Below are positions 1-64,000 of a stretch of DNA of 64,000 nt, one piece after another (positions within the stretch are counted from its first letter, which is position 1; the number at the start of each line of letters is the position of its first letter). This stretch comes from a virus. The position numbers were made by a program, and so were the translations under genes. The notes beneath the pieces were generated by a model that worked only from the letters and a program-made list of their open reading frames with translations, was not told the DNA's origin and did no database searches. The stretch lies in IMG/VR virus record IMGVR_UViG_3300017644_000080, one strand, 5' to 3'.

Positions 1-16
1 AGGAGATCGGATCGTC

Positions 17-451
17 GTGAGCAAAATCAACGTTGCCCTGTCCCTGTTTGTTGAACACGGCCGCCTGAAGGACGCAGCCGACTTCTACGTCGCCGCCTTT
101 GACGCAAAGTCGATCCAGTCCCACAGCCATGAAGGCCAGATAATGGCCGTCGATCTACAGCTGGGAACGCTCAACGTCTCCGTCGTAGGCGCGAATCCCA
201 AGCGGCAGGCCAACCCTTCACTCGGTGGCCCGTTTCATCCTCAAGCCGCAGGAGCTGTCAGCGCCTCTTTGCGGCTGACCGTTGACGATCTCAATGCCGT
301 GTTCGCCAAGGCAGTCGCCGCTGGTGCCACCGTTCGCGACGAAATAGGCTTGGACGATAGAGGGAGCCGATCCGCCTCCTTGTTCGATCCGTTCGGCCAC
401 CTATGGGGCCTATCTCAGCGTGAATCCGAGGACGAGCAACTCGCCGCCTGA
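17..451 (+). CDS. VOC / glyoxalase-PhnB-like small protein (144 aa, GTG start)
   Basis: Size and C-terminal DPFGHLWGL-type motif typical of the VOC (glyoxalase/bleomycin-resistance/PhnB) fold; recalled family resemblance only. Confidence 0.55.
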   Translation: MSKINVALSLFVEHGRLKDAADFYVAAFDAKSIQSHSHEGQIMAVDLQLGTLNVSVVGANPKRQANPSLGGPFHPQAAGAVSASLRLTVDDLNAVFAKAVAAGATVRDEIGLDDRGSRSASLFDPFGHLWGLSQRESEDEQLAA

Positions 452-544
452 ACTGTCTCACCCGACCTGTTGATCCGCGCTTGATGGTGGGAGCTGAAAG
501 CCGATGCTCCCGCCATGGATGCCGACTGGCAAGCTACTATGCCT

Positions 545-1393
545 TTAGCGAAACGGCTGGGACTTTCGCGCGAAGAAGGCAATGATTAGTGGGGGAATGG
601 TACCAAGAACCACTGAGACGCAGCCAACCACAAACTCCGCTGTGGTTGGCCAAGTCGGCCAAGCTGAAAAATCGATACCCGAGAAAAATTGTGTTCTCCC
701 CAAGAGGCACACGCCAGCAACCAAGGTCGCAAATATCTTCCAAAGAGGTATTCTGTGCAAGCCACTCGATAATGGCGCAAGACGAGCCACCAAGATGAGC
801 GCAAACGCGAACAATGCCGCCGCAGGCATTGGTGTCAACCGAGGTTTCGGTGAGGCCTGTTCTACAAGAACAGGAAAACCTGCAATGGGTAACAACCATT
901 CAAATACTGACTGATAATAACCCAGAAGGCCAACTAACGACAGAAGGATAGTCATAAACCATCCAACTAGACCAAAAACAAAAATATGCATAATCGGCAG
1001 CATGAACAAGGAACGACCAAACTCCTCGTACCGTAGCCTTAGGTACCGGATAAAACCAATATCGCTTGGTATATCCTCCTCTGGAGCGATAACGGGCGCA
1101 ACTATGCGACTGATCAACCACGCGTAGAGAAAATTACGGAGGCTTGGAGCATGCCCAGTCTCCTCTATTGATACCCGCACCCAAAACAGCAAAGCGGGGA
1201 GATAAAGAAGCGAAAGACAATCGATGGTCACCCATACACGCTCGAATATACCTCCTCTGCCTGAAGAGAATTCGGGCAGAGGAAATCTTGGGTCGACATT
1301 GGTCACGCGCACGAAGTACCAAGTTCCGATTATGTTCATCAACACGAACAAAATAATAACTACTATCCCCAACAGAGTTCCGAAGAATTCCAT
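545..1393 (-). CDS. polytopic inner-membrane protein, unknown function (282 aa)
   Basis: Multiple long hydrophobic segments throughout the translation; no recognisable catalytic motif. Confidence 0.5.
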   Translation of the reverse strand: MEFFGTLLGIVVIILFVLMNIIGTWYFVRVTNVDPRFPLPEFSSGRGGIFERVWVTIDCLSLLYLPALLFWVRVSIEETGHAPSLRNFLYAWLISRIVAPVIAPEEDIPSDIGFIRYLRLRYEEFGRSLFMLPIMHIFVFGLVGWFMTILLSLVGLLGYYQSVFEWLLPIAGFPVLVEQASPKPRLTPMPAAALFAFALILVARLAPLSSGLHRIPLWKIFATLVAGVCLLGRTQFFSGIDFSAWPTWPTTAEFVVGCVSVVLGTIPPLIIAFFARKSQPFR

Positions 1394-1540
1394 GCGAGGC
1401 CCCCTTGCTCGATTGAATGAACGCCGAGACTATTCCTGTTATTGTGGCAAATGCAACAGTAGAAAGCGTTATGCCTGCTCCAGCACGATTGGCGTTCTTT
1501 AAGCAATCGCACGCTGTCGGTCAGGAAGCCTGCTTCGCCT

Positions 1541-2143
1541 CTAGGTGGATCTACGCCGAGGTAGTCGGCGCGGGTTAGCAACACGCCACCCATTATAGTG
1601 GGGATGATTTGTCAGATAATATTCTATCGCTACAGTAGCCACATTTCGGAAGTTTTCATCGTTCCATAGTGCAATGATGCTCTTCCTCTTAAGACGATCC
1701 GTCTGCTTTGATCCCTGGTAAATCCAACCCAGATAGGCATCGAGTTTCCGTTTGTCCCGATTTTCCCAATGTCCATGCGGAACAGACGGAAAATAATCTG
1801 GGTCTCCCGGTCGGAAGAACCAATTCTTTAATCCACCAGCATCGGTCATGAAATGGATGTCGCCATGATCATCATGCCCTATTGAGCGTTCAACCAAGTC
1901 CCCTTTCTCATCTTCCTCTACCAATTCGCTTGGGCCATGGCCCCATTCATCGTCAATATGCCAATCATTTTGTCGTACGACTTCTTGTGCGAAAGCAGTG
2001 GCGGCGTCGTCTGGGTGTCCAATCTGTGACAGCACGGACATCCGTTCGAGATAGATCGTCCTTTGGATAAGGTCGAACTTGAGGGACATTCCCGTCAGAA
2101 ACAAAAAGTCTTGTGCGGCTTCTGTCGATAGAAATCTTGTCAC
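1541..2143 (-). CDS. hypothetical protein (200 aa), His/Asp-rich
   Basis: Long ORF with coherent codon usage; HDDHGD and HGHWENRD stretches suggest metal binding; no family recognised. Confidence 0.4.
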   Translation of the reverse strand: MTRFLSTEAAQDFLFLTGMSLKFDLIQRTIYLERMSVLSQIGHPDDAATAFAQEVVRQNDWHIDDEWGHGPSELVEEDEKGDLVERSIGHDDHGDIHFMTDAGGLKNWFFRPGDPDYFPSVPHGHWENRDKRKLDAYLGWIYQGSKQTDRLKRKSIIALWNDENFRNVATVAIEYYLTNHPHYNGWRVANPRRLPRRRST

Positions 2144-2261
2144 TTGTATTTCCGATGAATGGAGATTTTCGAAATCATAAATAGCTCCCTTCTGCTTGGA
2201 CGAAGAAGCGGAAGAGAGCTATAAGTCACCCTAGGAAAAGGATTAGCGCAAGAGTGCTCGT

Positions 2262-2603
2262 TCAAGCATTGTCGGAATTCGGCTGCTCGCGCTTTGCATC
2301 TTCAATCATGATGGAGTCACGGTATCTCGCTCTCAGCGCCAGATCGGGAACCGGAGTGTCGACTTCCGACATAAAGCCAAGATAAATGTTTGCCCAAGGA
2401 TCGTTTACCCAACGATGCCTCCGATAGATCGCAACGGCTTCATCTTTAACCGCTCGGTCTCCCTTTGCGAACCGAGTGATGACATCAATCTCATCGTTCG
2501 TGAGTTCTGTCTGCTCTTCTTTCTTGGGAGCAGTCGTTATCGGACCTGTCCCGAACAAATTGCTGAAGAAGTCACCCCAGATGCTCATGAAAATCCCTTC
2601 CAA
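2262..2603 (-). CDS. hypothetical protein (113 aa)
   Basis: ORF 9 nt downstream of the preceding minus-strand gene (stop 2613, start 2603); likely last gene of the metallophosphoesterase operon. Confidence 0.35.
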   Translation of the reverse strand: MEGIFMSIWGDFFSNLFGTGPITTAPKKEEQTELTNDEIDVITRFAKGDRAVKDEAVAIYRRHRWVNDPWANIYLGFMSEVDTPVPDLALRARYRDSIMIEDAKREQPNSDNA

Positions 2604-2612
2604 CGAATGATG

Positions 2613-3023
2613 CTATCGCTCTTCTACAGCGGTTAGAATTCCAGCCTCAGCGCCATCGACCTCTTTACCATTGCGTTTGGAGGTGATCTTCGGAAGCGGT
2701 TCCAACCCAGCGCGCTCGCGCATCTCTTCAAGGGGGACGATCTCATAGATTTCATCGATGACCTTGCGCCTGCGGTTGCTGAAGTCTGGCAAGAGCGGAG
2801 GCAAGAACCTCAAGACCCGTTTGCAAAACTCGATCAGATACACAAACGGCAACACCATCACAAAAATGATCGCCAACGGCAACATCGTAAATCGCTCGCA
2901 TAACTTGTAGAATGCAGCCTTATCAATCAGATGCCTGATCTCAGGGCAGGCGCGAGCTACCTTGATTTCACGGAAGTAGCCGCGACGGGGAGATACGAAG
3001 CGCCAAGGGAAGAATGGCTTCAT
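2613..3023 (-). CDS. hypothetical small membrane protein (136 aa)
   Basis: Hydrophobic central segment; start overlaps the stop of the upstream metallophosphoesterase by 4 nt (ATGA coupling). Confidence 0.4.
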   Translation of the reverse strand: MKPFFPWRFVSPRRGYFREIKVARACPEIRHLIDKAAFYKLCERFTMLPLAIIFVMVLPFVYLIEFCKRVLRFLPPLLPDFSNRRRKVIDEIYEIVPLEEMRERAGLEPLPKITSKRNGKEVDGAEAGILTAVEER

Positions 3024-3817
3024 CGCTTCCCCCCTTGGAACTGGTAACGAGGATCATCCAGGTCGATGATGAGATCGAACTGATACTCGCGGTTCTCGTT
3101 CACATAACCACGAGGATTGACGACGATATGAGTGTCATGAACCTGGTAGTCGAACGAGTTATGGACGTGACCATGCAGGCACAGATGAGGCCTGTATTCG
3201 TAGATCAGGTCGTCGAGGTTCGAGACGAACGACGAATTCAACGGATCGCCAGCAAACCGTCTGTGCACCGACAGCGGGTGAACGCCATGGTGGGTCACCA
3301 GAACGGTCTTGCCGTCGAACGGTCGAGCCAGCGCTTCCTCGATGAAAGCCCGCGATGCGATGTGCATGTCGAGCAGATGCTTCGGCATCAGGCGGGTATA
3401 CGGCTCCTTCCGATATTTGATCTGGTTGAAGTCGTTCATCGAACCAAGGGCGGACATCATGCCCAAGCCTTGGTCGCCCATGAGCTTGTAATCGGTCCAT
3501 AGCGTCGCGCCAATGAATCGAACGCCGTCGATCACCACCTCGTCGTTTTCAAGGAAGTGAATGTTCGGATACTTCTTGGCAACCTCACGAGCCTCAGCCA
3601 AACCATCGACCAGCGAGCCACGATAATATTCGTGGTTGCCCGCGACATAGATCGTTGGAACGTTGATGTGCTTGGCAATCCATTCGATGCCGCGCGCTGG
3701 AGATTTATTGACCAGATCACCTGTGCACACGCACACGTCCACACCTTCTGGCACCTTAAATCGGTGCGAGATGTCGTCAAATTCCAGGTGCAGATCCGAT
3801 AGCGGCCACAGTTTCAT
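3020..3817 (-). CDS. calcineurin-like metallophosphoesterase (265 aa), paralog of 17188-17997
   Basis: N-terminal LSDLHLE (DxH), GDLV (GD), GNHEYY (GNHE), and C-terminal HGHVH motifs of the calcineurin-like phosphoesterase fold. Confidence 0.8.
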   Translation of the reverse strand: MKLWPLSDLHLEFDDISHRFKVPEGVDVCVCTGDLVNKSPARGIEWIAKHINVPTIYVAGNHEYYRGSLVDGLAEAREVAKKYPNIHFLENDEVVIDGVRFIGATLWTDYKLMGDQGLGMMSALGSMNDFNQIKYRKEPYTRLMPKHLLDMHIASRAFIEEALARPFDGKTVLVTHHGVHPLSVHRRFAGDPLNSSFVSNLDDLIYEYRPHLCLHGHVHNSFDYQVHDTHIVVNPRGYVNENREYQFDLIIDLDDPRYQFQGGKR

Positions 3818-4057
3818 CTGAAAACTCCTTTCATCATTGTGTATGCACGAATTTTACAAGGCTGACAATAATAGGATTTTAGTTAATTCAGGGTGCGGCT
3901 ATTTATTTAGTAATTTAGATTGAATTGGCCATTAAAATAAGGAATATTGGTCTCGCTTTTTCATGGAGAATAGCGCGAGTTTACGAATAACGGAAAACGG
4001 GCCAATCCTACGTTATCGACGCGCTCCTGTGGATTGGCAACGACCTAAGGAGCGCAA
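3818..4057. promoter_or_regulatory. AT-rich divergent promoter region between metallophosphoesterase and RlmN-like operon
   Basis: 240-bp AT-rich gap between divergently oriented starts; AAGGAG Shine-Dalgarno 6 nt before the ATG at 4058. Confidence 0.4.
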
Positions 4058-4948
4058 ATGTCGACGAAATATGTGAATGGCTACGAAATTCTACCCTCGA
4101 AATTCGACCCCAGCATTAATTTCTCCAAGGCAACTAACGACGGCGGTATGATCGAAACCCGTTTCGTGCAGCGCCTGAAAGAGCGATTTATCGTCTATAT
4201 TTCATCGATGTCCGGCTGCGATAAGGCCTGCCGTTTCTGCCATCTAACTCAGACGGGCCAGACTATGGCCATGAACCTGACACGCGAACAGATGCTCGAA
4301 CAGGCTGAGACCGTTCTATCTTCGGCAGTCTACCCAGAAGCTAAGACCGTCCATTACAATTTCATGGCGCGTGGCGAGCCGATGACCAATCCAATGGTCA
4401 ATAAACATCTCTTCCATGATCTAAAGCTAGCGGCCGAGAAGCGCGGACTGTTCCCGCGCATCAAAATTTCCAGCATTCTTCCAACCGATTTTCACGCTTT
4501 CGATCCTGCAGTTCTATGGGACGAATCTAGTCCTGCAATTGACTTCTACTATTCGCTCTACAACACCGATCAGGCGTGGCGTAAGCGGTGGATTCCAAAG
4601 GCCCTGCAGCCGCAAGAAGCTCTTGCCTGGCTTGCCAAGTGGCAGCAGGTCACTGGCAATCGCGTCATTCTACATTGGGCGCTAATCGATGGTGAAAACG
4701 ACAGCGAGGCCAATGCACGTGAGGCGGCGCGTCTGGCGAACGAGGCTGGCCTGAATTGGGATTTCAATCTCGTCCGATACAATCCGGCCAACGACAAATC
4801 CAAGGAAGCTTCCGAGGAGCAGATCGAGCGATTTCTATCGGTGCTGCGCGCTGAGATCAACGATGCAAACCGCGTAAAGGTCATCCCACGCGTTGGTTTC
4901 GACGTCAAAGCTTCTTGCGGAATGTTTCTAACGCCTGAGGCAGCGTAA
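4058..4948 (+). CDS. RlmN/Cfr-family radical SAM protein, N-terminally truncated (296 aa)
   Basis: IVYISSMSGCDKACRFC aligns with RlmN TLCVSSQVGCALECKFC (CxxxCxxC cluster); GEPMTN matches the GEPLLN SAM motif; C-terminal KASCGMF matches the methyl-carrier Cys motif AACGQL; ~65 aa shorter at the N-terminus than RlmN; Tyr at the resolving-Cys position. Confidence 0.7.
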   Translation: MSTKYVNGYEILPSKFDPSINFSKATNDGGMIETRFVQRLKERFIVYISSMSGCDKACRFCHLTQTGQTMAMNLTREQMLEQAETVLSSAVYPEAKTVHYNFMARGEPMTNPMVNKHLFHDLKLAAEKRGLFPRIKISSILPTDFHAFDPAVLWDESSPAIDFYYSLYNTDQAWRKRWIPKALQPQEALAWLAKWQQVTGNRVILHWALIDGENDSEANAREAARLANEAGLNWDFNLVRYNPANDKSKEASEEQIERFLSVLRAEINDANRVKVIPRVGFDVKASCGMFLTPEAA

Positions 4949-5021
4949 CTGTAAAATCGGCCGACGATTTTGTTTAGCGAACGGCACCTCCTAATATGAG
5001 TAAGAAAGGAGGGCCATTGAC

Positions 5022-5969
5022 ATGCCTAATACACACCCAAATTCAACAGCCAAAACAGCTGCCGCAGCCGCCTTACTATTTGGTTCCCAACAAGATTTTG
5101 TGAGCGATTTCAGTAGACGAGTCCAGAGGGAAGTAGACAACTTTCTTGAGAATCAAATTGTCTACAAAGAGGGGTGGTATTCATGTAGCGACGAAATGCT
5201 TTCAGCCGCACCGACGTATCTAATAAGAGGTGCCTACGGTATGGCAAATGCCAATCCGTCAACCTTGGACATTATCGACGCCATTAATGGTCTGGCGGGA
5301 CTTGATCCCGATAAGGCGAAAATATTGAACAACGAAGGATTTGGCAAAACAACAACCTTTGAAGGTCATAGACTCTTAAATCAGTTCTACCAGCTTCGTA
5401 AGCTGACCATTGACGACTTAAGCACGGGCGTAAAATTAGTGTCGCCAGATGTCGAGAAATCTCATTTTAGCCAGATCGTTAAATTATGTTCCGAGTGCAC
5501 AAACATTCCCCTTGAAGACGTATCACGAACCTTAAAAGCGCGATTTCAAAGTGGAGACATATACAAAAGTGAGAGGATAAGGGTCGCGATTGACCCGAAC
5601 TTCTCTTTTAACAGTATTACTTATATTTGGGCAGAAAATGGCCGTATTGGCATTCACTGCAGTTCAAACGATATCAAAGATTACGCTGCTTTCAGGAGGC
5701 TCCTAAAAGACACCACGGCTTACGCGGACGCGTTTTCCGACATGGAAACAGGATTCAGTCCCAACGCGACTAGAGTTATCAATGGTGAAGAGAAAAAATT
5801 CAAAACACTATGGTTCCCCGAGGAAACGGCGGGGGAAATTGTCAGCTTTGCCATATTGCGTGAAAACACAATAATTTCTAAGTCGATTCTGGACGAATTT
5901 GGCTATGGTTTTGCGCCAGATGAACCGACTCCAGATGACGACCCAGAACTGCCAACGTTAAAACATTAA
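5022..5969 (+). CDS. hypothetical protein (315 aa), low-GC
   Basis: ORF 73 nt after the RlmN-like gene on the same strand; AT-richer than flanking DNA; no motif recognised. Confidence 0.5.
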   Translation: MPNTHPNSTAKTAAAAALLFGSQQDFVSDFSRRVQREVDNFLENQIVYKEGWYSCSDEMLSAAPTYLIRGAYGMANANPSTLDIIDAINGLAGLDPDKAKILNNEGFGKTTTFEGHRLLNQFYQLRKLTIDDLSTGVKLVSPDVEKSHFSQIVKLCSECTNIPLEDVSRTLKARFQSGDIYKSERIRVAIDPNFSFNSITYIWAENGRIGIHCSSNDIKDYAAFRRLLKDTTAYADAFSDMETGFSPNATRVINGEEKKFKTLWFPEETAGEIVSFAILRENTIISKSILDEFGYGFAPDEPTPDDDPELPTLKH

Positions 5970-5987
5970 TCACTGGTTGGTTTCCTG

Positions 5988-6755
5988 TTGCTCTATTATG
6001 ATTCCTACGAGGGCAACAGGAGCAAAGCAATGGATGTCAACACGATCAAAGAACGCGTAGAGGAATACGTCGAACAACAGATTGACGCCAATGTTTTTGA
6101 ACGTCCGCTCGCGGCCAATGCATGCATTGCGAGCGCCATCGCATATGCAGTCGGCAAAGGTACAAAGGACGAGCTGTCTCTGCTCCAGAAGACAACTATC
6201 CTTCTTCAGCTACCAGCCTTCGATAAATTCAGGATTGGCTATTATTCCGATCCCGATGACGAGCTTTCGAGCATCTTAGAACACGCGTTCGAAAAGGAAA
6301 TCGCGAGGCTATTCAAGAGCACGCACGTAAAGATCGCGGCCGAAACCATCGGCAGGCACCTTATCGCGGATGCTGAAGCCGCGTTAGAGATCGCGGAATA
6401 TCGTGATGATAGTGCATTCATCGATAGAATGGCACGAAATCAAGTCAGGGCGGCAATTCGACACCTAAAAGACCGAACAGCAGCTGAAGTCGACGTCGCC
6501 ACAGCAATCGACGCTGGTAGCATTTTAGGAGGCCTCAGATCGCGCCGGAATGATCACAAGCTCCATGTTCAACATGGAACAACCATCGAGCGCATCGACC
6601 AAATCACCGAAAAGCTGCGGCAACTCGATGTGCTAGCGCGTCCACATAAAAACGCCGACATGGATGCAGCCATTCTCGAAATGGTTGTAGACCTGAATAA
6701 TCAGAAGCCTGTCCTTGAGCAGGATGAAGGCACCGCGCCGTCAGTAGGCATGTAG
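5988..6755 (+). CDS. hypothetical protein (255 aa)
   Basis: ORF 18 nt after the previous gene; followed by a strong terminator. Confidence 0.5.
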   Translation: MLYYDSYEGNRSKAMDVNTIKERVEEYVEQQIDANVFERPLAANACIASAIAYAVGKGTKDELSLLQKTTILLQLPAFDKFRIGYYSDPDDELSSILEHAFEKEIARLFKSTHVKIAAETIGRHLIADAEAALEIAEYRDDSAFIDRMARNQVRAAIRHLKDRTAAEVDVATAIDAGSILGGLRSRRNDHKLHVQHGTTIERIDQITEKLRQLDVLARPHKNADMDAAILEMVVDLNNQKPVLEQDEGTAPSVGM

Positions 6756-6781
6756 TCTGGCTTGCCATATACAAGAATCCA

Positions 6782-6806
6782 AAGGGCGCTCGAAGCGCCC
6801 TTTTTG
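6782..6806. terminator. rho-independent terminator (bidirectional position)
   Basis: GGGCGC-tcgaa-GCGCCC hairpin followed by TTTTT; lies between convergent genes ending at 6755 and 6810. Confidence 0.7.
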
Positions 6807-6809
6807 TTG

Positions 6810-9794
6810 TCAGAATTTCAGCTTCAAGCCGACATTGAACGACGTCGCCAGCTTCCCTCCATCAGTAGGAATCTGGACCTCACCACCGTTCACAATCGAA
6901 AGCCTGTCGTTGAAGCTGTACTCGGCATACGATCCCAGAACGACGTTGGTCTTGCCGCGACGTGCGCCTTCCGAGGTGAATTCCGAACCGCTGATCGAGA
7001 GATCACGGCGGGACTTCGTGATGTCATGAGTGACTGCAACCTTGCCATAGAGACCAAGATCGCCCTTCCCGAGCTTGCGTTTGCCGCCGAACTTCACCCC
7101 GACTTCCGGACGGAACAGCTCGGTGCTCGATTTGCCGCTTTCTACGCCGCCAATGCCAGCTTCAGAGAAGGCATCTGTGCGCGAGTGGATGTAGGTCCCG
7201 GCGACGTACGGCGTGACGGTGTAAGCACCGAGCTGCGCGATATCGTAACCGAGTTCGACTTTGCCTGCGAAGACATTACCGCGATAGTCCGTACCCAGCT
7301 GATCGCCGAGACCGAAAATCGAACGAGTGACTTCGAACTTCTGACGCCCGTAAGCGACCTGGCCATTAAGAACCCACTTGTCATGGTTGAGGCCCGCATA
7401 GGCTCCGCCGAAATAGGTGTCGATATGATTGTCATTTGCCTGACCAGACACTTCGACCTTCATCGTATTCCAACCGCCGTAAACGCCAGCGACCAGATCG
7501 CTTGAAATTCGCTTGTCCATGCCGAAAACAACGCCGCCCAGAGCGTAGACAGCGTCTGACGCACCGTTTCTGCCCTTCAGACCGCCTACGCCACCGATGC
7601 CGTCCATCCAGTAGCCAGTCGTCTGATTGCGATCCAGACGAAGCTCATCGAGACGGTTGCTGATGCGGGACATAGGGATGTCAAGCGAGACAAGGCCAGC
7701 CTGCACCATCGACGGATGGACATCGCCTGAAATCTCTTCGAGGGCATTCCTGACTGCTTCGGCAGTGTCGAGCTGTTGAACACCAGCTCCCAGTTTAATC
7801 AGGTCGTTTGAGGCCAGCACAACTGATGTTTCGCCAGTCTTGTCAGCCTGAGATGCGACACTTTTTTCGATCAGCGTGGCAGACTGACAGGCGTTCGAGC
7901 TACCGCAAATGCTGCTCTCAGCAATCGAGGCTACGTCATAGCTGACGACAACATCATTACTCGTCAGATGATAGGCCCCGTTGACGAGATAGGTCGGTCG
8001 GAAATCGAAGCTTCCGAAATTTCCCGTAATCCCGCCCGCAGCAGACATAACGCTCGTCTGCCCATTGCGGACATAGGCATTCTCCACACCATCGATAGCG
8101 AGAAGGCCACCATTGATCGTCGCAGTTCCTGCAACATCGAGTTTGGAGCCGAGTACAACCGACAGCGAGCCGCCATCGTTGACGTAGTTGCCGTTGACCT
8201 TGAGCGTGCCAGTGTAAGGCCAGCCTGCATGCAAGATACCTTTGGAAGTAACATTGCCGAGCTGGCCATCGCCCCCAACGATGCCATTTTCTCCGATGTA
8301 GGTGTTGCCAATGATCAAACCATTTACGACCAGCGCACCATCATTGACGGTGGTCCCGCCCGTGTAGGTGTTGTTTCCAGCCAGTCGAAGAGTGCCATTG
8401 CCGTTCTTCACGAGACCGCCAGCACCGGAGATGTCGTTCTGCCAAACTGAACCGCCAGAAAACGAGACATTGAAGTCACCCCAATCGAATTTGCTAGGTC
8501 CACGAATGGCTTTGGCGACGTCGACCATACCGTAACCGAATACAGGATCGACACCTGGCGCACCGATATCACGCGCAGTACCGAGCAGAACCTGCCCGAT
8601 TTGGTCGCCCTTCATATAAGGAAACGTCTGCTTCACGAGGGCGGCCGACGCCGAGACCACAGGTGCTGCCGCCGATGTGCCCGCAAATAACTGAGAACCG
8701 CTCTCATAGGCATAGGTTGGCATGTCGATATTGACCGGAGCCGCGAGGCAGTATTTTGCGACCGGACCACACTTATTCGAATAACCTGGCATCTCTCCAG
8801 CATCGTTGACGGCAACGACGGTCAGATAACCGCCCGTCTGGAGACGGGAATCTGTGAGCTGCATTGCACCCCAATCACCTGGGTAGTCCTTGGAGTCGTT
8901 GGACGCTGACCAGACAAACAACATACCATGCTGATCGACATATTTGGCTGCTATCTGACGGAAATAATCGATGCCCGCCCCAACGGTACCGCCCTCTGAA
9001 AGGCTCCAACTCTTGGTTCCGATGGAATGGTTCACAATCGACACTCCATCGTTCAGCATGTCGGAATAAATCTGCTCGAATGTGGTATATGAAACGCTTC
9101 CGCCACGATCAAATAAATGGGCCTGAGAAACCTTGGCTCCTGGAGCTATACCGCCAACATAGCCCGCATTATTCTGCCAAGTTGAATCTGCATTTCCGGC
9201 AATAATCATGGAAACGCTGTCGCCATGGTTCGTATTCGTCTCTTGACTATTTTCAACATAATTGCGGAAGGCGACAATCTTGTCCTTCAGATATTTACCT
9301 TCTCCGCTGAAGCCAGTGTCCACGACGCCGACCACAACATTCTGTCCCGTGATACCTCGCGCGTAGGCATCGTGAGCGCCGAGCGTGGCCATCGTCCGCG
9401 ACGTTCTCGTCTTATAAATTACGGGTATCTGATAGGAGGCCTGCCGTGGAATCGGGACGTTCGCTAGGAATGCGCTGGCAGATCGACCGATGCCCTGAAC
9501 TGCAGATGGAATGGCTCGGCCTGGATCACGAAGCGCATCGATAGCCTTGTTTCCTACAACATCGACATATCTGAGCGCGGGAATGTATTTTTCACCGATT
9601 TCAGAGAATGGCGGGTTTTCACCCGGCGGTGGAGGTGGTGGTGTCCATCCTCCACCGCCGCCACCATTGCCAGGGCCGCCGCTGCCAGGATTACTGGGAC
9701 CATCCGAACCGCCACCGCCTCCACAAGCAGTCAGAAACGAGGTCGCCAGCAGAGCTGAGATAAGAAGCGTTTTTCTGATTTTTGAATTATCCAA
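6810..9794 (-). CDS. autotransporter with subtilisin-like (S8) serine protease passenger domain, lipoprotein-type signal (994 aa)
   Basis: N-terminal signal with LTAC lipobox and Gly-rich linker; S8 triad motifs VVGVVDTGF (Asp), HGDSVSMIIAG (His), GTSAAAPVVSASAALV (Ser); Gly-rich repeat passenger; C-terminal ~280-aa beta-barrel-like domain ending ...LKLKF. Confidence 0.85.
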   Translation of the reverse strand: MDNSKIRKTLLISALLATSFLTACGGGGGSDGPSNPGSGGPGNGGGGGGWTPPPPPPGENPPFSEIGEKYIPALRYVDVVGNKAIDALRDPGRAIPSAVQGIGRSASAFLANVPIPRQASYQIPVIYKTRTSRTMATLGAHDAYARGITGQNVVVGVVDTGFSGEGKYLKDKIVAFRNYVENSQETNTNHGDSVSMIIAGNADSTWQNNAGYVGGIAPGAKVSQAHLFDRGGSVSYTTFEQIYSDMLNDGVSIVNHSIGTKSWSLSEGGTVGAGIDYFRQIAAKYVDQHGMLFVWSASNDSKDYPGDWGAMQLTDSRLQTGGYLTVVAVNDAGEMPGYSNKCGPVAKYCLAAPVNIDMPTYAYESGSQLFAGTSAAAPVVSASAALVKQTFPYMKGDQIGQVLLGTARDIGAPGVDPVFGYGMVDVAKAIRGPSKFDWGDFNVSFSGGSVWQNDISGAGGLVKNGNGTLRLAGNNTYTGGTTVNDGALVVNGLIIGNTYIGENGIVGGDGQLGNVTSKGILHAGWPYTGTLKVNGNYVNDGGSLSVVLGSKLDVAGTATINGGLLAIDGVENAYVRNGQTSVMSAAGGITGNFGSFDFRPTYLVNGAYHLTSNDVVVSYDVASIAESSICGSSNACQSATLIEKSVASQADKTGETSVVLASNDLIKLGAGVQQLDTAEAVRNALEEISGDVHPSMVQAGLVSLDIPMSRISNRLDELRLDRNQTTGYWMDGIGGVGGLKGRNGASDAVYALGGVVFGMDKRISSDLVAGVYGGWNTMKVEVSGQANDNHIDTYFGGAYAGLNHDKWVLNGQVAYGRQKFEVTRSIFGLGDQLGTDYRGNVFAGKVELGYDIAQLGAYTVTPYVAGTYIHSRTDAFSEAGIGGVESGKSSTELFRPEVGVKFGGKRKLGKGDLGLYGKVAVTHDITKSRRDLSISGSEFTSEGARRGKTNVVLGSYAEYSFNDRLSIVNGGEVQIPTDGGKLATSFNVGLKLKF

Positions 9795-10137
9795 AACAGT
9801 TCTCCAAAAACGGCGAGATTATTCTCGCAATAACTTATTTATTGTTCAATTTTTATCCATCACGGGCAATTGCTCTTTTCTAGCTCAAACAAAAATTGCG
9901 AACAAATTAATGAAACGCCATCTAAAGCGTTGATTTCTAAGATGATTAAAGCTTGATACTCAAACTTACGTTGAACGACTTTGCCATCTTGTTGCCATCT
10001 GTCGGCAATTTCGGGTCAGAACCGTCACTTCTGCCAATTATCGAGAGTATGTTTTATTAGGATAAAAGACCCAATTCTCTTGCTGTTTTTCGGTATTCAT
10101 GCAAATTGAAGACCGAGACTAATAATTGGAGAGTTAA

Positions 10138-10593
10138 GTGGCCGTAGAAATTGAACGCAAGTTCCTTGTGAAAGACGATAGCTGGAAGGCGCACGTCGTC
10201 AGTAGCTATCACATCATTCAGGGATATCTCGTTGGCGAGCCAACTCTTGCAGTCCGCCTTCGGATTATAGACGACAAGGAAGCCCTTCTGACGATCAAGG
10301 GCAAGGGCGAAGGCATCGCACGTCCTGAATACGAGTACCCAATCCCGCTCGAAGACGCCAAGGGAATGCTGGCAATGTGTGGCACACGCGTGCTTGAGAA
10401 GACGCGCCATCTGATCAATGCCAACGACGGCCTCAAGTGGGAAGTCGATGTGTTCGCTGGTCGGCGCGCTGGTCTCGTTCTTGCAGAGATCGAGTTACCA
10501 AGTCTCGACACCGAGATTGAGCTGCCTGAATGGGCGGGCGAAGACGTGAGCGAGGACCCTCGTTATTTTAACGCAGTGCTGGCATTCACGTGA
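10138..10593 (+). CDS. CYTH-domain protein (CyaB/thiamine-triphosphatase-like), 151 aa
   Basis: N-terminal EIERKFLV motif (ExExK signature of CYTH) and typical size. Confidence 0.75.
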   Translation: MAVEIERKFLVKDDSWKAHVVSSYHIIQGYLVGEPTLAVRLRIIDDKEALLTIKGKGEGIARPEYEYPIPLEDAKGMLAMCGTRVLEKTRHLINANDGLKWEVDVFAGRRAGLVLAEIELPSLDTEIELPEWAGEDVSEDPRYFNAVLAFT

Positions 10594-10675
10594 AGGCAGG
10601 ACAACCTTTAAGATAGGTTGCGAAGCCTTTGGCTGACGAAGGCGGAAGCCTGGCGGACAGGATGTAATGATGACG

Positions 10676-11485
10676 TCAGCCGTGCATTTGCATGGCTGGC
10701 CGATAATTGCCCAAAAACCTCATGCAACTGTCGTCGAAATCGCAATTTATGAACTCGATGAGATCGTCATAAAGATCGTCGTTGCTACCCTGCCAAGCGA
10801 AGTGAAAGCGATCCTGAACATAGCGCCTGTTATCGGATAGGAAGGTTGTGAGAGCCTCCAAATCTTCCTCGATGTCGCGCTCCTCCTCCACGCCATCCTC
10901 CACTGCTCTGCCCAGGGCGTTGAGTTTTTCTGACATCTGGCTTTCACTAAGGCCGTTATACGAGAACTGATATTCTCGGGCCATTCCGACACATAAGTTT
11001 TCGACATAAGCGACATCCGCCCCAACGGTTTTCAGAACGGTGTGCATGTCATCCAGACACTCGTCCGCGAATGCCCCAACGAGATGGACCTTTTTGCCTT
11101 TCAGACTATGGTGCCAAGGATCAATTTCGAGAATGTGTCCATCACCTTCGTCGTAATATGGACGGGTGGCGTCACACCACGTAATTCCACGGTTCTCTTC
11201 CGAAATCTGATCAGGATCATAGTCATATTGGTCTTTGGTCCAGCCATAACCGTACTCGAAGCGTCGGAACTGTATCCCTTCTGTCCTGCAAAATTCCTCA
11301 ATTCGCACTTGCTGCGACTCGACCTCATGTTCATCGAAGAAGGACATGATGACTTCGTCCAGGTCATCCTTATTATTGTCGAGGAAGTCCATAATTTTCG
11401 ACAATTCAGTATCGATGTCAGTGCCGAATTTCTTCAATCCGGCATCCCACATCTCCTCGAAGTGATGGATAACAAGAACCGCCAT
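10676..11485 (-). CDS. highly acidic hypothetical protein (269 aa)
   Basis: Asp/Glu-rich throughout; no catalytic motif recognised. Confidence 0.45.
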   Translation of the reverse strand: MAVLVIHHFEEMWDAGLKKFGTDIDTELSKIMDFLDNNKDDLDEVIMSFFDEHEVESQQVRIEEFCRTEGIQFRRFEYGYGWTKDQYDYDPDQISEENRGITWCDATRPYYDEGDGHILEIDPWHHSLKGKKVHLVGAFADECLDDMHTVLKTVGADVAYVENLCVGMAREYQFSYNGLSESQMSEKLNALGRAVEDGVEEERDIEEDLEALTTFLSDNRRYVQDRFHFAWQGSNDDLYDDLIEFINCDFDDSCMRFLGNYRPAMQMHG

Positions 11486-11494
11486 ATTGCCTCC

Positions 11495-12253
11495 TCACAT
11501 CGCCATGGCAGGCCTTCTCGAAAGCTCGCGGTGAGCAACGAGGCCAGCAGTGATGTCACGAACAAGCGGCGTATTCCGAAGCCTATCCAGGAAGAATTCT
11601 GGCTTAAGCAAGTAGCTTTCTTTTGGGTCCATTCTGAAGCTCAGGGAACCATCGTCAGCCATATCAAGGATGTAGCGCATGCGATTGAGCTTGTAGCCGT
11701 CGTTAAGCACGCCCATAGCGCCTTCAGGGTGAGCGTCGACTAGTGGGCAGATATATTTCTCTGCCTTGCTGCGGCTGCAGCTGTCGATGACGATGTCGAG
11801 ACGGATCAGGAGTTCGAGAGCGCTCTTTTCGCCAGGGTTGCTAATACGAGAATTGGCGTCGACCCACAGATGAGGGTAGCTCCCAGTCGCTTTATGAAAA
11901 TTCTCAAGGGAATGTTCTGCAACGTAAATATTCCCTTTATTCCAGTCACCATTATCGCGACGGTAATATCGGTACAAAAATGCTGGGCCACCCATAGTTA
12001 CGCCATAGGCCCCGTTACCCAGATCGACCTCTGAAAAACTACGATCATCATTTTGCTGGTAAAATGTGCGCCCTGATAGAACGTCTTCAATGCAGGCCGG
12101 AACCATTCTCATTCCCAATTCCCTTTTCATTTCTGCATGCCATGACCATTTTTTGTCACATATCAAACGAGGGTTCTGGCAAATTCCCACCAGCCATCTT
12201 AATCCATTGTTTGAACTAATTTCTGCATTCGACAAGCGATACATCTGAGGCAT
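11495..12253 (-). CDS. hypothetical protein (252 aa)
   Basis: ORF 9 nt upstream of the acidic protein on the same strand, likely co-transcribed. Confidence 0.45.
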   Translation of the reverse strand: MPQMYRLSNAEISSNNGLRWLVGICQNPRLICDKKWSWHAEMKRELGMRMVPACIEDVLSGRTFYQQNDDRSFSEVDLGNGAYGVTMGGPAFLYRYYRRDNGDWNKGNIYVAEHSLENFHKATGSYPHLWVDANSRISNPGEKSALELLIRLDIVIDSCSRSKAEKYICPLVDAHPEGAMGVLNDGYKLNRMRYILDMADDGSLSFRMDPKESYLLKPEFFLDRLRNTPLVRDITAGLVAHRELSRRPAMAM

Positions 12254-13125
12254 TGTTTTTCCGCGAGAGGCACCGTAAATACCACTCAGCCAACTCGGTT
12301 GGTGCTTTGAGGAGATTGTTTGTGCTGATATCTACGTTGTTCATGGTTTCTTCGCTTGTGCTGGTCACGCCAGACAACATGCAATTGCCTGTTCGTTCGG
12401 ACGGTCCTGATTTTCGGATCTTTGAAAGCTCAGGCCTCGCGACCGAAAATGCGAAGGCCTCGGCTCGCATGACCAAGGAATCGGTCCTTGAATGGTGCGA
12501 TGCCAATCGTCCCGAGGAAGACAAGGACGAATGCGTCGGCAACTATATGGTAGACACGGTCTACCAGGCATCCGCCAACTGCAAAACCGGACTTCTCACT
12601 GACACCGATGGCGAGCAGTACCAGTACCTCGGCAAGGAAACCAAAGATGCCAACTGGCTTGGATACCCAACCTTCAAGGATGCCAAGGGCAAGAAGGTTC
12701 CGATGTCGTATGCTGGCGGTGGCATAGGCGTAGCCGCAATGTGGTGGACGCTCTGCCCGAACGTCACGCCCTATGACATTCAGCCCCTGAAGACGAAGCT
12801 GGAGAAATCCGACTTCTCCAAGGACACCAAGTCCGGCACGCTCGATGGCAAAAAGGTGATCGTCGACTACGGCAAGGGCGTAATCTCAGACACTGGCAAC
12901 AACGTTCTGTTCCGTGGAACGATCATCAAGAACGGCCCAATCGTCGGCATCTTCTATAAGCAGGCGGAAGGTTGCGACGCAGTTCCCTACATCGTCGAAG
13001 GCCATACCAATACCGACCAGAAGCGCAGGAAGATTCTGTCGCTAGCGGGAGCCGAACCTGCGCTCGAAGGTTGCAAGGTAGTCGGCAAGAAAGAGAACTT
13101 CCAGATGACTGTGACGCTGAAGTAG
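12253..13125 (+). CDS. probable secreted hypothetical protein (290 aa)
   Basis: N-terminal hydrophobic stretch LFVLISTLFMVSSLVLV consistent with a signal or anchor; true start may be an internal Met. Confidence 0.45.
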   Translation: MFFRERHRKYHSANSVGALRRLFVLISTLFMVSSLVLVTPDNMQLPVRSDGPDFRIFESSGLATENAKASARMTKESVLEWCDANRPEEDKDECVGNYMVDTVYQASANCKTGLLTDTDGEQYQYLGKETKDANWLGYPTFKDAKGKKVPMSYAGGGIGVAAMWWTLCPNVTPYDIQPLKTKLEKSDFSKDTKSGTLDGKKVIVDYGKGVISDTGNNVLFRGTIIKNGPIVGIFYKQAEGCDAVPYIVEGHTNTDQKRRKILSLAGAEPALEGCKVVGKKENFQMTVTLK

Positions 13126-13140
13126 CGTTAGCCAGAACAC

Positions 13141-13172
13141 AAACGGGCACCAATTGGTGCCCGTTTCGTTTC
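13141..13172. terminator. rho-independent terminator between convergent genes
   Basis: AAACGGGCACC-aatt-GGTGCCCGTTT hairpin followed by a T-rich run. Confidence 0.6.
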
Positions 13173-13689
13173 AATCGCTCTGATCTTCCAATTCCGCTTC
13201 CTGTTGAGCCTCGATCAGCACCTTCCGCAGCTTCGGTGACATCATGCTGATCGAAGTGGCTTCAGCCTCTTTGATCCTGTCGCAAATCTCGGCATGCCCC
13301 TTCTCGGCTTCGTCCCAAGTCGAGTAGCGAGCGAGGAGGCCGTAATCATGCTGAAAGTCGAGTTTCTGCTGCTTATCCCCGAGTGCCTGGACCTGTCGCT
13401 CGAACACCATAGTCTCGAAGATATGCGGTGGACCATCGCGAAAAAGATTGTGATCCAAGGACAGGAAGACCGTTGAGATCGTTGAAACGGCCGTGCGTGT
13501 CAGCGCCACCTGCCGATTGGGAGCATCTATACCTTCACCTGGGCCGGGGAAACCTTCCACAGGGACCGCTTCACGCCCAACCAGCTTGTACCACCTGCCT
13601 AGCGGATTCTTATCGTCCATAATCATGTGCAGACCATAGCCGAAGGTTCTGGAGACGCAAAGAGCCTCCCGAAAGAGGCTCCATCGCAA
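13171..13689 (-). CDS. hypothetical protein (172 aa)
   Basis: ORF directly downstream (1 nt) of the 82-aa ORF; last gene of the MazG-like operon before the terminator. Confidence 0.45.
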   Translation of the reverse strand: MRWSLFREALCVSRTFGYGLHMIMDDKNPLGRWYKLVGREAVPVEGFPGPGEGIDAPNRQVALTRTAVSTISTVFLSLDHNLFRDGPPHIFETMVFERQVQALGDKQQKLDFQHDYGLLARYSTWDEAEKGHAEICDRIKEAEATSISMMSPKLRKVLIEAQQEAELEDQSD

Positions 13690-13938
13690 TCAGTTGGCGA
13701 CGGCCAAAGCGGCTAAGGTCTTCTCAAGAGGCTTCCAATGTGGACAAGTCCACTTCGACTTTCGCTCGCGGCCGCTCGGGAGAATTCCGAAATCGCATGA
13801 CGATGGATGATCGACATCGACTACGCAGCGCGACGGTTTTTCGCCCTCGTCGTATTCGACAAAGCACAGATGTCGAACTCCATTCTTGTAATCGGACTGA
13901 TCATCCGCATAAACTGTGCTCTTTAAATCTTCTTCCAT
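13690..13938 (-). CDS. small Cys-containing hypothetical protein (82 aa)
   Basis: Four spaced Cys (C..C...C..C) could form a small Zn-binding module; no family recognised. Confidence 0.3.
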   Translation of the reverse strand: MEEDLKSTVYADDQSDYKNGVRHLCFVEYDEGEKPSRCVVDVDHPSSCDFGILPSGRERKSKWTCPHWKPLEKTLAALAVAN

Positions 13939-13976
13939 AAACCGAACTCCTTTTAATTGCCTTAATTAAAGAAATT

Positions 13977-14540
13977 CTAATTATTGTCAATATTTTTTTG
14001 GCTACTGGAAATAGCAATAGAAAATCTCGGTTCCGCGATCCCCGTTCCGCAGGTCCACTCGTAACCCTTATATTTACGCGAGCTATATGAACCCACTTCG
14101 ACGCCGTCTATCTCAAGATCGTAGCCAATTCCAGTCGGAACGATGTCAGGAGATATTCCGGAAATTTCCGTCATAAATGTTCGAGCATCGAGAGCAATCT
14201 CGAAATCCCTGCCATCGTAGGCATTCGTATCAAACAGCTCGACCTTCATGAAATATGGATGATGCGTAGCGTCAAAAACAGGTTCCTTGCGGAAACAAGG
14301 CGTCAGAGACACGAACTTCCCCTGCCCCAGTGTGCCGTTCATCAGGGCATCGACAAACGACTGTTCCGCAGACCCGACCAAAAGACCAAGATCGCGCAGT
14401 TCATAGGCGCGGCCGAGATCATCCAGTGTCGACTGAATACCGTCAAGGCTCGCATGCCACGGGAGATTTACCCTCTTGTAGTCCCGCGCCTCATACCATT
14501 GAAGCGCGGCGACAAGATATTCCCAATTAACGGCGACCAT
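13977..14540 (-). CDS. mini class-II aminoacyl-tRNA-synthetase-like catalytic core (SerRS-like), ~187 aa
   Basis: LTPCFRKEP...HHPYFMKVELF resembles SerRS motif 2 (TPCFRSEAGS...HQFNKVELV, as in the SerRS in this same window); GTGIAEPRFSIAI resembles motif 3 (GSGVAVGRLLIAI); start taken at the internal Met MVAVN that overlaps the upstream gene's stop by 14 nt; the 54-codon N-terminal extension in the ORF track is read-through of the upstream gene. Confidence 0.4.
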   Translation of the reverse strand: MVAVNWEYLVAALQWYEARDYKRVNLPWHASLDGIQSTLDDLGRAYELRDLGLLVGSAEQSFVDALMNGTLGQGKFVSLTPCFRKEPVFDATHHPYFMKVELFDTNAYDGRDFEIALDARTFMTEISGISPDIVPTGIGYDLEIDGVEVGSYSSRKYKGYEWTCGTGIAEPRFSIAISSSQKNIDNN

Positions 14541-15345
14541 TCGCAAATGCCCTCGCAGTGACCGCTGCCATCTCGCGCAGGCTCTGAAGCGAGATCGATG
14601 GATGATGCTTATCGAGATAGGCTTCAATAGCGCCCTGAAGATCAGCCAGCTCCACCAGAGCCATGATATCCACGCCCTGATTGATCGCATCCATGAACTC
14701 ATTGACCTCTTCCATGATCTTCGAAGGCTCGCCTAGAACGCCCTTCTCGATCTCGGCCAGGTGATATCCCGGCTTCGACTTCTTCGGCAGGAGGTCAGTG
14801 ATGTAATCCCAAAGGGTGTCAGCATCGATCTTGCGCTCGAACGGACAAATAGACGGACCATTCACTTCGCGAATGACGTTCGCCAGATCCTTGATGATCG
14901 GGCCGCGCTCCAGATAGGTGATCGCCTTCGTGGCACGGATGCGGTGGAAACCAGTTTCAGCGAACTCGTAACTGGTGCCAGCGCTCATGTGATAGGTGCT
15001 GCCCTGACGCAGGAAGCCGCGTGCTACCGGAACAGGGTCTTTGCTATCGCCAGGCTTACAGGACACCTGAACGATCTCGTGGTCGCCTTCAGGCGAGTTT
15101 TCCAGAAACCACTCTTCATGGGTGATGTTGCCGAGGAGAATATGAGAGTGGAACCGATATCGATGATCGTGGAGTTCCTCTTCCGGCGTGTCGGCCAGCA
15201 ACTCAGGATGCCAGAAGTGAATTCGGGTGTCCTTGGTGAGTTTCAGCTGGATAAATCCGAGACCGAACCAGTGTGGTGAGGATCCGAAAGAACGCAGGTA
15301 GTCGACGTCCAGAAATTGATCCAGACGGCCGTTAAAAATGCCCAT
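14527..15345 (-). CDS. two-domain protein: N-terminal His-rich domain of unknown function + C-terminal MazG-like NTP pyrophosphohydrolase domain (272 aa)
   Basis: C-terminal EEVNEFMDAI ... ELADLQGAIEAY matches the all-alpha MazG/HisE pyrophosphohydrolase signature; N-terminal HFWHP...HDHRYRFHSH cluster suggests a metal site (cupin or oxygenase-like?) but no family recognised. Confidence 0.55.
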   Translation of the reverse strand: MGIFNGRLDQFLDVDYLRSFGSSPHWFGLGFIQLKLTKDTRIHFWHPELLADTPEEELHDHRYRFHSHILLGNITHEEWFLENSPEGDHEIVQVSCKPGDSKDPVPVARGFLRQGSTYHMSAGTSYEFAETGFHRIRATKAITYLERGPIIKDLANVIREVNGPSICPFERKIDADTLWDYITDLLPKKSKPGYHLAEIEKGVLGEPSKIMEEVNEFMDAINQGVDIMALVELADLQGAIEAYLDKHHPSISLQSLREMAAVTARAFANGRR

Positions 15346-15493
15346 AGCGAGACCTCTTTTTATTGGAATTCATGTCCTATGGGAGGACTTATTTTCTGGA
15401 TCGTCAACCTGATCTTCGGATTAATTATGCCAACAATATCTACAAAAAGGGCCTCAAGATTATCTCCGAGGCCCCAACTCTCAAAAATACAGT

Positions 15494-16072
15494 TCAATAC
15501 ATGCCATTGCCAAGGGACGCAGCAGCATATTCCTCACCTTCAGCACCATTTTGGGTCACTTCGTTGATCTGGGCGACCACGTCTGAGAAGAGACCGACAT
15601 TGTCCGTTTTCAGGGCTACTTCGAGATTGTTGTAGATTTGCTGAAGCATGTTGAGATTCGCTGCATCCGAATTATCCAAGCCAGCAACCTCAAGGTTATA
15701 AGGTGCAACGATGTTCAGGTTGTCTTTCACGTCCTGAATATGCTGCTTCATCGAAGCCGCAAGTTCGATAGCGCCGTTAACATCGCCGTCTTCCAGCATG
15801 TCACTGAGGTGCCAGTAATTTTCATTCAGTGTTGCGAACTCACCTTCGACAAGGTCGTTCCTCATATTTACGGATTGCTCGTAGGCAACAATGACCGGAT
15901 CATTTTGAAGATTCACAGTGGTTTCGCCGCTATTGACGTAGAGCGCGCCAGTGAGTGCGGCGGCTGTTACAGCGGCGGTGAAGAGCCTGTTCTCAGTGGC
16001 TTCGGCCATCCATTCAGACAGTTTTGACATGGTTTTCTCCCAATTCTCTGATGAATTATTGGGCACCGGCAT
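15494..16072 (-). CDS. probable exported protein, paralog A (MSKLxxWM family)
   Basis: Internal Met MSKLSEWMAEATENRLFTAAVTAAALTGALYV parallels the N-terminus of the protein at 16599-17129; hydrophobic signal-like segment. Confidence 0.45.
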   Translation of the reverse strand: MPVPNNSSENWEKTMSKLSEWMAEATENRLFTAAVTAAALTGALYVNSGETTVNLQNDPVIVAYEQSVNMRNDLVEGEFATLNENYWHLSDMLEDGDVNGAIELAASMKQHIQDVKDNLNIVAPYNLEVAGLDNSDAANLNMLQQIYNNLEVALKTDNVGLFSDVVAQINEVTQNGAEGEEYAAASLGNGMY

Positions 16073-16146
16073 GACACTAACAATGAAAAAATCGAGCTTG
16101 CTGGTTTGGGATATGCAGCCTACCTTTGAAAGTATAAAGGCGAGAA

Positions 16147-16533
16147 TTGTTTATGACTAGAATTGAACGTCTGTTGATTATATGTCTGCTGGTATCGCGC
16201 TCTATGGAAGTCGACAAAACGGTCGAATTCGTGGATGTGATTGAGAGCGGGTGCCTAGCGCACGAGCAGGATTCTATCCAGTACAAGAACAATCTTGTTG
16301 CGGCTGCAAAGACCGCTCCAATCGACGACAAATATGGTCCCATACTGATGCTCCTGCTTCAGGCGCACCAAATTGAGAGCACCATGGAGCTTCTTCAGAA
16401 GCATGAAGACCACCTCGACAAAATACTGGCGGCACTTCAGCAGCCCGCCCAAAACCGTATTGCTGAAAAGGTGCTCATAAAGAAGCTGTCCGACTTCGTG
16501 AAATTCCATCCTTCAGCCGAACAGGTCGTATAA
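16147..16533 (+). CDS. hypothetical protein (128 aa)
   Basis: ORF on the opposite strand between the two paralogs, followed by a terminator. Confidence 0.35.
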   Translation: MFMTRIERLLIICLLVSRSMEVDKTVEFVDVIESGCLAHEQDSIQYKNNLVAAAKTAPIDDKYGPILMLLLQAHQIESTMELLQKHEDHLDKILAALQQPAQNRIAEKVLIKKLSDFVKFHPSAEQVV

Positions 16534-16553
16534 GCAGCCTAATATTCTTGAAT

Positions 16554-16586
16554 GAAAAACCCGCCGATTGGCGGGTTCATTGTTTC
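16554..16586. terminator. rho-independent terminator (bidirectional position)
   Basis: AAAAACCCGCC-gatt-GGCGGGTT hairpin followed by cattgtttc; between convergent genes ending at 16533 and 16599. Confidence 0.65.
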
Positions 16587-16598
16587 AATGCAGAGGAT

Positions 16599-17129
16599 TC
16601 ACCGTCCCATGGAAGGCAACGGCTCCATCTCTTCCGAGATGTCAAATCGTTGCTTATCTTCCAAGGCGACATAGAGGTTCATCACGGCAGTTTCGATTTT
16701 GCCCTGGTCCTTTGATGCCAAGGCAGGCTCAAGAGCATCCAACGCCTGATAGAAGTCGACGTGAACACCATCAACTTTGGCCGTCATTTCGATCCCGTAC
16801 TGCATCGTCGCAGGCAAACGCGCTCCTACGTTACGGACATGCTCAAAGAAATCACGTCCGTATTTCCGAGCTTCCTCAGTTTTGCCCTGGAGAAGCATCG
16901 TACGAAGGCGGCTATAATGCGCTGGGAACATTCTGATCTGTTCCTGAGCCAGACTGTCAGCCTGTTCCATTGACGCAGCGACCTTAGCCAGTTCGGTTGG
17001 ATGATCAGTCATGCCCATGTAGTGCTTGACGCCATCGGTCGTGACATTAAGGGCCGCCAAAACACCAAGAGACATAACGAAGGTCTTGTTGGAGATTTCC
17101 TTTTCCATCCAGTCTTTTAATTTCGACAT
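16599..17129 (-). CDS. probable exported protein, paralog B (MSKLxxWM family), 176 aa
   Basis: MSKLKDWMEKEISNKTFVMSLGVLAALNV N-terminus is homologous to paralog A; similar length. Confidence 0.45.
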   Translation of the reverse strand: MSKLKDWMEKEISNKTFVMSLGVLAALNVTTDGVKHYMGMTDHPTELAKVAASMEQADSLAQEQIRMFPAHYSRLRTMLLQGKTEEARKYGRDFFEHVRNVGARLPATMQYGIEMTAKVDGVHVDFYQALDALEPALASKDQGKIETAVMNLYVALEDKQRFDISEEMEPLPSMGR

Positions 17130-17187
17130 CTGTTCCTCCTGAATGATTTAATCATATCAGGATCGAACATCGGCGCGCTTGAGACAA

Positions 17188-17997
17188 TCAGATTTCGATT
17201 ACTTTTCCGAACTCGAACCCTTCATTTTCAATGGCATAGCCGCGTGGATTGCAGACAATGCGTGTCTTGCCTACCATATAATCAAACTGCTGATGCACAT
17301 GACCATGCACCCAAAGATCAGGCTGTCGCCTCTCGATTAAATCCGACAAATCGGACACGAACGCCCCATTGGTAGCGTCACCTTCGAACTTCGGGTGAAG
17401 CGATTTCCGATGCGGAGCATGATGGCTCACCACAACTGTTTTGCCATCGTGCGGAACAGCCAAGGTGTCGTCGATGAAAGCCCTCGTTTCCTGATGCAGC
17501 TGCACGAGGTCAGCAGGCCTGATGTGACGTGGGATAACCCCGTCCCCTTTGGGTGTCTGCAGGTAGATGTTGACGTAGTCTGCCAACCCATTCTTTGCGG
17601 CCCACATGGCGCTCTTGATCGCGGTCTCACGCTCATCTCCAGAGGCTGGAGCATCGATTGCGAAGTCCGTCCACAACGTACCGCCCAGGAAACGCACACC
17701 ATCGATAACTGCGGCGCTATTGTCGAGGAAGGTCACACCCTGCGCGTTTGCGATGAGCTTGGCGTTCTTGCGGCCGCCTTCGATAGATGTGTCATAGAAC
17801 TCGTGATTGCCAGGCACCCAAACAACAGGCATTCGAGGCCGGATTACGTTGCCAACCCAATTGACCCCTAGATGCATGGAATCTGTGACGTCGCCAGCCA
17901 ACACGCAAACATCGGCTTGCGGGTATCGATCCGGCTTCACGAGCTTAATCGCATCGCTCTCGGGAATATGTAAGTCGGACAAAATCCAAATACGCAT
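17188..17997 (-). CDS. calcineurin-like metallophosphoesterase (269 aa), paralog of 3020-3817
   Basis: ILSDLHIPE, AGDVTD, PGNHEFY, HGHVH motifs; N-terminus MRIWILSDLH closely parallels MKLWPLSDLH of the first copy. Confidence 0.8.
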   Translation of the reverse strand: MRIWILSDLHIPESDAIKLVKPDRYPQADVCVLAGDVTDSMHLGVNWVGNVIRPRMPVVWVPGNHEFYDTSIEGGRKNAKLIANAQGVTFLDNSAAVIDGVRFLGGTLWTDFAIDAPASGDERETAIKSAMWAAKNGLADYVNIYLQTPKGDGVIPRHIRPADLVQLHQETRAFIDDTLAVPHDGKTVVVSHHAPHRKSLHPKFEGDATNGAFVSDLSDLIERRQPDLWVHGHVHQQFDYMVGKTRIVCNPRGYAIENEGFEFGKVIEI

Positions 17998-18073
17998 TCG
18001 TTATGCATACTCGGCTGATGATCTGCCGTCAATCATTCAAAAAAAAATACGAAAATAATGTTGACAATTAATT

Positions 18074-19738
18074 ATGAGAAAAATAAACAGGCCGCAACAA
18101 AAGGGATTTTTCATGAGCTTTCCAGTCCCAACCTCCATCTTGTATGGCCTCAAGCACGTGGATTTTGCCAAATCGCAAACCCATTATTCCTACTGGAAAA
18201 ATGATCCAGATAAGGAAATCAAGATCGATCTTTCGAAGTTGTCCGACGATGCGGTCTATGAGCTTTCTGCGGCCTTTAAGCAGGCTGACATCATGCGCAA
18301 CGTGCGGATGCTGGATTCGATCCTTGAAAGCCGCCTTGGAAAAAAGGATCAGACGGTAAGGGGGCTGGAAAGTCTCGTCGATCTCCTGAAGAGCTATCTG
18401 GAAGACGGTCAAATTAATAAATGGATTTTCCGCCGAGAAAAAGATGGCCAGCTTTACCCCTATCTCGTGACGAGAATCCAGATGTGCGACACTGAAAATT
18501 CCCGCCAGAAGGACAAGGAAGATCACTTCGTCGCCATGCGCATCGTCGCCTATGGGATTTCAGAAAGAAATGGAAAGATGGAGACCAAAACGGATACGAT
18601 TTCGTTTTATCGCCATCAGGTCTCCAATCGCAGAATTTCCAAAATCCTCTCTGATTCTGATCTGTTCAAGGAAACCAAGGAGCTGATCGCTGAGCACGAA
18701 GCTCAGGTGGCGCGCTACCGTGAGATTATCATGCCTGGATTCGCAAAACAGTTTGTAGCCAATGGCAGGACTGTAAGGATCGGATACGGTGGCAAGGACA
18801 TCACCCTGAACAAAGCTCGTGTCATCCATGACCTGTCGTCGAGCGATTTTGGCGCGTACAATGATATGATGGATGCCGAAACAAAGACCGATGACATCGG
18901 AGAATTTCCGTGCCCTATGCACCCAATGGTCAGGGTCTTCGATCTCGAAGGGCACGACTTCCATTGGATTAATGGCAGCTTGGTTGAGCCATACGTCTAC
19001 AAAGACCTGCTCAAGCATCTGGTTCTGCCAGAATCCCATCACGATCTTCTCGACATGCTGACCGACGATCTGACTGACTTCTCGCATGACTTTGTCGAAG
19101 GCAAAACCGCTGGCAACCTGATCATTTGCAAAGGCCCTCCCGGTGTCGGTAAGACTCTTACTGGCGAACTCTATTCCGAGCACAAGAAGGTTCCTCTGAT
19201 CGTGCTCAGGGCCGGAAAACTCGGTACCACGGTTGCGGAAGTCACCAAGGGTATGAAGCAATATCTGGAGTGGGCCGCAAGGTGGGGTTGCCCGCTACTC
19301 GTCAATGAATGCGACATCTACATCGCCAAACGCGGCGACAATATCAATCTGAATGCAATCGTCGCCGAAATGCTCCAACTGGTGGAATATTATCCAGGCC
19401 TTCTGTTCATGACGACCAACCGTCCCGACGATATCGACGATGCATTCGTCAGTCGCGCCTTGGCGATCATCGATTACGAGGCTCCGAAGGGTGATCTCGT
19501 TGCCGAAAGTTGGCGGCAGATTGCCTCCCTTCATGGGTTGAAAATGGATGGCAAGATGATCAAGAAGCTTCAGCAGCTCTTCCCGTCAATTGTCCCGCGC
19601 GACATGAAAATGCTGTTGAAGCTGGCCATGAAGAGGACTAAGCGCACAGGAGAAAAGATTTCGCCCGACCTGTTGCGCAAAATGGCCATGTTCCGTGCCA
19701 TCAAGATGTCCGAGAATGCCGCCGACTTGCTTAACTAA
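18074..19738 (+). CDS. AAA+ ATPase with ~340-aa N-terminal domain of unknown function (554 aa)
   Basis: Walker A ICKGPPGVGKT; Walker B LLVNECDIY; sensor-1 region FMTTNRPDDIDDAFVSR typical of classic-clade AAA proteins; divergent from the metallophosphoesterase at 17188-17997. Confidence 0.85.
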   Translation: MRKINRPQQKGFFMSFPVPTSILYGLKHVDFAKSQTHYSYWKNDPDKEIKIDLSKLSDDAVYELSAAFKQADIMRNVRMLDSILESRLGKKDQTVRGLESLVDLLKSYLEDGQINKWIFRREKDGQLYPYLVTRIQMCDTENSRQKDKEDHFVAMRIVAYGISERNGKMETKTDTISFYRHQVSNRRISKILSDSDLFKETKELIAEHEAQVARYREIIMPGFAKQFVANGRTVRIGYGGKDITLNKARVIHDLSSSDFGAYNDMMDAETKTDDIGEFPCPMHPMVRVFDLEGHDFHWINGSLVEPYVYKDLLKHLVLPESHHDLLDMLTDDLTDFSHDFVEGKTAGNLIICKGPPGVGKTLTGELYSEHKKVPLIVLRAGKLGTTVAEVTKGMKQYLEWAARWGCPLLVNECDIYIAKRGDNINLNAIVAEMLQLVEYYPGLLFMTTNRPDDIDDAFVSRALAIIDYEAPKGDLVAESWRQIASLHGLKMDGKMIKKLQQLFPSIVPRDMKMLLKLAMKRTKRTGEKISPDLLRKMAMFRAIKMSENAADLLN

Positions 19739-19761
19739 GCAGGCATTCACAAAGAGAATAC

Positions 19762-19797
19762 ATATCGGCCGTCAGCACAAATGTTGGCGGCCGATAT
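19762..19797. repeat. perfect 10-bp inverted repeat with 16-nt spacer (hairpin, possible terminator or regulatory site)
   Basis: ATATCGGCCG ... CGGCCGATAT located 24 nt after the AAA+ stop; T-tract downstream is weak. Confidence 0.5.
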
Positions 19798-19858
19798 TCG
19801 TAATAAATCGCAAATTTGTTTCTTTAATTCGAATTGACGACTGATTTTCGCTTGCGAA

Positions 19859-21127
19859 TTGATCCAGGAAAACGGTATTATAGAGCCTCAAATTATGAGG
19901 TTAAAATTGGCCAAGCTCCCAACTTTTAAGACGAAAGCCACAGACGTGCACGGAAATTTCGTCTGCGACATCAACATGGATGGTGTCCTTCTAAGTTTTG
20001 ATAGCCGACGCGCTCTTGTTGTGCTTGAAAAGTTGGCAAACGGACAGACTGATTACGGGCATCTACCCATCTACAAGGGTATGCCACGTCATCATCTTGA
20101 GGGCATCATCAATAGCGCCACTTCGGCTGATCTATACGAAAACGACCTTCATTCCGACGCAAAGACATTTTTTGAACAGATCGGCGGAAGCGCGGGTTTC
20201 CGCCAGTTTACTGAATTGAATAGTTACCGAGAGCGGCTGGAGAGGAAAAAAGACCGCATTTTCCGAGAAATGGTCGATGTCAACGCCGCCACTTTTGTGC
20301 TTGCTCCCGCATCCAAGAACGAGCTGCTTTATGACGCCTTCAGTGAAAAATTTGCCGATGTCGAGACCTTGCTTATGCAATACAGCATGCCCAAGGACAT
20401 CTTTGAAATGGGCGACAACGCCGACCGGCACAAAGCCTTTGAGAAATGGGTTCGAGAGAACGGACGCCCTTATGCGTGGGACACAATTCGCGATGACTGG
20501 AAGGGCCTTACAGTCGATGACGTTCTAGGTTGCTGGGATGATATCTTTGACGAAGACGATGAAGACGCAGACCCTTCGGACAGAAGCCTGCTCGCCGAAC
20601 TCATTTCAGAGGTGAAGGCCACCATCGAATGTCAACTCGATAGCGATCATTATGAAGATGCCTGTCACGACGTCGTGGATATCGATGGAATCGATGGCAT
20701 TGTCACGGCCTGGTTCGACGAAAAGGGCGACCTCAGACAGAACGACGACGGCAAACTGATGGCGGACCAGAACCTCAAGAATCGACTGGCGAATTGGGGC
20801 GAAAAGCAGTCCATCACATCATACCATCGAGATTCGAGCACGGTCGTGGGCTTGCATCCCGATGTGACCGAAGCTGAATGCAAACAGTTTCTGGAACGCG
20901 AATTCTCTGGCGTATGTATCGAAATCGACAAAGTCGAGAATATGTGGCGTTTGCCGCTTTCGGAAGGTGTGCAAGCGCTTGCTGAGAAGCTTGAGCCGCT
21001 CGGCATCTGGCTAACTAATGGGCCATATGACCAGAACTATCGGATCAGGTCGACACCAGCCGATCTGGATGCAGAGTTCCCAACCTTGGAGCTGGCCTTC
21101 GAATTCGCCCAGGAGCTTGTTCGATGA
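19859..21127 (+). CDS. acidic hypothetical protein (422 aa)
   Basis: First gene of a five-gene block with overlapping stops and starts; Asp/Glu-rich; no motif recognised. Confidence 0.5.
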   Translation: MIQENGIIEPQIMRLKLAKLPTFKTKATDVHGNFVCDINMDGVLLSFDSRRALVVLEKLANGQTDYGHLPIYKGMPRHHLEGIINSATSADLYENDLHSDAKTFFEQIGGSAGFRQFTELNSYRERLERKKDRIFREMVDVNAATFVLAPASKNELLYDAFSEKFADVETLLMQYSMPKDIFEMGDNADRHKAFEKWVRENGRPYAWDTIRDDWKGLTVDDVLGCWDDIFDEDDEDADPSDRSLLAELISEVKATIECQLDSDHYEDACHDVVDIDGIDGIVTAWFDEKGDLRQNDDGKLMADQNLKNRLANWGEKQSITSYHRDSSTVVGLHPDVTEAECKQFLEREFSGVCIEIDKVENMWRLPLSEGVQALAEKLEPLGIWLTNGPYDQNYRIRSTPADLDAEFPTLELAFEFAQELVR

Positions 21128-21747
21128 GCTTCAACCTCCTACCGATTGAAGAGCAGTTTCCCGCCCTCCTTGCGCATCTGGACACCTTGACCGACGAAAA
21201 CCATCCAGAGGAGATGCGGCCGAGCTATCTCAGAAGGCTTGTGATGGAAGCTAGCCATCGCCCCGACCTTCCACGCGACAAGATTTGTCGTTGGCTCGGC
21301 TACTCCTACGGCATCGTCACGGCGAGGCATCCGAACCTGAGCCGGATTTTCTCCTTCAATGAACCAAAGTTCGGCGAAGATTTTTCAGACCACCCCATCG
21401 TCAAGGCGTCACTCCAGGTCCTCGGCAACCTACAATCCACCATGCTACGCAGGCAAAAATTAATGGCTTCTGACGGAGATCGTCATGACAGTCATTACAC
21501 CGAAGACAATGACCATGTCTCGAATTTAATAGAAAAACTCATCGAAGACGCGATGCGCGATGCAAAATACATCGGCGTAAATGCTCTTAGTCTTCGCGTG
21601 GGATTTATTCAGGGCTATATGGTATCATACTATTTTCTCGATGTGAGCGAAGAACGGAATTTCACCAGACCCATCTTCCATAAAGCATACGAGGAACTTG
21701 GCATTCGTCCGCCCAAAAGCGTGGCGATCAGCAAACGGGAGGCGTAA
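21124..21747 (+). CDS. hypothetical protein (207 aa)
   Basis: Start overlaps the upstream stop (ATGA) and stop overlaps the next start (TAATG): translational coupling. Confidence 0.5.
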   Translation: MSFNLLPIEEQFPALLAHLDTLTDENHPEEMRPSYLRRLVMEASHRPDLPRDKICRWLGYSYGIVTARHPNLSRIFSFNEPKFGEDFSDHPIVKASLQVLGNLQSTMLRRQKLMASDGDRHDSHYTEDNDHVSNLIEKLIEDAMRDAKYIGVNALSLRVGFIQGYMVSYYFLDVSEERNFTRPIFHKAYEELGIRPPKSVAISKREA

Positions 21748-22283
21748 TGGTCGTGCTCGACGCAAAAGCAGTTCAATCTTCATGTGAGGCGGCGCTCTCG
21801 AATTATTCGAAATGGGCAAACTCGGGCTTTTGGGCCAGCTTTTTCCAAGTCGATCTGAACCTCGCCCAGGAAAAAATTGAGAAGCTTCCTAGCGTACACG
21901 TTCGAGAGCAGATGTGCATTTCCCTGATCTCGGGCATTGAAACAGTGACGTCAGCGGAAATGAATAGCCGCCTGAGCTACATGGAAGCCGTGCTCAAGGA
22001 TATGAGAGAACGGGAATTGTCCCTTCTTGAGCGCTATTTTGCTTTGCGACGGGACGGCCTAAGCGCACTCTTCCTGGCCGCCATCTCGATGATGCTGATC
22101 GTCTTCATGATCGGAATGCAGCAAGACGCATTTGCGATTGCCGTATCGACCGTACTCCTCGTCACTGCCATCGGGTGTTTCATGATGGGCAGGAAATCGT
22201 TCAAAAATAAGTATCTCAACATCAAGCGCGAAGCCGGAAATCCCGGCAACCGCCAACGTTTTATCCTATGGGGCCAATCTTAA
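21747..22283 (+). CDS. N-terminal soluble domain + C-terminal two-TM hairpin protein (178 aa)
   Basis: Two hydrophobic helices LSALFLAAISMMLIVFMIGM / AFAIAVSTVLLVTAIGCFMMG at the C-terminus; translationally coupled to neighbours. Confidence 0.5.
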   Translation: MVVLDAKAVQSSCEAALSNYSKWANSGFWASFFQVDLNLAQEKIEKLPSVHVREQMCISLISGIETVTSAEMNSRLSYMEAVLKDMRERELSLLERYFALRRDGLSALFLAAISMMLIVFMIGMQQDAFAIAVSTVLLVTAIGCFMMGRKSFKNKYLNIKREAGNPGNRQRFILWGQS

Positions 22284-22813
22284 TGTCCGACCAGAAACCA
22301 ACAGTAAACACCGCAGACAAGATACTGGCGGACCTCGTAGCGTTTTCAAAAATGGGGTTCTCTACAGGGTATTTCCGTATCGACCGAGACATCGATTCAG
22401 CTGCATTGCCGAGCGAAAGGCTGCGCCGACAATACCTCGAATATGAAGCCAAGCACGGCCGTAGCACCGACAGCTATGAGGAAATAGAGCAAAGGCACCA
22501 ATACGTTCATGATATTGTAGCCCAACTTGAAACTCGTGAACGCGATCTCGTTGAAAAATTCAAGAAGAGCAAAAGAAAGGGCACTGACGCCTTTTTTGGA
22601 ACAGTCGTATTGACGTTCCTGATCGCAATCGTTGCCACCCAGTTCTTCGACGAAGAGAAGGAAGCCGCGTCGGCCGCTCTCAATGTTTTGTCTGTGCTGC
22701 CAATAATCTACATTCCGACCTATATTTTCATGAAGGTTCGCGCTAAGAAGCTCTACGAAAAGGCCCATACCCTCAGCAACCTGAGCTGGGTGTTCCCATG
22801 GAGCAAGAAGTAG
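22268..22813 (+). CDS. N-terminal soluble domain + C-terminal two-TM hairpin protein (181 aa), architectural paralog of the previous gene
   Basis: C-terminal helices FFGTVVLTFLIAIVATQFF / ALNVLSVLPIIYIPTYIFM; 16-nt overlap with the upstream gene. Confidence 0.5.
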   Translation: MGPILMSDQKPTVNTADKILADLVAFSKMGFSTGYFRIDRDIDSAALPSERLRRQYLEYEAKHGRSTDSYEEIEQRHQYVHDIVAQLETRERDLVEKFKKSKRKGTDAFFGTVVLTFLIAIVATQFFDEEKEAASAALNVLSVLPIIYIPTYIFMKVRAKKLYEKAHTLSNLSWVFPWSKK

Positions 22814-23082
22814 GTCTACCGCGAGGATACGTGACCAAGACTGACCGAACGAAAGAAGGCGTGAAGCGGCGGGTTTCACGCTTCCGCGAACGCGAAAAAG
22901 AACGTCACCTTCAGATCGCCCTTGCAGCTGCGAGGCTAGTCCTGGGCAAAGACGTCGGAGACGCACGCAGGGCGCTCGCTGATTTCATCGACAAGCAATC
23001 CAAGCAAACAGACATTCCCGACGACTACGCGTCCACCCTGATGGATGCCGCCGACGCTTTGCGTTCGAAACGGCGACTCTGA
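22798..23082 (+). CDS. small basic hypothetical protein (94 aa)
   Basis: Arg/Lys-rich N-terminal half (possible nucleic-acid binding); overlaps the upstream gene by 16 nt. Confidence 0.4.
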   Translation: MEQEVGLPRGYVTKTDRTKEGVKRRVSRFREREKERHLQIALAAARLVLGKDVGDARRALADFIDKQSKQTDIPDDYASTLMDAADALRSKRRL

Positions 23083-23199
23083 AGTCCATATTTGCTTTTT
23101 GGGGATATTCACTGCACAGCAAATATGCGTCTTTTAGCAAATATCGTTTGAGCCATTGTCCATTGCGCTTTTCAACTCGTAAAATGGCCATGATCAAGA

Positions 23200-24432
23200 A
23201 TGGAAGGCCATCAAATGTATTTTCTCACCGATCTGCGTAAATTGATCGACAACAGAACTTCTGTGCCGGAAGTCCAGAATGTTTTGGACAATATCCTGAC
23301 GGTCGCGACCGAGAGCAGCAAAAACTTCTATCTTGATCCAAACGAAGCAAAGCTCGTCGACGATGTGATCGACTGGGTGATTGCCGAGGCTCACAGCGGT
23401 AAAGAGTGGCCGTATACCAAAGGACGCAATGGTCTTCCAACACGACTCCAGGGCATCACCTGTGTCGAGGATCTGCGCATGGCACTTGCTGTGGCAGAGG
23501 CCGAGAACGGCGGCCTGTTCACCCTTCCAGACATGCCGGACTACGAGGATTACGTAACAGGCTTTCCGGATGGCGCTCATGTCGTGCGTCTAACAGCGAA
23601 CGAAGCTTACCGCCGCGAGATCATGAACATGAACAGCAATATTCGGTTCTGGGGGATTTTCGACAAAGACGACCTTGAGAACGGTAAGCGCAGCTACTGG
23701 TCCATCAGGGATGCTGACGGACATGTGCTAGCGGGCATCGCCCTCAATCGCTTTGCAATTTGCTCAGTAGCGGGTTTTAACGGCGTTATTGTCGATGAGG
23801 AGATCGTCAACAACTACATCCGGCCGTTGATCGAGGAGTTCGACCTGAAGGCGATGGAGCCTCTTGCCGTTCCTCACCTTGTCATGGACGCCAATGGCGA
23901 TTTCCATGACATCTACAATCTTCCAGACGGAATCACAGTCCACGGAAACATGATCCTTTATGACAATTATCCCAAGATCGCGTCCCTTCCTGACAACATG
24001 ACTATTCAAGGGCAGTTTGTGATTAACAGGAACATAAATCTCAGATCAACTCCGAAAAATCTCGTGGCGACCGATGGAATTGGTTTCATCAAATGCCCAA
24101 ATTTGACCGAGATCGGAGAGGGCAACAGCTCTACCAATAATTACAGTTCCTTCGACGGCAGCCCAATCAAGGCAATAGGCAAAGACTGCTATTTCCCAGA
24201 GGGCGTGGTTATCAACGGACAGATGAGAAAGGATGCACCTCAGACGAGCCTTCTCAAAAAGATATCGGATGCCTTCCGCGCCAAGCCAGCTCGGCGCTCT
24301 TTGGTGGATATTATTCGTCAGGTCAACGAAGACGAAACCAAGCGCATTACGGCCATTCAGGACTACATGGACGATGAGCTGCAAACGCGCGATTTCCCAG
24401 GCATGGAACGCGAAAACACGTTAAGAATTTAA
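23200..24432 (+). CDS. hypothetical protein (410 aa)
   Basis: Long ORF 117 nt after the coupled block; the C-terminal half carries degenerate short repeats (LPDGITVHGNM / LPDNMTIQGQF / ...); no family recognised. Confidence 0.5.
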   Translation: MEGHQMYFLTDLRKLIDNRTSVPEVQNVLDNILTVATESSKNFYLDPNEAKLVDDVIDWVIAEAHSGKEWPYTKGRNGLPTRLQGITCVEDLRMALAVAEAENGGLFTLPDMPDYEDYVTGFPDGAHVVRLTANEAYRREIMNMNSNIRFWGIFDKDDLENGKRSYWSIRDADGHVLAGIALNRFAICSVAGFNGVIVDEEIVNNYIRPLIEEFDLKAMEPLAVPHLVMDANGDFHDIYNLPDGITVHGNMILYDNYPKIASLPDNMTIQGQFVINRNINLRSTPKNLVATDGIGFIKCPNLTEIGEGNSSTNNYSSFDGSPIKAIGKDCYFPEGVVINGQMRKDAPQTSLLKKISDAFRAKPARRSLVDIIRQVNEDETKRITAIQDYMDDELQTRDFPGMERENTLRI

Positions 24433-24453
24433 GCAGGAGTAATCCTGCCTAAC

Positions 24454-24819
24454 TCACTTTCCGAAGGTATCAATCAGGGCCTGACAACTCGCATCATGGT
24501 CGTTCTTCAACGAGTCCGCTCCACGCTCTTCGACCTGCAGGTTGTATTCAACCAACTTCTGGACCACAAAATTCTGAGCGTCTTGTTCGGAAATATTCAG
24601 GGTTGAAGCCTCGAACATGAACTCGTCTCCGAGAGTCGCCAGGACGTCTGCCGCAAATGGAGAAATGATGTTTTTTCCATCGAAACCATTCTTGATGGCT
24701 GTATATGCCATGCACTGGCCGAGCTTCTTGTATTGCGCGTCGTCAGCGGCACCGGCGACAGACGCTCCCGCAAGGAATGAAAAAGCGAAGGTAGACGCAA
24801 AAATCTTGGCGGTCTTCAT
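24454..24819 (-). CDS. small secreted protein (121 aa)
   Basis: Classical signal peptide MKTAKIFASTFAFSFLAGASVAGA followed by a hydrophilic domain. Confidence 0.5.
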   Translation of the reverse strand: MKTAKIFASTFAFSFLAGASVAGAADDAQYKKLGQCMAYTAIKNGFDGKNIISPFAADVLATLGDEFMFEASTLNISEQDAQNFVVQKLVEYNLQVEERGADSLKNDHDASCQALIDTFGK

Positions 24820-24963
24820 ATCGGAAAATCCTTATGTTTCCTATCATTTTAGCCATAAATCCTTAGCTTCAACAAGGGCGATGACGCTGATCTTCTTGAA
24901 ATAAAGGTAGACGGTCTTCATCCTAATAACTGGAGAAAACAAAACCCCGCCAAGGACATAATA

Positions 24964-25497
24964 ATGACTCCCTATGATGATATGAAAAGAAAATACGACA
25001 GCGATGAAATTGTGTCGCAGCTTTCAGCTCCAATGAAAAAGTGGGCTAAAATGGGTTTTATGCGAGGATTCGCTGGTCTAAGAACCGAAGCCCTCCCCAA
25101 GGGCAAAATGGTACTGCCCTCAGCCGCATTCAATGAATTAGCTCAACAAACCATCAAGGAGGGCAATCCTACTGATGAAGAAATCCAAATCAGGAAGGCA
25201 TATGTAGCCGAGGTCGATCAGAAGCTTAGAGAAATGCAGGGCGAAGCAATCAATCGCCATTTTAAATTCGCGGCCATCGGCCAGTCCGTCGACATCATGA
25301 TGGCTATCGCCATCCTAGCTCTGGTCATCGGCTTGATAGTTCGCGTTGGAGCATATCATCCTTTAACGATGAGCCTGATCCTCCTGATGGCCGTAAAGCT
25401 CTTATTTGTTCGCCATAGTGCAAAGCGCGTCCTCAATATCGCGCAAGCTGCCTTCAAATCGAAAGCGGATCAGATCCGCCTGCCTTGGATGGTCTGA
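24964..25497 (+). CDS. N-terminal soluble domain + C-terminal two-TM hairpin protein (177 aa); third member of this architecture
   Basis: C-terminal helices SVDIMMAIAILALVIGLIV / LTMSLILLMAVKLLFV; same layout as 21747-22283 and 22268-22813. Confidence 0.45.
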   Translation: MTPYDDMKRKYDSDEIVSQLSAPMKKWAKMGFMRGFAGLRTEALPKGKMVLPSAAFNELAQQTIKEGNPTDEEIQIRKAYVAEVDQKLREMQGEAINRHFKFAAIGQSVDIMMAIAILALVIGLIVRVGAYHPLTMSLILLMAVKLLFVRHSAKRVLNIAQAAFKSKADQIRLPWMV

Positions 25498-25514
25498 CAG
25501 GCGGATCGTTGGCT

Positions 25515-26552
25515 TCAAGCCCAAGGGCCTGCATTGGCCCTTGCAGGCATTACAGGCGCTGCGGACGGCGCTCTGGCACCCGCATAAGTCATAAGCGACT
25601 TCACCCGTTTATCGATGGTCGGATGCGTCGAAAACAGATCGCCAGCAAAAGACCGAGCATTATCGAAGAACATGCCCCTAACTTCATTCGGCACGCCTTG
25701 AACATCAGAGCGACCGGAAATCTTCAGAAGAGCCGACACCATCGCGTCAGGGTTCTTGGTCATCCGAACAGCCTCAAGATCGGCCATGTATTCGCGGGTT
25801 CGCGACAGGGCAAGCTGCGTCATGACGGAGAGCACGCGCGTGACGATCAAGATCGTAAAAGCGATCAGGATCAGGATCAAAATCGCGGCTAAGCCGCCAC
25901 CCTTGTCGTTACCGCTCTTCTTGCTCGATGACGTTGAGCCTAGGGCACGAACGAGAATGTCGCCATTCCTGAACAAGAACTCCATGATCAACGTGAAGAT
26001 GCCCACGAAGACGCTGGCGATCACCATCAGACGCACGTCACCATGCTTGATGTGAGCAAGCTCATGCGCAAGCACGCCTTCCAGTTCATCCTTGTTCAGC
26101 TTGCGCATCAGCCCACGCGTGACCGCGACCATGTACTGGCGCTTTGTAAGGCCGGAGGCGAAAGCATTCATCGCATCGGTTTCGATGATGCTGAGCCTCG
26201 GCATCGGCATGCCTTTGGTGATGCAAAGGTTCTCCAGCAGATTGTAGAGTTCTGGCTCCTGCTTGCGGGATACGGACCTCGCACCCATGGCAAGATTGAT
26301 CAGTCGCACGTTCAGGAAGAACGCAATCACGAACCAGACTCCGACACCCATTACGACATAAGGAATGGTTGGAGGCAGAGCGTAGATGCCAGCCTCCAAG
26401 GCTTCCATAACGGGCATTCCTGCAAGCCCCAACTGAACGATGAGACCTGCATAGACGATCAGGGCCACGAACACAGGGAACATGGCGAGAAGGAACATCG
26501 ACTTAATACCGTTGTTCCAGATTTGGGTCTGACTGCCCGTTCCTTGGATCAT
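25515..26552 (-). CDS. htpX: M48-family zinc metalloprotease HtpX-like (345 aa)
   Basis: HELAHIKHGD (HExxH) and EYMADLEA motifs, four TM segments, typical HtpX length. Confidence 0.9.
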   Translation of the reverse strand: MIQGTGSQTQIWNNGIKSMFLLAMFPVFVALIVYAGLIVQLGLAGMPVMEALEAGIYALPPTIPYVVMGVGVWFVIAFFLNVRLINLAMGARSVSRKQEPELYNLLENLCITKGMPMPRLSIIETDAMNAFASGLTKRQYMVAVTRGLMRKLNKDELEGVLAHELAHIKHGDVRLMVIASVFVGIFTLIMEFLFRNGDILVRALGSTSSSKKSGNDKGGGLAAILILILIAFTILIVTRVLSVMTQLALSRTREYMADLEAVRMTKNPDAMVSALLKISGRSDVQGVPNEVRGMFFDNARSFAGDLFSTHPTIDKRVKSLMTYAGARAPSAAPVMPARANAGPWA

Positions 26553-26577
26553 TCAACTAGAACCTCTCTGGACCTAA

Positions 26578-27141
26578 TCAGAACTGAACCGTAGGGGCGC
26601 GCTCTTCCTGCTGACGAGCTTCGTCGGTCAGGGTGAACATCGTTTCAGCCTTGAAGCCGAACGCCGAAGCGTAGAGGACGGCCGGGAACACTTCGATGGC
26701 GCTGTTATATTCAGCGACAGAGCCGTTCAGGAAGCGACGGGAAGCGGCAACCTTGTTCTCAATGTCGGAGAGTTCGCGCTGGAGATCGAGGAAGCTCTGG
26801 TTAGCCTTCAGGTCAGGATAGGCTTCAGCCACAGCAAACAGCTTGCCGAGAGCGGCAGTCATCATGCCTTCAGCCTGAGCAACACCACCTGGCGAAGTAG
26901 CACCATTGGCGGCTGCACGAGCCTTCAGAACGGCTTCGAGGGTATCCTTCTCGTGTGCAGCGTAGCCTTTGACAGTGTTGACCAGATTGCCGACCAGATC
27001 GCTACGAGCACGAATTTGAGCATCGATATCACTGGACGCCTGGCGAACGTTTTGGCGAAGGCGAACCAGACGATTGTAGCCGAAAATAAGAAACAGGCCG
27101 ATTACAGCCACGATAGCTAGCAAAATACCCAAAATTTCCAT
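26578..27141 (-). CDS. lemA: LemA-family protein (187 aa)
   Basis: N-terminal TM followed by the conserved LemA core (GYNRLVRLRQNV...); the classic LemA-HtpX gene pair. Confidence 0.85.
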   Translation of the reverse strand: MEILGILLAIVAVIGLFLIFGYNRLVRLRQNVRQASSDIDAQIRARSDLVGNLVNTVKGYAAHEKDTLEAVLKARAAANGATSPGGVAQAEGMMTAALGKLFAVAEAYPDLKANQSFLDLQRELSDIENKVAASRRFLNGSVAEYNSAIEVFPAVLYASAFGFKAETMFTLTDEARQQEERAPTVQF

Positions 27142-27569
27142 TCATTGCTCCTTTGTTTTCGAAATTCGAGTTTCACGAAGAAACCCACTTTCCCAATTTA
27201 ATTGGGCTTTATTATATGCAAGATCAAGAGTTTGCAACTCTTTTCCGATCAGATTTTCGAAATTATAAAAAGAGAAATCACCCGCAAAGGACGGCTAGCA
27301 AAATGGAATCATTCACAATAATGGAGAAAGCCATAAATTTATTGTGTTTACTGGAGATGCAGCTAGTGAAATTCCGAAGAGTTTTCCTTGGTCGCCACAA
27401 GGCCTAACACAGTGGCTTCATGCTATGAGATAGCGCTTGCGGCGACCAACCTCTTTATTGCGGACATATGCTCTCAACAGCTTATCGTTGATCACATACT
27501 TGCATGTGACAACCGCAGTTTGCGACATGCTAAAAATACGGCCATATTTCGATGGCAATAATTATTTAG

Positions 27570-28034
27570 GTGCTCACAATGCGTTTCAAAGAACTCGACC
27601 GCGAACCATTCCCAATCGAAGTGAACGAGGAAAATATCGCCTTAGCGAAGGAATTTCTGTTTGAAAAATGGGTCGAACGCCACAACGAGCGCGAAGAAGA
27701 AAATCGAAAGCTCGTGGGATCGACATGGCACCGCTCTGCCCCTACCGATCTATCGGATTCCTACAAGTTCAGCGCCCTATTTTCGAGCGTGGTGTTCGGT
27801 GGCGAGATCGCTGGGAATTATGACCACGTCTTCACGCTGGTCGATGACGAAGTCCTAGATCTCAATGAAGACGCGGCCGACGTCACTGCCTTGGATGATC
27901 CACACTATGAAGACGATGATTTCATCTATGGTGGAGACTTCAAGGAATCCATTAGCTCCTGCATCCCACGCGTTAGGCAATGGCTCGCCGATTTTGCTGC
28001 TGAACTTGATCTCAGAACAGGCCTGAAGATTTGA
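27570..28034 (+). CDS. acidic hypothetical protein (154 aa)
   Basis: ORF preceded by an AT-rich region; Asp/Glu-rich. Confidence 0.4.
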   Translation: MLTMRFKELDREPFPIEVNEENIALAKEFLFEKWVERHNEREEENRKLVGSTWHRSAPTDLSDSYKFSALFSSVVFGGEIAGNYDHVFTLVDDEVLDLNEDAADVTALDDPHYEDDDFIYGGDFKESISSCIPRVRQWLADFAAELDLRTGLKI

Positions 28035-28118
28035 GGAAACGTCTTAAATCCTACTGCCTCTTATGGTGTCGATGGATCGCCGGACAGGTACATATATAGC
28101 GACAACATTTCAGTTACG

Positions 28119-28754
28119 CTAAACACCAGGCTGCGGATTTTGTTCGTAATAGAACCGAGTGATATCCGTCGCATAAAAAGAGTGCTTCTTCTCTTCCTTG
28201 GACGGAGGCGTGTCCAATTCCGGTAGCAAAACCTCAACAGCTGTTTCGACGTCTGGATATTCTGACGCCACAAAGCGATGGTTCCCGCGAAAGAAGGTGA
28301 CATGCCACCCAATCCCACCAACTGCGCCTTCTCGGGGCTTTTCCTCGGCATTATGATTGGCATGCAATGACTTCATGCGACCATCGACACGATTGACTGC
28401 CGCGAAGGTTCTCTTTGTCTGCCCAAAACCTTTAAATTCATGCCAGCAATGAAAGGTCCAGTCGCCCATCTCAAACGTCTTATCCTGATGGCGATGCCAA
28501 TCAACAAGCTCACTGACGGTATGAGATTTGGTCGTCCGCGAATATCCGCTGACGACAGCGGAATTCATCAATGGCACTTCCATTTGGAGAACAACGGATT
28601 CGCCAAACCAGCACTTCACTCCGCGACCATTCTCTCCGCGCCATACATCCCCAACATGAGTGCCATCCAGTTCTACGCGCCATCTAGCCCGTTCCAAGAA
28701 ACCATACACGATCTGGTTTGTATGTTCGATCTTAATTAGAACTGGCTCAGACAT
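28119..28754 (-). CDS. hypothetical protein (211 aa), His/Trp-rich
   Basis: Third gene of the DsbB-RNaseJ operon; 9-nt spacing from the upstream gene. Confidence 0.45.
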   Translation of the reverse strand: MSEPVLIKIEHTNQIVYGFLERARWRVELDGTHVGDVWRGENGRGVKCWFGESVVLQMEVPLMNSAVVSGYSRTTKSHTVSELVDWHRHQDKTFEMGDWTFHCWHEFKGFGQTKRTFAAVNRVDGRMKSLHANHNAEEKPREGAVGGIGWHVTFFRGNHRFVASEYPDVETAVEVLLPELDTPPSKEEKKHSFYATDITRFYYEQNPQPGV

Positions 28755-28763
28755 GACAATCTC

Positions 28764-29183
28764 CTAAACTGCAGCAGAAGGATTAGCGGCGTCGATAGCA
28801 GATTGAGCTTCCTTATATGCCTTCTGCCGCTCTCTATATAATCTCAACCAATCCTCGCCCCATTCCTCCTGCGCCGCCTTGATTGCATCTACACGCTCAC
28901 GCGCAGCAAGGGCTTCAGGCTTCCCCTTTTCGGTAATCTCCCAAAGCATGTCAGCCTTGGCACCCATGATTGAGAGGCCGAACTTCGTCGACCGCACCCA
29001 ACCGTTCCGACGAGCCTGTTTGAAAGCAGGCTTTAGATAGCTATCGTCTGGAGGGAAGCTGTTTTTGAACTCGCCGTCTGAACCCACAAACCAGGACATC
29101 ACCGTATCGAGATGCTTGGGATGTTTTGGAAAATAGCGTCCGACCATCTCTTCATTATGGTTCATGGGCTTCTTGCGAGCCAT
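28764..29183 (-). CDS. basic hypothetical protein (139 aa)
   Basis: Starts 8 nt after the RNase J-like stop; Lys/Arg-rich. Confidence 0.45.
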   Translation of the reverse strand: MARKKPMNHNEEMVGRYFPKHPKHLDTVMSWFVGSDGEFKNSFPPDDSYLKPAFKQARRNGWVRSTKFGLSIMGAKADMLWEITEKGKPEALAARERVDAIKAAQEEWGEDWLRLYRERQKAYKEAQSAIDAANPSAAV

Positions 29184-29191
29184 CGATCCTC

Positions 29192-30709
29192 CTAGGCCAC
29201 CATCGGTGACGGGGTTGCATCGAAGTGGTCATAAACCGCTTCCGGATTGTTGCTGTCCCAAGGCACGAAGATGCCTCGATCATATCCTGCCCGTTCGGCG
29301 ACGAGATCGACCTGCAGATGAGCAACCTTCTTGATGCCCTGCTGATTGATCGCAAACACAGTGCCTTCCTGCGGCAGGCTGACCTGCTCGACGCCATTGC
29401 TGAGCGCGATATCGGCATGGGCTTCCATGTGGCGATCTTCACCATGAACGGGGATCGCAAAGCGCGGACGAACGATCTCATACATGGCGGCGATCTCGTT
29501 CCCGACAGCGTGGCCAGTCACGTGAAGCGGGGAACCGCGATATTCCTTTTCAAGGATACGAACTTGCTTGGAGCGGAGCGTATCGAAGATGGAATAGAGA
29601 TCCTCTTCGTTGCCGGGGATGACGCGAGCCGAGTGAACGACGGTATCGGTATGATGCACAGCCGGAAGCCGGAAATTCTCACCAGCCGCATATTTGGCAA
29701 GAGCCGCATTCTGTTCGCCTTGCGCGCCCGTGCAGATCAAAACCATTTCACGACGATCCAAGCCTCGCAGATGCGATGGCTCCTTCAGGAAAGGCATGAC
29801 GCCATCCATCAGGCCAAGATCGCGTGCGATCTCTTCGTTGCGGCGCAGAGAACGACCAGCAAGTGCAACCTGGCGGCCTGTGGCGGCTGCTGCACGGCCG
29901 ATGGAAGCGACACGGGCAATGTTGGTAGCAAAGCAGCTCACGACACAGAGGCCCTGAGCCTTCTTGAATACCTTCGCCATGCCAGTGGCGACATCGCGCT
30001 CCGAAGTGACCGAACCCTGCCGATCAGCATTAGTGCTGTCGCAGATCATGGCGAGAACGCCTTCGTCACCCAGCGCCTGAAGCGCCTTCATGTTGGTCGG
30101 ACGACCAACAACTGGATGCGGATCGAATTTCCAGTCACCCGTATGGAAGACCTTGCCGACAGGCGTATCGAATACGAGGCCAACGCATTCCGGCACCGAG
30201 TGCGTCATGCGGATCGTATCGATATACATGTTGCCGACCCTCAGCCTGTTCCCAGGCTGGAACTGGCGCATCTTCACGCGGCCCAGCGTTCCGGCTTCAG
30301 CGAAACGACTCTGGAGAACCTTGGTAGCAAACGGGGTTGCGTAGATCGGGCATTTGATCGTTGGCCAAAGGCGATGAACGGCACCGATATGGTCTTCATG
30401 AGCATGCGTAACCACGAGACCAGAAAGCCTCGGCAGAACATCTTTCAGGGAATTCAAATCAGGGAAAATGGCGTCGACGCCATCAATGTCACGAGGAGCG
30501 AAAGCCGATCCTGCGTCTACAAGAACCCACTCGCCATCGTAGCCATAGAGGGTCCAGTTCATTCCGATCTGTCCAGTACCGCCTACGGTGCACACGAGAA
30601 TTGAATCTCGTCCTGGGATCGGAAGCTTCGTTGGTGAATCATTCGACTTCGGATTTAATAATTCGACTTTTAGCTGGGATTTACCCAAAACATCTTCTTT
30701 TTCTTTCAT
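29192..30709 (-). CDS. rnj: RNase J-family metallo-beta-lactamase / beta-CASP ribonuclease (~505 aa)
   Basis: VVTHAHEDHIGAV (HxHxDH metallo-beta-lactamase motif II); N-terminal VGGTGQIGMNWTLYGYDGEW resembles the RNase J start; start placed at the internal Met MKEKED (the ORF track extends to 30766). Confidence 0.75.
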   Translation of the reverse strand: MKEKEDVLGKSQLKVELLNPKSNDSPTKLPIPGRDSILVCTVGGTGQIGMNWTLYGYDGEWVLVDAGSAFAPRDIDGVDAIFPDLNSLKDVLPRLSGLVVTHAHEDHIGAVHRLWPTIKCPIYATPFATKVLQSRFAEAGTLGRVKMRQFQPGNRLRVGNMYIDTIRMTHSVPECVGLVFDTPVGKVFHTGDWKFDPHPVVGRPTNMKALQALGDEGVLAMICDSTNADRQGSVTSERDVATGMAKVFKKAQGLCVVSCFATNIARVASIGRAAAATGRQVALAGRSLRRNEEIARDLGLMDGVMPFLKEPSHLRGLDRREMVLICTGAQGEQNAALAKYAAGENFRLPAVHHTDTVVHSARVIPGNEEDLYSIFDTLRSKQVRILEKEYRGSPLHVTGHAVGNEIAAMYEIVRPRFAIPVHGEDRHMEAHADIALSNGVEQVSLPQEGTVFAINQQGIKKVAHLQVDLVAERAGYDRGIFVPWDSNNPEAVYDHFDATPSPMVA

Positions 30710-30813
30710 GCTCTTTCTTTTCCACTTAATTAATCCAAATGTCAATTCAGAGCACGCATGAAACAATAAAAATAAGAAAGCGGGCTATCGTTGTTGCATA
30801 GATGCCGCACTGG

Positions 30814-31338
30814 TTACCGCCACTTTGAGATTCGTTGACGCCAGATTTTCACCAGCGCCGTTGCCAGCAAAGCCATAACTGCCAAACAGACTAAGGCGTT
30901 CATACCCGATAGACTGAGGCCGAGAATACGAAACGCAGGCTCCGTGCATGAAACCATTTGCGTCTTCTGAATAGCCTGAAGCAAGTCAGCGGCATTAACT
31001 CCGGATTTCAAATTAAGAGAGCCGCATGCGGTCGGACCATCCCAGAATTTCCACTCGGCACCTGCATGGTAAGCCGAGATAGCAAGGCTGTACCCATAGA
31101 TTAGGAACGTGAAAGCGATCATCGGATACATTTTCCGATATGGCGCAGCACCCCAAGCCAGCGTCAGCAACAGTAATGGAATGCCAACATAATGCGAAAT
31201 CCGTCCCTTATAGCAGAGTTCACATGGTAGATAGCCGCCGATGTGTTCAAGCCCCAGTGCGATTCCAATCGCTGTGAATGAAATCAACAACGCAAGCGAA
31301 ACAAGACGATCTGGGGTTTTCAGCATTCTCATGTGCAT
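30814..31338 (-). CDS. DsbB-family disulfide oxidoreductase-like membrane protein (174 aa)
   Basis: Four TM helices, first periplasmic loop Cys pair CELCYKGR, second pair C...C (TACGS...VSCTE), as in DsbB. Confidence 0.65.
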   Translation of the reverse strand: MHMRMLKTPDRLVSLALLISFTAIGIALGLEHIGGYLPCELCYKGRISHYVGIPLLLLTLAWGAAPYRKMYPMIAFTFLIYGYSLAISAYHAGAEWKFWDGPTACGSLNLKSGVNAADLLQAIQKTQMVSCTEPAFRILGLSLSGMNALVCLAVMALLATALVKIWRQRISKWR

Positions 31339-31474
31339 TCCTATCTATATTTTTTACCCGTAAACCTTAAATCAGGAATGCCCCCGAGGAGAACCCACAA
31401 AATTATTTTCTTAAAAAATTATTGACAAACCCCTTTTTGCAAAGCCTTTAAGGCAGGTATTTTCGCAATAATGC

Positions 31475-32533
31475 GTGTTCAAATCCATAAAGGAGTTTTT
31501 TGTGATTAACCCATCAGCCTACGTCCTCAACCCCGCTTCCTCCGATCCCTTCGCGTTTGTATTCCAGATTTTCACGTCCATCATTATCGGCATTGTCGTT
31601 GCGATTCTTGTTCGATCCTGCTTCGTGATGGTCCGTGAAAAGACGTTCAAGACCACCGTTCTGTTTGGCGGCAGATATTTCCGCACTCTGAAGCCTGGTT
31701 TGCACCTGAAGCTCCCGTACCCGATTGAAATGGTCGACATGACCAAGCATACCGTCATTGCCGAGCTTCCAGTTGAAGTGAAGTCACTAACGAAGGATCG
31801 CGCCAATATCTCGCTCGGCGTGCGTGTCCAGTACGTCGCCAACGAAAACAAGGCCTACGAAGCGGCTTACATGCTGGAAAATCCCGAAGTCCAGATTCGC
31901 TCGTACATCGAAAATACCATGCGTGCGCAGATCACCACGATGAACGTTGAAGAGGTCTTCTCTTCGACCAATGAATTCGAGCGCAGCGTGCAGACCGAAC
32001 TGGAAACGCGTTTCCATGATTATGGCTACAACATCATCAACGTTCTGATCGACCAGCCTCAGCTGTCGAAGGAACTCACCGAAGCCTATCAGGCCAAGCT
32101 TGTGGCAGTTCAGCTTCAGGCAGCCGCTACGGCTGAAGGCGAAGCAACCCGCATCAAGATGGTCGCCAAGGCGAATGCCGAAGGTGAGAGCCTCGTCGTC
32201 AAGGCAGAGGCATTCAAGAAGTTCCGCCAGATTGTCGCCGAGGGCAACGCAACAGCCATCAACGCCTTCTTGAAAAATCTCCCTGACTCTTCAATCACAG
32301 GTAAGGACGTCATGAACTTTTTCGCAGGCATCGACGAGCGTGATGCTCTTCGAGATGTCGGCCAGCATGGTGGCCGTGTAGTCATGATCGCTGGTCAGAC
32401 GAACGGCAACCCGATTGCCACCACTACGGCGGCTGTTGAAGCTGCTCTCGAAAGCGGCACCGCAACCAGCGGCGCAGGCAAAAAGACCAAGAAGGTCGAG
32501 GACCTTATCGAAGCCCCTGCCGGAGGCAAGTAA
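31475..32533 (+). CDS. SPFH / band-7 domain membrane protein (352 aa)
   Basis: N-terminal TM (IFTSIIIGIVVAILV) followed by a typical SPFH core and an Ala/Glu-rich coiled-coil tail. Confidence 0.85.
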   Translation: MFKSIKEFFVINPSAYVLNPASSDPFAFVFQIFTSIIIGIVVAILVRSCFVMVREKTFKTTVLFGGRYFRTLKPGLHLKLPYPIEMVDMTKHTVIAELPVEVKSLTKDRANISLGVRVQYVANENKAYEAAYMLENPEVQIRSYIENTMRAQITTMNVEEVFSSTNEFERSVQTELETRFHDYGYNIINVLIDQPQLSKELTEAYQAKLVAVQLQAAATAEGEATRIKMVAKANAEGESLVVKAEAFKKFRQIVAEGNATAINAFLKNLPDSSITGKDVMNFFAGIDERDALRDVGQHGGRVVMIAGQTNGNPIATTTAAVEAALESGTATSGAGKKTKKVEDLIEAPAGGK

Positions 32534-32552
32534 GTCCGACAAGAGAGTAAAA

Positions 32553-32590
32553 AAAAGGCGCTGGATTTTCCTGCGCCTTTTTTTGTTTTC
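32553..32590. terminator. rho-independent terminator
   Basis: AAGGCGC ... GCGCCTT hairpin followed by TTTTTTTG right after the SPFH stop. Confidence 0.7.
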
Positions 32591-32741
32591 ATGCTCCACG
32601 GCAAAGAATGCCCGATAATTAATCCTCATTCCTTATTTTTGGCGAGACTTTTCCATTTAAATAAGTTAGACAATCTCACCTTTTAATTCGAATAAAGGTT
32701 TGTCGGAAGGAGCGGCCTCGTTTGCCGAGGCAATTTACGTC

Positions 32742-34874
32742 ATGGAAAAATCGAAGCGAGTTCTATTTCTAATGGAAAAATGGCAGGAGCGCGTGATGGA
32801 GCGTTCCAACGACGACCATTCCAGGACAGAAGATTTCAAAGGCGTTGAAAGCCTGGTTTCGTTCGACCCGACTCCTCGACATGAATATCTCGACTGGATT
32901 TGCCGAACCTATGTCGGCCAATCATTCCTGCTTGAAGATGCCAGCCGCGTCTTCGACACCCTCACCGTTTTTCATCGCTACAAACACCGCCTGCCTGTCG
33001 CGCAACGTGACATTGGCCTTCTCAAAAGCGAACAGGATCTATGGGAGCTTGTGGAGCGCTTCACTCCTCAGAATGGGGAGGAAGAACCAGCTGAAGGCAA
33101 GGAGCTGAAGCGACAGGAAAAGGCAAAGGCGCTGAGCGAAAGCGACATCCTCGAAAGCGAGGACCTCGATGGCTGGACGGTCGCTAGCCCGAAAACCCAT
33201 TTTGCAGCACGCTGGTGGTCCAAAGGCACCCGCTGGTGTACGGGCATGAAGAAGCCTGCCTATTTCAACAACTATGTGCGAAGTGGTCCTCTACGCGTCT
33301 TTATTTCGCCATCGGGCGAGAAGCTCCAGGCACATGTAGCTACACTCACATTCTGCGATGCGGCCGACCGCAGACTCTCAAATAACGCGTTCCTCGATCA
33401 AATCCCCGCGCCTGCGCTCAAAATGCTGCAGGATGACGCAATTCGATCCATGGACAAGCTAGGCATTTTTTCAAGAATTCCAGCTCCGCTACGGTCTGAA
33501 TCCATGATCGAAAAAGCCAAACAGGAAGGTTTTGATCAAGCCGTTACGCTTGCCGAAAACTCAGACGGCTACTTGCTGAAATATCTTCCGTCCATGCTAT
33601 CGATGTGGGCATTCGGTCTGATTTCTGAGAATGAATTCGGGCGCGGTGGACAGCGAGCAGACGTCATCCTGATGCGGGCCGAGACAGTGCTCGCCCATTA
33701 TTACGACTCTTCTAATGGAGCCACGCTGTGCGATCAGATCAAGAACACGACGGACGTAGATTTTATCCGCAAGTGCGCGTCCAGCATGCTTTGCCTATGG
33801 GAGAGAAATAATAATTTCCCGAATAAATTCGTCAATGTCATCGGCAAAGCTTTTGCAGACGAATATTTCGATCAGGCGACGTGGGACGCATACTTCGCCA
33901 AGGCGGCAAAAAAGCTTCGTAACAACAATGATCTCACCATTCCGGTTGCCGAGCGTTACATTTCGGACGAAATGGCCGACGCCTTGGCGAAATACAATCT
34001 TCTGACCATCCTGCCTCAATCAATGATCACTCCTGAGCGTGTCGATATCTTCGTTGCAGACACACCTGAGAACATCAGCCGCGTTGCTTATCACGGTCAC
34101 GAGCACATGATTTCCGATGAAGCAATCGCAACTGCAGCTAAATGGAAGAAGGGCAAAGGTCTTGCCTATGTCCCATACGAGCGCTTGTCCCAGGAATTGT
34201 TCCATAGCGTCGTCAAAGAACATCCGACAGCCATCTATCACGCTGACCAACGTCATTTGACGCATGAGCTAATCGACTACGTCGTCTCGATTGTGCCTAG
34301 CGCGATCATCAACATTCCAGAACGTTTTGTGACAGAAGAACTGGTTCTTAAGGCGATCTCCATCAACGGTAGTCTGTTCCAGCAGCTGAATCAGAAATGG
34401 AAAACTCAAGCCGTCACTGAATTAGCGTTGCGTGTCTCTCCAAATGTCTTCGTCAACACAGATTGCTATCTAACCTATGAGCAATTCAGAAACGGCGTTG
34501 CCATCGTTGGTAGCTCTCTCTCGCGGGTTCCGCTGATTTATAGAACCATCGAAATGTGCGAAGCCGCATTGCTCGCTCACGTCGCTGACGCAGTCGCTCA
34601 TGTGCCGCCACGCGTACTTGCCGCCATTAAAGAGCGGCGAGATAGCAACCCCGACAGCCCTTTAAAGACGCACACTTCCGGCTGGAACCGTCCGCTTTCC
34701 AAGCGTTATGCGCCGAATGATCCTATCCATTCATTCTTTCCAGATGACGACACCGTTTTACCTGAACGTCTCCAGAAGTTGATGCACGCTGACAAAGTGA
34801 CCGCTATCAGCACTGATCCTGACGGTCTGCTCGCGAGACAGCTTGTAGATGCTCCTATGACGATGGCCATGTAG
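32742..34874 (+). CDS. large twin protein A: conserved N-terminal domain + DUF4116-like C-terminal repeats (~710 aa)
   Basis: About 40% identical over the N-terminal ~250 aa to the next gene (RYKHRLPVAQRDIG..., DGWTVASPKTHFAARWWSKGTRWCTGMK...); the C-terminal region has repeated ~35-aa units; start set at the Met matching the paralog's N-terminus. Confidence 0.6.
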   Translation: MEKSKRVLFLMEKWQERVMERSNDDHSRTEDFKGVESLVSFDPTPRHEYLDWICRTYVGQSFLLEDASRVFDTLTVFHRYKHRLPVAQRDIGLLKSEQDLWELVERFTPQNGEEEPAEGKELKRQEKAKALSESDILESEDLDGWTVASPKTHFAARWWSKGTRWCTGMKKPAYFNNYVRSGPLRVFISPSGEKLQAHVATLTFCDAADRRLSNNAFLDQIPAPALKMLQDDAIRSMDKLGIFSRIPAPLRSESMIEKAKQEGFDQAVTLAENSDGYLLKYLPSMLSMWAFGLISENEFGRGGQRADVILMRAETVLAHYYDSSNGATLCDQIKNTTDVDFIRKCASSMLCLWERNNNFPNKFVNVIGKAFADEYFDQATWDAYFAKAAKKLRNNNDLTIPVAERYISDEMADALAKYNLLTILPQSMITPERVDIFVADTPENISRVAYHGHEHMISDEAIATAAKWKKGKGLAYVPYERLSQELFHSVVKEHPTAIYHADQRHLTHELIDYVVSIVPSAIINIPERFVTEELVLKAISINGSLFQQLNQKWKTQAVTELALRVSPNVFVNTDCYLTYEQFRNGVAIVGSSLSRVPLIYRTIEMCEAALLAHVADAVAHVPPRVLAAIKERRDSNPDSPLKTHTSGWNRPLSKRYAPNDPIHSFFPDDDTVLPERLQKLMHADKVTAISTDPDGLLARQLVDAPMTMAM

Positions 34875-34950
34875 CGTTGTCGTTTTCGGAAGGTTTGGAC
34901 GGCTGGTTCCATGCAGCGCCAAGTGGTCTCCTGACTGAAGGAGATTTCAT

Positions 34951-37215
34951 ATGGCAATTACACCGAGACTGCTCTTCCTCAAGAAAAAATGGGACGAGCG
35001 CCTAGTCGAAAGGCAGGCGAAGGATAGCTCGCATCCACAGGACGTCAATCCGATGGACTTCCTGATCGATATCGATCCAACGAAGAAGCGTGAATACACT
35101 GACTGGCTATGCCGCACATATGTCTCGGGTAATTTTCGCTACGAGGATCGTGACCGCGTAAAGGTCACACTCGAACTCTTCAATCGCTACAAACACCGCC
35201 TCCCAGTCGAACAGCGAGACATCGGCCGCATGAAGACGGAACAGGATGTCTGGGCCATCGTCGAGGGCTTTCTGCCGAAGGAAGACAATGAAGATTCAAC
35301 GCCTGGTGGACGCGAGAAGAAACGCCACGAGCGCGCAAAGGCAATGGCAGAGAGTGATCTCGTTGATAGTGAACTGAGCGACGGCTGGATTATCGCTTCG
35401 CCAAATACACACTTCGCTTCCCGATGGTGGGGCAGAGGTACGCGATGGTGCACCGCCATGAAAACACCCGAGCACTACGACGCCTATATGGAAACCAGCC
35501 CTCTACGCATATTCATCACACCTGAAGGCAAGAAGTTGCAGGCCCATATTTCTTCGATGACGATCTGTGATGATCGGGACGTCGCCTTGAACTTTTCCAT
35601 TATGGCGAAGACGCTGCCAGAAGCGGGGCTAGAACTCCTGAGACGAGATTTAGTTACGTGTTTCGAAAAGGCCGATATAAACCTTCTTGAAAATCCATCG
35701 GACACACCTGACGAAATACTGAACGAAGTCACTAAAAATGCCCTTCGTCAGAAATTGAAAACAATAGCAGATGTAGAAATGGCATCATCAAAGGACGGCT
35801 GGTCACTTAGAATGCTTGAGACAAAGTATTCCAAGTGGTTCCGTCATTTAAATGAAGGTGCAGACATACCACTGCAGAAGGGCACCGTTCGCCAAGACGG
35901 TAATATAATCTATCTCACAAAAAATGATAAAGTAACAAATGTGTTTCCTTTTCACAGCAGGGAACGGGACAAAGCAAGGACCGCCAAGCTCCTTGATGCA
36001 ATCGTTGCTACTAATGATCGAGAATTCATTGAGGCGTGCGCAGAAAACCTGATGGAAGCGTGGCTCGACAAAATGGTCGCATCAAATATTGTCAATCAGT
36101 TCATGGATAAATTTCCTGATGATTGCAAAAACGATAATTTCTGGCAGGCATACACGAAAGGGTTTGCAGCATACACCCGAAGTGCGGAGTTTGTATCACC
36201 TCCAGAAAAATACCTCACTGGAGAAGTTACGAAGCAAGTCGCAACATATAACCTGCCGAGAATTCCTCTCCATTTGATGTCCCGAGAAATCGTTGAAAAT
36301 GGTCTTTCAGGATCGGGAAGTGAAGGTAAAAGATTCGCAAAGGAGAACGATTTGTTCCGCTTCATGACGGAAAAGGAAATATTGAACTTTGCAACTCTCA
36401 CAAAAGGGGATGACGTCGAATATCTGCCAAATAAATACATAACGCCATTTTTTGCGGAAAGATTTGTCGAGCAGCGGCCAGCACATATTGGCCTGCTCGA
36501 TTTGGCTACGGAATACAAATCAACGGGCGTCAGCGTAATCACTGAGGATTTGTGTCTAAAAGCAATCGAACTATCTCAGGCGGCGATTAGCTCGATCCCA
36601 AGAAGGATGCTCACACCAGAAATGTGTCACCACGCCATTCAACATCACAGGTTCGCAATCAATGAAATCCCCGAGGTCATGCGGACGCCTGAGATGTACA
36701 TGGAAAGTATCGCAAAAGAGCCAGATACAATCTCTTATGTCCATAGCGATGCAATATTAATTCCGTATGATACGTTCTTGGCGGCGGTAACAAAAAGCTC
36801 AAGCCATCTTGGCATTGTCCCATTACCTTATCGTACAGTCGATATGTGCCAAGCAGCTTTATCTGAACTAAACGTGATAAATACAGACGTCTCGCACCCT
36901 GAAGCCATAGAAAACGTTAGAACTCAAAAAATTGAAGCCATCGCAAAGCACATTCCACCGAATGTCGCACGCCAGATTCCCGAAGTAAAAGCCATCATGG
37001 ATGCACGCCATTGGCAAGGCGATTTCTTGGCACGTAGTTACAGCAATGACCCATATATCCGAGAATTTGTACCTAGTGACGATATCCCCGATGCCCTTCC
37101 GCGCCTGTTTAAAGGTACGGCGAAAAAGGAATTTTCGAGCATGCCTGACAACGTCATCGAAATCATGGAAGAATTTGAGGCGATGCGTTTGAGTTCATCA
37201 CAAATGCATCCGTAG
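34951..37215 (+). CDS. large twin protein B, paralog of 32742-34874 (754 aa)
   Basis: RYKHRLPVEQRDIG, DGWIIASPNTHFASRWWGRGTRWCTAMK; C-terminal repeats of the form ...LTPEMCHHAIQHHRFAINEIPEVMRTPEMYMESIAKEPDTISYV... Confidence 0.6.
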   Translation: MAITPRLLFLKKKWDERLVERQAKDSSHPQDVNPMDFLIDIDPTKKREYTDWLCRTYVSGNFRYEDRDRVKVTLELFNRYKHRLPVEQRDIGRMKTEQDVWAIVEGFLPKEDNEDSTPGGREKKRHERAKAMAESDLVDSELSDGWIIASPNTHFASRWWGRGTRWCTAMKTPEHYDAYMETSPLRIFITPEGKKLQAHISSMTICDDRDVALNFSIMAKTLPEAGLELLRRDLVTCFEKADINLLENPSDTPDEILNEVTKNALRQKLKTIADVEMASSKDGWSLRMLETKYSKWFRHLNEGADIPLQKGTVRQDGNIIYLTKNDKVTNVFPFHSRERDKARTAKLLDAIVATNDREFIEACAENLMEAWLDKMVASNIVNQFMDKFPDDCKNDNFWQAYTKGFAAYTRSAEFVSPPEKYLTGEVTKQVATYNLPRIPLHLMSREIVENGLSGSGSEGKRFAKENDLFRFMTEKEILNFATLTKGDDVEYLPNKYITPFFAERFVEQRPAHIGLLDLATEYKSTGVSVITEDLCLKAIELSQAAISSIPRRMLTPEMCHHAIQHHRFAINEIPEVMRTPEMYMESIAKEPDTISYVHSDAILIPYDTFLAAVTKSSSHLGIVPLPYRTVDMCQAALSELNVINTDVSHPEAIENVRTQKIEAIAKHIPPNVARQIPEVKAIMDARHWQGDFLARSYSNDPYIREFVPSDDIPDALPRLFKGTAKKEFSSMPDNVIEIMEEFEAMRLSSSQMHP

Positions 37216-37267
37216 TTAAAGATAGATTGTCTTCTAAATAGCAAGCGACTATCAGATATCAAAAACG

Positions 37268-37300
37268 AAGAAGGCGGCTCAATGGCCGCCTTCATTATTT
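37268..37300. terminator. rho-independent terminator (bidirectional position)
   Basis: GAAGGCGGC-tcaatg-GCCGCCTTC hairpin followed by an A/T-rich run, between convergent genes. Confidence 0.6.
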
Positions 37301-37585
37301 CAGGACGCTCCAGAGACGTTGAAGAAGCCTCTCTGTCGTCGGACTCGGCCGCTTGTTGGTATCGACATTGAGCCACTCTCCTTCCCATCCTACGAACTGC
37401 TTCTGTATCCGCAATTTGCCGAATATATGCCATCCAGCAGTTTCGACCGTCATGACCATTTTCAGGCCGTAACGCTTATCGACCACATGATCCACAACCC
37501 GAACCTTCTGGCCGAAAGTTAGAAGACCGAGTTCAAGGCCGACCAGCGCTATCACCGCCAAAAACATGATTTCCCAAGCCGTCAT
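37295..37585 (-). CDS. small membrane protein (96 aa)
   Basis: N-terminal TM (IMFLAVIALVGLELGLL); last ORF downstream of the coiled-coil module. Confidence 0.35.
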   Translation of the reverse strand: MTAWEIMFLAVIALVGLELGLLTFGQKVRVVDHVVDKRYGLKMVMTVETAGWHIFGKLRIQKQFVGWEGEWLNVDTNKRPSPTTERLLQRLWSVLK

Positions 37586-37685
37586 CGAACGCTCTCCGTC
37601 ACGGCAGTGTGCGCCTTGGCGCGATACCGCAAAGAGGAAGCCTGCGAGGCCACCACAAACGCAGTCGTTTTCTCAACCAGATGCA

Positions 37686-37900
37686 TCAGAAACCACCTCC
37701 GGTCGATGAATCGTCGCCGCCAAAGCCACCACCAGAGGACCACGAGGACGAACCGCCGAAACCACCACCTGAAGAGTCCGACCCCCAAGAAGACGAGGAC
37801 GATGACGAACTGCTGGAGCTACTTGAGCTTGAACCACCCCAACTCGACGACGAACTGCCGCTCGAAGACGAGTAGTAGTCATCAGACGGACGATGCGAGC
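37686..37900. repeat. low-complexity GS-rich coding repeat
   Basis: Runs of (AGC/TCG/GGT)-type codons encoding Ser/Gly; generates a spurious Pro/Glu-rich antisense ORF (37609-37875). Confidence 0.6.
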
Positions 37901-39125
37901 GCTGGACCGCGTCCCAAAACACCGAAGCTGTGATGACACCCGTTGCCAGATTATCGATCATGCGATCATCGACCTTATCGCTGAAACGGTCAGACGAGCC
38001 GCTCCAGCCACGGCGACGCAGCTTGCTTTCTGCCTCATCGAGCGCATTCATCCGCTTCTCGAATTCAAGCTTTCCAGGCGTAAGCTGGAGAATCTGAACG
38101 CGAATGTTATCGTGGCTGGCTTCCAGAGCGCTGATTTTATTTACCAGCTGATCGTCTTCCGTACTTTCAGTCTTCCGCGCCAGAGCATGAAGATCGCTAA
38201 TGCCGAGCTTCGCCAGCTGTTCTGCGTAGGTCTTGGTGATGCGGAACAGGTCTTCGTCGGTCGCGTGAGCCGCTTCTGAAATGTACTCCGACGCCTGACG
38301 AACTTCGGCCCGAAGCGTCGAAATATCGCTGTCGATCTGCTTCAGCTGCTTGTTCGAATTATCGACCTTCTCCTTGAGCGGGAATACCTGCTCATGGGTC
38401 TGACGATAGATTACGTCCAATGCGGCCGCATCTGCATCATGATCGACGTGGACCTTTTGCATGCGCTCTTTGAACCACTCAGGGATCGCGTGCAGGATTT
38501 CGTAGTCGCCCTTCTTGCGCTTAAACGAGATCAGGTTCGCCAGCCATCCGTCGATACGGGCAGTCAGGCCGAAGCTCTTATATTCAGGCGTGCCGAAATT
38601 GCGCTTGATCAGATACGCGAAAAACGGGTCCTGTTCGTAAGCCACACGCTTTTCGTCAAGCTCTGCCTTGGCGCGATTAAGCTTGCGTTCAAGGCTCTCA
38701 AGCGTTTCCGTTACACCCGCCAAGTGGTTGCGCAGACGGATAGCCTCTTCGTCTTCCTCAAAGCGGATATTGGCTTCCTTGTTGGCCTTGTCATAGACCT
38801 CAAAGGCCGCATTGGTATCGCGAGCCACGACTTCGCGCCGTTCGCGTTTCTCAGCGATCTTTTGCTCAGCCTGCTTGATGGTAGCCTTGGCTTCGTTGAT
38901 ACGTTGTTCGCGAGACTTCAACATGGTCTCGATGTTCTTCGGCAGAGCGACGTCCTGATTCAGATGAATCGCGGCCAGCTGCTGAAGAAGCCTTGCCTGT
39001 TCCTGAACCACACCGCTCAGTTCGCGCTCAAGACCAGCAATTTGGCTAGTCACGATGCGCGCCTGACGCTGGAGTTCATCACGCTTGCTGGCGAGCTTGT
39101 GTGCGATTTCTCTTCCTGTAGCCAT
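37686..39125 (-). CDS. coiled-coil protein with C-terminal Gly/Ser-rich low-complexity tail (479 aa)
   Basis: Heptad-like Ala/Glu/Lys/Arg-rich sequence over ~400 aa; C-terminal SSSSGSSSSSWGGSSSS...GGGFGGSSSWSSGGGFGG...GGGF tail. Confidence 0.5.
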   Translation of the reverse strand: MATGREIAHKLASKRDELQRQARIVTSQIAGLERELSGVVQEQARLLQQLAAIHLNQDVALPKNIETMLKSREQRINEAKATIKQAEQKIAEKRERREVVARDTNAAFEVYDKANKEANIRFEEDEEAIRLRNHLAGVTETLESLERKLNRAKAELDEKRVAYEQDPFFAYLIKRNFGTPEYKSFGLTARIDGWLANLISFKRKKGDYEILHAIPEWFKERMQKVHVDHDADAAALDVIYRQTHEQVFPLKEKVDNSNKQLKQIDSDISTLRAEVRQASEYISEAAHATDEDLFRITKTYAEQLAKLGISDLHALARKTESTEDDQLVNKISALEASHDNIRVQILQLTPGKLEFEKRMNALDEAESKLRRRGWSGSSDRFSDKVDDRMIDNLATGVITASVFWDAVQRSHRPSDDYYSSSSGSSSSSWGGSSSSSSSSSSSSSSSWGSDSSGGGFGGSSSWSSGGGFGGDDSSTGGGF

Positions 39126-39141
39126 TTAAATATCCCCTTCC

Positions 39142-40332
39142 TTACCAGCGCGTGATCATCTGATTATTCTGCTGCGGAATTGACCACTTGAATTCCAGCG
39201 TGCCAGCAGGTTTCTTGCCGACCTCGAAATCGTCGATGACACCATCCGACTGCTTGTCGTGACCAACCTTGTTGTAAGTCGCCTCAGGAACACGGATGCC
39301 CCAATGCGTCACTGTCTCGGTATTGCCCGTTTCGAAATTTTTGATCGGGAAAGAGACAGCGACACCATTCACGTCCAACGCCTCGACGATCAGGTAATAA
39401 ACCTTCGTCCGATTGTTATCGGGAGTGCGCCAGACACCTGAACGAACGCCAGCCCGATCAACAATACGAAGCGTCAAAGGCGACTGAATGCGGTTGATCT
39501 GCTCGTCGAGGCTTCGCTTGGCTGCATTGAAGGCAACAATGTCACCCTTGCGAGCCGCAGTTTCGACTGGGCCGAAGAGCGGCGTGAGAGAACGTTTTGC
39601 GCCATCGTCCATAGACATCCTCAGAGTTTCACTCTTGGTTGTCTCGAAATTGCTGATCAAAGTTGCGATTGCAGCCTTGGCCTTCAGTGACGAAGCCATT
39701 TCATTGAGTGCATCGATATTCTTCCGCGCATCCGCAACGCGCTTCGCTTCAAGAAACTGTAGTGTCGCATCGCGAAGATTGTCTGCATGCGCCTTGGCAA
39801 CTTCGTCCTTGTATTCCGTCGCGGCAGTAACTGCGGCCGTATGAGCGCTCTTTAGCGCTTGCGGAAGACGCGTCTCGATATCCAGCTTTAATTCTGCAGC
39901 AAGGCGTTCCTGTTCGGCCTTCGCGGCAATTTCAGCGCGCTCACGAGGCTTAACAACGAACTCGCTATGAATAAATACGGCAGAGCCGTACAGAAAACCG
40001 ATTGATGCAAGTGCTGTTGCTGTGCGGAGGGCGATTTTGCCACGATTAATCCACATGCGAGCAAAAAGACGCGGCAGTCCAGGCGCAAGCGGCTCATGGA
40101 CATAGCGATTTTTGTCCATATCATCGACGGCACGTTCGATAATTTCGTCCGAGACAACGGTGCCCTGCGATTCATACCACTGACGAAGTTTCGCTTTGAG
40201 AGCCGCACGACGATCATCCGAGAGCATTTCTGTCTCTTGAATAGCCATTTCATGACGGATGGTGTCGACGGTATCTGCCGCCATCAAAACGTCTTCAAGT
40301 GTTGGAGCATTTTTCACTGCAATAGCTGACAT
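39142..40332 (-). CDS. single-pass membrane protein with periplasmic coiled-coil and C-terminal beta-rich domain (396 aa)
   Basis: One TM around LRTATALASIGFLYGSAVFI at residues ~100-122; Ala/Lys/Glu-rich coiled-coil after it; no family recognised. Confidence 0.45.
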   Translation of the reverse strand: MSAIAVKNAPTLEDVLMAADTVDTIRHEMAIQETEMLSDDRRAALKAKLRQWYESQGTVVSDEIIERAVDDMDKNRYVHEPLAPGLPRLFARMWINRGKIALRTATALASIGFLYGSAVFIHSEFVVKPRERAEIAAKAEQERLAAELKLDIETRLPQALKSAHTAAVTAATEYKDEVAKAHADNLRDATLQFLEAKRVADARKNIDALNEMASSLKAKAAIATLISNFETTKSETLRMSMDDGAKRSLTPLFGPVETAARKGDIVAFNAAKRSLDEQINRIQSPLTLRIVDRAGVRSGVWRTPDNNRTKVYYLIVEALDVNGVAVSFPIKNFETGNTETVTHWGIRVPEATYNKVGHDKQSDGVIDDFEVGKKPAGTLEFKWSIPQQNNQMITRW

Positions 40333-40401
40333 TAAGCCTATTCCCTTGTCGATTTAAGCAGGAAGCGTGGGGCCAAAACCATTTCAGCCCCACGCCGAGA
40401 A

Positions 40402-41583
40402 TTAAGCGTTAACGGTCAGACCAGGAGCCTTGCCGCTGGCAACCAGATCGGCAATGCGACGCTTGCCATCTTCGACATAATCGCGAATTTCCTTCGCGTT
40501 CTGCTCCGATTCCTTGCGCATATCGGCAATGATCTTGGTGCTGTTTTCCTGGAACTCGACAACCGAGTCGACCAGCTTCTTCACCGACTGGGCGCGAATG
40601 CTCGGCCCATAACCCTTGCGGAGCGCATTTTCGGTAACCTTCGTGCCGACATCAGCGATGCTTTCAAGGCTCTTGGAAATGCCGTCATGCATAGCGTCCA
40701 AAGCCTGCGTGGCTTCATGGAGACCAAGCAGACCTGTGTAGGTCGCCTTGAGCGCCGTCAGAACCGAGCTGTTGGTGCTCATGAAAGCAACCGACTGCTT
40801 GAACAGGCGATCCTTGGCCATATGGGATTCAGCCAGCTTCGCCATAGTCACTTCGGTGACGGAGTAGGAAACCTGCAAATTGTTGGCGAGGTCCGTCGCA
40901 ATCTGCCAGCGATCTTCGACGGCCTTTGCAGCACGCTGCGCTTCATCGCGTTCCAGTTCGAGTCGGCTCTTCTCCTGCGGAGATGCGTCAGAAGCCTGCT
41001 GAACCAACGCCATTGCATCGGCAACCTTCGCCTGAGCGGCCTTAAGGTCCTCATCGAGAAGAGCCTTGATTTCGTAAGCGATGATCTCAGCTTCCTTGAT
41101 CGAGCTACGGAAATCCGCATAGGCTTCAAGAATGTTGCGCTCACGCTCCACCTGACTGCCGACGTCCTTGATCACTGCGTCGAACGTCTTGCGGATGGCG
41201 TCGAAGCGATCCGAAATGTCGCCGCGAGTGAGTTTCATGACGACGTTCGATACGCGGTCACCAATGGTCGGAGCAGAACGTTCAGCCTGCACAACAAGGC
41301 GCTTGGAGTCATCGCGAATGCTGTCGAAACTCTTTACGATTTCGTCGAAACGATTGCTGAAATTGATCTGAGAAATCTGGTTCGCAACCAGGCTGTCGAA
41401 ATTCTGCTGGTGAGACAGCGTGCGGGCAATAACGAGAACGCGATCTTCGTCGACATCGGAAATTCGCTTCAGAAGATCAACAATTGGAGCAGTGCCAGTG
41501 TCAGGCGAACCAACGCCGAGCACCTTCAGGCTATCAAGAGCCTTCTGGAGGAATTTCGGGGCAGTCTTCGTCACTTCAGTCAT
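40402..41583 (-). CDS. all-alpha coiled-coil protein, tentatively TelA/KlaB-like (toxic-anion-resistance family), 393 aa
   Basis: Size (~390 aa), all-helical composition, and a downstream membrane-protein gene resemble the telA(klaB)-telB arrangement; assignment from recalled family features, not a diagnostic motif. Confidence 0.35.
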   Translation of the reverse strand: MTEVTKTAPKFLQKALDSLKVLGVGSPDTGTAPIVDLLKRISDVDEDRVLVIARTLSHQQNFDSLVANQISQINFSNRFDEIVKSFDSIRDDSKRLVVQAERSAPTIGDRVSNVVMKLTRGDISDRFDAIRKTFDAVIKDVGSQVERERNILEAYADFRSSIKEAEIIAYEIKALLDEDLKAAQAKVADAMALVQQASDASPQEKSRLELERDEAQRAAKAVEDRWQIATDLANNLQVSYSVTEVTMAKLAESHMAKDRLFKQSVAFMSTNSSVLTALKATYTGLLGLHEATQALDAMHDGISKSLESIADVGTKVTENALRKGYGPSIRAQSVKKLVDSVVEFQENSTKIIADMRKESEQNAKEIRDYVEDGKRRIADLVASGKAPGLTVNA

Positions 41584-42020
41584 TCGCGTTGTTTCCTTTC
41601 AACAATTTCGTTTTCAGAGCATTCGATTGCCTGAGATATTTCAGATCGCCAATCGAACTCCCTCGGCGCATCACGCCTTTTTCTAAATGTCAGGTAATTT
41701 ATCCGCCCTTTAATGTCAACATATTTTCACGTATTTATAGCCCCTTCCCGAATAAATCTCCTTTAATTATTCTCTTTCGCTTTCTTGCCGATTTAGGCTG
41801 ATCGCAAGTCCTTGAATTTAAAGCCCCAAAAAGCCTCATATGCGGAAATAATTGCCGATCCGTGCTGCCGATTGCCCAGTATTCCTCCTTTATTTAAACA
41901 TGTCCCGAATTCGAAAGGAGGTTGCGGAGTCGAACAAAATCATTTACTCGTCAACAAATTTAATTGAAACTCAAATGGAGTTCAGATATCTGACCCATAT
42001 TGGAAAAGGCAGATTTACGC
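41584..42020. promoter_or_regulatory. long AT-rich divergent intergenic region
   Basis: About 430 bp between divergent TelA-like and AddB-like genes; contains short direct repeats (TTGCCGAT x2) near 41780-41880. Confidence 0.35.
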
Positions 42021-44687
42021 ATGACGAAAGCAATTAATGGGCTTAGTTTTCGAAAAACCATTTTGGTCAATGGCCGTCTGGCACTGCGCACCGAACGACT
42101 GCGCCTAGCCCGAGAACAGGTCAGCGGAACTCAGGTAATGGCTATTGAACATTTCGCCGAGCGTCTCGCTGGCGGTTTTCTGCGAATGGTCGACACCCGC
42201 ACGCTCAAGGAAATTATCGGTAAAGTTCTTCCTGAAACCGATATTGGCGAGCTTGAACCAATCAAGAATCTGCCGGGGATGACATCGGCGGCAGCTGACA
42301 CCCTCATGAAAATGTGGCTCGCGCGCCCAGATATTGACGCCATCAAGGATCACAAGCGCATCCAGGCAATTCTTTCGCTTGAAAAAGCTGTCGTTGCCGC
42401 CCTTCCCGCTCACATGAAGCGGCCAAATGACATCATCGAGATCGCAATCACACGTGCTCATCACGCTCCGTCCATTTTTGGCGATGTGACTATTAGCGGT
42501 ATGACCGAACTTCATCCGGTCTGGCGTCCTCTGATCACTGAGGTGTCCAAGCACATCAACATCGAATGGAACGCTGGTCCGCGAGAGGTCTCGCCTTGGA
42601 TTGAGGAAGCGATGAAGGTAAGGCGCTCTGAGCCTAAGACACCAGAAGTCCAATCATATATCTGCGGCACCGCGCTTCACGAAGTCATAGAGTCAGTGCG
42701 TTGGGCGCGTAAGCTGATGTCGGAAGGCGTATTGCCCCGTGATATCGCTATCGCAAGCGTTTCAACGACTGCTTATGACGAACACATGCTGGCGGTCTGC
42801 TCTGACAGCAAGCTCGGCATTCATTTCGCTCACGGCATTTCCTGCGTCCATCGCATCGAAGGTCAGGCGGCAAGCGCTCTTGCCGATATTTTGCTACGTG
42901 GTCTCTCACAGAAGCGCGTCCAACGTCTTCTCGATCTCCTGCAGGGACTTGGTTCGGAAGCCGTAAAAGGCCTTCCTGGCGACTGGAGCCGTAACTTCCG
43001 ACCAGATGCCGCACTCACCGAACTGCCTCGTTGGGAAAAAACGCTGAATAGCAAGCCGTATCTCGCTGAACTCAAGAATATCCTGCTTCCTATCCTGACG
43101 CTCGTCTCCAAGGGCATCGAGGTTGCAGCGGAAGCAGGAGAAAAGCTGTTTCATGGTCAAGCAAAGAAGATTTGGGACGCCGCGCTTCTTGAAGGTCCCG
43201 CCGCCGCACTCGACCGCACAATTCCAATGCAGCGCATTGATGATGGCGAAGACCCTCACTCGTCTGCATGTTTCATGTCTGCTGAAAAGCTAGCTGCGTC
43301 GCCGCGTCCATATGTTCGTCTGATTGGCCTCACGTCCCGCGACTGGCCACGTCAGTCCGGCGAAGACGCATTGATCCCTGACTACATCATTCCATCGAAC
43401 ATCCTCGATCCTATGCCGCGCTCGGATATCGACCGTCGCGATTACAATACGATCAAGGCAACGACTGAAAAACTGCTCGTCCTTTCGTGGCCGCGACGTG
43501 ATGCTGAAAGCCGTCAGCTGGGCGTCAGCCGTCTGGTTACGCAGATCGAGCGCGACAACGGCAAGCCTATTCAGCTTACTGATCGTCCAGATCACGCTTT
43601 CTCGGAAGCCGACCGCCTGTTTGCCCGCGACAAGGAATACGCGACATCCCCGCACGCAATTTCGGCTGCTACTTGCTGGAAGAATTGGCGCTCCAAGGAT
43701 CTGACTGCACATGATGGTCTGATCGCCCCCAGCCATCCACGCATCCAAGACGTCTTCGACCAGTACCATTCCGCCACGTCTATTCGCCTGCTTCTGCGCG
43801 ATCCGATTGGCTTTGTATGGCGATATGCGCTTGGATTCAGCGCCCCTGAATATGAAGACGCTCCTCTGTTTGCCGATGCCCGCGAGTTCGGCAACATCGT
43901 CCACGACATTCTCAAGCAGACTGTCGACCAGCTGATCCGCAAGGGCGGCTTCGCAAATGCCTCGCCAGAGGACATTTCTCGCACGATTGACGAACAGTCG
44001 ATCAATGTAGGTATGCGCGTCGAAATGTCGAAGCCGATCCCGCCAAAGCTGATCTGGTTCGGCATGATGGAGCGTGCCACCAAATTCGCAAAAGCGGCAC
44101 TGCTGAGCGAGATTGAAAGATATCCAGATCAGGTGACGTACGCGGAAGTTCCGTTCGGCGGCAAGATTGAGCTGAAAGAGGAATCTTTCCCGTGGGACAT
44201 CGAGCAGGAAGTCACAATTCCTGGGACGGGCCTGAAGCTACAGGGCATCATTGACCGTCTGGATTTTTCCACGTCTACGCCGAAGGCTCGCGTTATCGAT
44301 TACAAGTCGGGCAAGACCCCGAAAAACATCGACGACCTCATCATCGGTGGTGGCAACGAAATCCAGCGCGCCATCTACGGCTTCGTCGTGAAGTCGCTGA
44401 TGGGTGGCAATGCTGAGGTTGAGACTGGCCTGCTTTATCCGGAAACCGGAACCTTCGCAATGCTGGAAGAACCGGATGAAGTGTTGGCACAGGTCGCCAA
44501 TGGAGTGCTGATCGCCAAGGAATCTCTAGAGCGCGGTAACGCGATCCCCGGCATCGGCACCAGTGAAGCATACAACGACATGCGTTTTGCGCTGCCAGCA
44601 AACGCCGCAGCAACCTATCTGCTGCGCAAAAACCAGACGTTCCTTGATCGTATCGGTGAAGCGGCAGAGATTTGGGAGCACAAATAA
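42021..44687 (+). CDS. addB: AddB-like nuclease subunit (PD-(D/E)xK) of a two-gene helicase-nuclease, ~889 aa
   Basis: C-terminal GIIDRLDFSTST...RVIDYKSGK matches the RecB-family nuclease motif; no N-terminal Walker A; stop 1 nt before the AddA-like start. Confidence 0.6.
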   Translation: MTKAINGLSFRKTILVNGRLALRTERLRLAREQVSGTQVMAIEHFAERLAGGFLRMVDTRTLKEIIGKVLPETDIGELEPIKNLPGMTSAAADTLMKMWLARPDIDAIKDHKRIQAILSLEKAVVAALPAHMKRPNDIIEIAITRAHHAPSIFGDVTISGMTELHPVWRPLITEVSKHINIEWNAGPREVSPWIEEAMKVRRSEPKTPEVQSYICGTALHEVIESVRWARKLMSEGVLPRDIAIASVSTTAYDEHMLAVCSDSKLGIHFAHGISCVHRIEGQAASALADILLRGLSQKRVQRLLDLLQGLGSEAVKGLPGDWSRNFRPDAALTELPRWEKTLNSKPYLAELKNILLPILTLVSKGIEVAAEAGEKLFHGQAKKIWDAALLEGPAAALDRTIPMQRIDDGEDPHSSACFMSAEKLAASPRPYVRLIGLTSRDWPRQSGEDALIPDYIIPSNILDPMPRSDIDRRDYNTIKATTEKLLVLSWPRRDAESRQLGVSRLVTQIERDNGKPIQLTDRPDHAFSEADRLFARDKEYATSPHAISAATCWKNWRSKDLTAHDGLIAPSHPRIQDVFDQYHSATSIRLLLRDPIGFVWRYALGFSAPEYEDAPLFADAREFGNIVHDILKQTVDQLIRKGGFANASPEDISRTIDEQSINVGMRVEMSKPIPPKLIWFGMMERATKFAKAALLSEIERYPDQVTYAEVPFGGKIELKEESFPWDIEQEVTIPGTGLKLQGIIDRLDFSTSTPKARVIDYKSGKTPKNIDDLIIGGGNEIQRAIYGFVVKSLMGGNAEVETGLLYPETGTFAMLEEPDEVLAQVANGVLIAKESLERGNAIPGIGTSEAYNDMRFALPANAAATYLLRKNQTFLDRIGEAAEIWEHK

Positions 44688-44688
44688 T

Positions 44689-47600
44689 ATGCTGAATGAC
44701 TCGACAGCTCGCCGTACGGCCCTTCTTGAAATCAATCGCACCCTCATGGTTGAGGCGGGCGCTGGATCGGGCAAGACATCGCTCATGGCAGGCCGCATCA
44801 TTTCGATGCTCGCCAACGGCGTTCACCCTCGCGACATCGCAGCTGTGTCCTTTACGGAAATGGCCGCAGCGGAATTGATGGGCCGCGTCAGTGATACGAT
44901 TGACGACGTTCTGAAAGGCACGCCTCCGGCCGACCTTCGCGCATCCTACGATGGCGGAAATATCGATCCCGAAGGCCAGGCCAAACTGCAGGAAGCGCAG
45001 CATCACCTCGGTGAAATGACCTGCACGACCATCCACGGTTTCTGCAAGCGCCTTCTGAAGCCTTATCCCGTTGAAGCCGACATCGATCCAGGCGCGGCGA
45101 TCCTCGACGCTACGCAGGCCTCACTTCTGTTCGAAGATGTGTTCAACGAATGGATTCGTGAGCGTCTCAACAGTGAGGACTATCACAAGGACATCATCAC
45201 TGAGATGGTGGCCACCCATTCCGACACAAAGGAAGCTATCGAAACGATCCGCCGTCTCGCAGACCAGCTTCGCGGTTCGCCAGACCTCTTCCTTCACAAG
45301 CAGGAATTTGACCTTGCACCTGCCAATCAACTGATTGATCAGATCGAGAAATACGAAAAATGGATCGCAGGCCTTGGCTTTGAAGCCGAAGGTAATGAGG
45401 ACATTCGTGCGGACTTCGCGCAACTGCGAAAAGAGCTGCGCGCCGCCATGGGACTGCCCAAGCATCAGGCCCTGATGAACATCATCCGGCTGAAGCTATC
45501 CTCGTCCGTTCTCAAGGTCGATGGAGGTTTCCGCGTCTACAAGATGAAGGGCAAGTGGCAGGCCGCCGCTCCTTCGAAAAAGGTCGGCGAAGACTGCAAC
45601 ACGGAAGCGACCGAACGCTATAACGAGATTGCCGCTGGCTACGAAGCTCTGAAGACCATGGCTGCGTCAGCCGCCCTCACGATCCTTGAGAGCGAAATTC
45701 GCCCGATGCTTGATCGCTATCGCGACCGTAAGCGTCAGGGTGCCGCCCTAGACTTCGAGGACCTGCTCGTCGCCACCCGTCAGCTCCTGCAGAACTATCC
45801 CGAGATCGCCAAGGCTCTTGGCCAGCGCTACAAGCACGTGCTCGTCGACGAATTTCAGGACACCGATCCGGTCCAGACCGAAATCTTCAAACACCTCTGC
45901 TTCGACCGCGATGCCGATGGCGAATGGGTCCCGCGTCCAGGCGCGATCTTCCTTGTGGGTGACCCCAAGCAGGGCATCTATCGCTTCCGTGGCGCAGACG
46001 TGAAGACCTATCTGGATATGCGCAACCTTCTCGAAAAGCACGACTCGACGTCGATCCTGAAGATTTCGACGAACTTTCGTTCGAGCAAAGGCATTCTGGA
46101 TTACGTAAACGACGTCTTTGACGTTCCGTTGAGCGCTCCCTCACAGCCAGGCTTTACCGCACTCGATCCATTCCGGCAGGACACCAGCAAACACCCGTCT
46201 GTGGCGACGATAAAGATTGGCGAACTGGATAACATTGCCGAGACACGTGACGAAGAAGCCCGTCAGATTGCAGAAATGGCGCGCAGGCTGATCAACACCT
46301 TCCCCGTCTTCGACAAGAAACTCGGTGCTACCCGCCCATGCAAACCGTCTGACATAGCTCTACTCGCGCCTACTGGCTCCGATCTGTGGCGCTACGAACA
46401 TGCCCTTGAAGAAGAAGGCATCTCTGTCGCCACGCAGGCTGGCAAGGGCATGTTCCAGCGTCAGGAAGTTCAGGACATGATTGCGATCACTCGCGTCCTG
46501 GCCGATCCGCGTGACCACCTTGCTCTCGGTGCTCTCCTGCGCGGGCCGCTGGTGGGCATGACAGAAACTGAGCTTCTCGATGCAGCCCACGGTCTTCCAA
46601 AGTTGGAAGACGGCGGACTTGCTCATCTGCACGTTGGTATCGACACAGGCCTGATCAAGAACCCTGTGCTCAAGACGGTGCTGGCCCAGCTGAATGCGCT
46701 TCGCAATTCTGGCAAATACACGACACCCTATGATGTCCTTTCCAGCGCCGTCGATGTGCTCAATGTTCGGGCGACTGTGAAGGCTCGCCATTCGAAGTCG
46801 CCCCACCGTGCTCTTGCCAACGTCGACCGCTTCCTCGAAATGAGCCGTCCTTACACAACCCGTGGCCTGCGCGCGTTCTCAGACGAAGTCCGCTCACTCT
46901 GGGAGGATGGCGAACGCATCGCCGAAGCACATCCAGACGGTGAAGATCAGTCGGTCTCCATCATCACCATGCACTCTTCCAAGGGACTGGAGTGGCCTGT
47001 GGTTTTCGTCATCAACACGATGACCGAAATCATGCGTTCCAAGCCTCTGGTCGTCGACGTCAGCTCGCGGCAAATCTCGATGCCGTTCTTTGGCTTCCAG
47101 CCAAACGGCTATAGCGAACTGAAGCAAATCTCAGATCAGGAGTCCCACAACGAGCGCGTTCGCCTGCTTTATGTGGCCACCACCCGTGCTCGCGACCTTC
47201 TCGTTGTCCCTGTGCATGAGAAGACTACCGAAAGGCAGTGGGCAACGGTTACGGACCTGAAGTTGCAGGACATCCAAACGATGGAGCTGGAAGGCTTCTC
47301 GAACGCGATGCGCGTGCAGCGCGACGTCACCGTTAACAATCAGGATGCGAAGACTTTCGCCGAGCAGACCGCTGCAATCCTCGCGGCCAAGAAGCCTGTC
47401 ATCAACAAGACCCCTTCCCGTCACGAAAGCCATGCATCGAGTTTGCGGATTTCGCTTGATGACCTGATTGACGCCGAACCAGTCGCCGATCCTTCCGAAT
47501 TCGTCCAGGGCAGTGCTGAACGCGGCGTTGTCATGCACAAGCTGATGGAAGAAATCCTGACTGGCGAACTGACAGACAATGAACCAGAGATCGAAAACCG

Positions 47601-47991
47601 TGCACGCGAACTGATCCAGCAAATGATCGCCTCCAAAGAGGATGAGATCAAAGACATGGATGCTCGCGTCATGGCCAAGGAGATCATGCAGACGCTGGCA
47701 TTGCCGCAAATCGCATCTATCCGTCATCGTCTCGTGCCAGAACTCGCAACCAGCTCGTCCTACGAGGACGACAAGTTCGAAGGCGTTACGTTCGGCATTA
47801 TGGACGCCGCCGAAATTAGCGACAGTGGCGTGGTCGAAACGATCATCGACTGGAAGTCTGACAGAAGTCCAACAGCGGCAACTATTGAATTTTACCGCGA
47901 TCAGATGTCAGACTATATGAAAATGAATTCGGCCAAACGCGGCTTGATCGTTTTCATGGCGAGCGGAAAAATCCTAGACATTGCCGCGTAA
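44689..47991 (+). CDS. addA: AddA-like UvrD/PcrA-family helicase with C-terminal RecB-type nuclease (1100 aa)
   Basis: Walker A VEAGAGSGKT near the N-terminus; DEFQDTDP motif II; GDPKQGIYRFRGAD motif III; C-terminal GIMDAAEIS...IIDWKSD nuclease motif; ATG at 44689 preferred over the ORF-track upstream extension. Confidence 0.75.
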   Translation: MLNDSTARRTALLEINRTLMVEAGAGSGKTSLMAGRIISMLANGVHPRDIAAVSFTEMAAAELMGRVSDTIDDVLKGTPPADLRASYDGGNIDPEGQAKLQEAQHHLGEMTCTTIHGFCKRLLKPYPVEADIDPGAAILDATQASLLFEDVFNEWIRERLNSEDYHKDIITEMVATHSDTKEAIETIRRLADQLRGSPDLFLHKQEFDLAPANQLIDQIEKYEKWIAGLGFEAEGNEDIRADFAQLRKELRAAMGLPKHQALMNIIRLKLSSSVLKVDGGFRVYKMKGKWQAAAPSKKVGEDCNTEATERYNEIAAGYEALKTMAASAALTILESEIRPMLDRYRDRKRQGAALDFEDLLVATRQLLQNYPEIAKALGQRYKHVLVDEFQDTDPVQTEIFKHLCFDRDADGEWVPRPGAIFLVGDPKQGIYRFRGADVKTYLDMRNLLEKHDSTSILKISTNFRSSKGILDYVNDVFDVPLSAPSQPGFTALDPFRQDTSKHPSVATIKIGELDNIAETRDEEARQIAEMARRLINTFPVFDKKLGATRPCKPSDIALLAPTGSDLWRYEHALEEEGISVATQAGKGMFQRQEVQDMIAITRVLADPRDHLALGALLRGPLVGMTETELLDAAHGLPKLEDGGLAHLHVGIDTGLIKNPVLKTVLAQLNALRNSGKYTTPYDVLSSAVDVLNVRATVKARHSKSPHRALANVDRFLEMSRPYTTRGLRAFSDEVRSLWEDGERIAEAHPDGEDQSVSIITMHSSKGLEWPVVFVINTMTEIMRSKPLVVDVSSRQISMPFFGFQPNGYSELKQISDQESHNERVRLLYVATTRARDLLVVPVHEKTTERQWATVTDLKLQDIQTMELEGFSNAMRVQRDVTVNNQDAKTFAEQTAAILAAKKPVINKTPSRHESHASSLRISLDDLIDAEPVADPSEFVQGSAERGVVMHKLMEEILTGELTDNEPEIENRARELIQQMIASKEDEIKDMDARVMAKEIMQTLALPQIASIRHRLVPELATSSSYEDDKFEGVTFGIMDAAEISDSGVVETIIDWKSDRSPTAATIEFYRDQMSDYMKMNSAKRGLIVFMASGKILDIAA

Positions 47992-48032
47992 AAGCGGCAA
48001 TCGTCATTTGGAAAGCAGGGGGTACTTTTAAA

Positions 48033-49622
48033 ATGGATTCAAAGCCGCAACTGGTCAGCGATCAGGATATTGATTCAATTGCCCAGATACTTGAAGACAG
48101 AATGAATGACAATGCACGTTTCATTGACGCTATGAATGTTGATGACAACGATTTTGCAGATTTGGATCATGAAACTTATCGGTGCACAGCAGAATTCAAA
48201 ACTGACGTTATTTTTGACATCGATTTTTATATAGACACCCACGCAGGAACGTCCGACGACGACAGATTCCCACTGCTCAGCGATAAAGCTTCCGTCGCAA
48301 GCCAACTTGCCAAGGCGTCTGAACTTCGTGGGAAATACGAAAAACCAGAGTTCATAAAAGAATTCGTAAAAGCCGGAAAAAGGAAAGTCCAGCTTGCTGA
48401 CGCACACGTTGCTCGCAACAGTTATTCCTGCACCTCCTGTAGCGGTCGCGGCTCTAACAGCTGCTCCAATTGTAGTGGGCACGGCACGACCACGTGTTAC
48501 AAATGCACCTTTGGTACAGTGATGTGCTTCCATTGCGGCGGATCGGGAAAAGCGGACCCATCAGCCAGTCGCCACCGTACTCCATGTTCTTTGTGTTTCG
48601 GCTCGGGACGCAGACGTTGTGACGATTGCGAAGGAACTACGAAGATCACCTGCGGGTCATGTGATGGTGCAGGAGATATTAGATGTGGCACTTGTCAGCA
48701 AACAGGTGCTTTGACTGACTTCTATGGCGTCAAATACACCGCCGAATTCAAACACAATATGATAAATTCGACGTTCCTGGAGGATGAATTTTATCCGCTT
48801 CATGATTGGATGCACAGCGGATACGCAAACGCGAATACAAAGAGCTTGCAGTCCCCTTCCATGACCATACACAAGGTCGAGTTGGACCAAAATCCGACAT
48901 TGGAAAAGGCCAGACATGGGCTGATCATAAAGATCGATGCATTAAAGCTGACGCTTGATGGCAAGTACAAGAACAAGCCGATTTCAGCCAGATACATCAT
49001 GTTTGACAAACCTTGGGTTTGGTACAGCCCGTATTTGGATGAAGCCGTCGATGGAATAGCCGAGCAAGCTCAGAAACTGGCGAACAGTTCACCGTCCGAG
49101 TTTCTTGCCCAGATGTCGAAGCACCCGCTCATCAATGAAGCCCTGAGGAAAGGATGGGATCGCGACGACACCCATGGCGCAAAGTGGGCAGAAAAAATCC
49201 AGCAGGACAGCCTCGGCTCGATAAGTCAGGAAGCTGCAAGGCCGATATTCGTCGCCTTCCGTCATTGCATGGAAAACCACGAGAAAGCGACCGTCAGGAA
49301 GACATTCAAACTGCCATTACTCGCAACGTTCCTGCTCTGGCTCGGGACGCAGTACATGGACCTTCCGTGGGTGATATCCCATGGCGGCATAGGGACCATA
49401 TTCCTCGTCCTTTACGTTCTCGCCCCTTACTTCATCACCAGCAAGATGATCCAATCGAGCGTCAAAAGGCGCATGCGCAAGGAAACAGGCGCAGACCAGG
49501 AACCGAAGCTGGGCGTTGCCGGACGCGTAGTGCCGATACTCAGCTCTGCGCTTTTCGCAGCCACCTGGCTCTTCGGCTTTCAGTTGTCCCATATCATGAT
49601 CGCTGGTCGTCCATTATTCTGA
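48033..49622 (+). CDS. membrane protein with DnaJ-type CxxCxGxG zinc-finger cluster (529 aa)
   Basis: Eight CxxC motifs in ~120 aa (CTSCSGRG, CSNCSGHG, CYKCTFGT, CFHCGGSG, CSLCFGSG, CDDCEGTT, CGSCDGAG, CGTCQQTG); three C-terminal TM helices; 41 nt after the AddA-like stop. Confidence 0.55.
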   Translation: MDSKPQLVSDQDIDSIAQILEDRMNDNARFIDAMNVDDNDFADLDHETYRCTAEFKTDVIFDIDFYIDTHAGTSDDDRFPLLSDKASVASQLAKASELRGKYEKPEFIKEFVKAGKRKVQLADAHVARNSYSCTSCSGRGSNSCSNCSGHGTTTCYKCTFGTVMCFHCGGSGKADPSASRHRTPCSLCFGSGRRRCDDCEGTTKITCGSCDGAGDIRCGTCQQTGALTDFYGVKYTAEFKHNMINSTFLEDEFYPLHDWMHSGYANANTKSLQSPSMTIHKVELDQNPTLEKARHGLIIKIDALKLTLDGKYKNKPISARYIMFDKPWVWYSPYLDEAVDGIAEQAQKLANSSPSEFLAQMSKHPLINEALRKGWDRDDTHGAKWAEKIQQDSLGSISQEAARPIFVAFRHCMENHEKATVRKTFKLPLLATFLLWLGTQYMDLPWVISHGGIGTIFLVLYVLAPYFITSKMIQSSVKRRMRKETGADQEPKLGVAGRVVPILSSALFAATWLFGFQLSHIMIAGRPLF

Positions 49623-49640
49623 CCAAAACGAATAACGCCA

Positions 49641-49678
49641 AAAACGCCGTCTACTCCTGCTAGGCGGCGTCTTTTTGT
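49641..49678. terminator. rho-independent terminator overlapping convergent gene ends
   Basis: AACGCCG ... CGGCGT hairpin followed by CTTTTTG. Confidence 0.55.
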
Positions 49679-50442
49679 CGGATCGAGAAGTGCAGCGTAT
49701 CCATGTCGTATCCGCGCTGGATCAACGCCTCAAGCAGCGTTTCTGAAGGTTCCTTCGGCCCAAGCATCCGCTGAATCTGCTCACGACCATATCCCAAGCG
49801 AGACCACTCATTCTCCAGCCGATCACGGCCGGGATTATTGACGTCCCATTCCTCAAATGCGTTGCTTACGACGCGCGCATCCGGACTCTCGGCTCCTGCT
49901 CCACCCCAGGCATAGCAAAGCTGCTTTGTATTTCTGTCTTCTGGAGGGGAACCCCAATAGACCCTGAGTTCGCCTGGCTTGGCTCTTTTCAGGGAATAAC
50001 GCTTGGGGCTTGTTGCTGGAGCCGCGCCTTCTGGCTTCAGGGCAACCGAGAACTTTAGAGTTGTTTTATCATAGCCACGCTCTTCGAGGATCGAGACGAG
50101 GTTCGTATATCGCAACTTGTCCTCAAAAATTGAAATCAGTAAGTGCGCGTCGCTGCTTCGTGCTCCGTGGCCGCCAAAGGCATATACTAGGCTTGGCGAA
50201 TTATATGTATCATATCGACCCCATGCGACTTTGAGCGTGCGAGGCTTGGCTTCAATCTGATAAATACGACGACGCTTAATGGCTGGCGAGCCTGACATTT
50301 TTATCTCCGAGGACGAAGGAATTATGCGATCTGATTGGTCGATAATCCATTGAGATAACAATACAGGATAATTCCCATTGTCGCTGGTAATTTGAATGTT
50401 ATTTTGATAATTATTCACCGAAAGGATTTCAAATGAGAGCAC
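49660..50442 (-). CDS. hypothetical protein with internal duplicated ~60-aa domain (260 aa)
   Basis: Two repeats: ...SSDAHLLISIFEDKLRYTNLVSILEERGYDKTTLKFS and ...SPDARVVSNAFEEWDVNN...LLEALIQRGYDMDTLHFS. Confidence 0.45.
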   Translation of the reverse strand: MLSFEILSVNNYQNNIQITSDNGNYPVLLSQWIIDQSDRIIPSSSEIKMSGSPAIKRRRIYQIEAKPRTLKVAWGRYDTYNSPSLVYAFGGHGARSSDAHLLISIFEDKLRYTNLVSILEERGYDKTTLKFSVALKPEGAAPATSPKRYSLKRAKPGELRVYWGSPPEDRNTKQLCYAWGGAGAESPDARVVSNAFEEWDVNNPGRDRLENEWSRLGYGREQIQRMLGPKEPSETLLEALIQRGYDMDTLHFSIRQKDAA

Positions 50443-50585
50443 TCCTCAACTGGCTATTTCCGACAAAACCTCAGCGCATGTGCAAAACGCATGGCTGCAG
50501 GCACGAGCAGCCAAACCTTCTGGATGAGAAATGCCTGATCTGCCGCCTGCCTATGGACGACTGAGATTATCCGCTATTGAATGTG

Positions 50586-51542
50586 CTAGCGGCCCATTCC
50601 GTTCACGAGATCCGGCTTGTTAACCCAGGTCAGATGTTCATCGAGAAGCTGGTCTTCTCCTCGCCACGTATATGCTGCCAGAACGCCATCCTTCGCAATC
50701 GAGAAGTCGAGACAAGCGATCTTAGGCGAGAGTAGATATGGCGTTCCGCTCATCCAGTAGTGACCGAAGAACGTCAGCTTGTTCGATGGCGCGATCTTCA
50801 GATGATCCGGCAGCTCGATCTCAGGCAGGTCCTCTAGGCCTTCTTCCGGCATGACAGCATTGCGATAGTTCGTGGCGTCGTCTTTCCACCACTGAATACG
50901 CGACTTGCGCCGGACAACGCCCCCTTTGTCTGTGAAGGTGAACCCTTCCGGCAGATCGACTTCCAATCCCTTCAGGACGATCTCAATAGGACTATTGAGG
51001 TCGTGGCCCTGCTCGAAGCTCGCAAACAGAGCATCGCGCTTCATGGAGCCGTCTTCGTTTAGATGAGGCTTCAGAGTATCGAGAGACTTAGGGTGCCAGC
51101 ACGCGTGCGTAGCTCGTAACTCATCAGTCTCGAAGGAAACGGGCAGGGTCGAGAAAAATTCGACCATTTCTTTATGGAGATCGCTGTCTTCACCAACGGC
51201 TTCTATGAACGCCTTGTGCTGAAAGCGGTTCTTGGGTCCACGAAGACGCATGTGACGGCCAGACTTGCTGCCAGGAACAGGAGTAGCGTAGCCGATTGCG
51301 TTGAGTTCGTGATTGCCCATCAGAACATGGGCGGTACCAGCATCACGCATGCGGCGAGCGATGTCGATGGAAAGGAGCTGGTCGGGTCCGCGATCAATCA
51401 GATCGCCCAAGAAAACAGCCATCCGGTTCGGATTTGAATGACGGTATGCGCCATTTTTGTTTTCGTAGCCGAGATTGTCTAGTAGCGCTTCAAGCGCATC
51501 TGCGTGACCGTGAATATCTCCAATAAAATCGTATTCCATCAT
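50586..51542 (-). CDS. PPP-family Ser/Thr phosphatase / ApaH-like metallophosphoesterase (318 aa)
   Basis: GDIHGH, GDLIDRGPD, GNHE motifs of the PPP (PP-lambda/PrpE/ApaH) family. Confidence 0.8.
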   Translation of the reverse strand: MMEYDFIGDIHGHADALEALLDNLGYENKNGAYRHSNPNRMAVFLGDLIDRGPDQLLSIDIARRMRDAGTAHVLMGNHELNAIGYATPVPGSKSGRHMRLRGPKNRFQHKAFIEAVGEDSDLHKEMVEFFSTLPVSFETDELRATHACWHPKSLDTLKPHLNEDGSMKRDALFASFEQGHDLNSPIEIVLKGLEVDLPEGFTFTDKGGVVRRKSRIQWWKDDATNYRNAVMPEEGLEDLPEIELPDHLKIAPSNKLTFFGHYWMSGTPYLLSPKIACLDFSIAKDGVLAAYTWRGEDQLLDEHLTWVNKPDLVNGMGR

Positions 51543-51903
51543 ACCTTCTTTTTATTTTTATTTATCACTCCTATGAGACCTCAATAATCTGCAAACAGCA
51601 ACGGTTAGCCTTCTGACACATCCAAGGAATCAAGCTCGTTTTCGATGTCCAGGAGTTCCTTATTTAAGGCGGCCAATTTGTTCCCGCTCGGATCGATTGT
51701 GGGATATGCCTCGATAGTCTCAATATCCTGCAGTATTTCTGTATGCCTATCGACTAAGGAATCAAATCGAGAATATGCCATAGTTCACCCGCTTTAACGT
51801 GGCCGAATGCCAATAATAGCCTTGCCTTCCTCGCGGTCGAAGCTCCGATAGGCTGGCGCAAGAGGCGTAACCATGACACCCCCCCGCGATGTCGCAACCG
51901 AAA

Positions 51904-53196
51904 TTACTTCGGCTGAATGATCTCCAAGCCGCCCATGTAAGGCCGAAGAGCGGTCGGGATCGTAATCGTACCGTCCTCGTTCTGATAGTTCTCCATGATC
52001 GCGATCAAGAGGCGGCCGACAGCGACACCCGAACCATTGAGGGTGTGAACGAATTCAGTGCCCTTCTGGCCGCGCGTCTTGTGGCGAGCATTCATACGAC
52101 GGGCCTGGAAGTCGCCGCAGTACGAGCAGCTCGAAATCTCACGGTAGGTCTTCTGACCGGGCAGCCAGACTTCGATGTCGTAGGTCTTACGGGAGCTGAA
52201 GCCCATATCGCCGCCGCATAGTAGCATCACGCGGTACGGAAGCTCGAACGCCTGCAGAACAGCCTCAGCAGCACCTAGCATGCGCTCCAGTTCCGCTTCG
52301 CCGTCCTCTTCCTTCACAATCGACACCAGCTCGACCTTGTTGAACTGATGCTGACGAAGAATGCCACGGACGTCGCGGCCAGCCGAACCAGCTTCCGAGC
52401 GGAAGCACGGAGTAAGCGCGGTGAAGCGCTGAGGCAGGCTTTCCGTCTCCACGATCTGATCCGCGACAAGATTGGTGAGCGAGACCTCCGCAGTCGGGAT
52501 CAGATAGCGGCCATCAGTCGTTTTGAAGAGGTCTTCCTCAAACTTCGGAAGCTGCCCTGTACCGAACATAGCGTTTTCGCGCACCAGCAGCGGCACCTGG
52601 CACTCCTCGTAGCCGTGCTTGGCGGCCATATCGAGCATGAACTGCCCAAGCGCACGTTCCATCCTGGCGATACCACCACGAAGGACGACAAAGCGCGAAC
52701 CCGAGATGCGGCCAGCGCTCTCGAAATCAAGACCACCGAGTTCTTCACCAAGCTCGAAATGCTGCTTGGGTTCGAATCCCATTTCGGGGATCACACCCAC
52801 GGTGCGAACAAGGACATTTGCCTTCTCGTCAGCGCCAGCAGGCACGCTATCGAGCGGGAGGTTCGGGAACGTAGCGAGGCGATCATTCAGAGCATCACCA
52901 ACCGCTTTCGCCTTGACCTCCAGCAACGAAATGCTTTCCTTCAGCGTCGCGACATCCTGCTTGAGAGCATCCCCCGACGCCTTGTCGCCAGCCTTGTAGA
53001 AGGCTCCGATTTTCGCGGAAAGAACCTTGATCTCATGGTTTTTTGTTTCGATTTCCGAGTTCGTTTCATTCACGGCATCACGGCTATCGCGAACAAACTC
53101 GAAAATGAACATAGCGTCGTCACGCGTGTAACCGCGCTTCTCAAGGCCCGCTACGAATGCGTCCTTGTTTTCAATAATGGTTTTAGCGTTATGCAT
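51904..53196 (-). CDS. serS: seryl-tRNA synthetase, bacterial type (430 aa)
   Basis: N-terminal coiled-coil arm; class-II motifs TPCFRSEAGSAGRD...HQFNKVELV (motif 2) and GSGVAVGRLLIAIMENYQ (motif 3); C-terminal ALRPYMGGLEII. Confidence 0.9.
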   Translation of the reverse strand: MHNAKTIIENKDAFVAGLEKRGYTRDDAMFIFEFVRDSRDAVNETNSEIETKNHEIKVLSAKIGAFYKAGDKASGDALKQDVATLKESISLLEVKAKAVGDALNDRLATFPNLPLDSVPAGADEKANVLVRTVGVIPEMGFEPKQHFELGEELGGLDFESAGRISGSRFVVLRGGIARMERALGQFMLDMAAKHGYEECQVPLLVRENAMFGTGQLPKFEEDLFKTTDGRYLIPTAEVSLTNLVADQIVETESLPQRFTALTPCFRSEAGSAGRDVRGILRQHQFNKVELVSIVKEEDGEAELERMLGAAEAVLQAFELPYRVMLLCGGDMGFSSRKTYDIEVWLPGQKTYREISSCSYCGDFQARRMNARHKTRGQKGTEFVHTLNGSGVAVGRLLIAIMENYQNEDGTITIPTALRPYMGGLEIIQPK

Positions 53197-53229
53197 TTAT
53201 CCTGCTTTCAAAGCCTATTCTATGATCCC

Positions 53230-53811
53230 TTACTTACCAGCGTCCTTGCTGGAAATCTCTCGCGTTTTCTTGAGAGATTTTGAGATCATAGATCGAAGCT
53301 GATCCCGATAGAGGGCATCATCCTTCTTCTTCGGTTTGAAATAGCCCCAGTTATCGAGCAGCAACAGAAATTGCTGATGCTGCTCACGCGTCAGCTTCAT
53401 GATGTCATTCATGAAGCTGTGCATGACCACGACACGCGGATCGCCGTCAGGCGACATCGTGATAACCATCTTCGTATCCGCATTCGGATCAGTCTTTTCG
53501 ACCAATCCCCCAACGAAATCCTGGCGATCATGGTTTGCTTCAAACCACGGCAACAGATCGCTGCAATCAATGATCGGCACGTATTGGACGCCGCCATCAG
53601 CTTCGTCGATGCGCTTCACGATGCCGTCGCTTACGAGAGTGTCCAACGCATCCTGCGCACGCTTGGTAGGACGAACCGCCTTCATGCCAAATCGAAGCAC
53701 ACCTTTATTCGGCTCAAGCATGCCAAACCAAGCCGCACAAATTGCCTTCACTTCATCAGTAAGTTTCTCAAACTTTTCGATGCTCATAATTAAATTCCTC
53801 TTCGCGGGCAT
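53230..53811 (-). CDS. hypothetical protein (193 aa)
   Basis: ORF 33 nt upstream of serS on the same strand. Confidence 0.45.
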   Translation of the reverse strand: MPAKRNLIMSIEKFEKLTDEVKAICAAWFGMLEPNKGVLRFGMKAVRPTKRAQDALDTLVSDGIVKRIDEADGGVQYVPIIDCSDLLPWFEANHDRQDFVGGLVEKTDPNADTKMVITMSPDGDPRVVVMHSFMNDIMKLTREQHQQFLLLLDNWGYFKPKKKDDALYRDQLRSMISKSLKKTREISSKDAGK

Positions 53812-53871
53812 TTAAACACCAACGACAGATAAATAGCAACAAAATTATCCAGAAAATAAACGGTATATTGT

Positions 53872-54450
53872 TTAAAAATTCAAAGCATAATCTTCGATTT
53901 TGCCAAGTCGCTGGTAGTCCGGAATTATTATTCCCAGAGCTGTAACAGATCCAGAGAGAAAACCGCCGAGTTCAACCCGAATGGTCTCGTCATTTCTGTA
54001 TATGGCTGCGGCCAGACGATGATATCCATCATAGACGCTGGTCGAGCCGCCATCAGGTGAATTGAACTCGATCTCGATTGGCTCATCGGAGCCGTTCTGA
54101 ACGAGATAGGCGATCCGCTCTTCGTGTTTGGCCGCTCCCCAAGATCGATCATAAACAGATTTGACGGCTGAATATGGCTCGTTTTCGAAGCGGGAAGCCT
54201 CAATCGCCGCCTTCACACCTTCGATGGATACGCCTTCACCGTCGTGCCAAGGCGAAATCTCGAATGGATTGAACTCGGCAAGTCGCTTAAGCGGCAACAA
54301 GCCAATCAAGCGGCCCTCTTCATCTGGATGAAAGGACACGAGGTGTTCAGGGCCGCCCCAAAGGTCGGCTTCCTCAATTGCAATAATCTCGAACTCGTCT
54401 TCGTCCATCACCACGTCTCTAGAACAGCAAACGGACTCACCGTCGCCCAC
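53872..54450 (-). CDS. small protein with ParB/Srx-like DGxHRxxA motif (192 aa)
   Basis: C-terminal SVYDGYHRLAAAIY matches the DGhHRxxA signature of the ParB/sulfiredoxin nuclease-like fold. Confidence 0.4.
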   Translation of the reverse strand: MGDGESVCCSRDVVMDEDEFEIIAIEEADLWGGPEHLVSFHPDEEGRLIGLLPLKRLAEFNPFEISPWHDGEGVSIEGVKAAIEASRFENEPYSAVKSVYDRSWGAAKHEERIAYLVQNGSDEPIEIEFNSPDGGSTSVYDGYHRLAAAIYRNDETIRVELGGFLSGSVTALGIIIPDYQRLGKIEDYALNF

Positions 54451-54617
54451 GTAAGGCCATCGTACTCGACCAGGTGGTGTTCTCCAAACTGGTCCAGAAC
54501 ATCAAAGACCCCTTGATCCGCATAAGGCTGCGTCTCACCGACAAACTGGACCTTTCGACCCAGGTCGTCATCCATCACCGACAATTCGATTTCATCGCCA
54601 ATCTTGGGCTGTTTCAT
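54408..54617 (-). CDS. small hypothetical protein (~69 aa)
   Basis: Internal Met MKQPKIGDE overlaps the upstream stop by ATGA; acidic. Confidence 0.3.
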   Translation of the reverse strand: MKQPKIGDEIELSVMDDDLGRKVQFVGETQPYADQGVFDVLDQFGEHHLVEYDGLTWATVSPFAVLETW

Positions 54618-55621
54618 GCCATTTCTCCTTCCAAGATGCCCGCATCCAGTCGCCCCTTCTCGGTGACGACATAACCAACACCACCGCTCTCGATCCAACC
54701 AGCTGTCATCAGATCATTGATCTCACCGTTGCTAATGTCGAACGCACCGCATCTCGCACGAGGATTGGAGCGCTTACTGTAAGCATGCAGACCACCCGCC
54801 GCATGGGCATCTGCGAGCAGCTTTTTACGTTTTGAGGTCATCTTGATCGTAGCGACATAGGCATCACGAATGGCCTTCGTCTTGGCTTCCTCAGCCTGTT
54901 TCAATGCAGACGAGATTTTTTCAGAGATCACAATCACTTCGGAGATGGTGGCAATACCGCTCACTTTGATGTCGAACTCGTCCGTCTCAAATCCGTTCTC
55001 CTGCAAGATCGAGTGAACGAGTGCTTTATGCTGAGGATGAAACTGGAAAAGTTCACCGCAGGAGGTTTCGACCGAATACGGACCAGAAGGCTCCTTGAAA
55101 GACACCTGCATCAAGTCGCCTTGAGAGTTTTTGACACGCAGGAATCCACGGCCAAATTCAAAGCCAGTTGGTTGCCTTTCAAAGCGCGATCCGCCTGCAG
55201 CGACAAATGCGTCGAGAATTGGCTGCGCGGCAGTGGAATCAGCAGCATGATCCCGTGCACGTTCTGCAGTGACTCTGTCCAGATGGCGAGCGATGGCTGC
55301 CGAGTCGTGCTTGCCGTAAGTATGGTCTACGAATTTCAAACAGTCTTTGACTGCATTCCCTTCACGACGAGGTTCATCAAGGCGACCGATGATGACAATT
55401 CTGTTTGCTTCGGTGGTGCCGACATTCCAGTCATAGACGACGCTGTTCCCCAGCCCACCATAGTTGAGACCCTGCACAAAAGATTCAGCTGTCCTGCCAT
55501 CTGGGAACGAATGAATTTCAACCAGGAACGACGGGAGCTGATCAACTGATGTCAGCGGCTCACCATCGAGCGCGGCGATGCCTGTATTGTTATCCAGATT
55601 GACGAACAGCTCGACCCTCAC
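54614..55621 (-). CDS. hypothetical protein (335 aa)
   Basis: Start overlaps the upstream gene's stop (translational coupling). Confidence 0.45.
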   Translation of the reverse strand: MRVELFVNLDNNTGIAALDGEPLTSVDQLPSFLVEIHSFPDGRTAESFVQGLNYGGLGNSVVYDWNVGTTEANRIVIIGRLDEPRREGNAVKDCLKFVDHTYGKHDSAAIARHLDRVTAERARDHAADSTAAQPILDAFVAAGGSRFERQPTGFEFGRGFLRVKNSQGDLMQVSFKEPSGPYSVETSCGELFQFHPQHKALVHSILQENGFETDEFDIKVSGIATISEVIVISEKISSALKQAEEAKTKAIRDAYVATIKMTSKRKKLLADAHAAGGLHAYSKRSNPRARCGAFDISNGEINDLMTAGWIESGGVGYVVTEKGRLDAGILEGEMA

Positions 55622-56013
55622 TCCACGCCTCCTGGCTTGTCTGGATCTTCGGGATGACGCTCAGCCCGGATGTGATACTTGGCTTTAGAAGACCGGAGGG
55701 TCGACAGGATGCGGGCGATCTCACCATAAGTCAGCTGGTTTTCAGCGACAGAGGTTGCGAACACATCGCCGAGCATCTTCAGGGACGAGGTCAACGTATC
55801 TTCAGGGAGACTATAGGTGGGCCATTCAGTTGCGGCCTGTGTTTCAGACAATCCACGGCGCGCAGCAGCGATCCAGTACCGCTCAATCTCATTGAATACG
55901 AAATATACATCGGCATATTCCATTTCACTGATTTCGATAAAATGACTGGATGCATCGAGTCCGAACTTGGCCTCAGCCTTGTTAACGATCATTTCTCTCT
56001 TATGGATTTTCAT
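55618..56013 (-). CDS. hypothetical protein (131 aa)
   Basis: ORF 23 nt after the PPP phosphatase gene. Confidence 0.4.
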   Translation of the reverse strand: MKIHKREMIVNKAEAKFGLDASSHFIEISEMEYADVYFVFNEIERYWIAAARRGLSETQAATEWPTYSLPEDTLTSSLKMLGDVFATSVAENQLTYGEIARILSTLRSSKAKYHIRAERHPEDPDKPGGVE

Positions 56014-56036
56014 TTTCCCGTTCCAAGTAACCCAAC

Positions 56037-56888
56037 TTAAGCTGCCATCGCGAATTCAACGTATTCATTCTTGTTGAGCACAGTACCGAGACCGCGATCA
56101 AGGCGAATTGGTTCAACATCGACGACAGATTTCGCACTGCCATCGGTCTGAAAGAAGCGGTACGAGCCATCTTCAATTGCGACGGCAGTCAGACGGCCAC
56201 TTTCATAAGCACCAGTGTCGATAGAAATACGGTTCTCGGTAACGACAGGCTTGTCACCAACGACAGTGTGGCCGTGCACGACTACGTTCTGCAGATGGCC
56301 GACATGTTCCAAGAACGGGTCCCTGATCCACATCAGGTCTTTCTCGTTCTGATCAGCCAGCGAGGCCTTCGGATCGATGCCAGCATGAGCAAACACGATG
56401 CCATCTACGACAGCCATCGACTTGGCGGTTGCAAACATACGCAGGTGATCGCCATGCATGGTTCGCACGAGTTCGATAGCCTCGTTCAGGTCACCATAGT
56501 GATAAGAAGCCAGCGTCTCAATGCCGCCGCGCGAAATCCAAGCGGCCGCATAACGGCGATCACGCTCGTGAATAGCCTTCAGAAATAGATCGTCATGATT
56601 ACCCTTGAGGACGATGGAGCCTTCGTACTCAACGAGAGCTTCGGCAACGATGTCCATGGCCTGACGCGAACGAGGCCCTTTATCACAGATATCGCCGAGG
56701 AAGATAAAACGGGGCGCGGCACCATGGGTAGAGGCGTCATTTACAGCGTGAGCAATAATCGCATTCAGAAGATCAGCTCGACCGTGTACATCACCAATTG
56801 CATAAGTGATTGTCTTCGACATTTTCTCGCCCCTTTTGGATGCGAGAATTAATATCATTATTGAATGGGTTGTCAATAAAATATTCAA
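56037..56888 (-). CDS. PPP-family Ser/Thr phosphatase-like metallophosphoesterase (283 aa)
   Basis: YAIGDVHGR, FLGDICDKGP, LKGNHD motifs. Confidence 0.8.
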   Translation of the reverse strand: MNILLTTHSIMILILASKRGEKMSKTITYAIGDVHGRADLLNAIIAHAVNDASTHGAAPRFIFLGDICDKGPRSRQAMDIVAEALVEYEGSIVLKGNHDDLFLKAIHERDRRYAAAWISRGGIETLASYHYGDLNEAIELVRTMHGDHLRMFATAKSMAVVDGIVFAHAGIDPKASLADQNEKDLMWIRDPFLEHVGHLQNVVVHGHTVVGDKPVVTENRISIDTGAYESGRLTAVAIEDGSYRFFQTDGSAKSVVDVEPIRLDRGLGTVLNKNEYVEFAMAA

Positions 56889-56950
56889 ATAAAAAGGCGA
56901 GAACTCCGCAATTAATTACGAAATCCCCGCGTCTCTAACATTCCAGAATC

Positions 56951-57520
56951 TTATTTTCGTTTCAAGTCCTGAATCACCAGATTTCCGCTATCAATATCCT
57001 GCAGCATTCGCGTAAGCATTTCGGCATCGCCTTTGTTTTTGGCGACCTTGGCTTCTACAGCCTCGATATCCTTTTTCAGGACATCGATCCGCTCGCTGTA
57101 AAATTCGGCGCTTGAATCCGCGTTTTTCAAAGCCCATTCGACAGCCTCGCGTTTATCGGTGAAATGCGAATTGTCGTACTGCAGAACACCAGAATGCGTG
57201 GTGTTGGGAAATCCGAGCTTCTCGGCCTTGTCCTCGACAATCTGGTTGCCATCCCACGTATAGACGGTGGTAGATTCCGAGAATTCATCTGCCTTGTTTA
57301 GCAGCTCTACGAACAGGTTGGGATCAGCTTTGATTTCATTTTGATACCGCATGAGTTCGCCTTTCCGATCCCACAAATCGTCGTAAGGCTTGATGATCAC
57401 ACCTTCAGCTGTGATGCCGATCAAATTCGGTGCCATGGGCGAACCGATATAAACCATGTCGCCAACCTTGTGCACTATATGACCGACCTTATAATGTTCC
57501 TTGATGGCTTTAACGCCCAT
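56951..57520 (-). CDS. hypothetical protein, tandem paralog 1 (189 aa)
   Basis: MGVKAIKEHYKVGH...; ~35-40% identical to the adjacent gene. Confidence 0.45.
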   Translation of the reverse strand: MGVKAIKEHYKVGHIVHKVGDMVYIGSPMAPNLIGITAEGVIIKPYDDLWDRKGELMRYQNEIKADPNLFVELLNKADEFSESTTVYTWDGNQIVEDKAEKLGFPNTTHSGVLQYDNSHFTDKREAVEWALKNADSSAEFYSERIDVLKKDIEAVEAKVAKNKGDAEMLTRMLQDIDSGNLVIQDLKRK

Positions 57521-57573
57521 AGTTCTCTCCTGATTTTTGATTGCTTCGTTTTGCCAGCACTAAGCAGCCGTGC

Positions 57574-58110
57574 TCACTCTCCTTCAGGGCTAGAAAGTGC
57601 CTTCAGGGTTTCGACGTTAGCGGCATATCGATCTCGTCGCGTCTTAGTATCTTCAATTTCTTTCTGAAGATCGGCAAGCCGTCTCTCTTCCCATTTCACA
57701 GCAGACTCGGCATCCTTCAACGCCCATTCAATGGCTTCGTTGCGATCAGTAGTGAATAGGTTTTCGTACATAATATGGCCATCATGGGTAAGATTTGGCC
57801 AGCCGAGTTCTTCGCAGAAATGTTCGGTGATTTCAGCACCTTCGTATGAGTAGACGCGGATCGAACGTTCGAAGACGTCTTCCTGCCTGATTAATTTGAG
57901 AAGCAGTTCTGGATCGGATACAAGCGCCTTATAAACCCGATCCAGCTCATTGCCTTCGCGTACAAACAAGTCGTCCTTCTTGTGAATTTTTCCCTCAAAA
58001 TCGAAGGCGATAATATCTGGCACGAGCGCTGAGCCAATGGTGATCAGCCCATCTCTAACGTGAACATTGTGCTTGATTTCGTAATGCTCTTTAATTGCTT
58101 TCCAACCCAT
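57574..58110 (-). CDS. hypothetical protein, tandem paralog 2 (178 aa)
   Basis: MGWKAIKEHYEIKH...; shared motifs (WALK(D/N)A, G(W/F)PN(L/T)TH) with the previous gene. Confidence 0.45.
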   Translation of the reverse strand: MGWKAIKEHYEIKHNVHVRDGLITIGSALVPDIIAFDFEGKIHKKDDLFVREGNELDRVYKALVSDPELLLKLIRQEDVFERSIRVYSYEGAEITEHFCEELGWPNLTHDGHIMYENLFTTDRNEAIEWALKDAESAVKWEERRLADLQKEIEDTKTRRDRYAANVETLKALSSPEGE

Positions 58111-58319
58111 GTTCAGGACCCTTTATCTGGATATATATTCCTGTCAATAAGCAGAATTTAAATGGATTTGTCAATTAATTTTGAGTTTTTATTTTGTTTT
58201 GCGTTATTTCATCCCGTTCATTTAGATATAGAATGAATCCTGGCCTCCAAAGCATGACGATGGATCAGGCGCGCTTCTCCCCTTCTGAGAACATCATTCA
58301 GGACTGAAACTTTAGCTTA

Positions 58320-59048
58320 TCAGATGGTGAACTTGATGCCGTCATCATCGAGCGACGGCTTCGGCCGGATTATAACGGCAACTGCATGCCGAGTATCTGT
58401 GGCAATATCGGCCGCGAAACGGTGCCAGCCGTCCAGAATGGCCAATCCCTGATCATTGCCGTTATCTACGACGAACTTTGGGGTGTGGTGCTTTTCCAGA
58501 ACCAAATCTGAGTAGCCTGCCGAGCCTTCAGCAAGGTGGATTTCGTGCTGTTCAACCAGCCATTTAATCCACTCGTCCCGAGACTGAATGGCGAGCATTT
58601 GACCGACGTCAAACTGCTTGTCGACCTCGATGTCCGCATCCTCTTTTGCGCAACCACACACTTCGGAGTCCCACCACGAATGCGCTTCTCTGATAGCGGC
58701 GTCGAGAGTTGGATCGGGATCAGGTCTTAGCCATGACCTCACTGTCAGCCAGGCTTCATATCGGCCGAGGGTAACCAAGTCATCATGAGACAACTTCGTC
58801 TCTCGTTTCCCGAAAAAGAAGCTGTCGATGTCGTCCTGATCGAACTCCTTCCAGATGATGCCGTAGATATCCTCGGTCTTCCCAAGCGCCTCATCCACAC
58901 CTGTCTTGAAGCCTTCTACGTGAGCTGGAGACCAACCAAACATGCCAGCTGCGATCTCCATCCGACGTAGGATTTCTTCCTTGATATAGCTCATCTTCTT
59001 TATCCAGAAATGTGCCTCCACTTTCACTAAATTAAGTGCAAGCAACAA
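58320..59048 (-). CDS. protein with C-terminal ParB/Srx-like DGxHRxxA motif (242 aa)
   Basis: GLAILDGWHRFAADI near the C-terminus; second such protein in the window. Confidence 0.4.
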   Translation of the reverse strand: MLLALNLVKVEAHFWIKKMSYIKEEILRRMEIAAGMFGWSPAHVEGFKTGVDEALGKTEDIYGIIWKEFDQDDIDSFFFGKRETKLSHDDLVTLGRYEAWLTVRSWLRPDPDPTLDAAIREAHSWWDSEVCGCAKEDADIEVDKQFDVGQMLAIQSRDEWIKWLVEQHEIHLAEGSAGYSDLVLEKHHTPKFVVDNGNDQGLAILDGWHRFAADIATDTRHAVAVIIRPKPSLDDDGIKFTI

Positions 59049-59099
59049 AAAATCCCGCCTTGAAAGCGGGATTCGAATTTTTCTAGAAAGTCAAAACTC

Positions 59100-60971
59100 T
59101 TAATTCTGCTGACCGCCCGTTTTCCAACGCGACCGCTCTTCGAAGATGACCTCAATCATCCTATCGAGTTCCTCGCTGGTCAGGCCATCAGTGATGCCCT
59201 TAAGACGCTGACGTTCCTTGTCCATCTTATAGCGCTTCATCACTTCGCTATTCTCGTTGTCGACGATGCTCTGGACACCTTCCTCAGCGATGTTAACGCG
59301 CAGGTTCTTGAACTTCGTCACGAATACGACGCCAGGATTGATGTTCTCGATTTCCATGCGAACCGGATCACCGACCTTGGTCACCACGATGTCGCCGATC
59401 TTCTCTTCCGTGATCTCGAAAATCTTGTTCGGAACCGTATCAATCGAGACGTAGAAGTTCGTCTTACCGTTCTGGACATAAGGCATGTGCGTCACGACGA
59501 GACCTTCAATAGCTTCGCTTTCTGCGTCATGCTTGGCTTCAAAGGCGCTGTCACGCGAGGAACGCTGCAGAGCACGGCTGTATTCGGTCACAGCGGCCTG
59601 CACAGACGATCCGATACCGACGATGTTGCGGTTGTCCTGAGCGACGATAGCGAAGCCCTTACGAACGCCAGAACCATCCACGACAATCGAGAAGTAGGCT
59701 TCGCTGCCGTTGATCGAGATCAGGATTGGCTCGGCAGCTTCGTAGCCACGGTAGTTCGAGTATGCTTGCGTCAGAACCTCACGGGCCGTTTCTTCGGTGA
59801 TGCCAGCGCGCTGATAGAAGGTGATGTCGCCCGTACGAGCGTCAGCGATATAAACGCCAGAGGATGCACCTTCCGATTTCGCGTTCTGAAACTGAGTGCC
59901 AGAGTAGTAGACGATCTTGCCATTCGGATCGATGGTGACAGAGATGCCTTTGGTGCTCTGGATCACGTTGTTGCCCGAGATCGCGCAAGCCCACCAACCC
60001 TGAGAGTAGCAACCCCAATCGTCAAAACGCTCTGCAACCTTCTCCTGCGGGTAGACGCGGTCGATCCATGCCGGAACATCTTCAGGCTTCGAATATTCCT
60101 TCAAATCGCCAGTCGTCGCATTGATGACGACCCACTTCACTGGCTGATAGGCAGAGAAGCCTACCGTTGGATACATGAGCGGCACAATCCAATACGGAAC
60201 GCCTTCAGGATCGATCTGAAAGATCGGCTCATCATAGCGGTAATTAATATAGCCTGCCGAGTAGACGCGACGACCGACAGAATCGTTGAAGAAGGCTCCC
60301 TCACCGATCTTGATCGGATGGTTCTGAACAAACTTGGTGTCCAGCTCATTGGCCTGTGAAACCATGATGTAGCCAGGCGTCGTTCCGAAATTCATGTATC
60401 GGAAGAAACTCGAATGCTCCAGCGGAGCCACCCAGAAGAACTTGCCATTGATTTCGTTGCCCCACATGTCACCGATAGTGACGCGCGAACCGACACCCTG
60501 CTCATCAGAGCTGGAAATCAATTCAGCTGCCCGCTTACGAGCCATTGCAGAGGTCACGAGGCGAACCTGTGTCTGGTCAGTCAGTGGCATTGCCGCATCA
60601 CGACTGGCTACTACAGGCTTCACAAGGTTTGCGTATTTTTCCGCATTAATCATGCCGTGAGTCGACACAAACGCGACAATGAGGAACCCGAAAAATACGA
60701 CAGCATAAGCGATAATCGCCAAACCCAATGTCTCTGCTTCACTTCGTGCGAACAATGCAGAGGCAAAGAACGAAATCGCCCAGAAGATCAGGATGGCGAA
60801 AATGGATTCAACCAACCAAGGGTCGAGGGGTAGCATGAAAATGTAGGACACAACCCAACCAAGGATGGCACCGAGAATACCCATCCCCACAGAAAATCGA
60901 CCAGTGACGAGAACGCCATTAATCATGAAAATTGCGGCGGTCGCGGCCGCCCACAAACCATAACTGAACAA
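59100..60971 (-). CDS. large membrane protein, N-terminal 3-4 TM + ~480-aa extracytoplasmic domain (623 aa)
   Basis: Hydrophobic helices in the first ~110 aa, then a hydrophilic beta-rich domain; first gene after the divergent promoter at ~61000. Confidence 0.5.
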   Translation of the reverse strand: MFSYGLWAAATAAIFMINGVLVTGRFSVGMGILGAILGWVVSYIFMLPLDPWLVESIFAILIFWAISFFASALFARSEAETLGLAIIAYAVVFFGFLIVAFVSTHGMINAEKYANLVKPVVASRDAAMPLTDQTQVRLVTSAMARKRAAELISSSDEQGVGSRVTIGDMWGNEINGKFFWVAPLEHSSFFRYMNFGTTPGYIMVSQANELDTKFVQNHPIKIGEGAFFNDSVGRRVYSAGYINYRYDEPIFQIDPEGVPYWIVPLMYPTVGFSAYQPVKWVVINATTGDLKEYSKPEDVPAWIDRVYPQEKVAERFDDWGCYSQGWWACAISGNNVIQSTKGISVTIDPNGKIVYYSGTQFQNAKSEGASSGVYIADARTGDITFYQRAGITEETAREVLTQAYSNYRGYEAAEPILISINGSEAYFSIVVDGSGVRKGFAIVAQDNRNIVGIGSSVQAAVTEYSRALQRSSRDSAFEAKHDAESEAIEGLVVTHMPYVQNGKTNFYVSIDTVPNKIFEITEEKIGDIVVTKVGDPVRMEIENINPGVVFVTKFKNLRVNIAEEGVQSIVDNENSEVMKRYKMDKERQRLKGITDGLTSEELDRMIEVIFEERSRWKTGGQQN

Positions 60972-61136
60972 ACCAGTATCTCCTTTAGCTTCGCGTACTG
61001 CGCGTATTTAATGTGGCTTTTACATTTCTACGTTAAATATGTCAAATATTTTCGAGAAAATCTGAATAAATAAACAAATTTGATATTGATGTCGTCCTCC
61101 TAAAATGCTATATCGAGCGCGAATAAGGAGAAAATA
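60972..61136. promoter_or_regulatory. AT-rich divergent promoter region
   Basis: 165-bp AT-rich gap between the minus-strand array and the plus-strand AbiE pair; AAGGAG 7 nt before the ATG at 61137. Confidence 0.4.
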
Positions 61137-61769
61137 ATGTCGAGCGCCTGGACAAAGGAAGATTTCAACGGCTGGATGGACCGCAACGGTCTCACCTATG
61201 TTGAGGCTTGTGAAGTCCTGAACCTCTCCATCGACGACGTTTGTCATCTGATGGATGGCACCAAACCAGTCTGGGCAGAAGATCAGGAACGTGCTGAACG
61301 TTTCGAAGCCAGCCGCTTTGTATCCGATGACATCGACATGGCCGCCGCCCTTGCTGAACTCTCCAACACCTGCAAGCTGTGCCCGCAGGGCGTCATCACG
61401 GGTGTCAGTGCAGCCGCTCTCCGTGGCTGGACAACAGCCAACACGCATGTTTACTTCGTCGCCCTCCTTCCCGCGCATGTCGGCAAGCCACTTCCTTCGA
61501 ATGTGGTTCCGGTTGTCACGGACAACATTCTGGATCGCGTTGAAGTCCGTAAGGACGTTGAGGGCGGCTGGTATCGTCTCGCTGATCCAGTTCGCACGGT
61601 TGTCGATGCTGTCCGTGACGACGTCTCTCAGGACCGTTTCTCGGTCGAGGAACTCGTTCGCGAAGCCATCGCTGAAGGTGTGGATCGCGCTGAGCTGCTC
61701 GATTTCGCTCAGAAGCAGGGCGAACATGCGGTCGAGCGTCTGAACTTCTACCTCTCTCAGATCGAGTAG
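61137..61769 (+). CDS. AbiEi-like antitoxin / transcriptional regulator (210 aa)
   Basis: Immediately upstream of an AbiEii-family gene with 66-nt spacing; size and layout of type IV TA antitoxins. Confidence 0.5.
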   Translation: MSSAWTKEDFNGWMDRNGLTYVEACEVLNLSIDDVCHLMDGTKPVWAEDQERAERFEASRFVSDDIDMAAALAELSNTCKLCPQGVITGVSAAALRGWTTANTHVYFVALLPAHVGKPLPSNVVPVVTDNILDRVEVRKDVEGGWYRLADPVRTVVDAVRDDVSQDRFSVEELVREAIAEGVDRAELLDFAQKQGEHAVERLNFYLSQIE

Positions 61770-61835
61770 GATGGTTTGTCCAATGCTGAAGTCGAAGCCA
61801 TCATCAGGTGACTTCGATTTCAGCAGGACACCGAT

Positions 61836-62699
61836 ATGCAGCCAGGCGATCAGATCGCAGAATCCATCAGACAACGCGCAAAGAACTCTGGGTTCGATCC
61901 TCTCGACGCCATGCGCAGGTATGTCATGGAGCGCTTCATCGTCCGCCTAAACATGGCTGACAAAGCTGACAAGGTCGTACTCAAGGGCGGTATGGTCTGG
62001 TGGCTACGACCGGAACTCGCCGAACACGCTCGTTCAACCTACGATGTCGACATTCATCTCCACGTCCCCGAGAAGCACGAAGACGTCGTCACACTGTTCC
62101 AGTCAGCCCAAGAGATCGACTGCCAGGACGGCTGTCGATTCGAATTCAAGAAGATCAGGAAACTGGAACACGCTGGTGATCACGAAGGCCTGCGCGTGAT
62201 GGTCCGCGCCTACATCGGCACCAAGTTCGTCGATTTCCATAGCGATATCGGCTTCGGCGGCACCAAGCCATCCAACCTTGCTGCGACCAGCTTCAAGTCG
62301 ATGCATCCTCGCGTTTCAGGCGGCAGCATCCTGATGACCCCTCCAGAATTCGTCGTTTCGGAAAAGCTCTCAGCCATCATCAAGAACGGAATGACCAATA
62401 CCCGCATCAAGGACTACAACGACCTATACGTTCTGTCGGAGATTGGGATTGACGGAGCTGACCTCGCTTATGCGTTGGAGACCACATTCACGGATCGCAA
62501 CCAGGATATCCCCTCAGACATTGGCGAAGTCCCTGGTCTCACATCAGAATACGCGGCCGCAAATCAGGAAGCATGGGAGCGCTGGTTGGTGCAGGCAAAT
62601 CGCTCTACAAAGATGCCGAAGGATTTTGGGGAAGTCGTCGAAAAAGTCAGCGAATTTGCAGACGCAATTTTCTCTTACAAGAACTCCCCTGCCCCGTAG
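61836..62699 (+). CDS. AbiEii/AbiGii-family nucleotidyltransferase toxin (DUF1814), 287 aa
   Basis: NTase motifs LKGGMVWWL...RSTYDVDIHL (hG[GS]...DxD) and the C-terminal RIKDYNDLYVL motif characteristic of AbiEii. Confidence 0.7.
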   Translation: MQPGDQIAESIRQRAKNSGFDPLDAMRRYVMERFIVRLNMADKADKVVLKGGMVWWLRPELAEHARSTYDVDIHLHVPEKHEDVVTLFQSAQEIDCQDGCRFEFKKIRKLEHAGDHEGLRVMVRAYIGTKFVDFHSDIGFGGTKPSNLAATSFKSMHPRVSGGSILMTPPEFVVSEKLSAIIKNGMTNTRIKDYNDLYVLSEIGIDGADLAYALETTFTDRNQDIPSDIGEVPGLTSEYAAANQEAWERWLVQANRSTKMPKDFGEVVEKVSEFADAIFSYKNSPAP

Positions 62700-62705
62700 T
62701 ATCGT

Positions 62706-63392
62706 TCAGGTCCACCAATAAGCAATAATTGGGCGCAATTTATTAATACCAGCATCGTTCATGATACCCAGTTTCTTAAGATACCAACGAATTTCACTCG
62801 GAATCTGAGGAACAACCTTTAAGTTTTCCTTCCATCTCTGTTCCTCCGGAGTGATTGGGAAACGATAATCGTCCATACGAATTGGTGTACCGTCAGGCTC
62901 CATGATGTAATGGCAGAAAACGTCAAAACCTTCATTCAGGTAGCGAATGCGATCCTCAGGACGCCAATTATCTTCTGTCATACCTGGCCGCCAGCGCTCA
63001 ATCATCTGATCGAGGTAGTCACTCCGACGACACCATTCCTTCCGATACGTGAGATTTGGGAAAAAGATGATGTGTCGAGGATCACGGTCGTCAGGGCCAA
63101 AGACCAGTTGATAGAGATCTTCCGCCCTTCCGATATCGGCAGGTTTCCGGTTTCCGTCCGTATAAGTCTTTGAAAGAAGCCGTAGTTCGCTAAACGACGG
63201 GATAGGGTCAGTGCCGTACCAAACCTTGTTATGTTCCTCCAGCGGAACAGTCAGCATTTCATCTGTCGCACTGTCAAAGATGTTTTCGAAAACCTGCTTG
63301 GTCTTATGCGCTTCGCAATCAAGAATTACCTCATTCTCGAAATCATGCCACGGCATGCCATATCCAATTGCGTTGTAAAAAGCGCTTCCCAT
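62706..63392 (-). CDS. hypothetical protein (228 aa), Trp/Asp-rich
   Basis: Convergent with the AbiE pair; no family recognised. Confidence 0.45.
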   Translation of the reverse strand: MGSAFYNAIGYGMPWHDFENEVILDCEAHKTKQVFENIFDSATDEMLTVPLEEHNKVWYGTDPIPSFSELRLLSKTYTDGNRKPADIGRAEDLYQLVFGPDDRDPRHIIFFPNLTYRKEWCRRSDYLDQMIERWRPGMTEDNWRPEDRIRYLNEGFDVFCHYIMEPDGTPIRMDDYRFPITPEEQRWKENLKVVPQIPSEIRWYLKKLGIMNDAGINKLRPIIAYWWT

Positions 63393-63566
63393 CCACGTCT
63401 CCTATTATTTGAGATCTGTATTATTGACTAGCCGTCAAAGAACTCAAGCGATTTTGGGATTATTCCTCAATTGGTGCAGTCTCATTCATGTTTCAGACGA
63501 TGCGGTGTTGTGAAACGTATCGCCATCAGAGAAGGTTGAGTATGCATACCACTCAAGGAGATTAAT

Positions 63567-64000
63567 ATGGGAACTTGGTCCGCACCTCAGACAAGAGAAG
63601 CAGCAAACCAGCTTGCTGAAATTCTATCGGAGAAAGTGCCCGTGAAATTGGCACCTGGGATTTTTTATCATCTCGTCGGCGACGACACCCTATTTGACAT
63701 GTTCGATGACGCGGCCGAAGTCGACCCGGAGAGCGATGCACGTGGCTTGGTTATTTACAAACTATTCGATTGGAATGTCCTCCTGCCTGAACATGCCATG
63801 AAGTATCCGAATGAGGATGGCGCTCACAAAATGATTTCCGACATTATCGACGAGCATCTGCCGAACATTGGAGCTGACGACATGCTCCTGAAGATTTCAA
63901 AGATGACCAACGAGGAGCAGGTCAAGGAGGCCATCACCTTTAGTTGCGATTTCTCTAACGAACAGCTCGAAACAATGATTATCAGTCCTTCGCCGCTGCC
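63567..64000 (+). CDS. hypothetical protein, 3'-truncated by the window end
   Basis: ATG at 63567 preceded by AGGAG; open frame to the end of the window (MGTWSAPQTREAANQLAE...). Confidence 0.4.
   Translation, partial: MGTWSAPQTREAANQLAEILSEKVPVKLAPGIFYHLVGDDTLFDMFDDAAEVDPESDARGLVIYKLFDWNVLLPEHAMKYPNEDGAHKMISDIIDEHLPNIGADDMLLKISKMTNEEQVKEAITFSCDFSNEQLETMIISPSPL

Follow-up and report, generated by a model that had tools for sequence, protein, structure and literature searches.

A short RlmN/Cfr-fold radical SAM family with tyrosine at the resolving-cysteine position, common in jumbo phages and linked to their tRNA arrays

RlmN, a dual-specificity class A radical SAM methylase acting on C2 of 23S rRNA A2503 and tRNA A37, and Cfr, which methylates C8 of 23S rRNA A2503 and confers PhLOPSA resistance, each carry a second cysteine (C118 in RlmN, C105 in Cfr), and its removal traps either enzyme on RNA. 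A 64,000-nt viral DNA record (IMGVR_UViG_3300017644_000080; hereafter the window) encodes an RlmN/Cfr-like protein with tyrosine at this position, which raises the question of whether such a protein is a defective paralogue, a trapping toxin, a resistance determinant or an enzyme in its own right.

A short radical SAM protein of the RlmN/Cfr fold

The gene lies on the plus strand (4058..4948) and encodes a 296-aa radical SAM (rSAM) protein, with an AAGGAG ribosome-binding site 7 nt upstream of its ATG. In-frame stops four codons upstream exclude a longer start, and lengths across the family fall at about 290–300 aa. Because position 79 of the 355-position RlmN model (E. coli residue ~90) is the first to align, some 62–73 N-terminal residues are absent, close to the ~65 proposed in the initial annotation, and the 296-aa protein does not include the N-terminal helical, RNA-contacting domain of RlmN. 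The reading frame thus refutes the option, raised at the outset, that this is simply the organism's only rlmN with a mis-called start. Although public pipelines annotate homologues as 'RlmN', the protein reaches just 72.1 bits against the RlmN model TIGR00048, below the 290-bit cut-off, and its closest relatives are phage genes, leaving a housekeeping identity with practically no probability. The labels 'RlmN' and 'rRNA large subunit methyltransferase N' on members of this family are over-calls. A dN/dS of 0.05–0.08 shows that bacterial chromosomes maintain the gene under strong purifying selection.

A full-length match was obtained to the profile of PHROG 27142 (E 2.5e-83; residues 13–291 on positions 10–299 of 300), with 40–44% identity to members from phages 201phi2-1, Psa21, Phabio, D6 and CcrColossus and from Brevundimonas jumbo phages. 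This jumbo-phage family bears the label 'Fe-S-cluster redox domain-containing'. The only PDB sequences matched by the family profile were Cfr (E 3.7e-21) and RlmN (1e-11 to 9e-18). The AlphaFold2 model (pLDDT 91.5) likewise returned RlmN, an RlmN-like protein and Cfr as its top 11 Foldseek PDB matches (TM 0.58–0.72; 0.66–0.72 to 5HR7, 3RFA and related structures), with LipA and PFL-AE, the next folds, far weaker. The protein had no match in a PADLOC search. The original description holds: the protein is an RlmN/Cfr-like paralogue that is truncated and has lost the resolving cysteine.

That, among solved structures, the family profile matches Cfr best, and that the family shares a Cfr-like NLIRYNP motif and the C-terminal cysteine, could be taken to favour the earlier proposal of a resistance methylase acting on 23S rRNA A2503. 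However, the protein scores 60–61 bits against Cfr models with cut-offs of 530–550, lacks both the N-domain and the resolving cysteine of Cfr, and occurs, without a setting of resistance genes, in lytic jumbo phages and soil Rhizobiales, so that we regard this role as highly improbable.

More than 2000 homologues were recovered, many of them in jumbo phages, and in a rough tree the Rhizobiales clade sits within the phage radiation, suggesting that the PHROG 27142 clade radiated in jumbo phages and was probably transferred into Rhizobiales chromosomes. Unlike the housekeeping RlmN, the rSAM gene is a sporadic accessory of these phages and bacteria. Our literature searches found no biochemically characterised member of the short family. 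Two other short, phage-borne and likewise uncharacterised RlmN-like proteins, Tunturi_5 gp170 of a Tunturiibacter phage and gene_104 of Klebsiella phage 05F01, share the CxxxCxxCH(L/T)T and (A/S)CGMF motifs and branch, again in a rough tree, between canonical RlmN and the rSAM family, but are only 24–27% identical to the window protein and carry Cys and Val, respectively, at the C118 position.

We mapped catalytic residues using HMMER alignments of the rSAM protein to solved RlmN and Cfr chains. C54, C58 and C61 (CX3CX2C) align with the cluster ligands C125, C129 and C132 of RlmN, M103 with M176, and E33 with E105, whereas Y47 falls on residue 118 of E. coli RlmN, which is Ala in the crystallised C118A constructs, and stands seven residues from the first cluster cysteine, the same spacing as in RlmN. 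The methyl-carrier cysteine of RlmN, C355, corresponds to C287, in agreement with the motif comparison made at first sight (ASCGMF versus AACGQL), and was present in 256 of 256 family sequences. The cluster cysteines, M103, C287 and the SAM-site motifs GEP, NDS and RYNP are family-invariant. Tyrosine occupies position 47 in all 255 bacterial and phage homologues compared, down to ~36% identity, and no other conserved cysteine that could stand in for C118 was found among these ~255 sequences, which speaks against an alternative resolver, named earlier as a possible refutation. By these alignments, Tyr47 is a trait of the whole family and not a local defect. Further family-wide departures from RlmN in the active-site region include SLY for SLH (Y168), ARGEP for GMGEP (R105), H206 for E, and the new residues Y164 and Y165, implying that the substrate or the reaction may differ from that of RlmN.

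A conserved divergent operon and variable cargo in bacteria

The rSAM gene had been described as heading a low-GC operon of three genes. Its own GC content (0.521) is close to the window mean (0.513), as is that of the last gene of the run (0.511), so that of the three genes 'AT-richer' is apt only for the middle one (0.441); the intergenic region is AT-rich too (0.40). The middle gene (5022..5969, plus strand) encodes a 315-aa protein whose AlphaFold2 model (pLDDT 82) found no match in a fold search against the PDB, and a search of 1.84 billion proteins yielded only 19 cluster representatives. The last gene (plus strand) was first read as a 255-aa ORF from TTG 5988. The true start is probably ATG 6030, which is preceded by an AGGAG site and gives a lineage-restricted protein of 241 aa (6030..6755): homology to L001 begins at residue 15 of the longer ORF, and L068, L160 and L161 have the gene annotated at 241 aa. 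Of the two sizes initially reported, 315 aa stands and 255 aa likely does not. Only eight homologues of the 241-aa protein were found.

Several features speak for a single functional system: the three genes share a strand, the gaps between them are short (73 nt from the rSAM gene to the 315-aa gene and 60 nt from there to the 241-aa gene), one terminator follows the last gene, a 315-like gene is followed by a 241-like gene in L160, and in L070 a 314-aa homologue, 37% identical to the 315-aa protein, follows the rSAM gene. The terminator noted earlier is confirmed as a bidirectional intrinsic-terminator-like hairpin (6781..6803), which lies between the 241-aa gene and a convergent autotransporter gene; its 10-bp stem contains 6 G-C pairs, and it has a T tail. 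Yet the downstream genes come and go among related loci while the rSAM protein persists at 88–96% identity. The 315-aa gene, aberrant in GC, is missing from the 96%-identical Mesorhizobium sp. SP-1A locus, besides which four related loci differ in what lies downstream, one having no such genes. Locus by locus, L001, L068 and L069 lack the 315-aa gene, while the 241-aa gene is missing from L069 and, for the most part, L070. Searches of phages and of more distant bacterial loci found neither gene. The three-gene cassette is thus not conserved, a joint system is very unlikely, and the 315-aa and 241-aa genes are, judged by their distribution, strain-variable cargo outside the conserved unit.

The conserved neighbour of the rSAM gene in this bacterium is instead, on the same comparison, a divergent operon on the minus strand. 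Its first gene (3020..3817) encodes a 265-aa calcineurin-type metallophosphoesterase (MPE; Pfam PF00149 Metallophos, 55 bits), as recognised from the outset, with matches to phrog_1649 (E 1.3e-54) and PADLOC PDC-S10 (E 4.5e-14). The second (2613..3023) encodes a 136-aa protein with an apparent hydrophobic, possibly membrane-spanning stretch and no family match in Pfam, PHROG, PADLOC and other profile searches; its start and the MPE stop share 4 bases, and the two are therefore probably translationally coupled. A third gene (2262..2603), for a small protein of 108–113 aa, is conserved in Mesorhizobium-like loci and partly in L078. The MPE is conserved in L001, L068–L070, L005, L078 and L155, with dN/dS of 0.02–0.07, and the 136-aa gene, which is kept together with it, shows 0.02–0.13. 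Divergent pairing of the rSAM gene and the MPE extends through the Mesorhizobium-like loci to the rhizobial loci L005, L155 and L078, where an Omp85 gene lies between them. The AT-rich region that separates the two in the window (3818..4057; 40% GC) is presumed to hold both promoters, although a sigma-70 scan of it detected no site and an Rfam search no match. As previously remarked, an AAA+ operon is arranged likewise, with a second MPE at 17188–17997 and the AAA+ gene at 18074–19738.

tRNA arrays in jumbo phages

Clustering of neighbours at 138 rSAM loci revealed that the most frequent neighbour family occurs in at most 13. The MPE occurs as a neighbour in 11 of the 138 and is linked to the rSAM gene in only 3 of ~60 viral loci. 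The rSAM gene is stand-alone in phages. There is also no conserved adjacent partner of the kind expected in a toxin-antitoxin or immunity module, which bears on the earlier idea of a trapping toxin, a single-turnover cross-linker that would stay covalently bound to its RNA target and inactivate it. This idea draws on the covalent adducts that are trapped when RlmN carries C118A, or Cfr its equivalent (PMC9692996), with 5HR7 being a top fold match, and on the lack of an alternative conserved cysteine. Nevertheless, mere disabling would not require tyrosine in every homologue, bacterial chromosomes keep the gene under strong purifying selection, and a tRNA-destroying enzyme encoded within the phages' own tRNA arrays would be self-harming, so that we consider trapping improbable.

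What recurs around the phage genes is tRNA. tRNA genes lie within 6 kb of the rSAM gene in 19–22 of 60 viral loci and flank it on both sides in seven loci (L048, L057, L105, L119, L134, L114 and L019). When lineages are delimited at 65% identity, 9 of 60 have a tRNA gene within 700 bp of it. In phage D6, all 14 tRNA genes are gathered in 9 kb that end 372 bp before the rSAM gene, RtcB follows the gene at 1.2 kb, and single lineages place the gene near a CCA-adding enzyme, a SpoU RNA methylase or ATP-dependent ligases. Compared with MPE-centred viral loci, which served as control but come from another mix of contigs, rSAM loci had tRNA genes more often (32% versus 11%; Fisher P 0.005), also within 700 bp (15% versus 2.5%; Fisher P 0.009), in tests that ignore kinship among loci. 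tRNA arrays are general hot spots for accessory genes, and the bacterial rSAM genes, including that at 4058–4948, lie away from tRNA genes. The phage setting is consistent with RlmN also acting on tRNA, and it lends support to a modifier of a non-rRNA substrate, the remaining proposal of the initial annotation.

In the bacterial Pnkp/Hen1 system for RNA repair, a calcineurin-type MPE that heals ends acts together with an RNA ligase and with a methyltransferase by which repaired RNA is marked. An analogy can be drawn with L005 and L155, the only loci where a gene with an RLIG1-like RNA-ligase domain lies inside the MPE operon divergent from the rSAM gene, and with D6-type phages, where the rSAM gene adjoins RtcB. 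No homology to Pnkp or Hen1 was shown, however. No kinase was found, the window has the MPE and rSAM genes, on two strands, but no ligase gene and no cassette uniting kinase, phosphoesterase, ligase and methyltransferase, and the enzyme is of the radical SAM type, not a Rossmann 2'-O-methyltransferase.

Possible functions of an invariant tyrosine

A published review (PMC9692996) defines class A radical SAM methylases by two conserved cysteines and presents RlmN C118 chiefly as a general base triggering radical fragmentation of the cross-link. A tyrosine could in principle take over this role. Our preferred, still tentative reading is that the rSAM protein is a functional, stand-alone, class-A-like enzyme of the RlmN/Cfr fold that modifies RNA, with tRNA as the best candidate substrate, and that resolves its adduct with the aid of tyrosine. 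From the alignments and neighbourhoods we infer the following course: C287, on a flexible C-terminal tail, would be methylated by SAM; a second SAM would be cleaved at the C54/C58/C61 cluster; the resulting methyl-Cys radical would add to an adenine carbon; and Tyr47, as general base or hydrogen-atom relay, would allow the protein-RNA adduct to fragment and the enzyme to turn over.

A less likely but serious contender is that the RlmN scaffold has been re-tooled for a different substrate or different chemistry, with a free or signalling nucleotide, DNA or protein, for instance, taking the place of RNA adenine and C287 serving as hydrogen-atom donor or nucleophile and not as methyl carrier. The loss of the RNA-binding N-domain and the invariant changes at Y47, Y164, Y165, Y168, R105 and H206 would fit such a shift, as would two properties of the bacterial copies: their pairing with an MPE weakly similar to cyclic-nucleotide phosphodiesterases and to a PADLOC defence candidate, and their variable, defence-island-like surroundings with KAP NTPase, AbiEii and HipA. 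On the other hand, the methyl-carrier cysteine, its flanking motif and M103 are all kept, the MPE is unlinked in most phages, and the repeated embedding in tRNA arrays together with the proximity of RtcB, the CCA-adding enzyme and SpoU points to RNA.

Within the RNA-modifying reading, a more specific and rather unlikely possibility is that phages use the enzyme to armour tRNAs or mark them for repair, the Rhizobiales copies being domesticated. It is similarly speculative that phage and host tRNAs would receive the mark, a C-methylation or other C-linked group, on an adenine within the anticodon loop or close to it, and we give no greater weight to the suggestion that the mark might make these tRNAs resist host anticodon nucleases. 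Cooperation with RtcB, the RLIG1-like ligase, the metallophosphoesterase and the CCA-adding enzyme is conceivable at the same low level, as is a previously undescribed Cys/Tyr pair, in place of Cys/Cys, for class-A radical SAM methyl transfer.

Sequence comparison thus delineates a large family of short radical SAM proteins, RlmN/Cfr-like and so far unstudied, that is common in giant phages. More than 2000 natural sequences under purifying selection pair the invariant tyrosine with the methyl-carrier cysteine, which predicts that the adduct is resolved in a new manner or that the RlmN scaffold supports a new reaction. The location of the gene in or beside tRNA arrays in at least nine divergent phage lineages bears on why phages carry tRNAs and how they evade tRNA-targeting defences, and the rSAM protein offers a specific enzyme with which this question can be tested.

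Residues and fold of the 296-aa protein

The radical SAM gene at 4058–4948(+) encodes a 296-aa protein that is related to RlmN and Cfr but is a member of neither family. Against the NCBIfam RlmN model TIGR00048 it scores 72 bits (cut-off 290), covering model positions 79–341 of 355, and against the Cfr models about 60 bits (cut-offs 530–550); the Pfam Radical_SAM match is below threshold, and PADLOC returned no match. The suggestion in the initial annotation that the gene could be a Cfr-like resistance determinant is barely plausible with a score so far under the Cfr cut-offs. The PHROG 27142 profile, by contrast, aligns with the protein over its whole length (E 2.5e-83), and tblastn identified genes 40–44% identical to it in Pseudomonas jumbo phages 201phi2-1 (gp434), Psa21, Phabio and D6, in Caulobacter phages CcrColossus and CcrPW, and in Brevundimonas jumbo phages. 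A set of 5.8 billion proteins yielded 2043 homologues; among the 120 matches listed, almost all are 290–300 aa long, and several come from chromosomes of Rhizobium, Agrobacterium, Neorhizobium and Pararhizobium. The closest genome is that of Mesorhizobium sp. SP-1A (96% identity). For the window itself, a match exists in a 70.7-kb contig from a metagenome. Family members are labelled "RlmN", "Fe-S-cluster redox domain", "radical SAM" or "hypothetical" in databases, and we found nothing specific to the family in the literature.

An AlphaFold2 model built with 66 homologues is of high quality (pLDDT 91.5, pTM 0.89), with the exception of the low-confidence C-terminal tail, residues 286–296, which carries C287. 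The top 11 Foldseek matches to this model in the PDB are RlmN (5HR7, 3RFA, 4PL1/2), the Sphaerobacter RlmN-like protein 6FZ6 and Cfr (TM 0.58–0.72, E 1e-13 to 4e-10), with lipoyl synthase, PFL-activase and viperin far weaker; Cfr and RlmN are also the sole PDB sequence matches to the family profile.

With HMMER, the protein aligns without gaps around the cluster loop to the structures of RlmN (3RF9/4PL1/5HR6), 6FZ6 and Cfr (9P0P); Y47 then falls at E. coli RlmN residue 118, bearing out the proposed replacement of the resolving cysteine by tyrosine. The cluster ligands C54/C58/C61 align with C125/C129/C132, M103 with M176, E33 with E105, and C287 with C355, the methyl-carrying cysteine, which had correctly been reported as retained. 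Among 256 members of the family, drawn from bacterial, viral-contig and metagenomic sequences with identities as low as ~36%, position 47 is Tyr in 255/255 (one sequence has a gap) and position 287 is Cys in all 256. The only other conserved cysteines in this set are the three cluster ligands, so that an alternative resolving cysteine finds no support at the sequence level. Further family-invariant changes are YYSLY (Y164, Y165, Y168) for RlmN/Cfr xxSLH, ARGEP (R105) for GMGEP, and HW (H206) for EY. Such remodelling of the pocket, together with loss of the N-domain, favors the possibility that the substrate or the chemistry differs from RlmN-type RNA modification altogether, an alternative we regard as unlikely but worth serious consideration.

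Gene layout and the variable downstream slot

All four open reading frames described in the initial annotation are present: a metallophosphoesterase (MPE) gene (265 aa, 3020–3817(-)), the divergent radical SAM gene, preceded by an AAGGAG ribosome-binding site, a 315-aa gene (5022–5969(+)) and a third downstream gene that would encode 255 aa from a TTG start (5988–6755(+)). In-frame stop codons 4 codons upstream of the radical SAM ATG make a longer N-terminus impossible, reducing to practically nothing the chance that the gene is a housekeeping rlmN with a mis-called start. For the third gene, ATG 6030 is the more probable start and gives 241 aa: an AGGAG ribosome-binding site precedes this codon, the nearest relative aligns only from residue 15 of the 255-aa reading, and gene callers give 241 aa in 3 related contigs. 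A 162-aa frame antisense within the MPE gene (3014–3502(+)) can almost certainly be dismissed as a spurious shadow ORF. A hairpin (6781–6803) with a 10-bp stem and T tails on both strands separates the 241-aa gene from the convergent gene for a 994-aa S8-peptidase autotransporter. No riboswitch or other RNA family was found in positions 1–12000, and the window contains no tRNA genes.

The description of the operon as low in GC applies to the 315-aa gene (0.441) but not to the radical SAM gene (0.521) or the 241-aa gene (0.511), both average for the window (mean 0.513); the only other AT-rich part is the divergent intergenic region (0.40). Mesorhizobium genomes usually exceed 60% GC, so the window mean is low for the genus, and "Mesorhizobium sp. 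SP-1A", the closest genome that bears a name, may represent an atypical lineage.

Nor did the three-gene operon withstand comparison as a unit. Although the radical SAM proteins of the related loci are 88–96% identical to that of the window, the genes that follow differ: 315 aa and then 241 aa in the window; the 241-aa gene only in SP-1A (L001) and L068; no gene before the autotransporter in L069; and a 314-aa gene (37% identical), a 112-aa gene and a KAP NTPase in L070. Compared with SP-1A, window positions 4948–6029 are an indel that includes the 315-aa gene, absent there; a short contig lacking the upstream side (L160) has a 321-aa homologue followed by a 241-aa gene. Both downstream proteins have few homologues. 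The 241-aa protein has 8 in 5.8 billion proteins and no tblastn match in phages and plasmids; for the 315-aa protein, a word-indexed search returned only the self-match, exhaustive HMMER gave 19 cluster representatives, none informative, in 1.84 billion proteins, and tblastn against phages and plasmids gave a single match (30% identity, a Rhizobium leguminosarum replicon). None of the 315-, 241/255-, 136-, 113-, 200- and 282-aa proteins matched Pfam, NCBIfam or PADLOC. The slot 3' of the radical SAM gene is thus a variable cargo site outside any conserved system, and given this variation from strain to strain, it is highly improbable that the three genes function together.

Beyond the slot, the autotransporter gene (6810–9794(-)), convergent to the cargo genes, has orthologues in L069 and L161 with Peptidase_S8, PATR and Autotransporter domains and is followed by a gene for a CYTH-domain protein (10138–10593(+)); both are also retained in relatives and have the appearance of ordinary chromosomal genes.

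Phage tRNA arrays and bacterial neighborhoods

We gathered 60 viral and 80 metagenomic loci and clustered all neighboring ORFs. Across 138 loci, the radical SAM gene has no conserved operon partner, and no neighbor family occurs in more than 13, indicating that the gene is passed on by itself. What recurs is tRNA genes, which ARAGORN detected within 6 kb in 22 of the 60 viral loci in one run and in 19 of them in another. A tRNA lies within 700 bp of the radical SAM gene in 17/137 loci, or in 9 of 60 lineages collapsed at 65% identity. As a control, we used viral loci from the same collection, with the same flank, centered on the MPE family: tRNAs were present in 32% of radical SAM loci vs 11% of control loci (Fisher P 0.005), and within 700 bp in 15% vs 2.5% (P 0.009), both values being uncorrected for phylogeny.

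In seven loci (L048, L057, L105, L119, L134, L114, L019), tRNA genes occur on both sides of the radical SAM gene, numbering as many as 21 within 12.8 kb. In the complete 307-kb genome of phage D6, all 14 annotated tRNA genes lie in 9948–19000, with the radical SAM gene at 19372–20265 and RtcB at 21462–22724. In the corresponding locus (L159, 2541–15317), a small ORF comes after the tRNA array, and then the radical SAM gene, which carries the label "rRNA large subunit methyltransferase N"; two more small ORFs separate it from RtcB. Genes for an HNH endonuclease and a "galactose oxidase" are located within the array. Elsewhere, the radical SAM gene comes immediately after genes for a SpoU-family RNA methylase and a tRNA (L028), lies in arrays with ATP-dependent ligases (L134, L114), or is 1.7–2.1 kb from a CCA-adding enzyme. 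Adjacency to RtcB, the CCA-adding enzyme and an RLIG1-like gene is limited to one lineage each; we take these as independent hints, not as a conserved cassette. The trapping toxin or suicide cross-linker proposed earlier is improbable for an enzyme with an invariant tyrosine and no partner gene, encoded inside the phages' own tRNA arrays.

On the opposite, conserved side, all Mesorhizobium-like loci carry the MPE gene, an overlapping gene for a 136-aa protein that seems to contain a hydrophobic, membrane-spanning segment, and a gene for a ~110-aa protein. Selection on the radical SAM (dN/dS 0.05–0.08), MPE (0.02–0.07) and 136-aa (0.02–0.13) genes is strongly purifying; flanking genes are under looser selection (0.2–0.3). 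The hypothetical 282-aa (545–1393(-)) and 200-aa (1541–2143(-)) genes, with dN/dS of about 0.25–0.29, are only 60–70% identical to their SP-1A counterparts, next to MPE, 136-aa and radical SAM genes at 96–99%, a sharp local change in divergence; the hydrophobic 282-aa protein is probably a membrane protein. No PDB sequence relatives of the MPE were found.

The MPE gene also occurs in Rhizobium sp. MHM7A (L005) and two metagenomic loci (L155, L078), with an Omp85/POTRA gene inserted before the radical SAM gene. Such an outer-membrane protein gene (750–770 aa) lies 50–60 bp upstream on the same strand in 9 loci, among them rhizobial and agrobacterial ones (L005, L006, L155, L074, L078), and is absent from the Mesorhizobium-like loci; for an Fe-S enzyme of the cytoplasm it makes a strange neighbor. 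The MPE operons of L005 and L155 include a gene with an RLIG1 RNA-ligase domain (37–38 bits, Pfam cut-off 25). The 200-aa gene, considered as its equivalent, was rejected for want of similarity, and the window has no counterpart. Rhizobial neighborhoods encode AbiEii, HipA and TnpB (L005, L155, L006) and, in A. rubi, R2K/GAAD domains; with the KAP-family NTPase occupying the variable slot in one relative (L070, 8560–10704(-)), the setting is defense-island-like.

The divergent MPE arrangement is indeed repeated at the AAA+ operon, where a second MPE paralogue (17188–17997(-); 40% identical to the first; phrog_1649, E 1e-52) faces a 554-aa AAA+ gene (18074–19738(+)). The AAA+ protein matches phrog_29662 at full length (E 4e-71) and is ~31% identical to genes of PBS1 and AR9, two jumbo phages of Bacillus. 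In Rhizobium sp. MHM7A, too, a pair of MPE genes lies close to the radical SAM gene. Another 241-aa protein (13977–14702(-)) matches phrog_4806 (E 1.8e-40, label "histidyl tRNA synthetase"), and has no Pfam domain. The Caulobacter and Brevundimonas jumbo phages in which the radical SAM gene occurs also encode homologues of this protein at 35–40% identity, whose annotations disagree (RNAP alpha CTD, seryl- or histidyl-tRNA synthetase).

Origin and possible activity of the family

A rough neighbor-joining tree without support values, for which a canonical RlmN-like phage sequence served as root, places the Rhizobiales clade inside lineages of viral contigs and short phage forms bearing Cys or Val at the base, which suggests that the family originated in phages and later took up residence in bacterial chromosomes. 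These more distant forms include Tunturiibacter phage Tunturi_5 gp170 (L156), with Cys at position 47, the resolving position, and Klebsiella phage 05F01 gene_104 (L157), with Val at position 47 and a Cys three residues later; the latter gene is flanked by an ADP-ribosylation gene and an anaerobic ribonucleotide reductase. Other large-phage-type genes in the window are the second MPE/AAA+ pair and the phrog_4806 homologue.

In RlmN and Cfr, C355 is methylated by SAM, the 5'-deoxyadenosyl radical takes a hydrogen from the methyl-Cys, and the radical so formed attacks C2 or C8 of the adenine, cross-linking protein and RNA; C118, facing the target carbon from the opposite side, functions mostly as a general base, its deprotonation leading to radical fragmentation, with M176 proposed to stabilize the resulting cysteinyl radical (PMC9692996). 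Compared with RlmN, the family preserves the SAM motifs and the equivalents of C355, M176 and E105, with Tyr in place of C118. It would thus retain the methyl-Cys chemistry, with Tyr47 supplying the base or a hydrogen-atom relay; the invariance of the tyrosine argues for a catalytic residue rather than a knocked-out one. The substrate would most likely be RNA, with tRNA the leading candidate because of the phage context, and, given the missing N-domain and re-tooled pocket, the modified site, and even the reaction itself, may not be those of m2A/m8A formation. We hold this combined reading tentatively, with somewhat less than even confidence. The family has the class-A radical SAM fold but departs from the two-cysteine rule, and its ecology is one of phages and tRNA arrays.

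Follow-up and report, generated by a model that had tools for sequence, protein, structure and literature searches.

A mini-synthetase core derived from seryl-tRNA synthetase and a MazG/HisE-like domain form a probable two-part enzyme that is widespread and mostly phage-borne

What is the function of a catalytic core resembling that of a seryl-tRNA synthetase (SerRS), if it lacks the tRNA-binding arm, is encoded in overlap with a MazG-like protein and shares its genome with a complete SerRS? This question is raised by a short gene cluster in the virus record IMGVR_UViG_3300017644_000080 (IMG/VR), of which a stretch of 64,000 nucleotides, referred to as the window, was analyzed. The cluster lies on the minus strand and starts with gene A (cupN-mazC, 14527..15345), which has a length of 272 amino acids and joins a cupin to a MazG/HisE-like domain in one chain. 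It is followed by gene B (13977..14540, 187 amino acids) and two small genes, C (13690..13938, 82 amino acids including four cysteines) and D (13171..13626, 151 amino acids). An intrinsic-terminator-like hairpin (15448..15475, minus strand) with a 10-bp stem, six GC pairs and a T-run closes the upstream gene, so that gene A seems to open a new transcription unit. The stop codon TAA of gene A (14527-14529) is located within gene B, which results in an overlap of 14 nt with the start of gene B (14527-14540, minus strand). This overlap, already recognized in the earlier note on this DNA, is identical in the relatives L003 (93% identity) and L004 (53% identity), and would fit a coupled expression of the two genes. 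A Shine-Dalgarno-like GAGGG was found about 10 nt upstream of the ATG of gene B.

Gene C has its own RBS (AAAGGAG) and is a co-transcribed neighbour. The ORF of gene D spans positions 13171-13689 and encodes 172 amino acids when read from an upstream TTG; the gene probably starts at the ATG at position 13626, as in L003. Between C and D a 7-bp hairpin is located (13662-13681), and gene D is followed by a 9-bp hairpin with a T-rich tail (approximately 13136-13164). According to the earlier note, two small proteins, one of them with four cysteines, complete the operon. The cysteines are those of gene C, but homologues of C and D were found only in L003/L008 and are absent from about 110 other loci. 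Since these homologues are restricted to the 93%-identical relative, both genes are not regarded as conserved members of the module. Neither has a family match in Pfam, NCBIfam or PHROG. Furthermore, no riboswitch or other RNA element was found upstream by Rfam in the window and in 12 cellular loci, no tRNA gene was detected within the window, and its comparison with plasmids (megablast, tblastn) gave no known plasmid.

Gene B starts with the ATG at position 14540 (MVAVNWEY...), stops at 13977 and contains the sequences TPCFRKEP, FMKVELF and GTGIAEPR. These had been described as look-alikes of the class-II motifs 2 and 3, close to those of the full SerRS elsewhere in the window, and both observations hold. 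The full SerRS (51904-53196, minus strand) is of the alphaproteobacterial type (58% identity) and carries the counterparts TPCFRSEAGS, FNKVELV and GSGVAVGR. In searches with the single sequences of A and B, no match among PDB chains was obtained; SerRS was reached only by the family profile of gene B, which matches the SerRS structure 2dq3 with an E-value of 8.5e-8 and has standard bacterial and archaeal SerRS (2dq3, 2dq0, 6hdz) as its best sequence matches. The identity to SerRS amounts to 17-20%. In addition, gene B matches PHROG 4806 (E 9e-41), and its AF2 model (pLDDT 95.7, pTM 0.90) has the antiparallel-beta fold of a class-II synthetase core. Comparison of this model with the PDB by Foldseek yielded the catalytic domains of PylRS and SerRS (E ~2e-9, TM 0.64-0.71), and among the 611 matches at E<=0.001 the top 50 are all PylRS or SerRS cores (TMq 0.59-0.71). 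Because of the family profile and Foldseek E-values, the likeness of the motifs to those of SerRS is not due to chance.

The residues S57, A58, E59, Q60, P81, C82, R84, F97, K99, E101 and D141 as well as E148, G150, S151, T166, G167, A169, P171 and R172 are invariant in 53 sequences of the family, which share 33-92% identity. They include the arginines of motif 2 (R84) and motif 3 (R172), the glutamate of the KVE sequence (E101) and the ExxS pair E148/S151, and the family motifs read GYxxxxVP(W), TPCFR84xE...F97xK99xE101 and G165-T166-G167-x-A169-x-P171-R172. In the sequence alignment with E. coli SerRS, equivalents of T237/E239, R268, E291, E355/S358, S391 and R397 are conserved in gene B, with the S-A-E triplet aligned to T237-A-E239 and T166 aligned to S391; one part of this alignment (EVGS against REISS) was re-read by eye. 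With regard to SerRS structures, these positions are the putative serine- and ATP-binding residues. Conserved serine-binding residues are equally expected of a true SerRS.

The N-terminal coiled-coil tRNA arm, noticed as missing before, is indeed absent from gene B. The Pfam search gave no match to Seryl_tRNA_N, the protein begins at motif 1, and its alignment with the SerRS of E. coli and of the window begins at about residue 180 of the latter two. The motif-2 loop, which touches the acceptor stem in SerRS, comprises six residues fewer than in both of these enzymes, and the hairpin insertion of SerRS is reduced, as seen when the alignment was re-read by eye. The data support gene B as a minimal class-II, SerRS-derived and putatively adenylate-forming catalytic core without the tRNA-binding arm.

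The translation of gene A includes HFWHP, HDHRYRFHSH, EEVNEFMDAI and ELADLQGAIEAY. More than 180 full-length homologues were found, the AF2 model has a pLDDT of 92.7, and residues 27-186 and 191-272 match PHROG 4784 (E 9e-14) and PHROG 6408 (E 1e-32), respectively. The His-rich N-terminal domain, formerly left unplaced, can now be assigned to the cupins, as residues ~20-186 (14788..15288, minus strand) form the double-stranded beta-helix barrel that defines this superfamily. In an alignment of 53 homologues H43, H59, H61, R62, Y63, C96 and H134 are invariant, and the cupin HxH...H motif is thereby complete (H59-D-H61 and H134). Based on these invariant histidines, the cupin domain probably carries a 3-His metal site.

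The C-terminal domain mazC consists of 83 residues (190-272; 14530..14778, minus strand) and is all-helical and MazG/HisE-like. It contains the motifs GYH, K209, E212-E213-x-x-E216, followed after 15 residues by E232-x-x-D235, and a C-terminal T..RAF..G.R. The spacing of E213-x-x-E216 and E232-x-x-D235 falls within the EXXE-(12-28)-EXXD pattern of the MazG/HisE superfamily. This is in line with the MazG/HisE-type signature reported from the sequence before, and the alignment bears out its acidic metal ligands: E212, E213, E216, E232 and D235 are invariant in the 53 homologues, and EXXE-15-EXXD together with the lysine, GYH and the C-terminal arginine is invariant across 61 diverse mazC copies. 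Of these copies, 41 match Pfam PRA-PH (best E 2.6e-5) and 10 match MazG; the copy of the window scores 15 bits against PRA-PH (E 0.034), which is under the cut-off of 21.3. The mazC profile reached PRA-PH among the PDB sequences at an E-value of 0.65 only, and aligning it by hhalign with single sequences of HisI and MazG from E. coli gave no usable signal. Fold searches gave cupin matches only, with the whole two-domain model of gene A used as query. The model of mazC comprises three confident helices (207-223, 226-247 and 253-268), compared to four in the classical unit. As judged from the conserved motifs and the Pfam matches within the family, the C-terminus of gene A probably belongs to the MazG/HisE group of all-alpha NTP-pyrophosphohydrolases.

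The 114 loci in which the conservation of the gene cluster was analyzed belong to phages, CPR bacteria, DPANN archaea and the alphaproteobacterial lineage of the window. In 108 of them mazC adjoins the mini-synthetase or is fused to it, being located upstream on the same strand in 91 loci, fused as aaRS-mazC in 14 and located downstream in 3. The order of the fusions varies, with aaRS-mazC, mazC-aaRS in a single chain (P0356), cupN-mazC and mazC-cupN all being present. Among the 91 loci with separate genes, there are 42 in which mazC runs up to or into the projected start of the synthetase gene. The cupin is present in 16 of the 114 loci and hence is optional, and no universal third gene, carrier protein included, emerged from all-against-all clustering of the neighbours. 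What is conserved is the pairing of mazC and the synthetase; C and D are lineage-specific. The mini-synthetase family comprises at least 1,211 clusters of 50% identity at E<=1e-30, and its carriers include E. coli phi92-/rV5-like phages, Acinetobacter T4-like phages, Caulobacter jumbo phages and CPR/DPANN genomes. In phi92 the two proteins are gp197/gp196, and gp131 of Ma-LMM01 is a natural fusion. Such adjacency and fusion (Rosetta-stone evidence) argue for a joint function, and synthetase and mazC together would be a widespread, mostly phage-borne two-part enzyme.

The neighbours of the pair point to tRNA or to nucleotide metabolism. On the one hand, 21 of 80 viral loci have tRNA genes no more than 6 kb away, with three or more tRNAs in 13 of these 21, and several of the tRNA arrays holding the pair contain a tRNA-Ser. 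RlaP is located near the pair in 7 loci, a mazC-RF-1 fusion, fusions of RNAP-alphaCTD (HhH) with the synthetase and a YqeY-like neighbour were identified, and in L004 the pair is adjoined by EF-Tu and a SpoU methylase. On the other hand, the large and small subunits of RNR and a dNMP kinase are near the pair in 12-15 loci, and genes resembling P-loop nucleoside kinases overlap it in 10 CPR/DPANN loci. Both contexts are seen in a minority of loci each, as raw counts that take neither relatedness nor a whole-genome null into account. An AAA_28 neighbour weakly resembles the kinase domain of NadR (E 0.065). The earlier note had placed the genes in modification pathways rather than in translation; this exclusion is not established, as many phage copies lie within tRNA arrays or beside RNA-repair and translation domains, whereas nucleotide modification is a live option. 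A link to 7-deazaguanine in DNA, drawn via 'Campylobacter phages', was dropped. Compared with the PDB, the small radical-SAM protein encoded near the pair in DPANN gave no match to QueE or to NrdG.

We tentatively favour, at a probability somewhat short of even, the explanation that the A/B module is an obligate two-part enzyme of aminoacyl-adenylate and nucleotide chemistry with a non-canonical acceptor. Of this explanation, the folds, the invariance of catalytic residues, the adjacency or fusion in nearly all loci and the overlap of the genes have been observed. Gene B, as a minimal descendant of a bacterial-type SerRS with its catalytic site intact, would bind ATP together with a small alpha-amino acid (most likely serine) and form the aminoacyl-adenylate. 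It would depend on the mazC domain of gene A as its obligate partner, probably in a physical complex. The metal site EXXE...EXXD of mazC would bind a substrate resembling a nucleoside triphosphate and release pyrophosphate, and the activated amino acid would be passed to an acceptor handled by mazC, which may be a nucleotide or else a tRNA-like RNA that accepts at its 3' end. We infer an order in which an NTP derivative is first converted to the NMP derivative and PPi and then aminoacylated in an ATP-dependent step. The cupin fused in the window lineage would add an optional metal-dependent step, probably that of an oxygenase or isomerase. A non-canonical acceptor is suggested by the missing tRNA arm, the shortened motif-2 loop and the complete SerRS in the window. 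A new type of nucleotide or nucleic-acid aminoacylation, in which mazC makes the monophosphate and gene B esterifies or amidates the nucleotide or the tRNA/RNA end with serine, after hydroxylation by the fused cupin in some lineages, is considered unlikely. If true, this route would yield an aminoacylated nucleotide for hypermodification of phage DNA or RNA, or a new tRNA modification, and gene B would be the smallest natural active class-II synthetase with an 'urzyme-sized' core of about 180 residues.

Alternatively, the pair could act in translation as a minimal split SerRS, in which gene B charges tRNA-Ser or a phage tRNA and mazC replaces the arm in a tRNA-binding or regulatory role, comparable to PylSn and PylSc. 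This is possible but doubtful. PylSc-type cores are among the best structural matches, the positions aligned with the serine- and ATP-binding residues of SerRS are invariant, and the gene order of mazC followed by the synthetase mirrors that of arm and core; however, mazC is also found C-terminal to the core in 14 fusions, unlike the N-terminal arm, and its invariant residues form an acidic cluster of the metal/NTP type, which makes a poor RNA-binding surface. Likewise, tRNA genes beside 21 of 80 viral loci, several arrays with tRNA-Ser, the HhH, YqeY-like and RF-1 domains and RlaP as fusions or neighbours, and EF-Tu and the SpoU methylase in L004 are compatible with a role in tRNA charging, but a complete SerRS is already present in the window, the motif-2 loop is shorter by six residues, and gene B, at 17-20% identity to SerRS, belongs to a family with its own strict motifs.

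Another function could be derived from side reactions of such enzymes, as class-II synthetases are known to form Ap4A from aminoacyl-AMP and ATP in the absence of tRNA, and MazG-type enzymes typically split alpha-beta phosphoanhydride bonds. Gene B would then make Ap4N-type molecules or RNA caps from the aminoacyl-adenylate and an NTP, and mazC would hydrolyse or limit them; the close pairing and fusion of synthetase and hydrolase recall signalling enzyme pairs. Such an alarmone module is judged quite improbable, because no sensor or effector gene recurs in the 114 neighbourhoods, PADLOC gave no defence-system match, and conserved side-chain-binding positions like T166 would be left unexplained. 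An even lower probability is given to the loading of a carrier protein or metabolite by gene B, with C and D as further members of the pathway. The earlier note had drawn the analogy to amino-acid:carrier-protein (aa:CP) ligases, which agrees with the arm-less SerRS-like core and with the small Cys-containing gene C in the same transcription unit. It was abandoned together with a secondary-metabolite pathway, since C and D are unconserved and without family match, neither a carrier-like nor any other third gene recurs in the 114 neighbourhoods, and gene B appears to group with the bacterial-type SerRS (TPCFR motif). Hardly any weight is likewise assigned to a non-catalytic pseudo-synthetase like HisZ or SLIMP, which would bind an amino acid or nucleotide and modulate its partner. 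The label 'histidyl tRNA synthetase' in PHROGs and RefSeq recalls HisZ, and mazC resembles HisE. Yet the glutamate that binds metal and every canonical catalytic residue in motifs 2 and 3 are invariant in the 53 sequences (33-92% identity), which one would not expect of a pseudo-enzyme, and an identity with HisZ or HisRS was rejected, as the gene B profile matches SerRS and neither of these two.

No characterization of the synthetase-mazC pair was found in the literature, the phage genome papers list it just as 'SerRS' beside 'MazG' genes, database labels for the gene B family are limited to 'histidyl/seryl-tRNA synthetase' or 'hypothetical', and NCBIfam gave no family match. A correction matters, as genes of this type are routinely counted as 'tRNA synthetases' of phages. 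That the gene B family is almost always paired with or fused to a MazG/HisE-like domain, a feature of which no description was found, provides a clear and testable clue, and the family is present in tractable phages. Truncated paralogues of aminoacyl-tRNA synthetases have repeatedly shown unexpected chemistry, such as the lysylation of EF-P, the formation of glutamyl-queuosine, carrier-protein loading and asparagine synthesis. Moreover, the core of gene B (~180 residues) is close in size to the minimal class-II 'urzyme' constructs in the debate on the origin of aminoacylation, and a natural active mini-core would therefore be of interest to this field.

Among known systems, the bacterial-type SerRS shares with gene B the sequences TPCFRxE, (F/Y)xKVE, ExxS and G(S/T)GxAxxR as well as the core fold. 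It has a length of about 430 amino acids, compared to 187, and only SerRS carries the coiled-coil arm, whereas gene B is partnered with a MazG-like domain and is encoded in a genome that also has a normal SerRS. The aa:CP ligases Bll0957 and Atu2573 are likewise arm-less SerRS homologues which form aminoacyl-adenylates for a non-tRNA acceptor. They derive from the zinc-dependent methanogen-type SerRS, comprise about 300 amino acids and are encoded beside a carrier-protein gene, whereas the gene B core appears to be of the bacterial type, has about 180 residues and lacks a recurrent carrier gene in the 114 loci. PHROG 4806 ('histidyl tRNA synthetase'), 6408 and 4784 include the window proteins and are uncharacterized clusters; the 'histidyl' label of the first is unsupported, since the profile matches SerRS and then PylRS, not HisRS.

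The split PylRS (PylSc and PylSn) also combines a compact class-II core with a separately encoded partner, and its structures 3dsq and 6jp2 are among the top matches of gene B. However, PylSn is a tRNA-binding domain, whereas mazC carries an acidic motif of the NTP-pyrophosphatase type. GluQRS (YadB) and EpmA (PoxA/GenX) are truncated synthetase paralogues which have kept the adenylate chemistry and use unusual acceptors, namely queuosine in tRNA-Asp and Lys34 of EF-P, respectively. Their cores are those of GluRS (class I) and of the LysRS type, and no MazG-like protein accompanies either of them. Finally, MazZ-PurZ of the Z-genome phages and gp56-gp42-gp1 of T4 place a pyrophosphohydrolase of the MazG superfamily beside an enzyme modifying NMPs, within phage clusters of nucleotide metabolism that include kinases and RNR. 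To our knowledge, no modified base is known for phages with the synthetase-mazC pair. PurZ, a homologue of adenylosuccinate synthetase, does not have the class-II fold but uses an amino acid and ATP, and these systems serve as the working analogy for the pair of gene B and mazC.

The locus lies on the minus strand and begins downstream of a terminator-like hairpin (15448-15475) that closes the gene preceding A. The stop codon of gene A (14527-15345, 272 aa) lies 14 nt within gene B (13977-14540, 187 aa, N-terminus MVAVNWEY), so that the two reading frames overlap, and a GAGGG element precedes the ATG of B. Downstream follow gene C (13690-13938, 82 aa), which encodes four cysteines and has its own AAAGGAG ribosome-binding site, and gene D (13171-13626), whose product has 151 aa if translation starts at the ATG that the closest relative uses, or 172 aa if it starts at a TTG further upstream. 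As read from the sequence, the hairpin between C and D has 7 bp, and that after D has 9 bp and a T-rich tail. The earlier note had described a MazG-like fusion protein coupled to a SerRS-like mini core, an observation which is confirmed because every peptide string quoted was found at the locus. Searches for riboswitches, defence systems and curated families gave no match.

Two adjacent genes, 15494-16072 (-) and 16599-17129 (-), encode proteins of 192 and 176 aa which look paralogous: both carry MSKL..W as an N-terminal motif, contain a hydrophobic segment and are otherwise helical, and one has a weak YqaH-like match. The locus is flanked by genes at 3020-3817 (-), 17188-17997 (-) and 10138-10593 (+), which encode a CYTH protein and two paralogous calcineurin-like phosphoesterases. 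In a 53%-identical metagenomic relative (L004), the orthologous pair lies among the same genes together with those for a SpoU methylase, Band_7, EF-Tu and a radical-SAM protein; EF-Tu and the methylase adjoin it. The set has a flavour of RNA repair or RNA processing, although shared ancestry may be all that lies behind it.

Gene A encodes a cupin (cupN) followed by a MazG/HisE-like domain (mazC) and has more than 180 full-length homologues. In an alignment of 53 of them (A2), H43, H59, H61, R62, Y63, C96 and H134 are invariant in the N-terminal half, and G193-Y-H195, K209, E212, E213, E216, E232, D235, T263, R265, F267 and R272 in the C-terminal half; the acidic residues among the latter are of the MazG type. 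The AlphaFold2 model (pLDDT 92.7) shows a beta-barrel at about 25-160 and three helices at 207-223, 226-247 and 253-268. This helical part corresponds to PHROG 6408 (E 1e-32). It bears the EXXE-15-EXXD signature of MazG/HisE, as had been proposed, but the window copy stays under the Pfam PRA-PH cut-off of 21.3 bits (E 0.034, 15 bits). PRA-PH is matched by 41 of 61 diverse mazC copies (best E 2.6e-5) and MazG by 10 of 61, whereas the mazC profile reaches PRA-PH among the PDB sequences only at E 0.65. Membership in the all-alpha NTP-pyrophosphohydrolase superfamily is therefore probable and not proven.

For gene B, all class-II matches in Pfam are sub-threshold (tRNA-synt_2, E 0.02), and PHROG 4806 covers it end to end (E 9e-41). 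The blocks VGSAEQSF, TPCFRxE, YFMKVEL, D.E..G.EVGSY and YGTGLAEPRFS are strictly invariant among 53 homologues of 33-92% identity (alignment A1). The AlphaFold2 model based on this alignment (pLDDT 95.7, pTM 0.90) consists of seven beta strands with helices on the flanks. Foldseek returned 611 PDB matches at E<=0.001, the best 50 being PylRS or SerRS catalytic domains only (E ~2e-9, TMq 0.59-0.71), in agreement with the class-II fold claimed for this protein. With the B-family profile, SerRS sequences rank first (2dq3, E 8.5e-8, and 14 more SerRS entries), followed by PylRS, and the HMM also detects the full SerRS of the window. The label 'histidyl tRNA synthetase' (PHROG/RefSeq) is unsupported by this ranking.

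In a MAFFT alignment with the SerRS of E. coli and of the window, S57-A58-E59 of B corresponds to T237-A-E239, R84 to the motif-2 Arg268, E101 to E291 in FDKVE, and T166 and R172 to S391 and R397 in NGSGLAVGR. E148 and S151 match E355 and S358 in REISS after the hairpin was re-read by eye, MAFFT having put that of B one strand earlier. The SerRS counterparts, as we take it, hold ATP/Mg and the seryl moiety, and the conserved residues of B may do the same. Compared with SerRS, B lacks some 180 residues at its N-terminus, the coiled-coil arm among them, and has 6 residues fewer in the motif-2 loop; on the re-read alignment, one beta-hairpin insertion is also reduced. Thus the claimed absence of a tRNA-binding arm holds, as does the motif-2 and motif-3 likeness to the window's SerRS. 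All this makes B a minimal core of SerRS descent, and it looks catalytically competent.

The ORFs of 114 loci, drawn from reference genomes (26), viral contigs (80), annotated phages and relatives of the window, were scanned with HMMs for the three domains. mazC adjoins or is fused to the mini-synthetase in 108 of the 114. It is a separate upstream gene on the same strand in 91 loci, its stop overlapping or abutting the projected synthetase start in 42 and lying within 30 nt in 56 of these. Fusions in aaRS-mazC order occur in 14 loci, including DPANN archaea, a Woesebacteria genome and Microcystis phage Ma-LMM01 (gp131); mazC lies downstream in 3 loci, and one protein (P0356) is a single chain in mazC-aaRS order. 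Only 16/114 loci have the cupin: it is fused ahead of mazC (cupN-mazC) or behind it (mazC-cupN, L029), or is encoded by a gene of its own between the two (L092). A is matched by 286 Pseudomonas phage records; in those examined, H57-H75 among them, the alignment is limited to the cupin (residues 28-186, PHROG 4784), and no mazC match was found. The cupin is a stand-alone gene in the examined ~66-kb phages H57-H75, which we take to be PB1-like, and the mini-synthetase search lists no comparable number of Pseudomonas records. An exhaustive profile search gave 1,211 clusters (50% identity, E<=1e-30). All-against-all neighbour clustering of the 114 loci revealed no further universal gene. The proposed operon is thus conserved as the mazC/B pair but not in the two small proteins said to complete it, C and D having homologues only in a 93%-identical relative.

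The mini-synthetase is present in 276 records of isolated phages, namely E. coli phi92-like and rV5-like, Acinetobacter and Morganella T4-like, Caulobacter and Brevundimonas jumbo, Microcystis Ma-LMM01-like, Erythrobacter and Citromicrobium phages, and metagenomic megaphages. Genome carriers include Saccharibacteria, Woesebacteria, Nanoarchaeota, Woesearchaeota, a Bacteriovoracaceae MAG and the window's own lineage. The window DNA is cellular. Its full SerRS (51904-53196 (-)) is of alphaproteobacterial type, 58% identical to those of Azospirillum and Sinorhizobium, and it encodes an AddAB-like nuclease-helicase (42000-47991 (+)), RNase J (29192-30766 (-)) and a subtilase (Peptidase_S8) autotransporter of 994 aa with a PATR repeat and a beta-barrel domain (6810-9794 (-)). 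Many of its larger ORFs scanned are without Pfam match, and its GC content is only ~51%. Among public genomes the nearest bears the label Mesorhizobium sp. SP-1A (1.19-Mb contig), which looks doubtful for this replicon.

Two themes recur near the pair, tRNA/RNA and nucleotide metabolism, each in a minority of loci by raw counts that ignore relatedness. In 21 of the 80 viral loci the pair has tRNA genes within 6 kb; 13 of these loci contain arrays of at least three tRNAs and one (L043) a tmRNA. The pair is located inside or at the edge of arrays, with up to 18 tRNAs in 12 kb, in L043, L045, L048, L065, L067, L069, L096, L100, L111 and L112; L103 has a CUA-anticodon (amber suppressor) tRNA. The RNA-repair nucleotidyltransferase RlaP is found nearby in 7 loci of at least three lineages; a 2025 preprint (PMC12776372) reports that it extends damaged RNA 3' ends by one or two NMPs and makes tRNA functional again. 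The mazC encoded at L089:5306-5989, on a viral contig, forms a fusion with an RF-1/PrfH-like peptidyl-tRNA-hydrolase domain; the mini-synthetase gene follows immediately, and genes for tRNA-Ser, tRNA-Met and tRNA-Gln are found 3-4 kb upstream. In Caulobacter phages and others, the synthetase carries a fused HhH domain of the RNAP-alphaCTD type, and a YqeY-like protein follows the pair in a phi92-like phage. The EF-Tu and SpoU methylase genes next to the pair in L004 belong to this theme as well.

Ribonucleotide reductase (RNR) subunits and dNMP kinase occur near the pair in 12-15 loci, NrdD and NrdG in the phi92-like phage, and MazG genes, ThyX and dNMP kinase in phage RXM. In CPR/DPANN genomes the pair overlaps, in what look like operons, P-loop nucleoside-kinase-like genes (AAA_28 in 7 loci, PRK/Udk-like in 3) or a small radical-SAM gene (5 loci). 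These partners, an AAA_28 (NadR-kinase-like) or PRK/Udk-like kinase or a radical-SAM protein of ~225 aa (L024:6816-7481, L025:6791-7474, L025:5466-5996, L027:5040-5696, L017:6552-7730), had no close solved relative.

The SerRS-derived class-II core has all adenylate-forming residues, its helical partner is acidic (EXXE...EXXD), and the two are near-universally adjacent, with overlapping frames and fusion in more than one order. On this basis we tentatively propose, at somewhat less than even confidence, an obligate two-component enzyme in which a seryl-AMP-forming B acts with mazC on a non-canonical acceptor. The A and B proteins would form a complex, and B would make seryl-AMP or the adenylate of a similar small amino acid. 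In place of ordinary tRNA-Ser, the acceptor would be a nucleotide, or else an RNA 3' end that the MazG-like site presents or processes. There, an NTP derivative would be converted to an NMP derivative and PPi before aminoacyl transfer, the cupin adding an optional metal-dependent step.

The main rival, a true split mini-SerRS serving translation, seems rather less likely. It draws support from the tRNA context and from the conserved serine pocket, but a full SerRS coexists in the window, the motif-2 loop of B is short, and the partner is acidic, enzyme-like and able to occupy either end of the core. Less likely still are an Ap4N/alarmone role of the pair, a pseudo-enzyme role of B and a carrier-protein pathway. 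The earlier interpretation is partly supported: the arm-less SerRS-like core and the MazG/HisE-type signature stood, while C and D as operon members did not and its carrier-protein reading found no support.

Full-text literature searches found no study of the mazC/mini-synthetase pair; phage papers only list 'SerRS' and 'MazG' genes. An aaRS paralogue with a non-canonical function is already known as a kind of protein. New, as far as can be told, are the obligate MazG-like partnership and the natural ~180-residue core. For the proposed two-component enzyme, the closest working analogy to the A/B design is offered by phage MazZ-PurZ and gp56-gp42-gp1. By descent, B is closest to SerRS, and in concept to the arm-less paralogues, namely the aa:CP ligases, GluQRS and EpmA.

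Follow-up and report, generated by a model that had tools for sequence, protein, structure and literature searches.

Does a gene for a AAA+ ATPase that stands beside small membrane proteins and a phosphoesterase belong to one functional system with them? In the window, the 64,000-nt stretch of DNA analysed here, the sequence-only reading had taken such genes for one ATPase-led cluster resembling a defence or abortive-infection module. The ORFs that it claimed were all present at the coordinates given. The calcineurin-like metallophosphoesterase (MPE) is encoded on the minus strand (17188..17997) and matched Pfam Metallophos (PF00149; E 1e-16, 62.3 bits vs 21.5, profile 1-190/191) and phrog_1649 (E 1e-52). 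The divergent intergenic region (17998..18112) carries a TTGACA hexamer and an AAGGG RBS-like motif before the ATG at 18113, and may act as a promoter region. On the plus strand follows a stand-alone, classic-clade AAA+ ATPase (18113..19738). Because its relatives are 540-544 aa long and AAGGG lies 8 nt upstream, 18113 is the most likely start of translation. The Walker A motif GPPGVGKT described earlier was found, as was a PF00004 domain, but the length would be 541 aa rather than 554 aa, with a family-specific N-domain (~1-300) joined by a linker to an AAA module (~335-541).

Downstream, A (19895..21127, plus strand) is the first gene of a coupled block and encodes an acidic cytoplasmic protein (pI 4.6). 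It probably starts at 19895, since P0121, which is 100% identical, has 410 aa, and the length of 422 aa proposed before was revised to that value. The start of B (21124..21747, plus strand; 207 aa, with a conserved C-terminal motif G.IQG...ER..TR...H.AY) overlaps the stop of A in ATGA, and B is joined by TAATG to C (21747..22283, plus strand). C encodes a predicted inner-membrane protein with two transmembrane segments (2TM) and a cytoplasmic N-domain of ~100 aa, as judged from hydropathy and family alignments, and D (22283..22813, plus strand) encodes a second one. In both, a pair of hydrophobic segments lies around residues 104-150, in agreement with the two paralogous 2TM proteins reported before. 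The overlaps of A with B and of B with C stood, but both overlaps of 16 nt proved to be artefacts of taking the longest ORF, because the starts of D and E placed from orthologues (176 aa and 82-83 aa, respectively) give an overlap of 1 nt (TAATG) between C and D and a gap of 17 nt between D and E. E (22831..23082, plus strand) starts with GTG and is indeed a small basic protein (83 aa, pI 10.3; alignment). It is followed by F (23200..24432, plus strand), an acidic protein of 410 aa and a variable member of the set.

Four further features had been missed. G (24454..24819, minus strand) encodes a conserved, putatively secreted protein of ~100 aa with a signal peptide; its alignment shows a hydrophobic N-terminus and invariant C36 and C112. 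H (24964..25497, plus strand) is a third 2TM paralogue, and an HtpX-type M48 peptidase together with LemA (25515..27141, minus strand; Pfam matches in relatives) is convergent with it. Finally, a 16-bp hairpin resembling an intrinsic terminator (19762..19797, plus strand) lies between the ATPase and A. Its centroid fold energy is -26.6 kcal/mol, and it has no clean T-run. The 92-nt segment containing it gave an MFE of -28.5 kcal/mol (z = -5.0), and 0 of 200 shuffles were equally stable. A hairpin followed by a T-run was present at the same place in L005 and L006, with a sequence different from that in the window. These features point to a conserved terminator that parts the ATPase from A, and the ATPase gene, which has an upstream region and a terminator hairpin to itself, appears to be monocistronic.

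The occurrence of the ATPase elsewhere was compared with that of the block. Full-length homologues of the ATPase were found in 329 genome stretches. The protein matched phrog_29662 over its full length including the N-domain (E 3.9e-71, residues 60-545 vs profile 54-547/548), and the family occurs on at least 222 plasmids (36-38% identity over 96-99% of the protein) and in the Bacillus jumbo phages PBS1/AR9 (31% identity over 88%). Its main carriers are large plasmids, jumbo phages and integrated elements; it is widespread and typical of very large replicons. At 82 ATPase loci outside the close clade, tblastn detected no MPE, A, B, C, D, E, F, G or H, and ORF clustering of the same loci gave no neighbour family common across clades. 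The annotated contexts vary, and include parAB, parB/dnaB, a Ref nuclease and the AR9 early region.

Conversely, HMM profiles recovered the order MPE / (A) B C E / G / H without the ATPase (no HMM match at E <= 1e-2) in five more distant lineages, L089, L092, L096, L099 and L106, of 52-63% GC; about seven lineages were sampled, and in L094, the nearest to the window clade, the contig is cut upstream of C. The MPE adjoins the block in four of the five and lies ~3.7 kb off in L089. In L106, a remote orthologue of A (hhalign 99.8%, E 3e-30) stands next to the MPE. RNase J, DsbB, Band-7, EF-Tu, BamA, DUF6384 and AddB accompany these five loci in the same order as in the window, which also carries SerRS and AddAB, and the position of the locus among housekeeping genes is fixed in all lineages. 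The ATPase and the block are mutually independent. With the family alone at 82 other loci, the block ATPase-free in five lineages and a terminator between the two, the ATPase-led cluster did not hold. The seven genes said to form a conserved neighbourhood were never found as a full set outside close relatives, an outcome that the sequence-only reading had itself counted against its proposal. The phosphoesterase is a conserved divergent partner, as had been noted, but of the block and not of the ATPase.

We therefore consider it likely that two independent units make up the region, an inserted ATPase gene and an older chromosomal operon with its MPE. The solitary occurrence of the ATPase family, the ATPase-free blocks and the lack of island behaviour all suggest a lineage-specific insertion, which would have placed the gene between A and the MPE in a single sub-lineage that comprises the relatives of 'Mesorhizobium sp. 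SP-1A'. The block would be an operon passed on vertically, in which A-B-C-D-E are followed by F, G and H; it is divergent from the MPE and would be restricted to a rarely sampled alphaproteobacterial group.

For the ATPase, PF00004 scored 42.9 bits (gathering threshold 21.2) and spans only residues 353-465 of the 554-aa ORF, so that the N-terminal region lies outside it and has no Pfam assignment, as the first description had it. The fold is similar to solved classic-clade modules, and the second region of homology with its Arg is present. Walker A is invariant across the family. Walker B reads LLLDE in most of the family and LLVNE in the window clade, where Asp is replaced by Asn and Glu is kept. 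The aromatic pore-loop-1 residue is absent family-wide, the aligned position being an invariant G.LGT[TS]. Within the N-domain, W104, Q213, G218, D240, P268 and F276 are invariant in the family, and an SH3/KOW-like barrel was recognised. BCS1-like AAA translocases have been reported in jumbo phages (PMC7824862); this assignment was rejected, as a BCS1 N-terminal domain together with a BCS1 AAA module as the closest structure was not found. The ATPase presumably forms a classic-clade AAA+ ring whose N-domain of ~300 residues would recognise a partner or substrate. Since the aromatic pore-loop residue is lacking and the Walker B Asp is changed to Asn, it may act as a slow remodeller or switch and not as a processive unfoldase.

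All genomes with the ATPase at the window site also carry the block, so a secondary functional link may have been acquired in the window clade. According to such an explanation, which we regard as unlikely, the horizontally acquired ATPase now works with the block; by analogy with Msp1, FtsH and Cdc48-type machines, its substrates for extraction or remodelling could be the 2TM proteins or A. The site exactly between the MPE and A was kept while the ATPase diverged to 68% and A to 56% identity, the AAA domain most resembles classic-clade members that remodel membranes or substrates, and the exchange in Walker B is fixed in the whole clade, suggesting an altered function under selection. However, the ATPase and the block form separate transcription units, the ATPase has neither a TM segment nor a known membrane-targeting element nor the aromatic pore loop, and its family is found in hundreds of replicons that contain none of the block genes.

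There is a slimmer chance that the stretch at 10-29 kb is a decayed prophage or an integrated plasmid remnant whose cargo has no cellular role. PHROG matches (phrog_1649, 29662 and 7775, plus phrog_4806, 6408 and 4784) would fit such an origin, as would the MPE homologues that are common in large phages and megaplasmids. However, structural phage genes, an integrase and tRNA genes were looked for and none was found (the latter in the full 64,000 nt), GC and GC3 of the locus genes match their surroundings, and gene order, including the intervening EF-Tu, BamA, RNase J, DsbB and AddAB, is kept across lineages 20% apart in GC.

The defence interpretation was examined with models of known systems. 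PADLOC gave weak matches of the ATPase to IetA (E 2e-12, residues 314-542) and TRIP13 (E 7e-6, ~50 residues), both covering the generic AAA domain only, and of the MPE to PDC-S10; none of the 10 flanking proteins was matched. IetAS consists of a protease toxin (IetS, an S8 serine protease) and an ATPase antitoxin (IetA) (PMC13069673). It was rejected, because NCBIfam IteA (NF042959) scored 37.4 bits against an equivalog cutoff of 510 and no Peptidase_S8 match, and thus no adjacent IetS, was detected among the ATPase neighbours. The sole S8 protein nearby is a secreted autotransporter ~8 kb away. A CBASS-associated Trip13/HORMA module was discarded as well, with weak TRIP13 matches only and HORMA and CD-NTase absent from the neighbours, and so was a defence island or mobile element context, with no neighbouring defence genes, no tRNA and no variable presence. 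C as a phage holin (Phage_holin_3_6) scored 17.5 bits, which is below the cutoff of 28.4 bits; D and H gave no match. A single ATPase-led defence or abortive-infection system of at least seven genes, in which the ATPase would be the infection sensor and either the 2TM proteins or the MPE the effectors, is therefore highly improbable: the layout is superficially like that of ATPase-plus-effector systems and the sub-threshold AAA, MPE and holin-like matches lean that way, but the ATPase and the block each occur without the other and have a terminator between them, S8 protease, HORMA and cyclase partners are lacking, and the locus keeps a fixed housekeeping position, not that of a variable island, in genomes of 43-63% GC. 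The ATPase with its small membrane proteins and phosphoesterase mimics a defence module, a tempting false positive that was removed by the comparative context; what this context shows instead is a solitary gene, gained horizontally, next to an operon passed on vertically.

Returning to the two-unit reading, the coupled block is supported as a genuine set of genes that is conserved and has not been described before, and in this respect the suggestion that its components match no recognised system holds. Its members matched no Pfam, NCBIfam or PDB family and no PADLOC model, except for a weak match of B (residues 123-190) to the uncharacterised phrog_7775 (E 3e-14), and no catalytic or binding domain was recognised in any of them. 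The families are small: a word search among 5.8 billion proteins returned only 6 clusters of A, and the 2TM family has 28 representatives among 1.84 billion. By hhalign, C-D and C-H were paired at 98% (96-98% probability over C, D and H), which shows that the three are true paralogues. H is the most conserved member (34-56% identity in L089, L092, L094 and L096), and D is confined to the window clade and L094. E, without a match in Pfam or PDB, and G are present in every lineage whose contig reaches their positions. F, likewise without a match in PDB or Pfam, is present in the window, L004, L009 and L094 and absent in L005, L006 and L104. In one lineage (P0158, L106), B is fused to a C-type 2TM domain.

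Translation of A through D is coupled, B and C occur as a natural fusion, and the three paralogous 2TM proteins have an N-in/C-in topology. Together, these features suggest that the block products assemble into a complex at the cytoplasmic side of the inner membrane, with the 2TM hairpins as its anchors; the fusion provides a concrete protein-interaction hypothesis. G would be a periplasmic component, and E, a small basic protein, is possibly regulatory. The block is thus probably a rare membrane-associated operon. Given its frequent neighbours HtpX, LemA, DsbB and Band-7, we infer, from neighbourhood and topology only, that a role in the envelope or in membrane homeostasis is most likely. The conserved gene order could in part reflect shared ancestry rather than function. 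Two more far-reaching readings are possible, if rather doubtful. First, MPE / A-B-C-(D)-E-(F) / G / H could be a new inner-membrane system found only in a barely sampled alphaproteobacterial lineage, in which a cytoplasmic A/B complex docks on paralogous 2TM hairpins with a periplasmic disulfide-bonded partner. Second, the ATPase family, whose N-domain fold recurs in jumbo phages, in megaplasmids and in giant viruses of eukaryotes, could serve very large replicons as a factor for maintenance or takeover that has so far gone unrecognised. Both this widespread ATPase family and the small set of orphan gene families are worth pursuing.

Compared with known systems, LemA-HtpX, a membrane-protein quality-control pair, is a frequent but not obligatory neighbour of the block and has no homology to A-H: it directly follows H in the window clade, L094 and L108 (LemA, PF04011), lies ~5.6 kb from H in L089, and is absent by the block in L092, L096 and L106. 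The likeness to IetA concerns the AAA domain only, and none of the IetA models (262-395 positions) has a counterpart of the 300-aa N-domain. Unlike p97/Cdc48 D2, NVL/Rix7, FtsH and Yta7, the window ATPase has a single AAA module, no double-psi-barrel N domain, no protease domain and no aromatic pore-loop residue. When the model of its N-domain alone was searched, it matched the N-terminal regions of giant-virus 'AAA family ATPases' (Klosneuvirus, Terrestrivirus, Homavirus and Hyperionvirus; Foldseek E 2e-7 to 2e-5, probability 1.0, query-normalised TM-score ~0.46), a likeness known by fold alone, between predicted structures with only 12-15% identity. Among the closest counterparts are AR9 gp082 and PBS1 gp276 ('ATP-dependent protease', 'AAA family ATPase'; phrog_29662), which have the same length and the same motifs; because a protease domain is lacking, the 'protease' label is annotation only. 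Relatives in phrog_29662 are also annotated as 'ATP-binding protein' on large plasmids of Pseudomonas, Providencia, Citrobacter and Xanthomonas. Unlike all of these, the window copy is chromosomal, and its Walker B Asp is replaced by Asn.

The sequence-only reading had proposed an ATPase-led, defence-like system of seven genes in this part of the window. Each ORF that it listed was found, and its observations largely stood, while the interpretation did not. The gene at 17188-17997 on the minus strand (MPE) was confirmed as a calcineurin-like phosphoesterase, matching the Pfam family Metallophos (E 1e-16). The Walker A motif GPPGVGKT was likewise confirmed in the AAA+ ORF, and the N-terminal region of this ORF was left unassigned because the Pfam AAA domain spans only residues 353-465. 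The ATPase is most likely 541 aa long rather than 554 aa, starting at 18113 with an AAGGG motif 8 nt upstream, and its relatives measure 540-544 aa. For the acidic protein A the gene was retained and the start was moved, probably to 19895, giving 410 aa (homologue P0121 is of the same length and 100% identical). The overlaps ATGA at A/B and TAATG at B/C are both genuine. Orthologue lengths placed the start of D at 22283, which joins C and D by a 1-nt TAATG overlap, and that of the small basic protein E at a GTG at 22831, after a gap of 17 nt. The reported 16-nt overlaps were thus artefacts of taking the longest ORFs; even so, the block remains tight. Translational coupling links A, B, C and D. 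Several features had been overlooked: a 16-bp hairpin (19762-19797) right after the ATPase stop codon; G (24454-24819, minus strand), which carries a signal peptide and two invariant cysteines; H (24964-25497), a third protein with two transmembrane helices (2TM); and HtpX and LemA immediately past H. Hhalign probabilities of 96-98% identify C, D and H as paralogues, each with two hydrophobic helices with basic flanks. The ATPase and block genes match the surrounding genes in both GC and GC3.

The distribution of the ATPase was analyzed outside the window. The profile phrog_29662 covers the whole protein (E 4e-71), and homologues including the N-domain fall into at least 319 protein clusters, with 329 stretches in GTDB species genomes. 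They were found in 222 plasmid records at 36-38% identity (Pseudomonas, Providencia/Moellerella, Citrobacter, Xanthomonas) and, at 31% identity, in PBS1 and AR9, two jumbo phages of Bacillus. The window ATPase is thus a chromosomal addition to an already known plasmid and phage family. According to annotations, the genomic setting varies between replicons. In the Providencia (L001) and Citrobacter (L100) plasmids the gene lies in the backbone, with parA/parB on one side and a second parB and dnaB on the other; in a Pseudomonas plasmid it is preceded by a Ref nuclease, and in AR9 (L101) an annotated early promoter lies directly 5' of it. The backbone and early-promoter settings hint at a role soon after entry or in replicon maintenance. 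When 23 window proteins were compared by tblastn with 88 loci bearing an ATPase homologue, the ATPase matched in all 88, and MPE and A to H matched only in six close relatives. All-against-all clustering of ORFs up to 7 kb from the ATPase revealed no neighbour family common to several clades; the biggest true neighbour cluster comprised 19 loci, none from the window's clade. The 7.2-kb region had no megablast match in plasmids or phages, and A had no tblastn match in plasmids. A 402-aa gene following the ATPase in a Providencia plasmid was considered as an A homologue and rejected (hhalign probability 0.1%).

The block, on the other hand, was traced without the ATPase. A word-based search of 5.8 billion proteins recovered A in 6 clusters and the 2TM proteins in 11, so that both seemed confined to a single clade; an exhaustive HMM search of 1.84 billion proteins yielded 28 representatives of the 2TM family. 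The contigs of these representatives, together with the L089 replicon, were scanned with profiles of every block gene. In the window, L009 and L004 (GC ~51%), reverse MPE is followed by forward ATPase, A, B, C, D, E and F, reverse G, forward H, and reverse HtpX and LemA; L104, L005 and L006 (45-50%) share this order minus F. L094 (43%), whose contig ends upstream of C, keeps C, D, E and F forward, G reverse and H forward, then HtpX, LemA and RNase J reverse. Forward H follows reverse G in four of the five distant lineages as well. Before this pair, L092 (52%) has two reverse MPE genes and forward B, C and E; L096 (57%) reverse MPE and forward E; L106 (63%) reverse MPE and forward A, a B-C fusion and E; and L089 (63%) MPE and, farther on, forward B, C and E. 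Farther downstream lie RNase J in L092, RNase J, DUF6384 and AddB in L096, RNase J and DsbB in L106, and reverse HtpX and LemA in L089. L099 (61%), whose contig ends after C, retains reverse MPE and forward B and C. The ATPase profile gave no match at E <= 1e-2 in L089, L092, L096, L099 or L106. In L106, a 399-aa protein is clearly homologous to A (hhalign 99.8%, E 3e-30), indicating that A is part of the block and not of the ATPase; co-distribution of A and ATPase, each in six clusters, was rejected on this ground. An H-seeded metagenome scan returned two loci, one of them already in the set. The block is a rare conserved hypothetical operon.

These results show that in evolution the ATPase is separable from the block, and the block from the ATPase; the proposed leadership of the ATPase over a seven-gene unit was not borne out. 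The hairpin between the ATPase and A had a centroid fold of -26.6 kcal/mol, and its 92-nt segment an MFE of -28.5 with z = -5.0; none of 200 shuffles was equally stable. L005 and L006 retain a hairpin after the ATPase whose stem differs in sequence and which leads into a T-run, the pattern expected for a functional intrinsic terminator. A conserved terminator-like hairpin thus parts the ATPase from the block, indicating that the ATPase forms its own transcription unit. Secondary recruitment, by which the ATPase would have become functionally linked to the block in the window's clade, where the two lie side by side with this hairpin between them, is unlikely.

Profiles of A, B, E and F had no PDB match with E < 0.1, Pfam scans of all sequences in the E and G alignments yielded only noise at E <= 1, and the longer 2TM homologues had no Pfam match. 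In phages, the C-terminal domain of B has homologues that stand alone as proteins of ~100 aa amid hypothetical genes and provided no functional hint. P0158 is B fused to a C-type 2TM domain in a single 290-aa protein (L106 8001-8873; L107 7305-8177), with the B profile matching at E 6e-31 and the 2TM profile covering residues 132-288. This Rosetta-stone fusion argues for a physical interaction of B with C. A and B would sit on C, D and H as a complex at the cytoplasmic face of the inner membrane, with G as a putative periplasmic component and E as a possibly regulatory protein; the block may share its regulation with the divergent MPE gene. Given that HtpX, LemA, DsbB and Band-7 are often nearby, our best guess, at low confidence, is a role in envelope or membrane homeostasis.

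The setting is a chromosomal housekeeping neighbourhood rather than a defence island. Block-bearing loci keep the window order for RNase J, DsbB, Band-7, DUF6384, AddB, EF-Tu, BamA, CYTH and the phrog_4806-like and phrog_6408-like genes. Window genes include those for AddAB, RNase J, SerRS and a subtilase autotransporter, and neither a tRNA nor an Rfam family was found in the window. At 13977-15345 (minus strand) lie two conserved chromosomal genes matching phage families and syntenic with MPE in all related lineages, one matching phrog_4806 (annotated 'histidyl tRNA synthetase'-like, E 2e-40) and the other encoding a protein in two parts with matches to phrog_4784 and phrog_6408. Three calcineurin-like phosphoesterase genes, all on the minus strand, are present in the 64-kb window (3020-3817, 17188-17997 and 50586-51542), and MPE duplicates lie in tandem or nearby beside the block in L092 and L089. 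The adjacent genes 32700-34874 and 34951-37215 (plus strand) encode large paralogues of 724 and 754 aa, which match one 686-aa gene of L094 at 41% and 29% identity and have only a sub-threshold DUF4116 match.

By exact matches, the window lies on a metagenomic contig of 596.5 kb. The sole named relative at 90% identity was 'Mesorhizobium sp. SP-1A' (L009, NZ_JAVXZD010000002.1). Mesorhizobium GC is typically ~62-63%, and this DNA has 51%, so the deposited genus label looks doubtful. The 90%-identity SerRS cluster of this relative has only two members, and the host lineage is barely sampled. L089 (NZ_CP140867.1) was deposited without annotation as 'Rhizobium leguminosarum TP16 plasmid pRlX5' (1.32 Mb); it alone among 72,556 PLSDB records has an H homologue, and it holds six MPE-like places. 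It may be a chromid or another organism's replicon.

The defence-like reading was not supported. PADLOC gave no match for ten flanking proteins; within the cluster it gave only generic AAA-domain matches to IetA (E 2e-12) and TRIP13, with a weak match of MPE to PDC-S10. Rhizobium operons annotated as 'AAA family ATPase + metallophosphoesterase' were rejected as kin of the window locus, since in tblastn only MPE matched (37-38% identity), and their ATPase and that of the window did not match each other. In these plasmids (L090 10019-14535; L091 10028-14535) a four-gene operon, in which an ATPase of ~660 aa overlaps the MPE homologue and two hypothetical genes come next, adjoins an N-6 DNA methylase; it looks like a separate module, possibly defence-related.

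The full-length AlphaFold2 model of the ATPase was confident (pLDDT 86). Its C-terminal module is a classic-clade AAA+ domain, matching Rix7 in the PDB (E 1e-21, profile positions 340-515). Walker A, sensor 1 and one SRH arginine are invariant in the family alignment, and the pore-loop position is an invariant G.LGT without an aromatic residue. Walker B reads LLVNE in the window's clade versus LLLDE in the family. The Asp to Asn change (19304-19309; residues 398-399 in the 541-aa numbering) is shared by the window protein and all four close-clade sequences of the alignment (P0001, P0003, P0005, P0006), and P0100 bears it independently, which suggests that ATP hydrolysis was altered under selection. 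The ATPase would form a ring whose N-domain binds a partner, and given the Walker B Asn and the absent aromatic pore loop it may work as a slow remodeller or switch. Against the NCBIfam IteA equivalog it scored 37 bits (cutoff 510). IetAS is defined as an S8 protease toxin with an ATPase antitoxin (PMC13069673); unlike IetAS, the window ATPase has no adjacent S8 protease partner. The N-domain model (18113-19042) had no PDB match over the whole domain. In BFVD, the predicted fold resembles the N-termini of AAA ATPases from the giant viruses Klosneuvirus, Terrestrivirus, Homavirus and Hyperionvirus, which would place the same ATPase architecture in megaplasmids, jumbo phages and Nucleocytoviricota.
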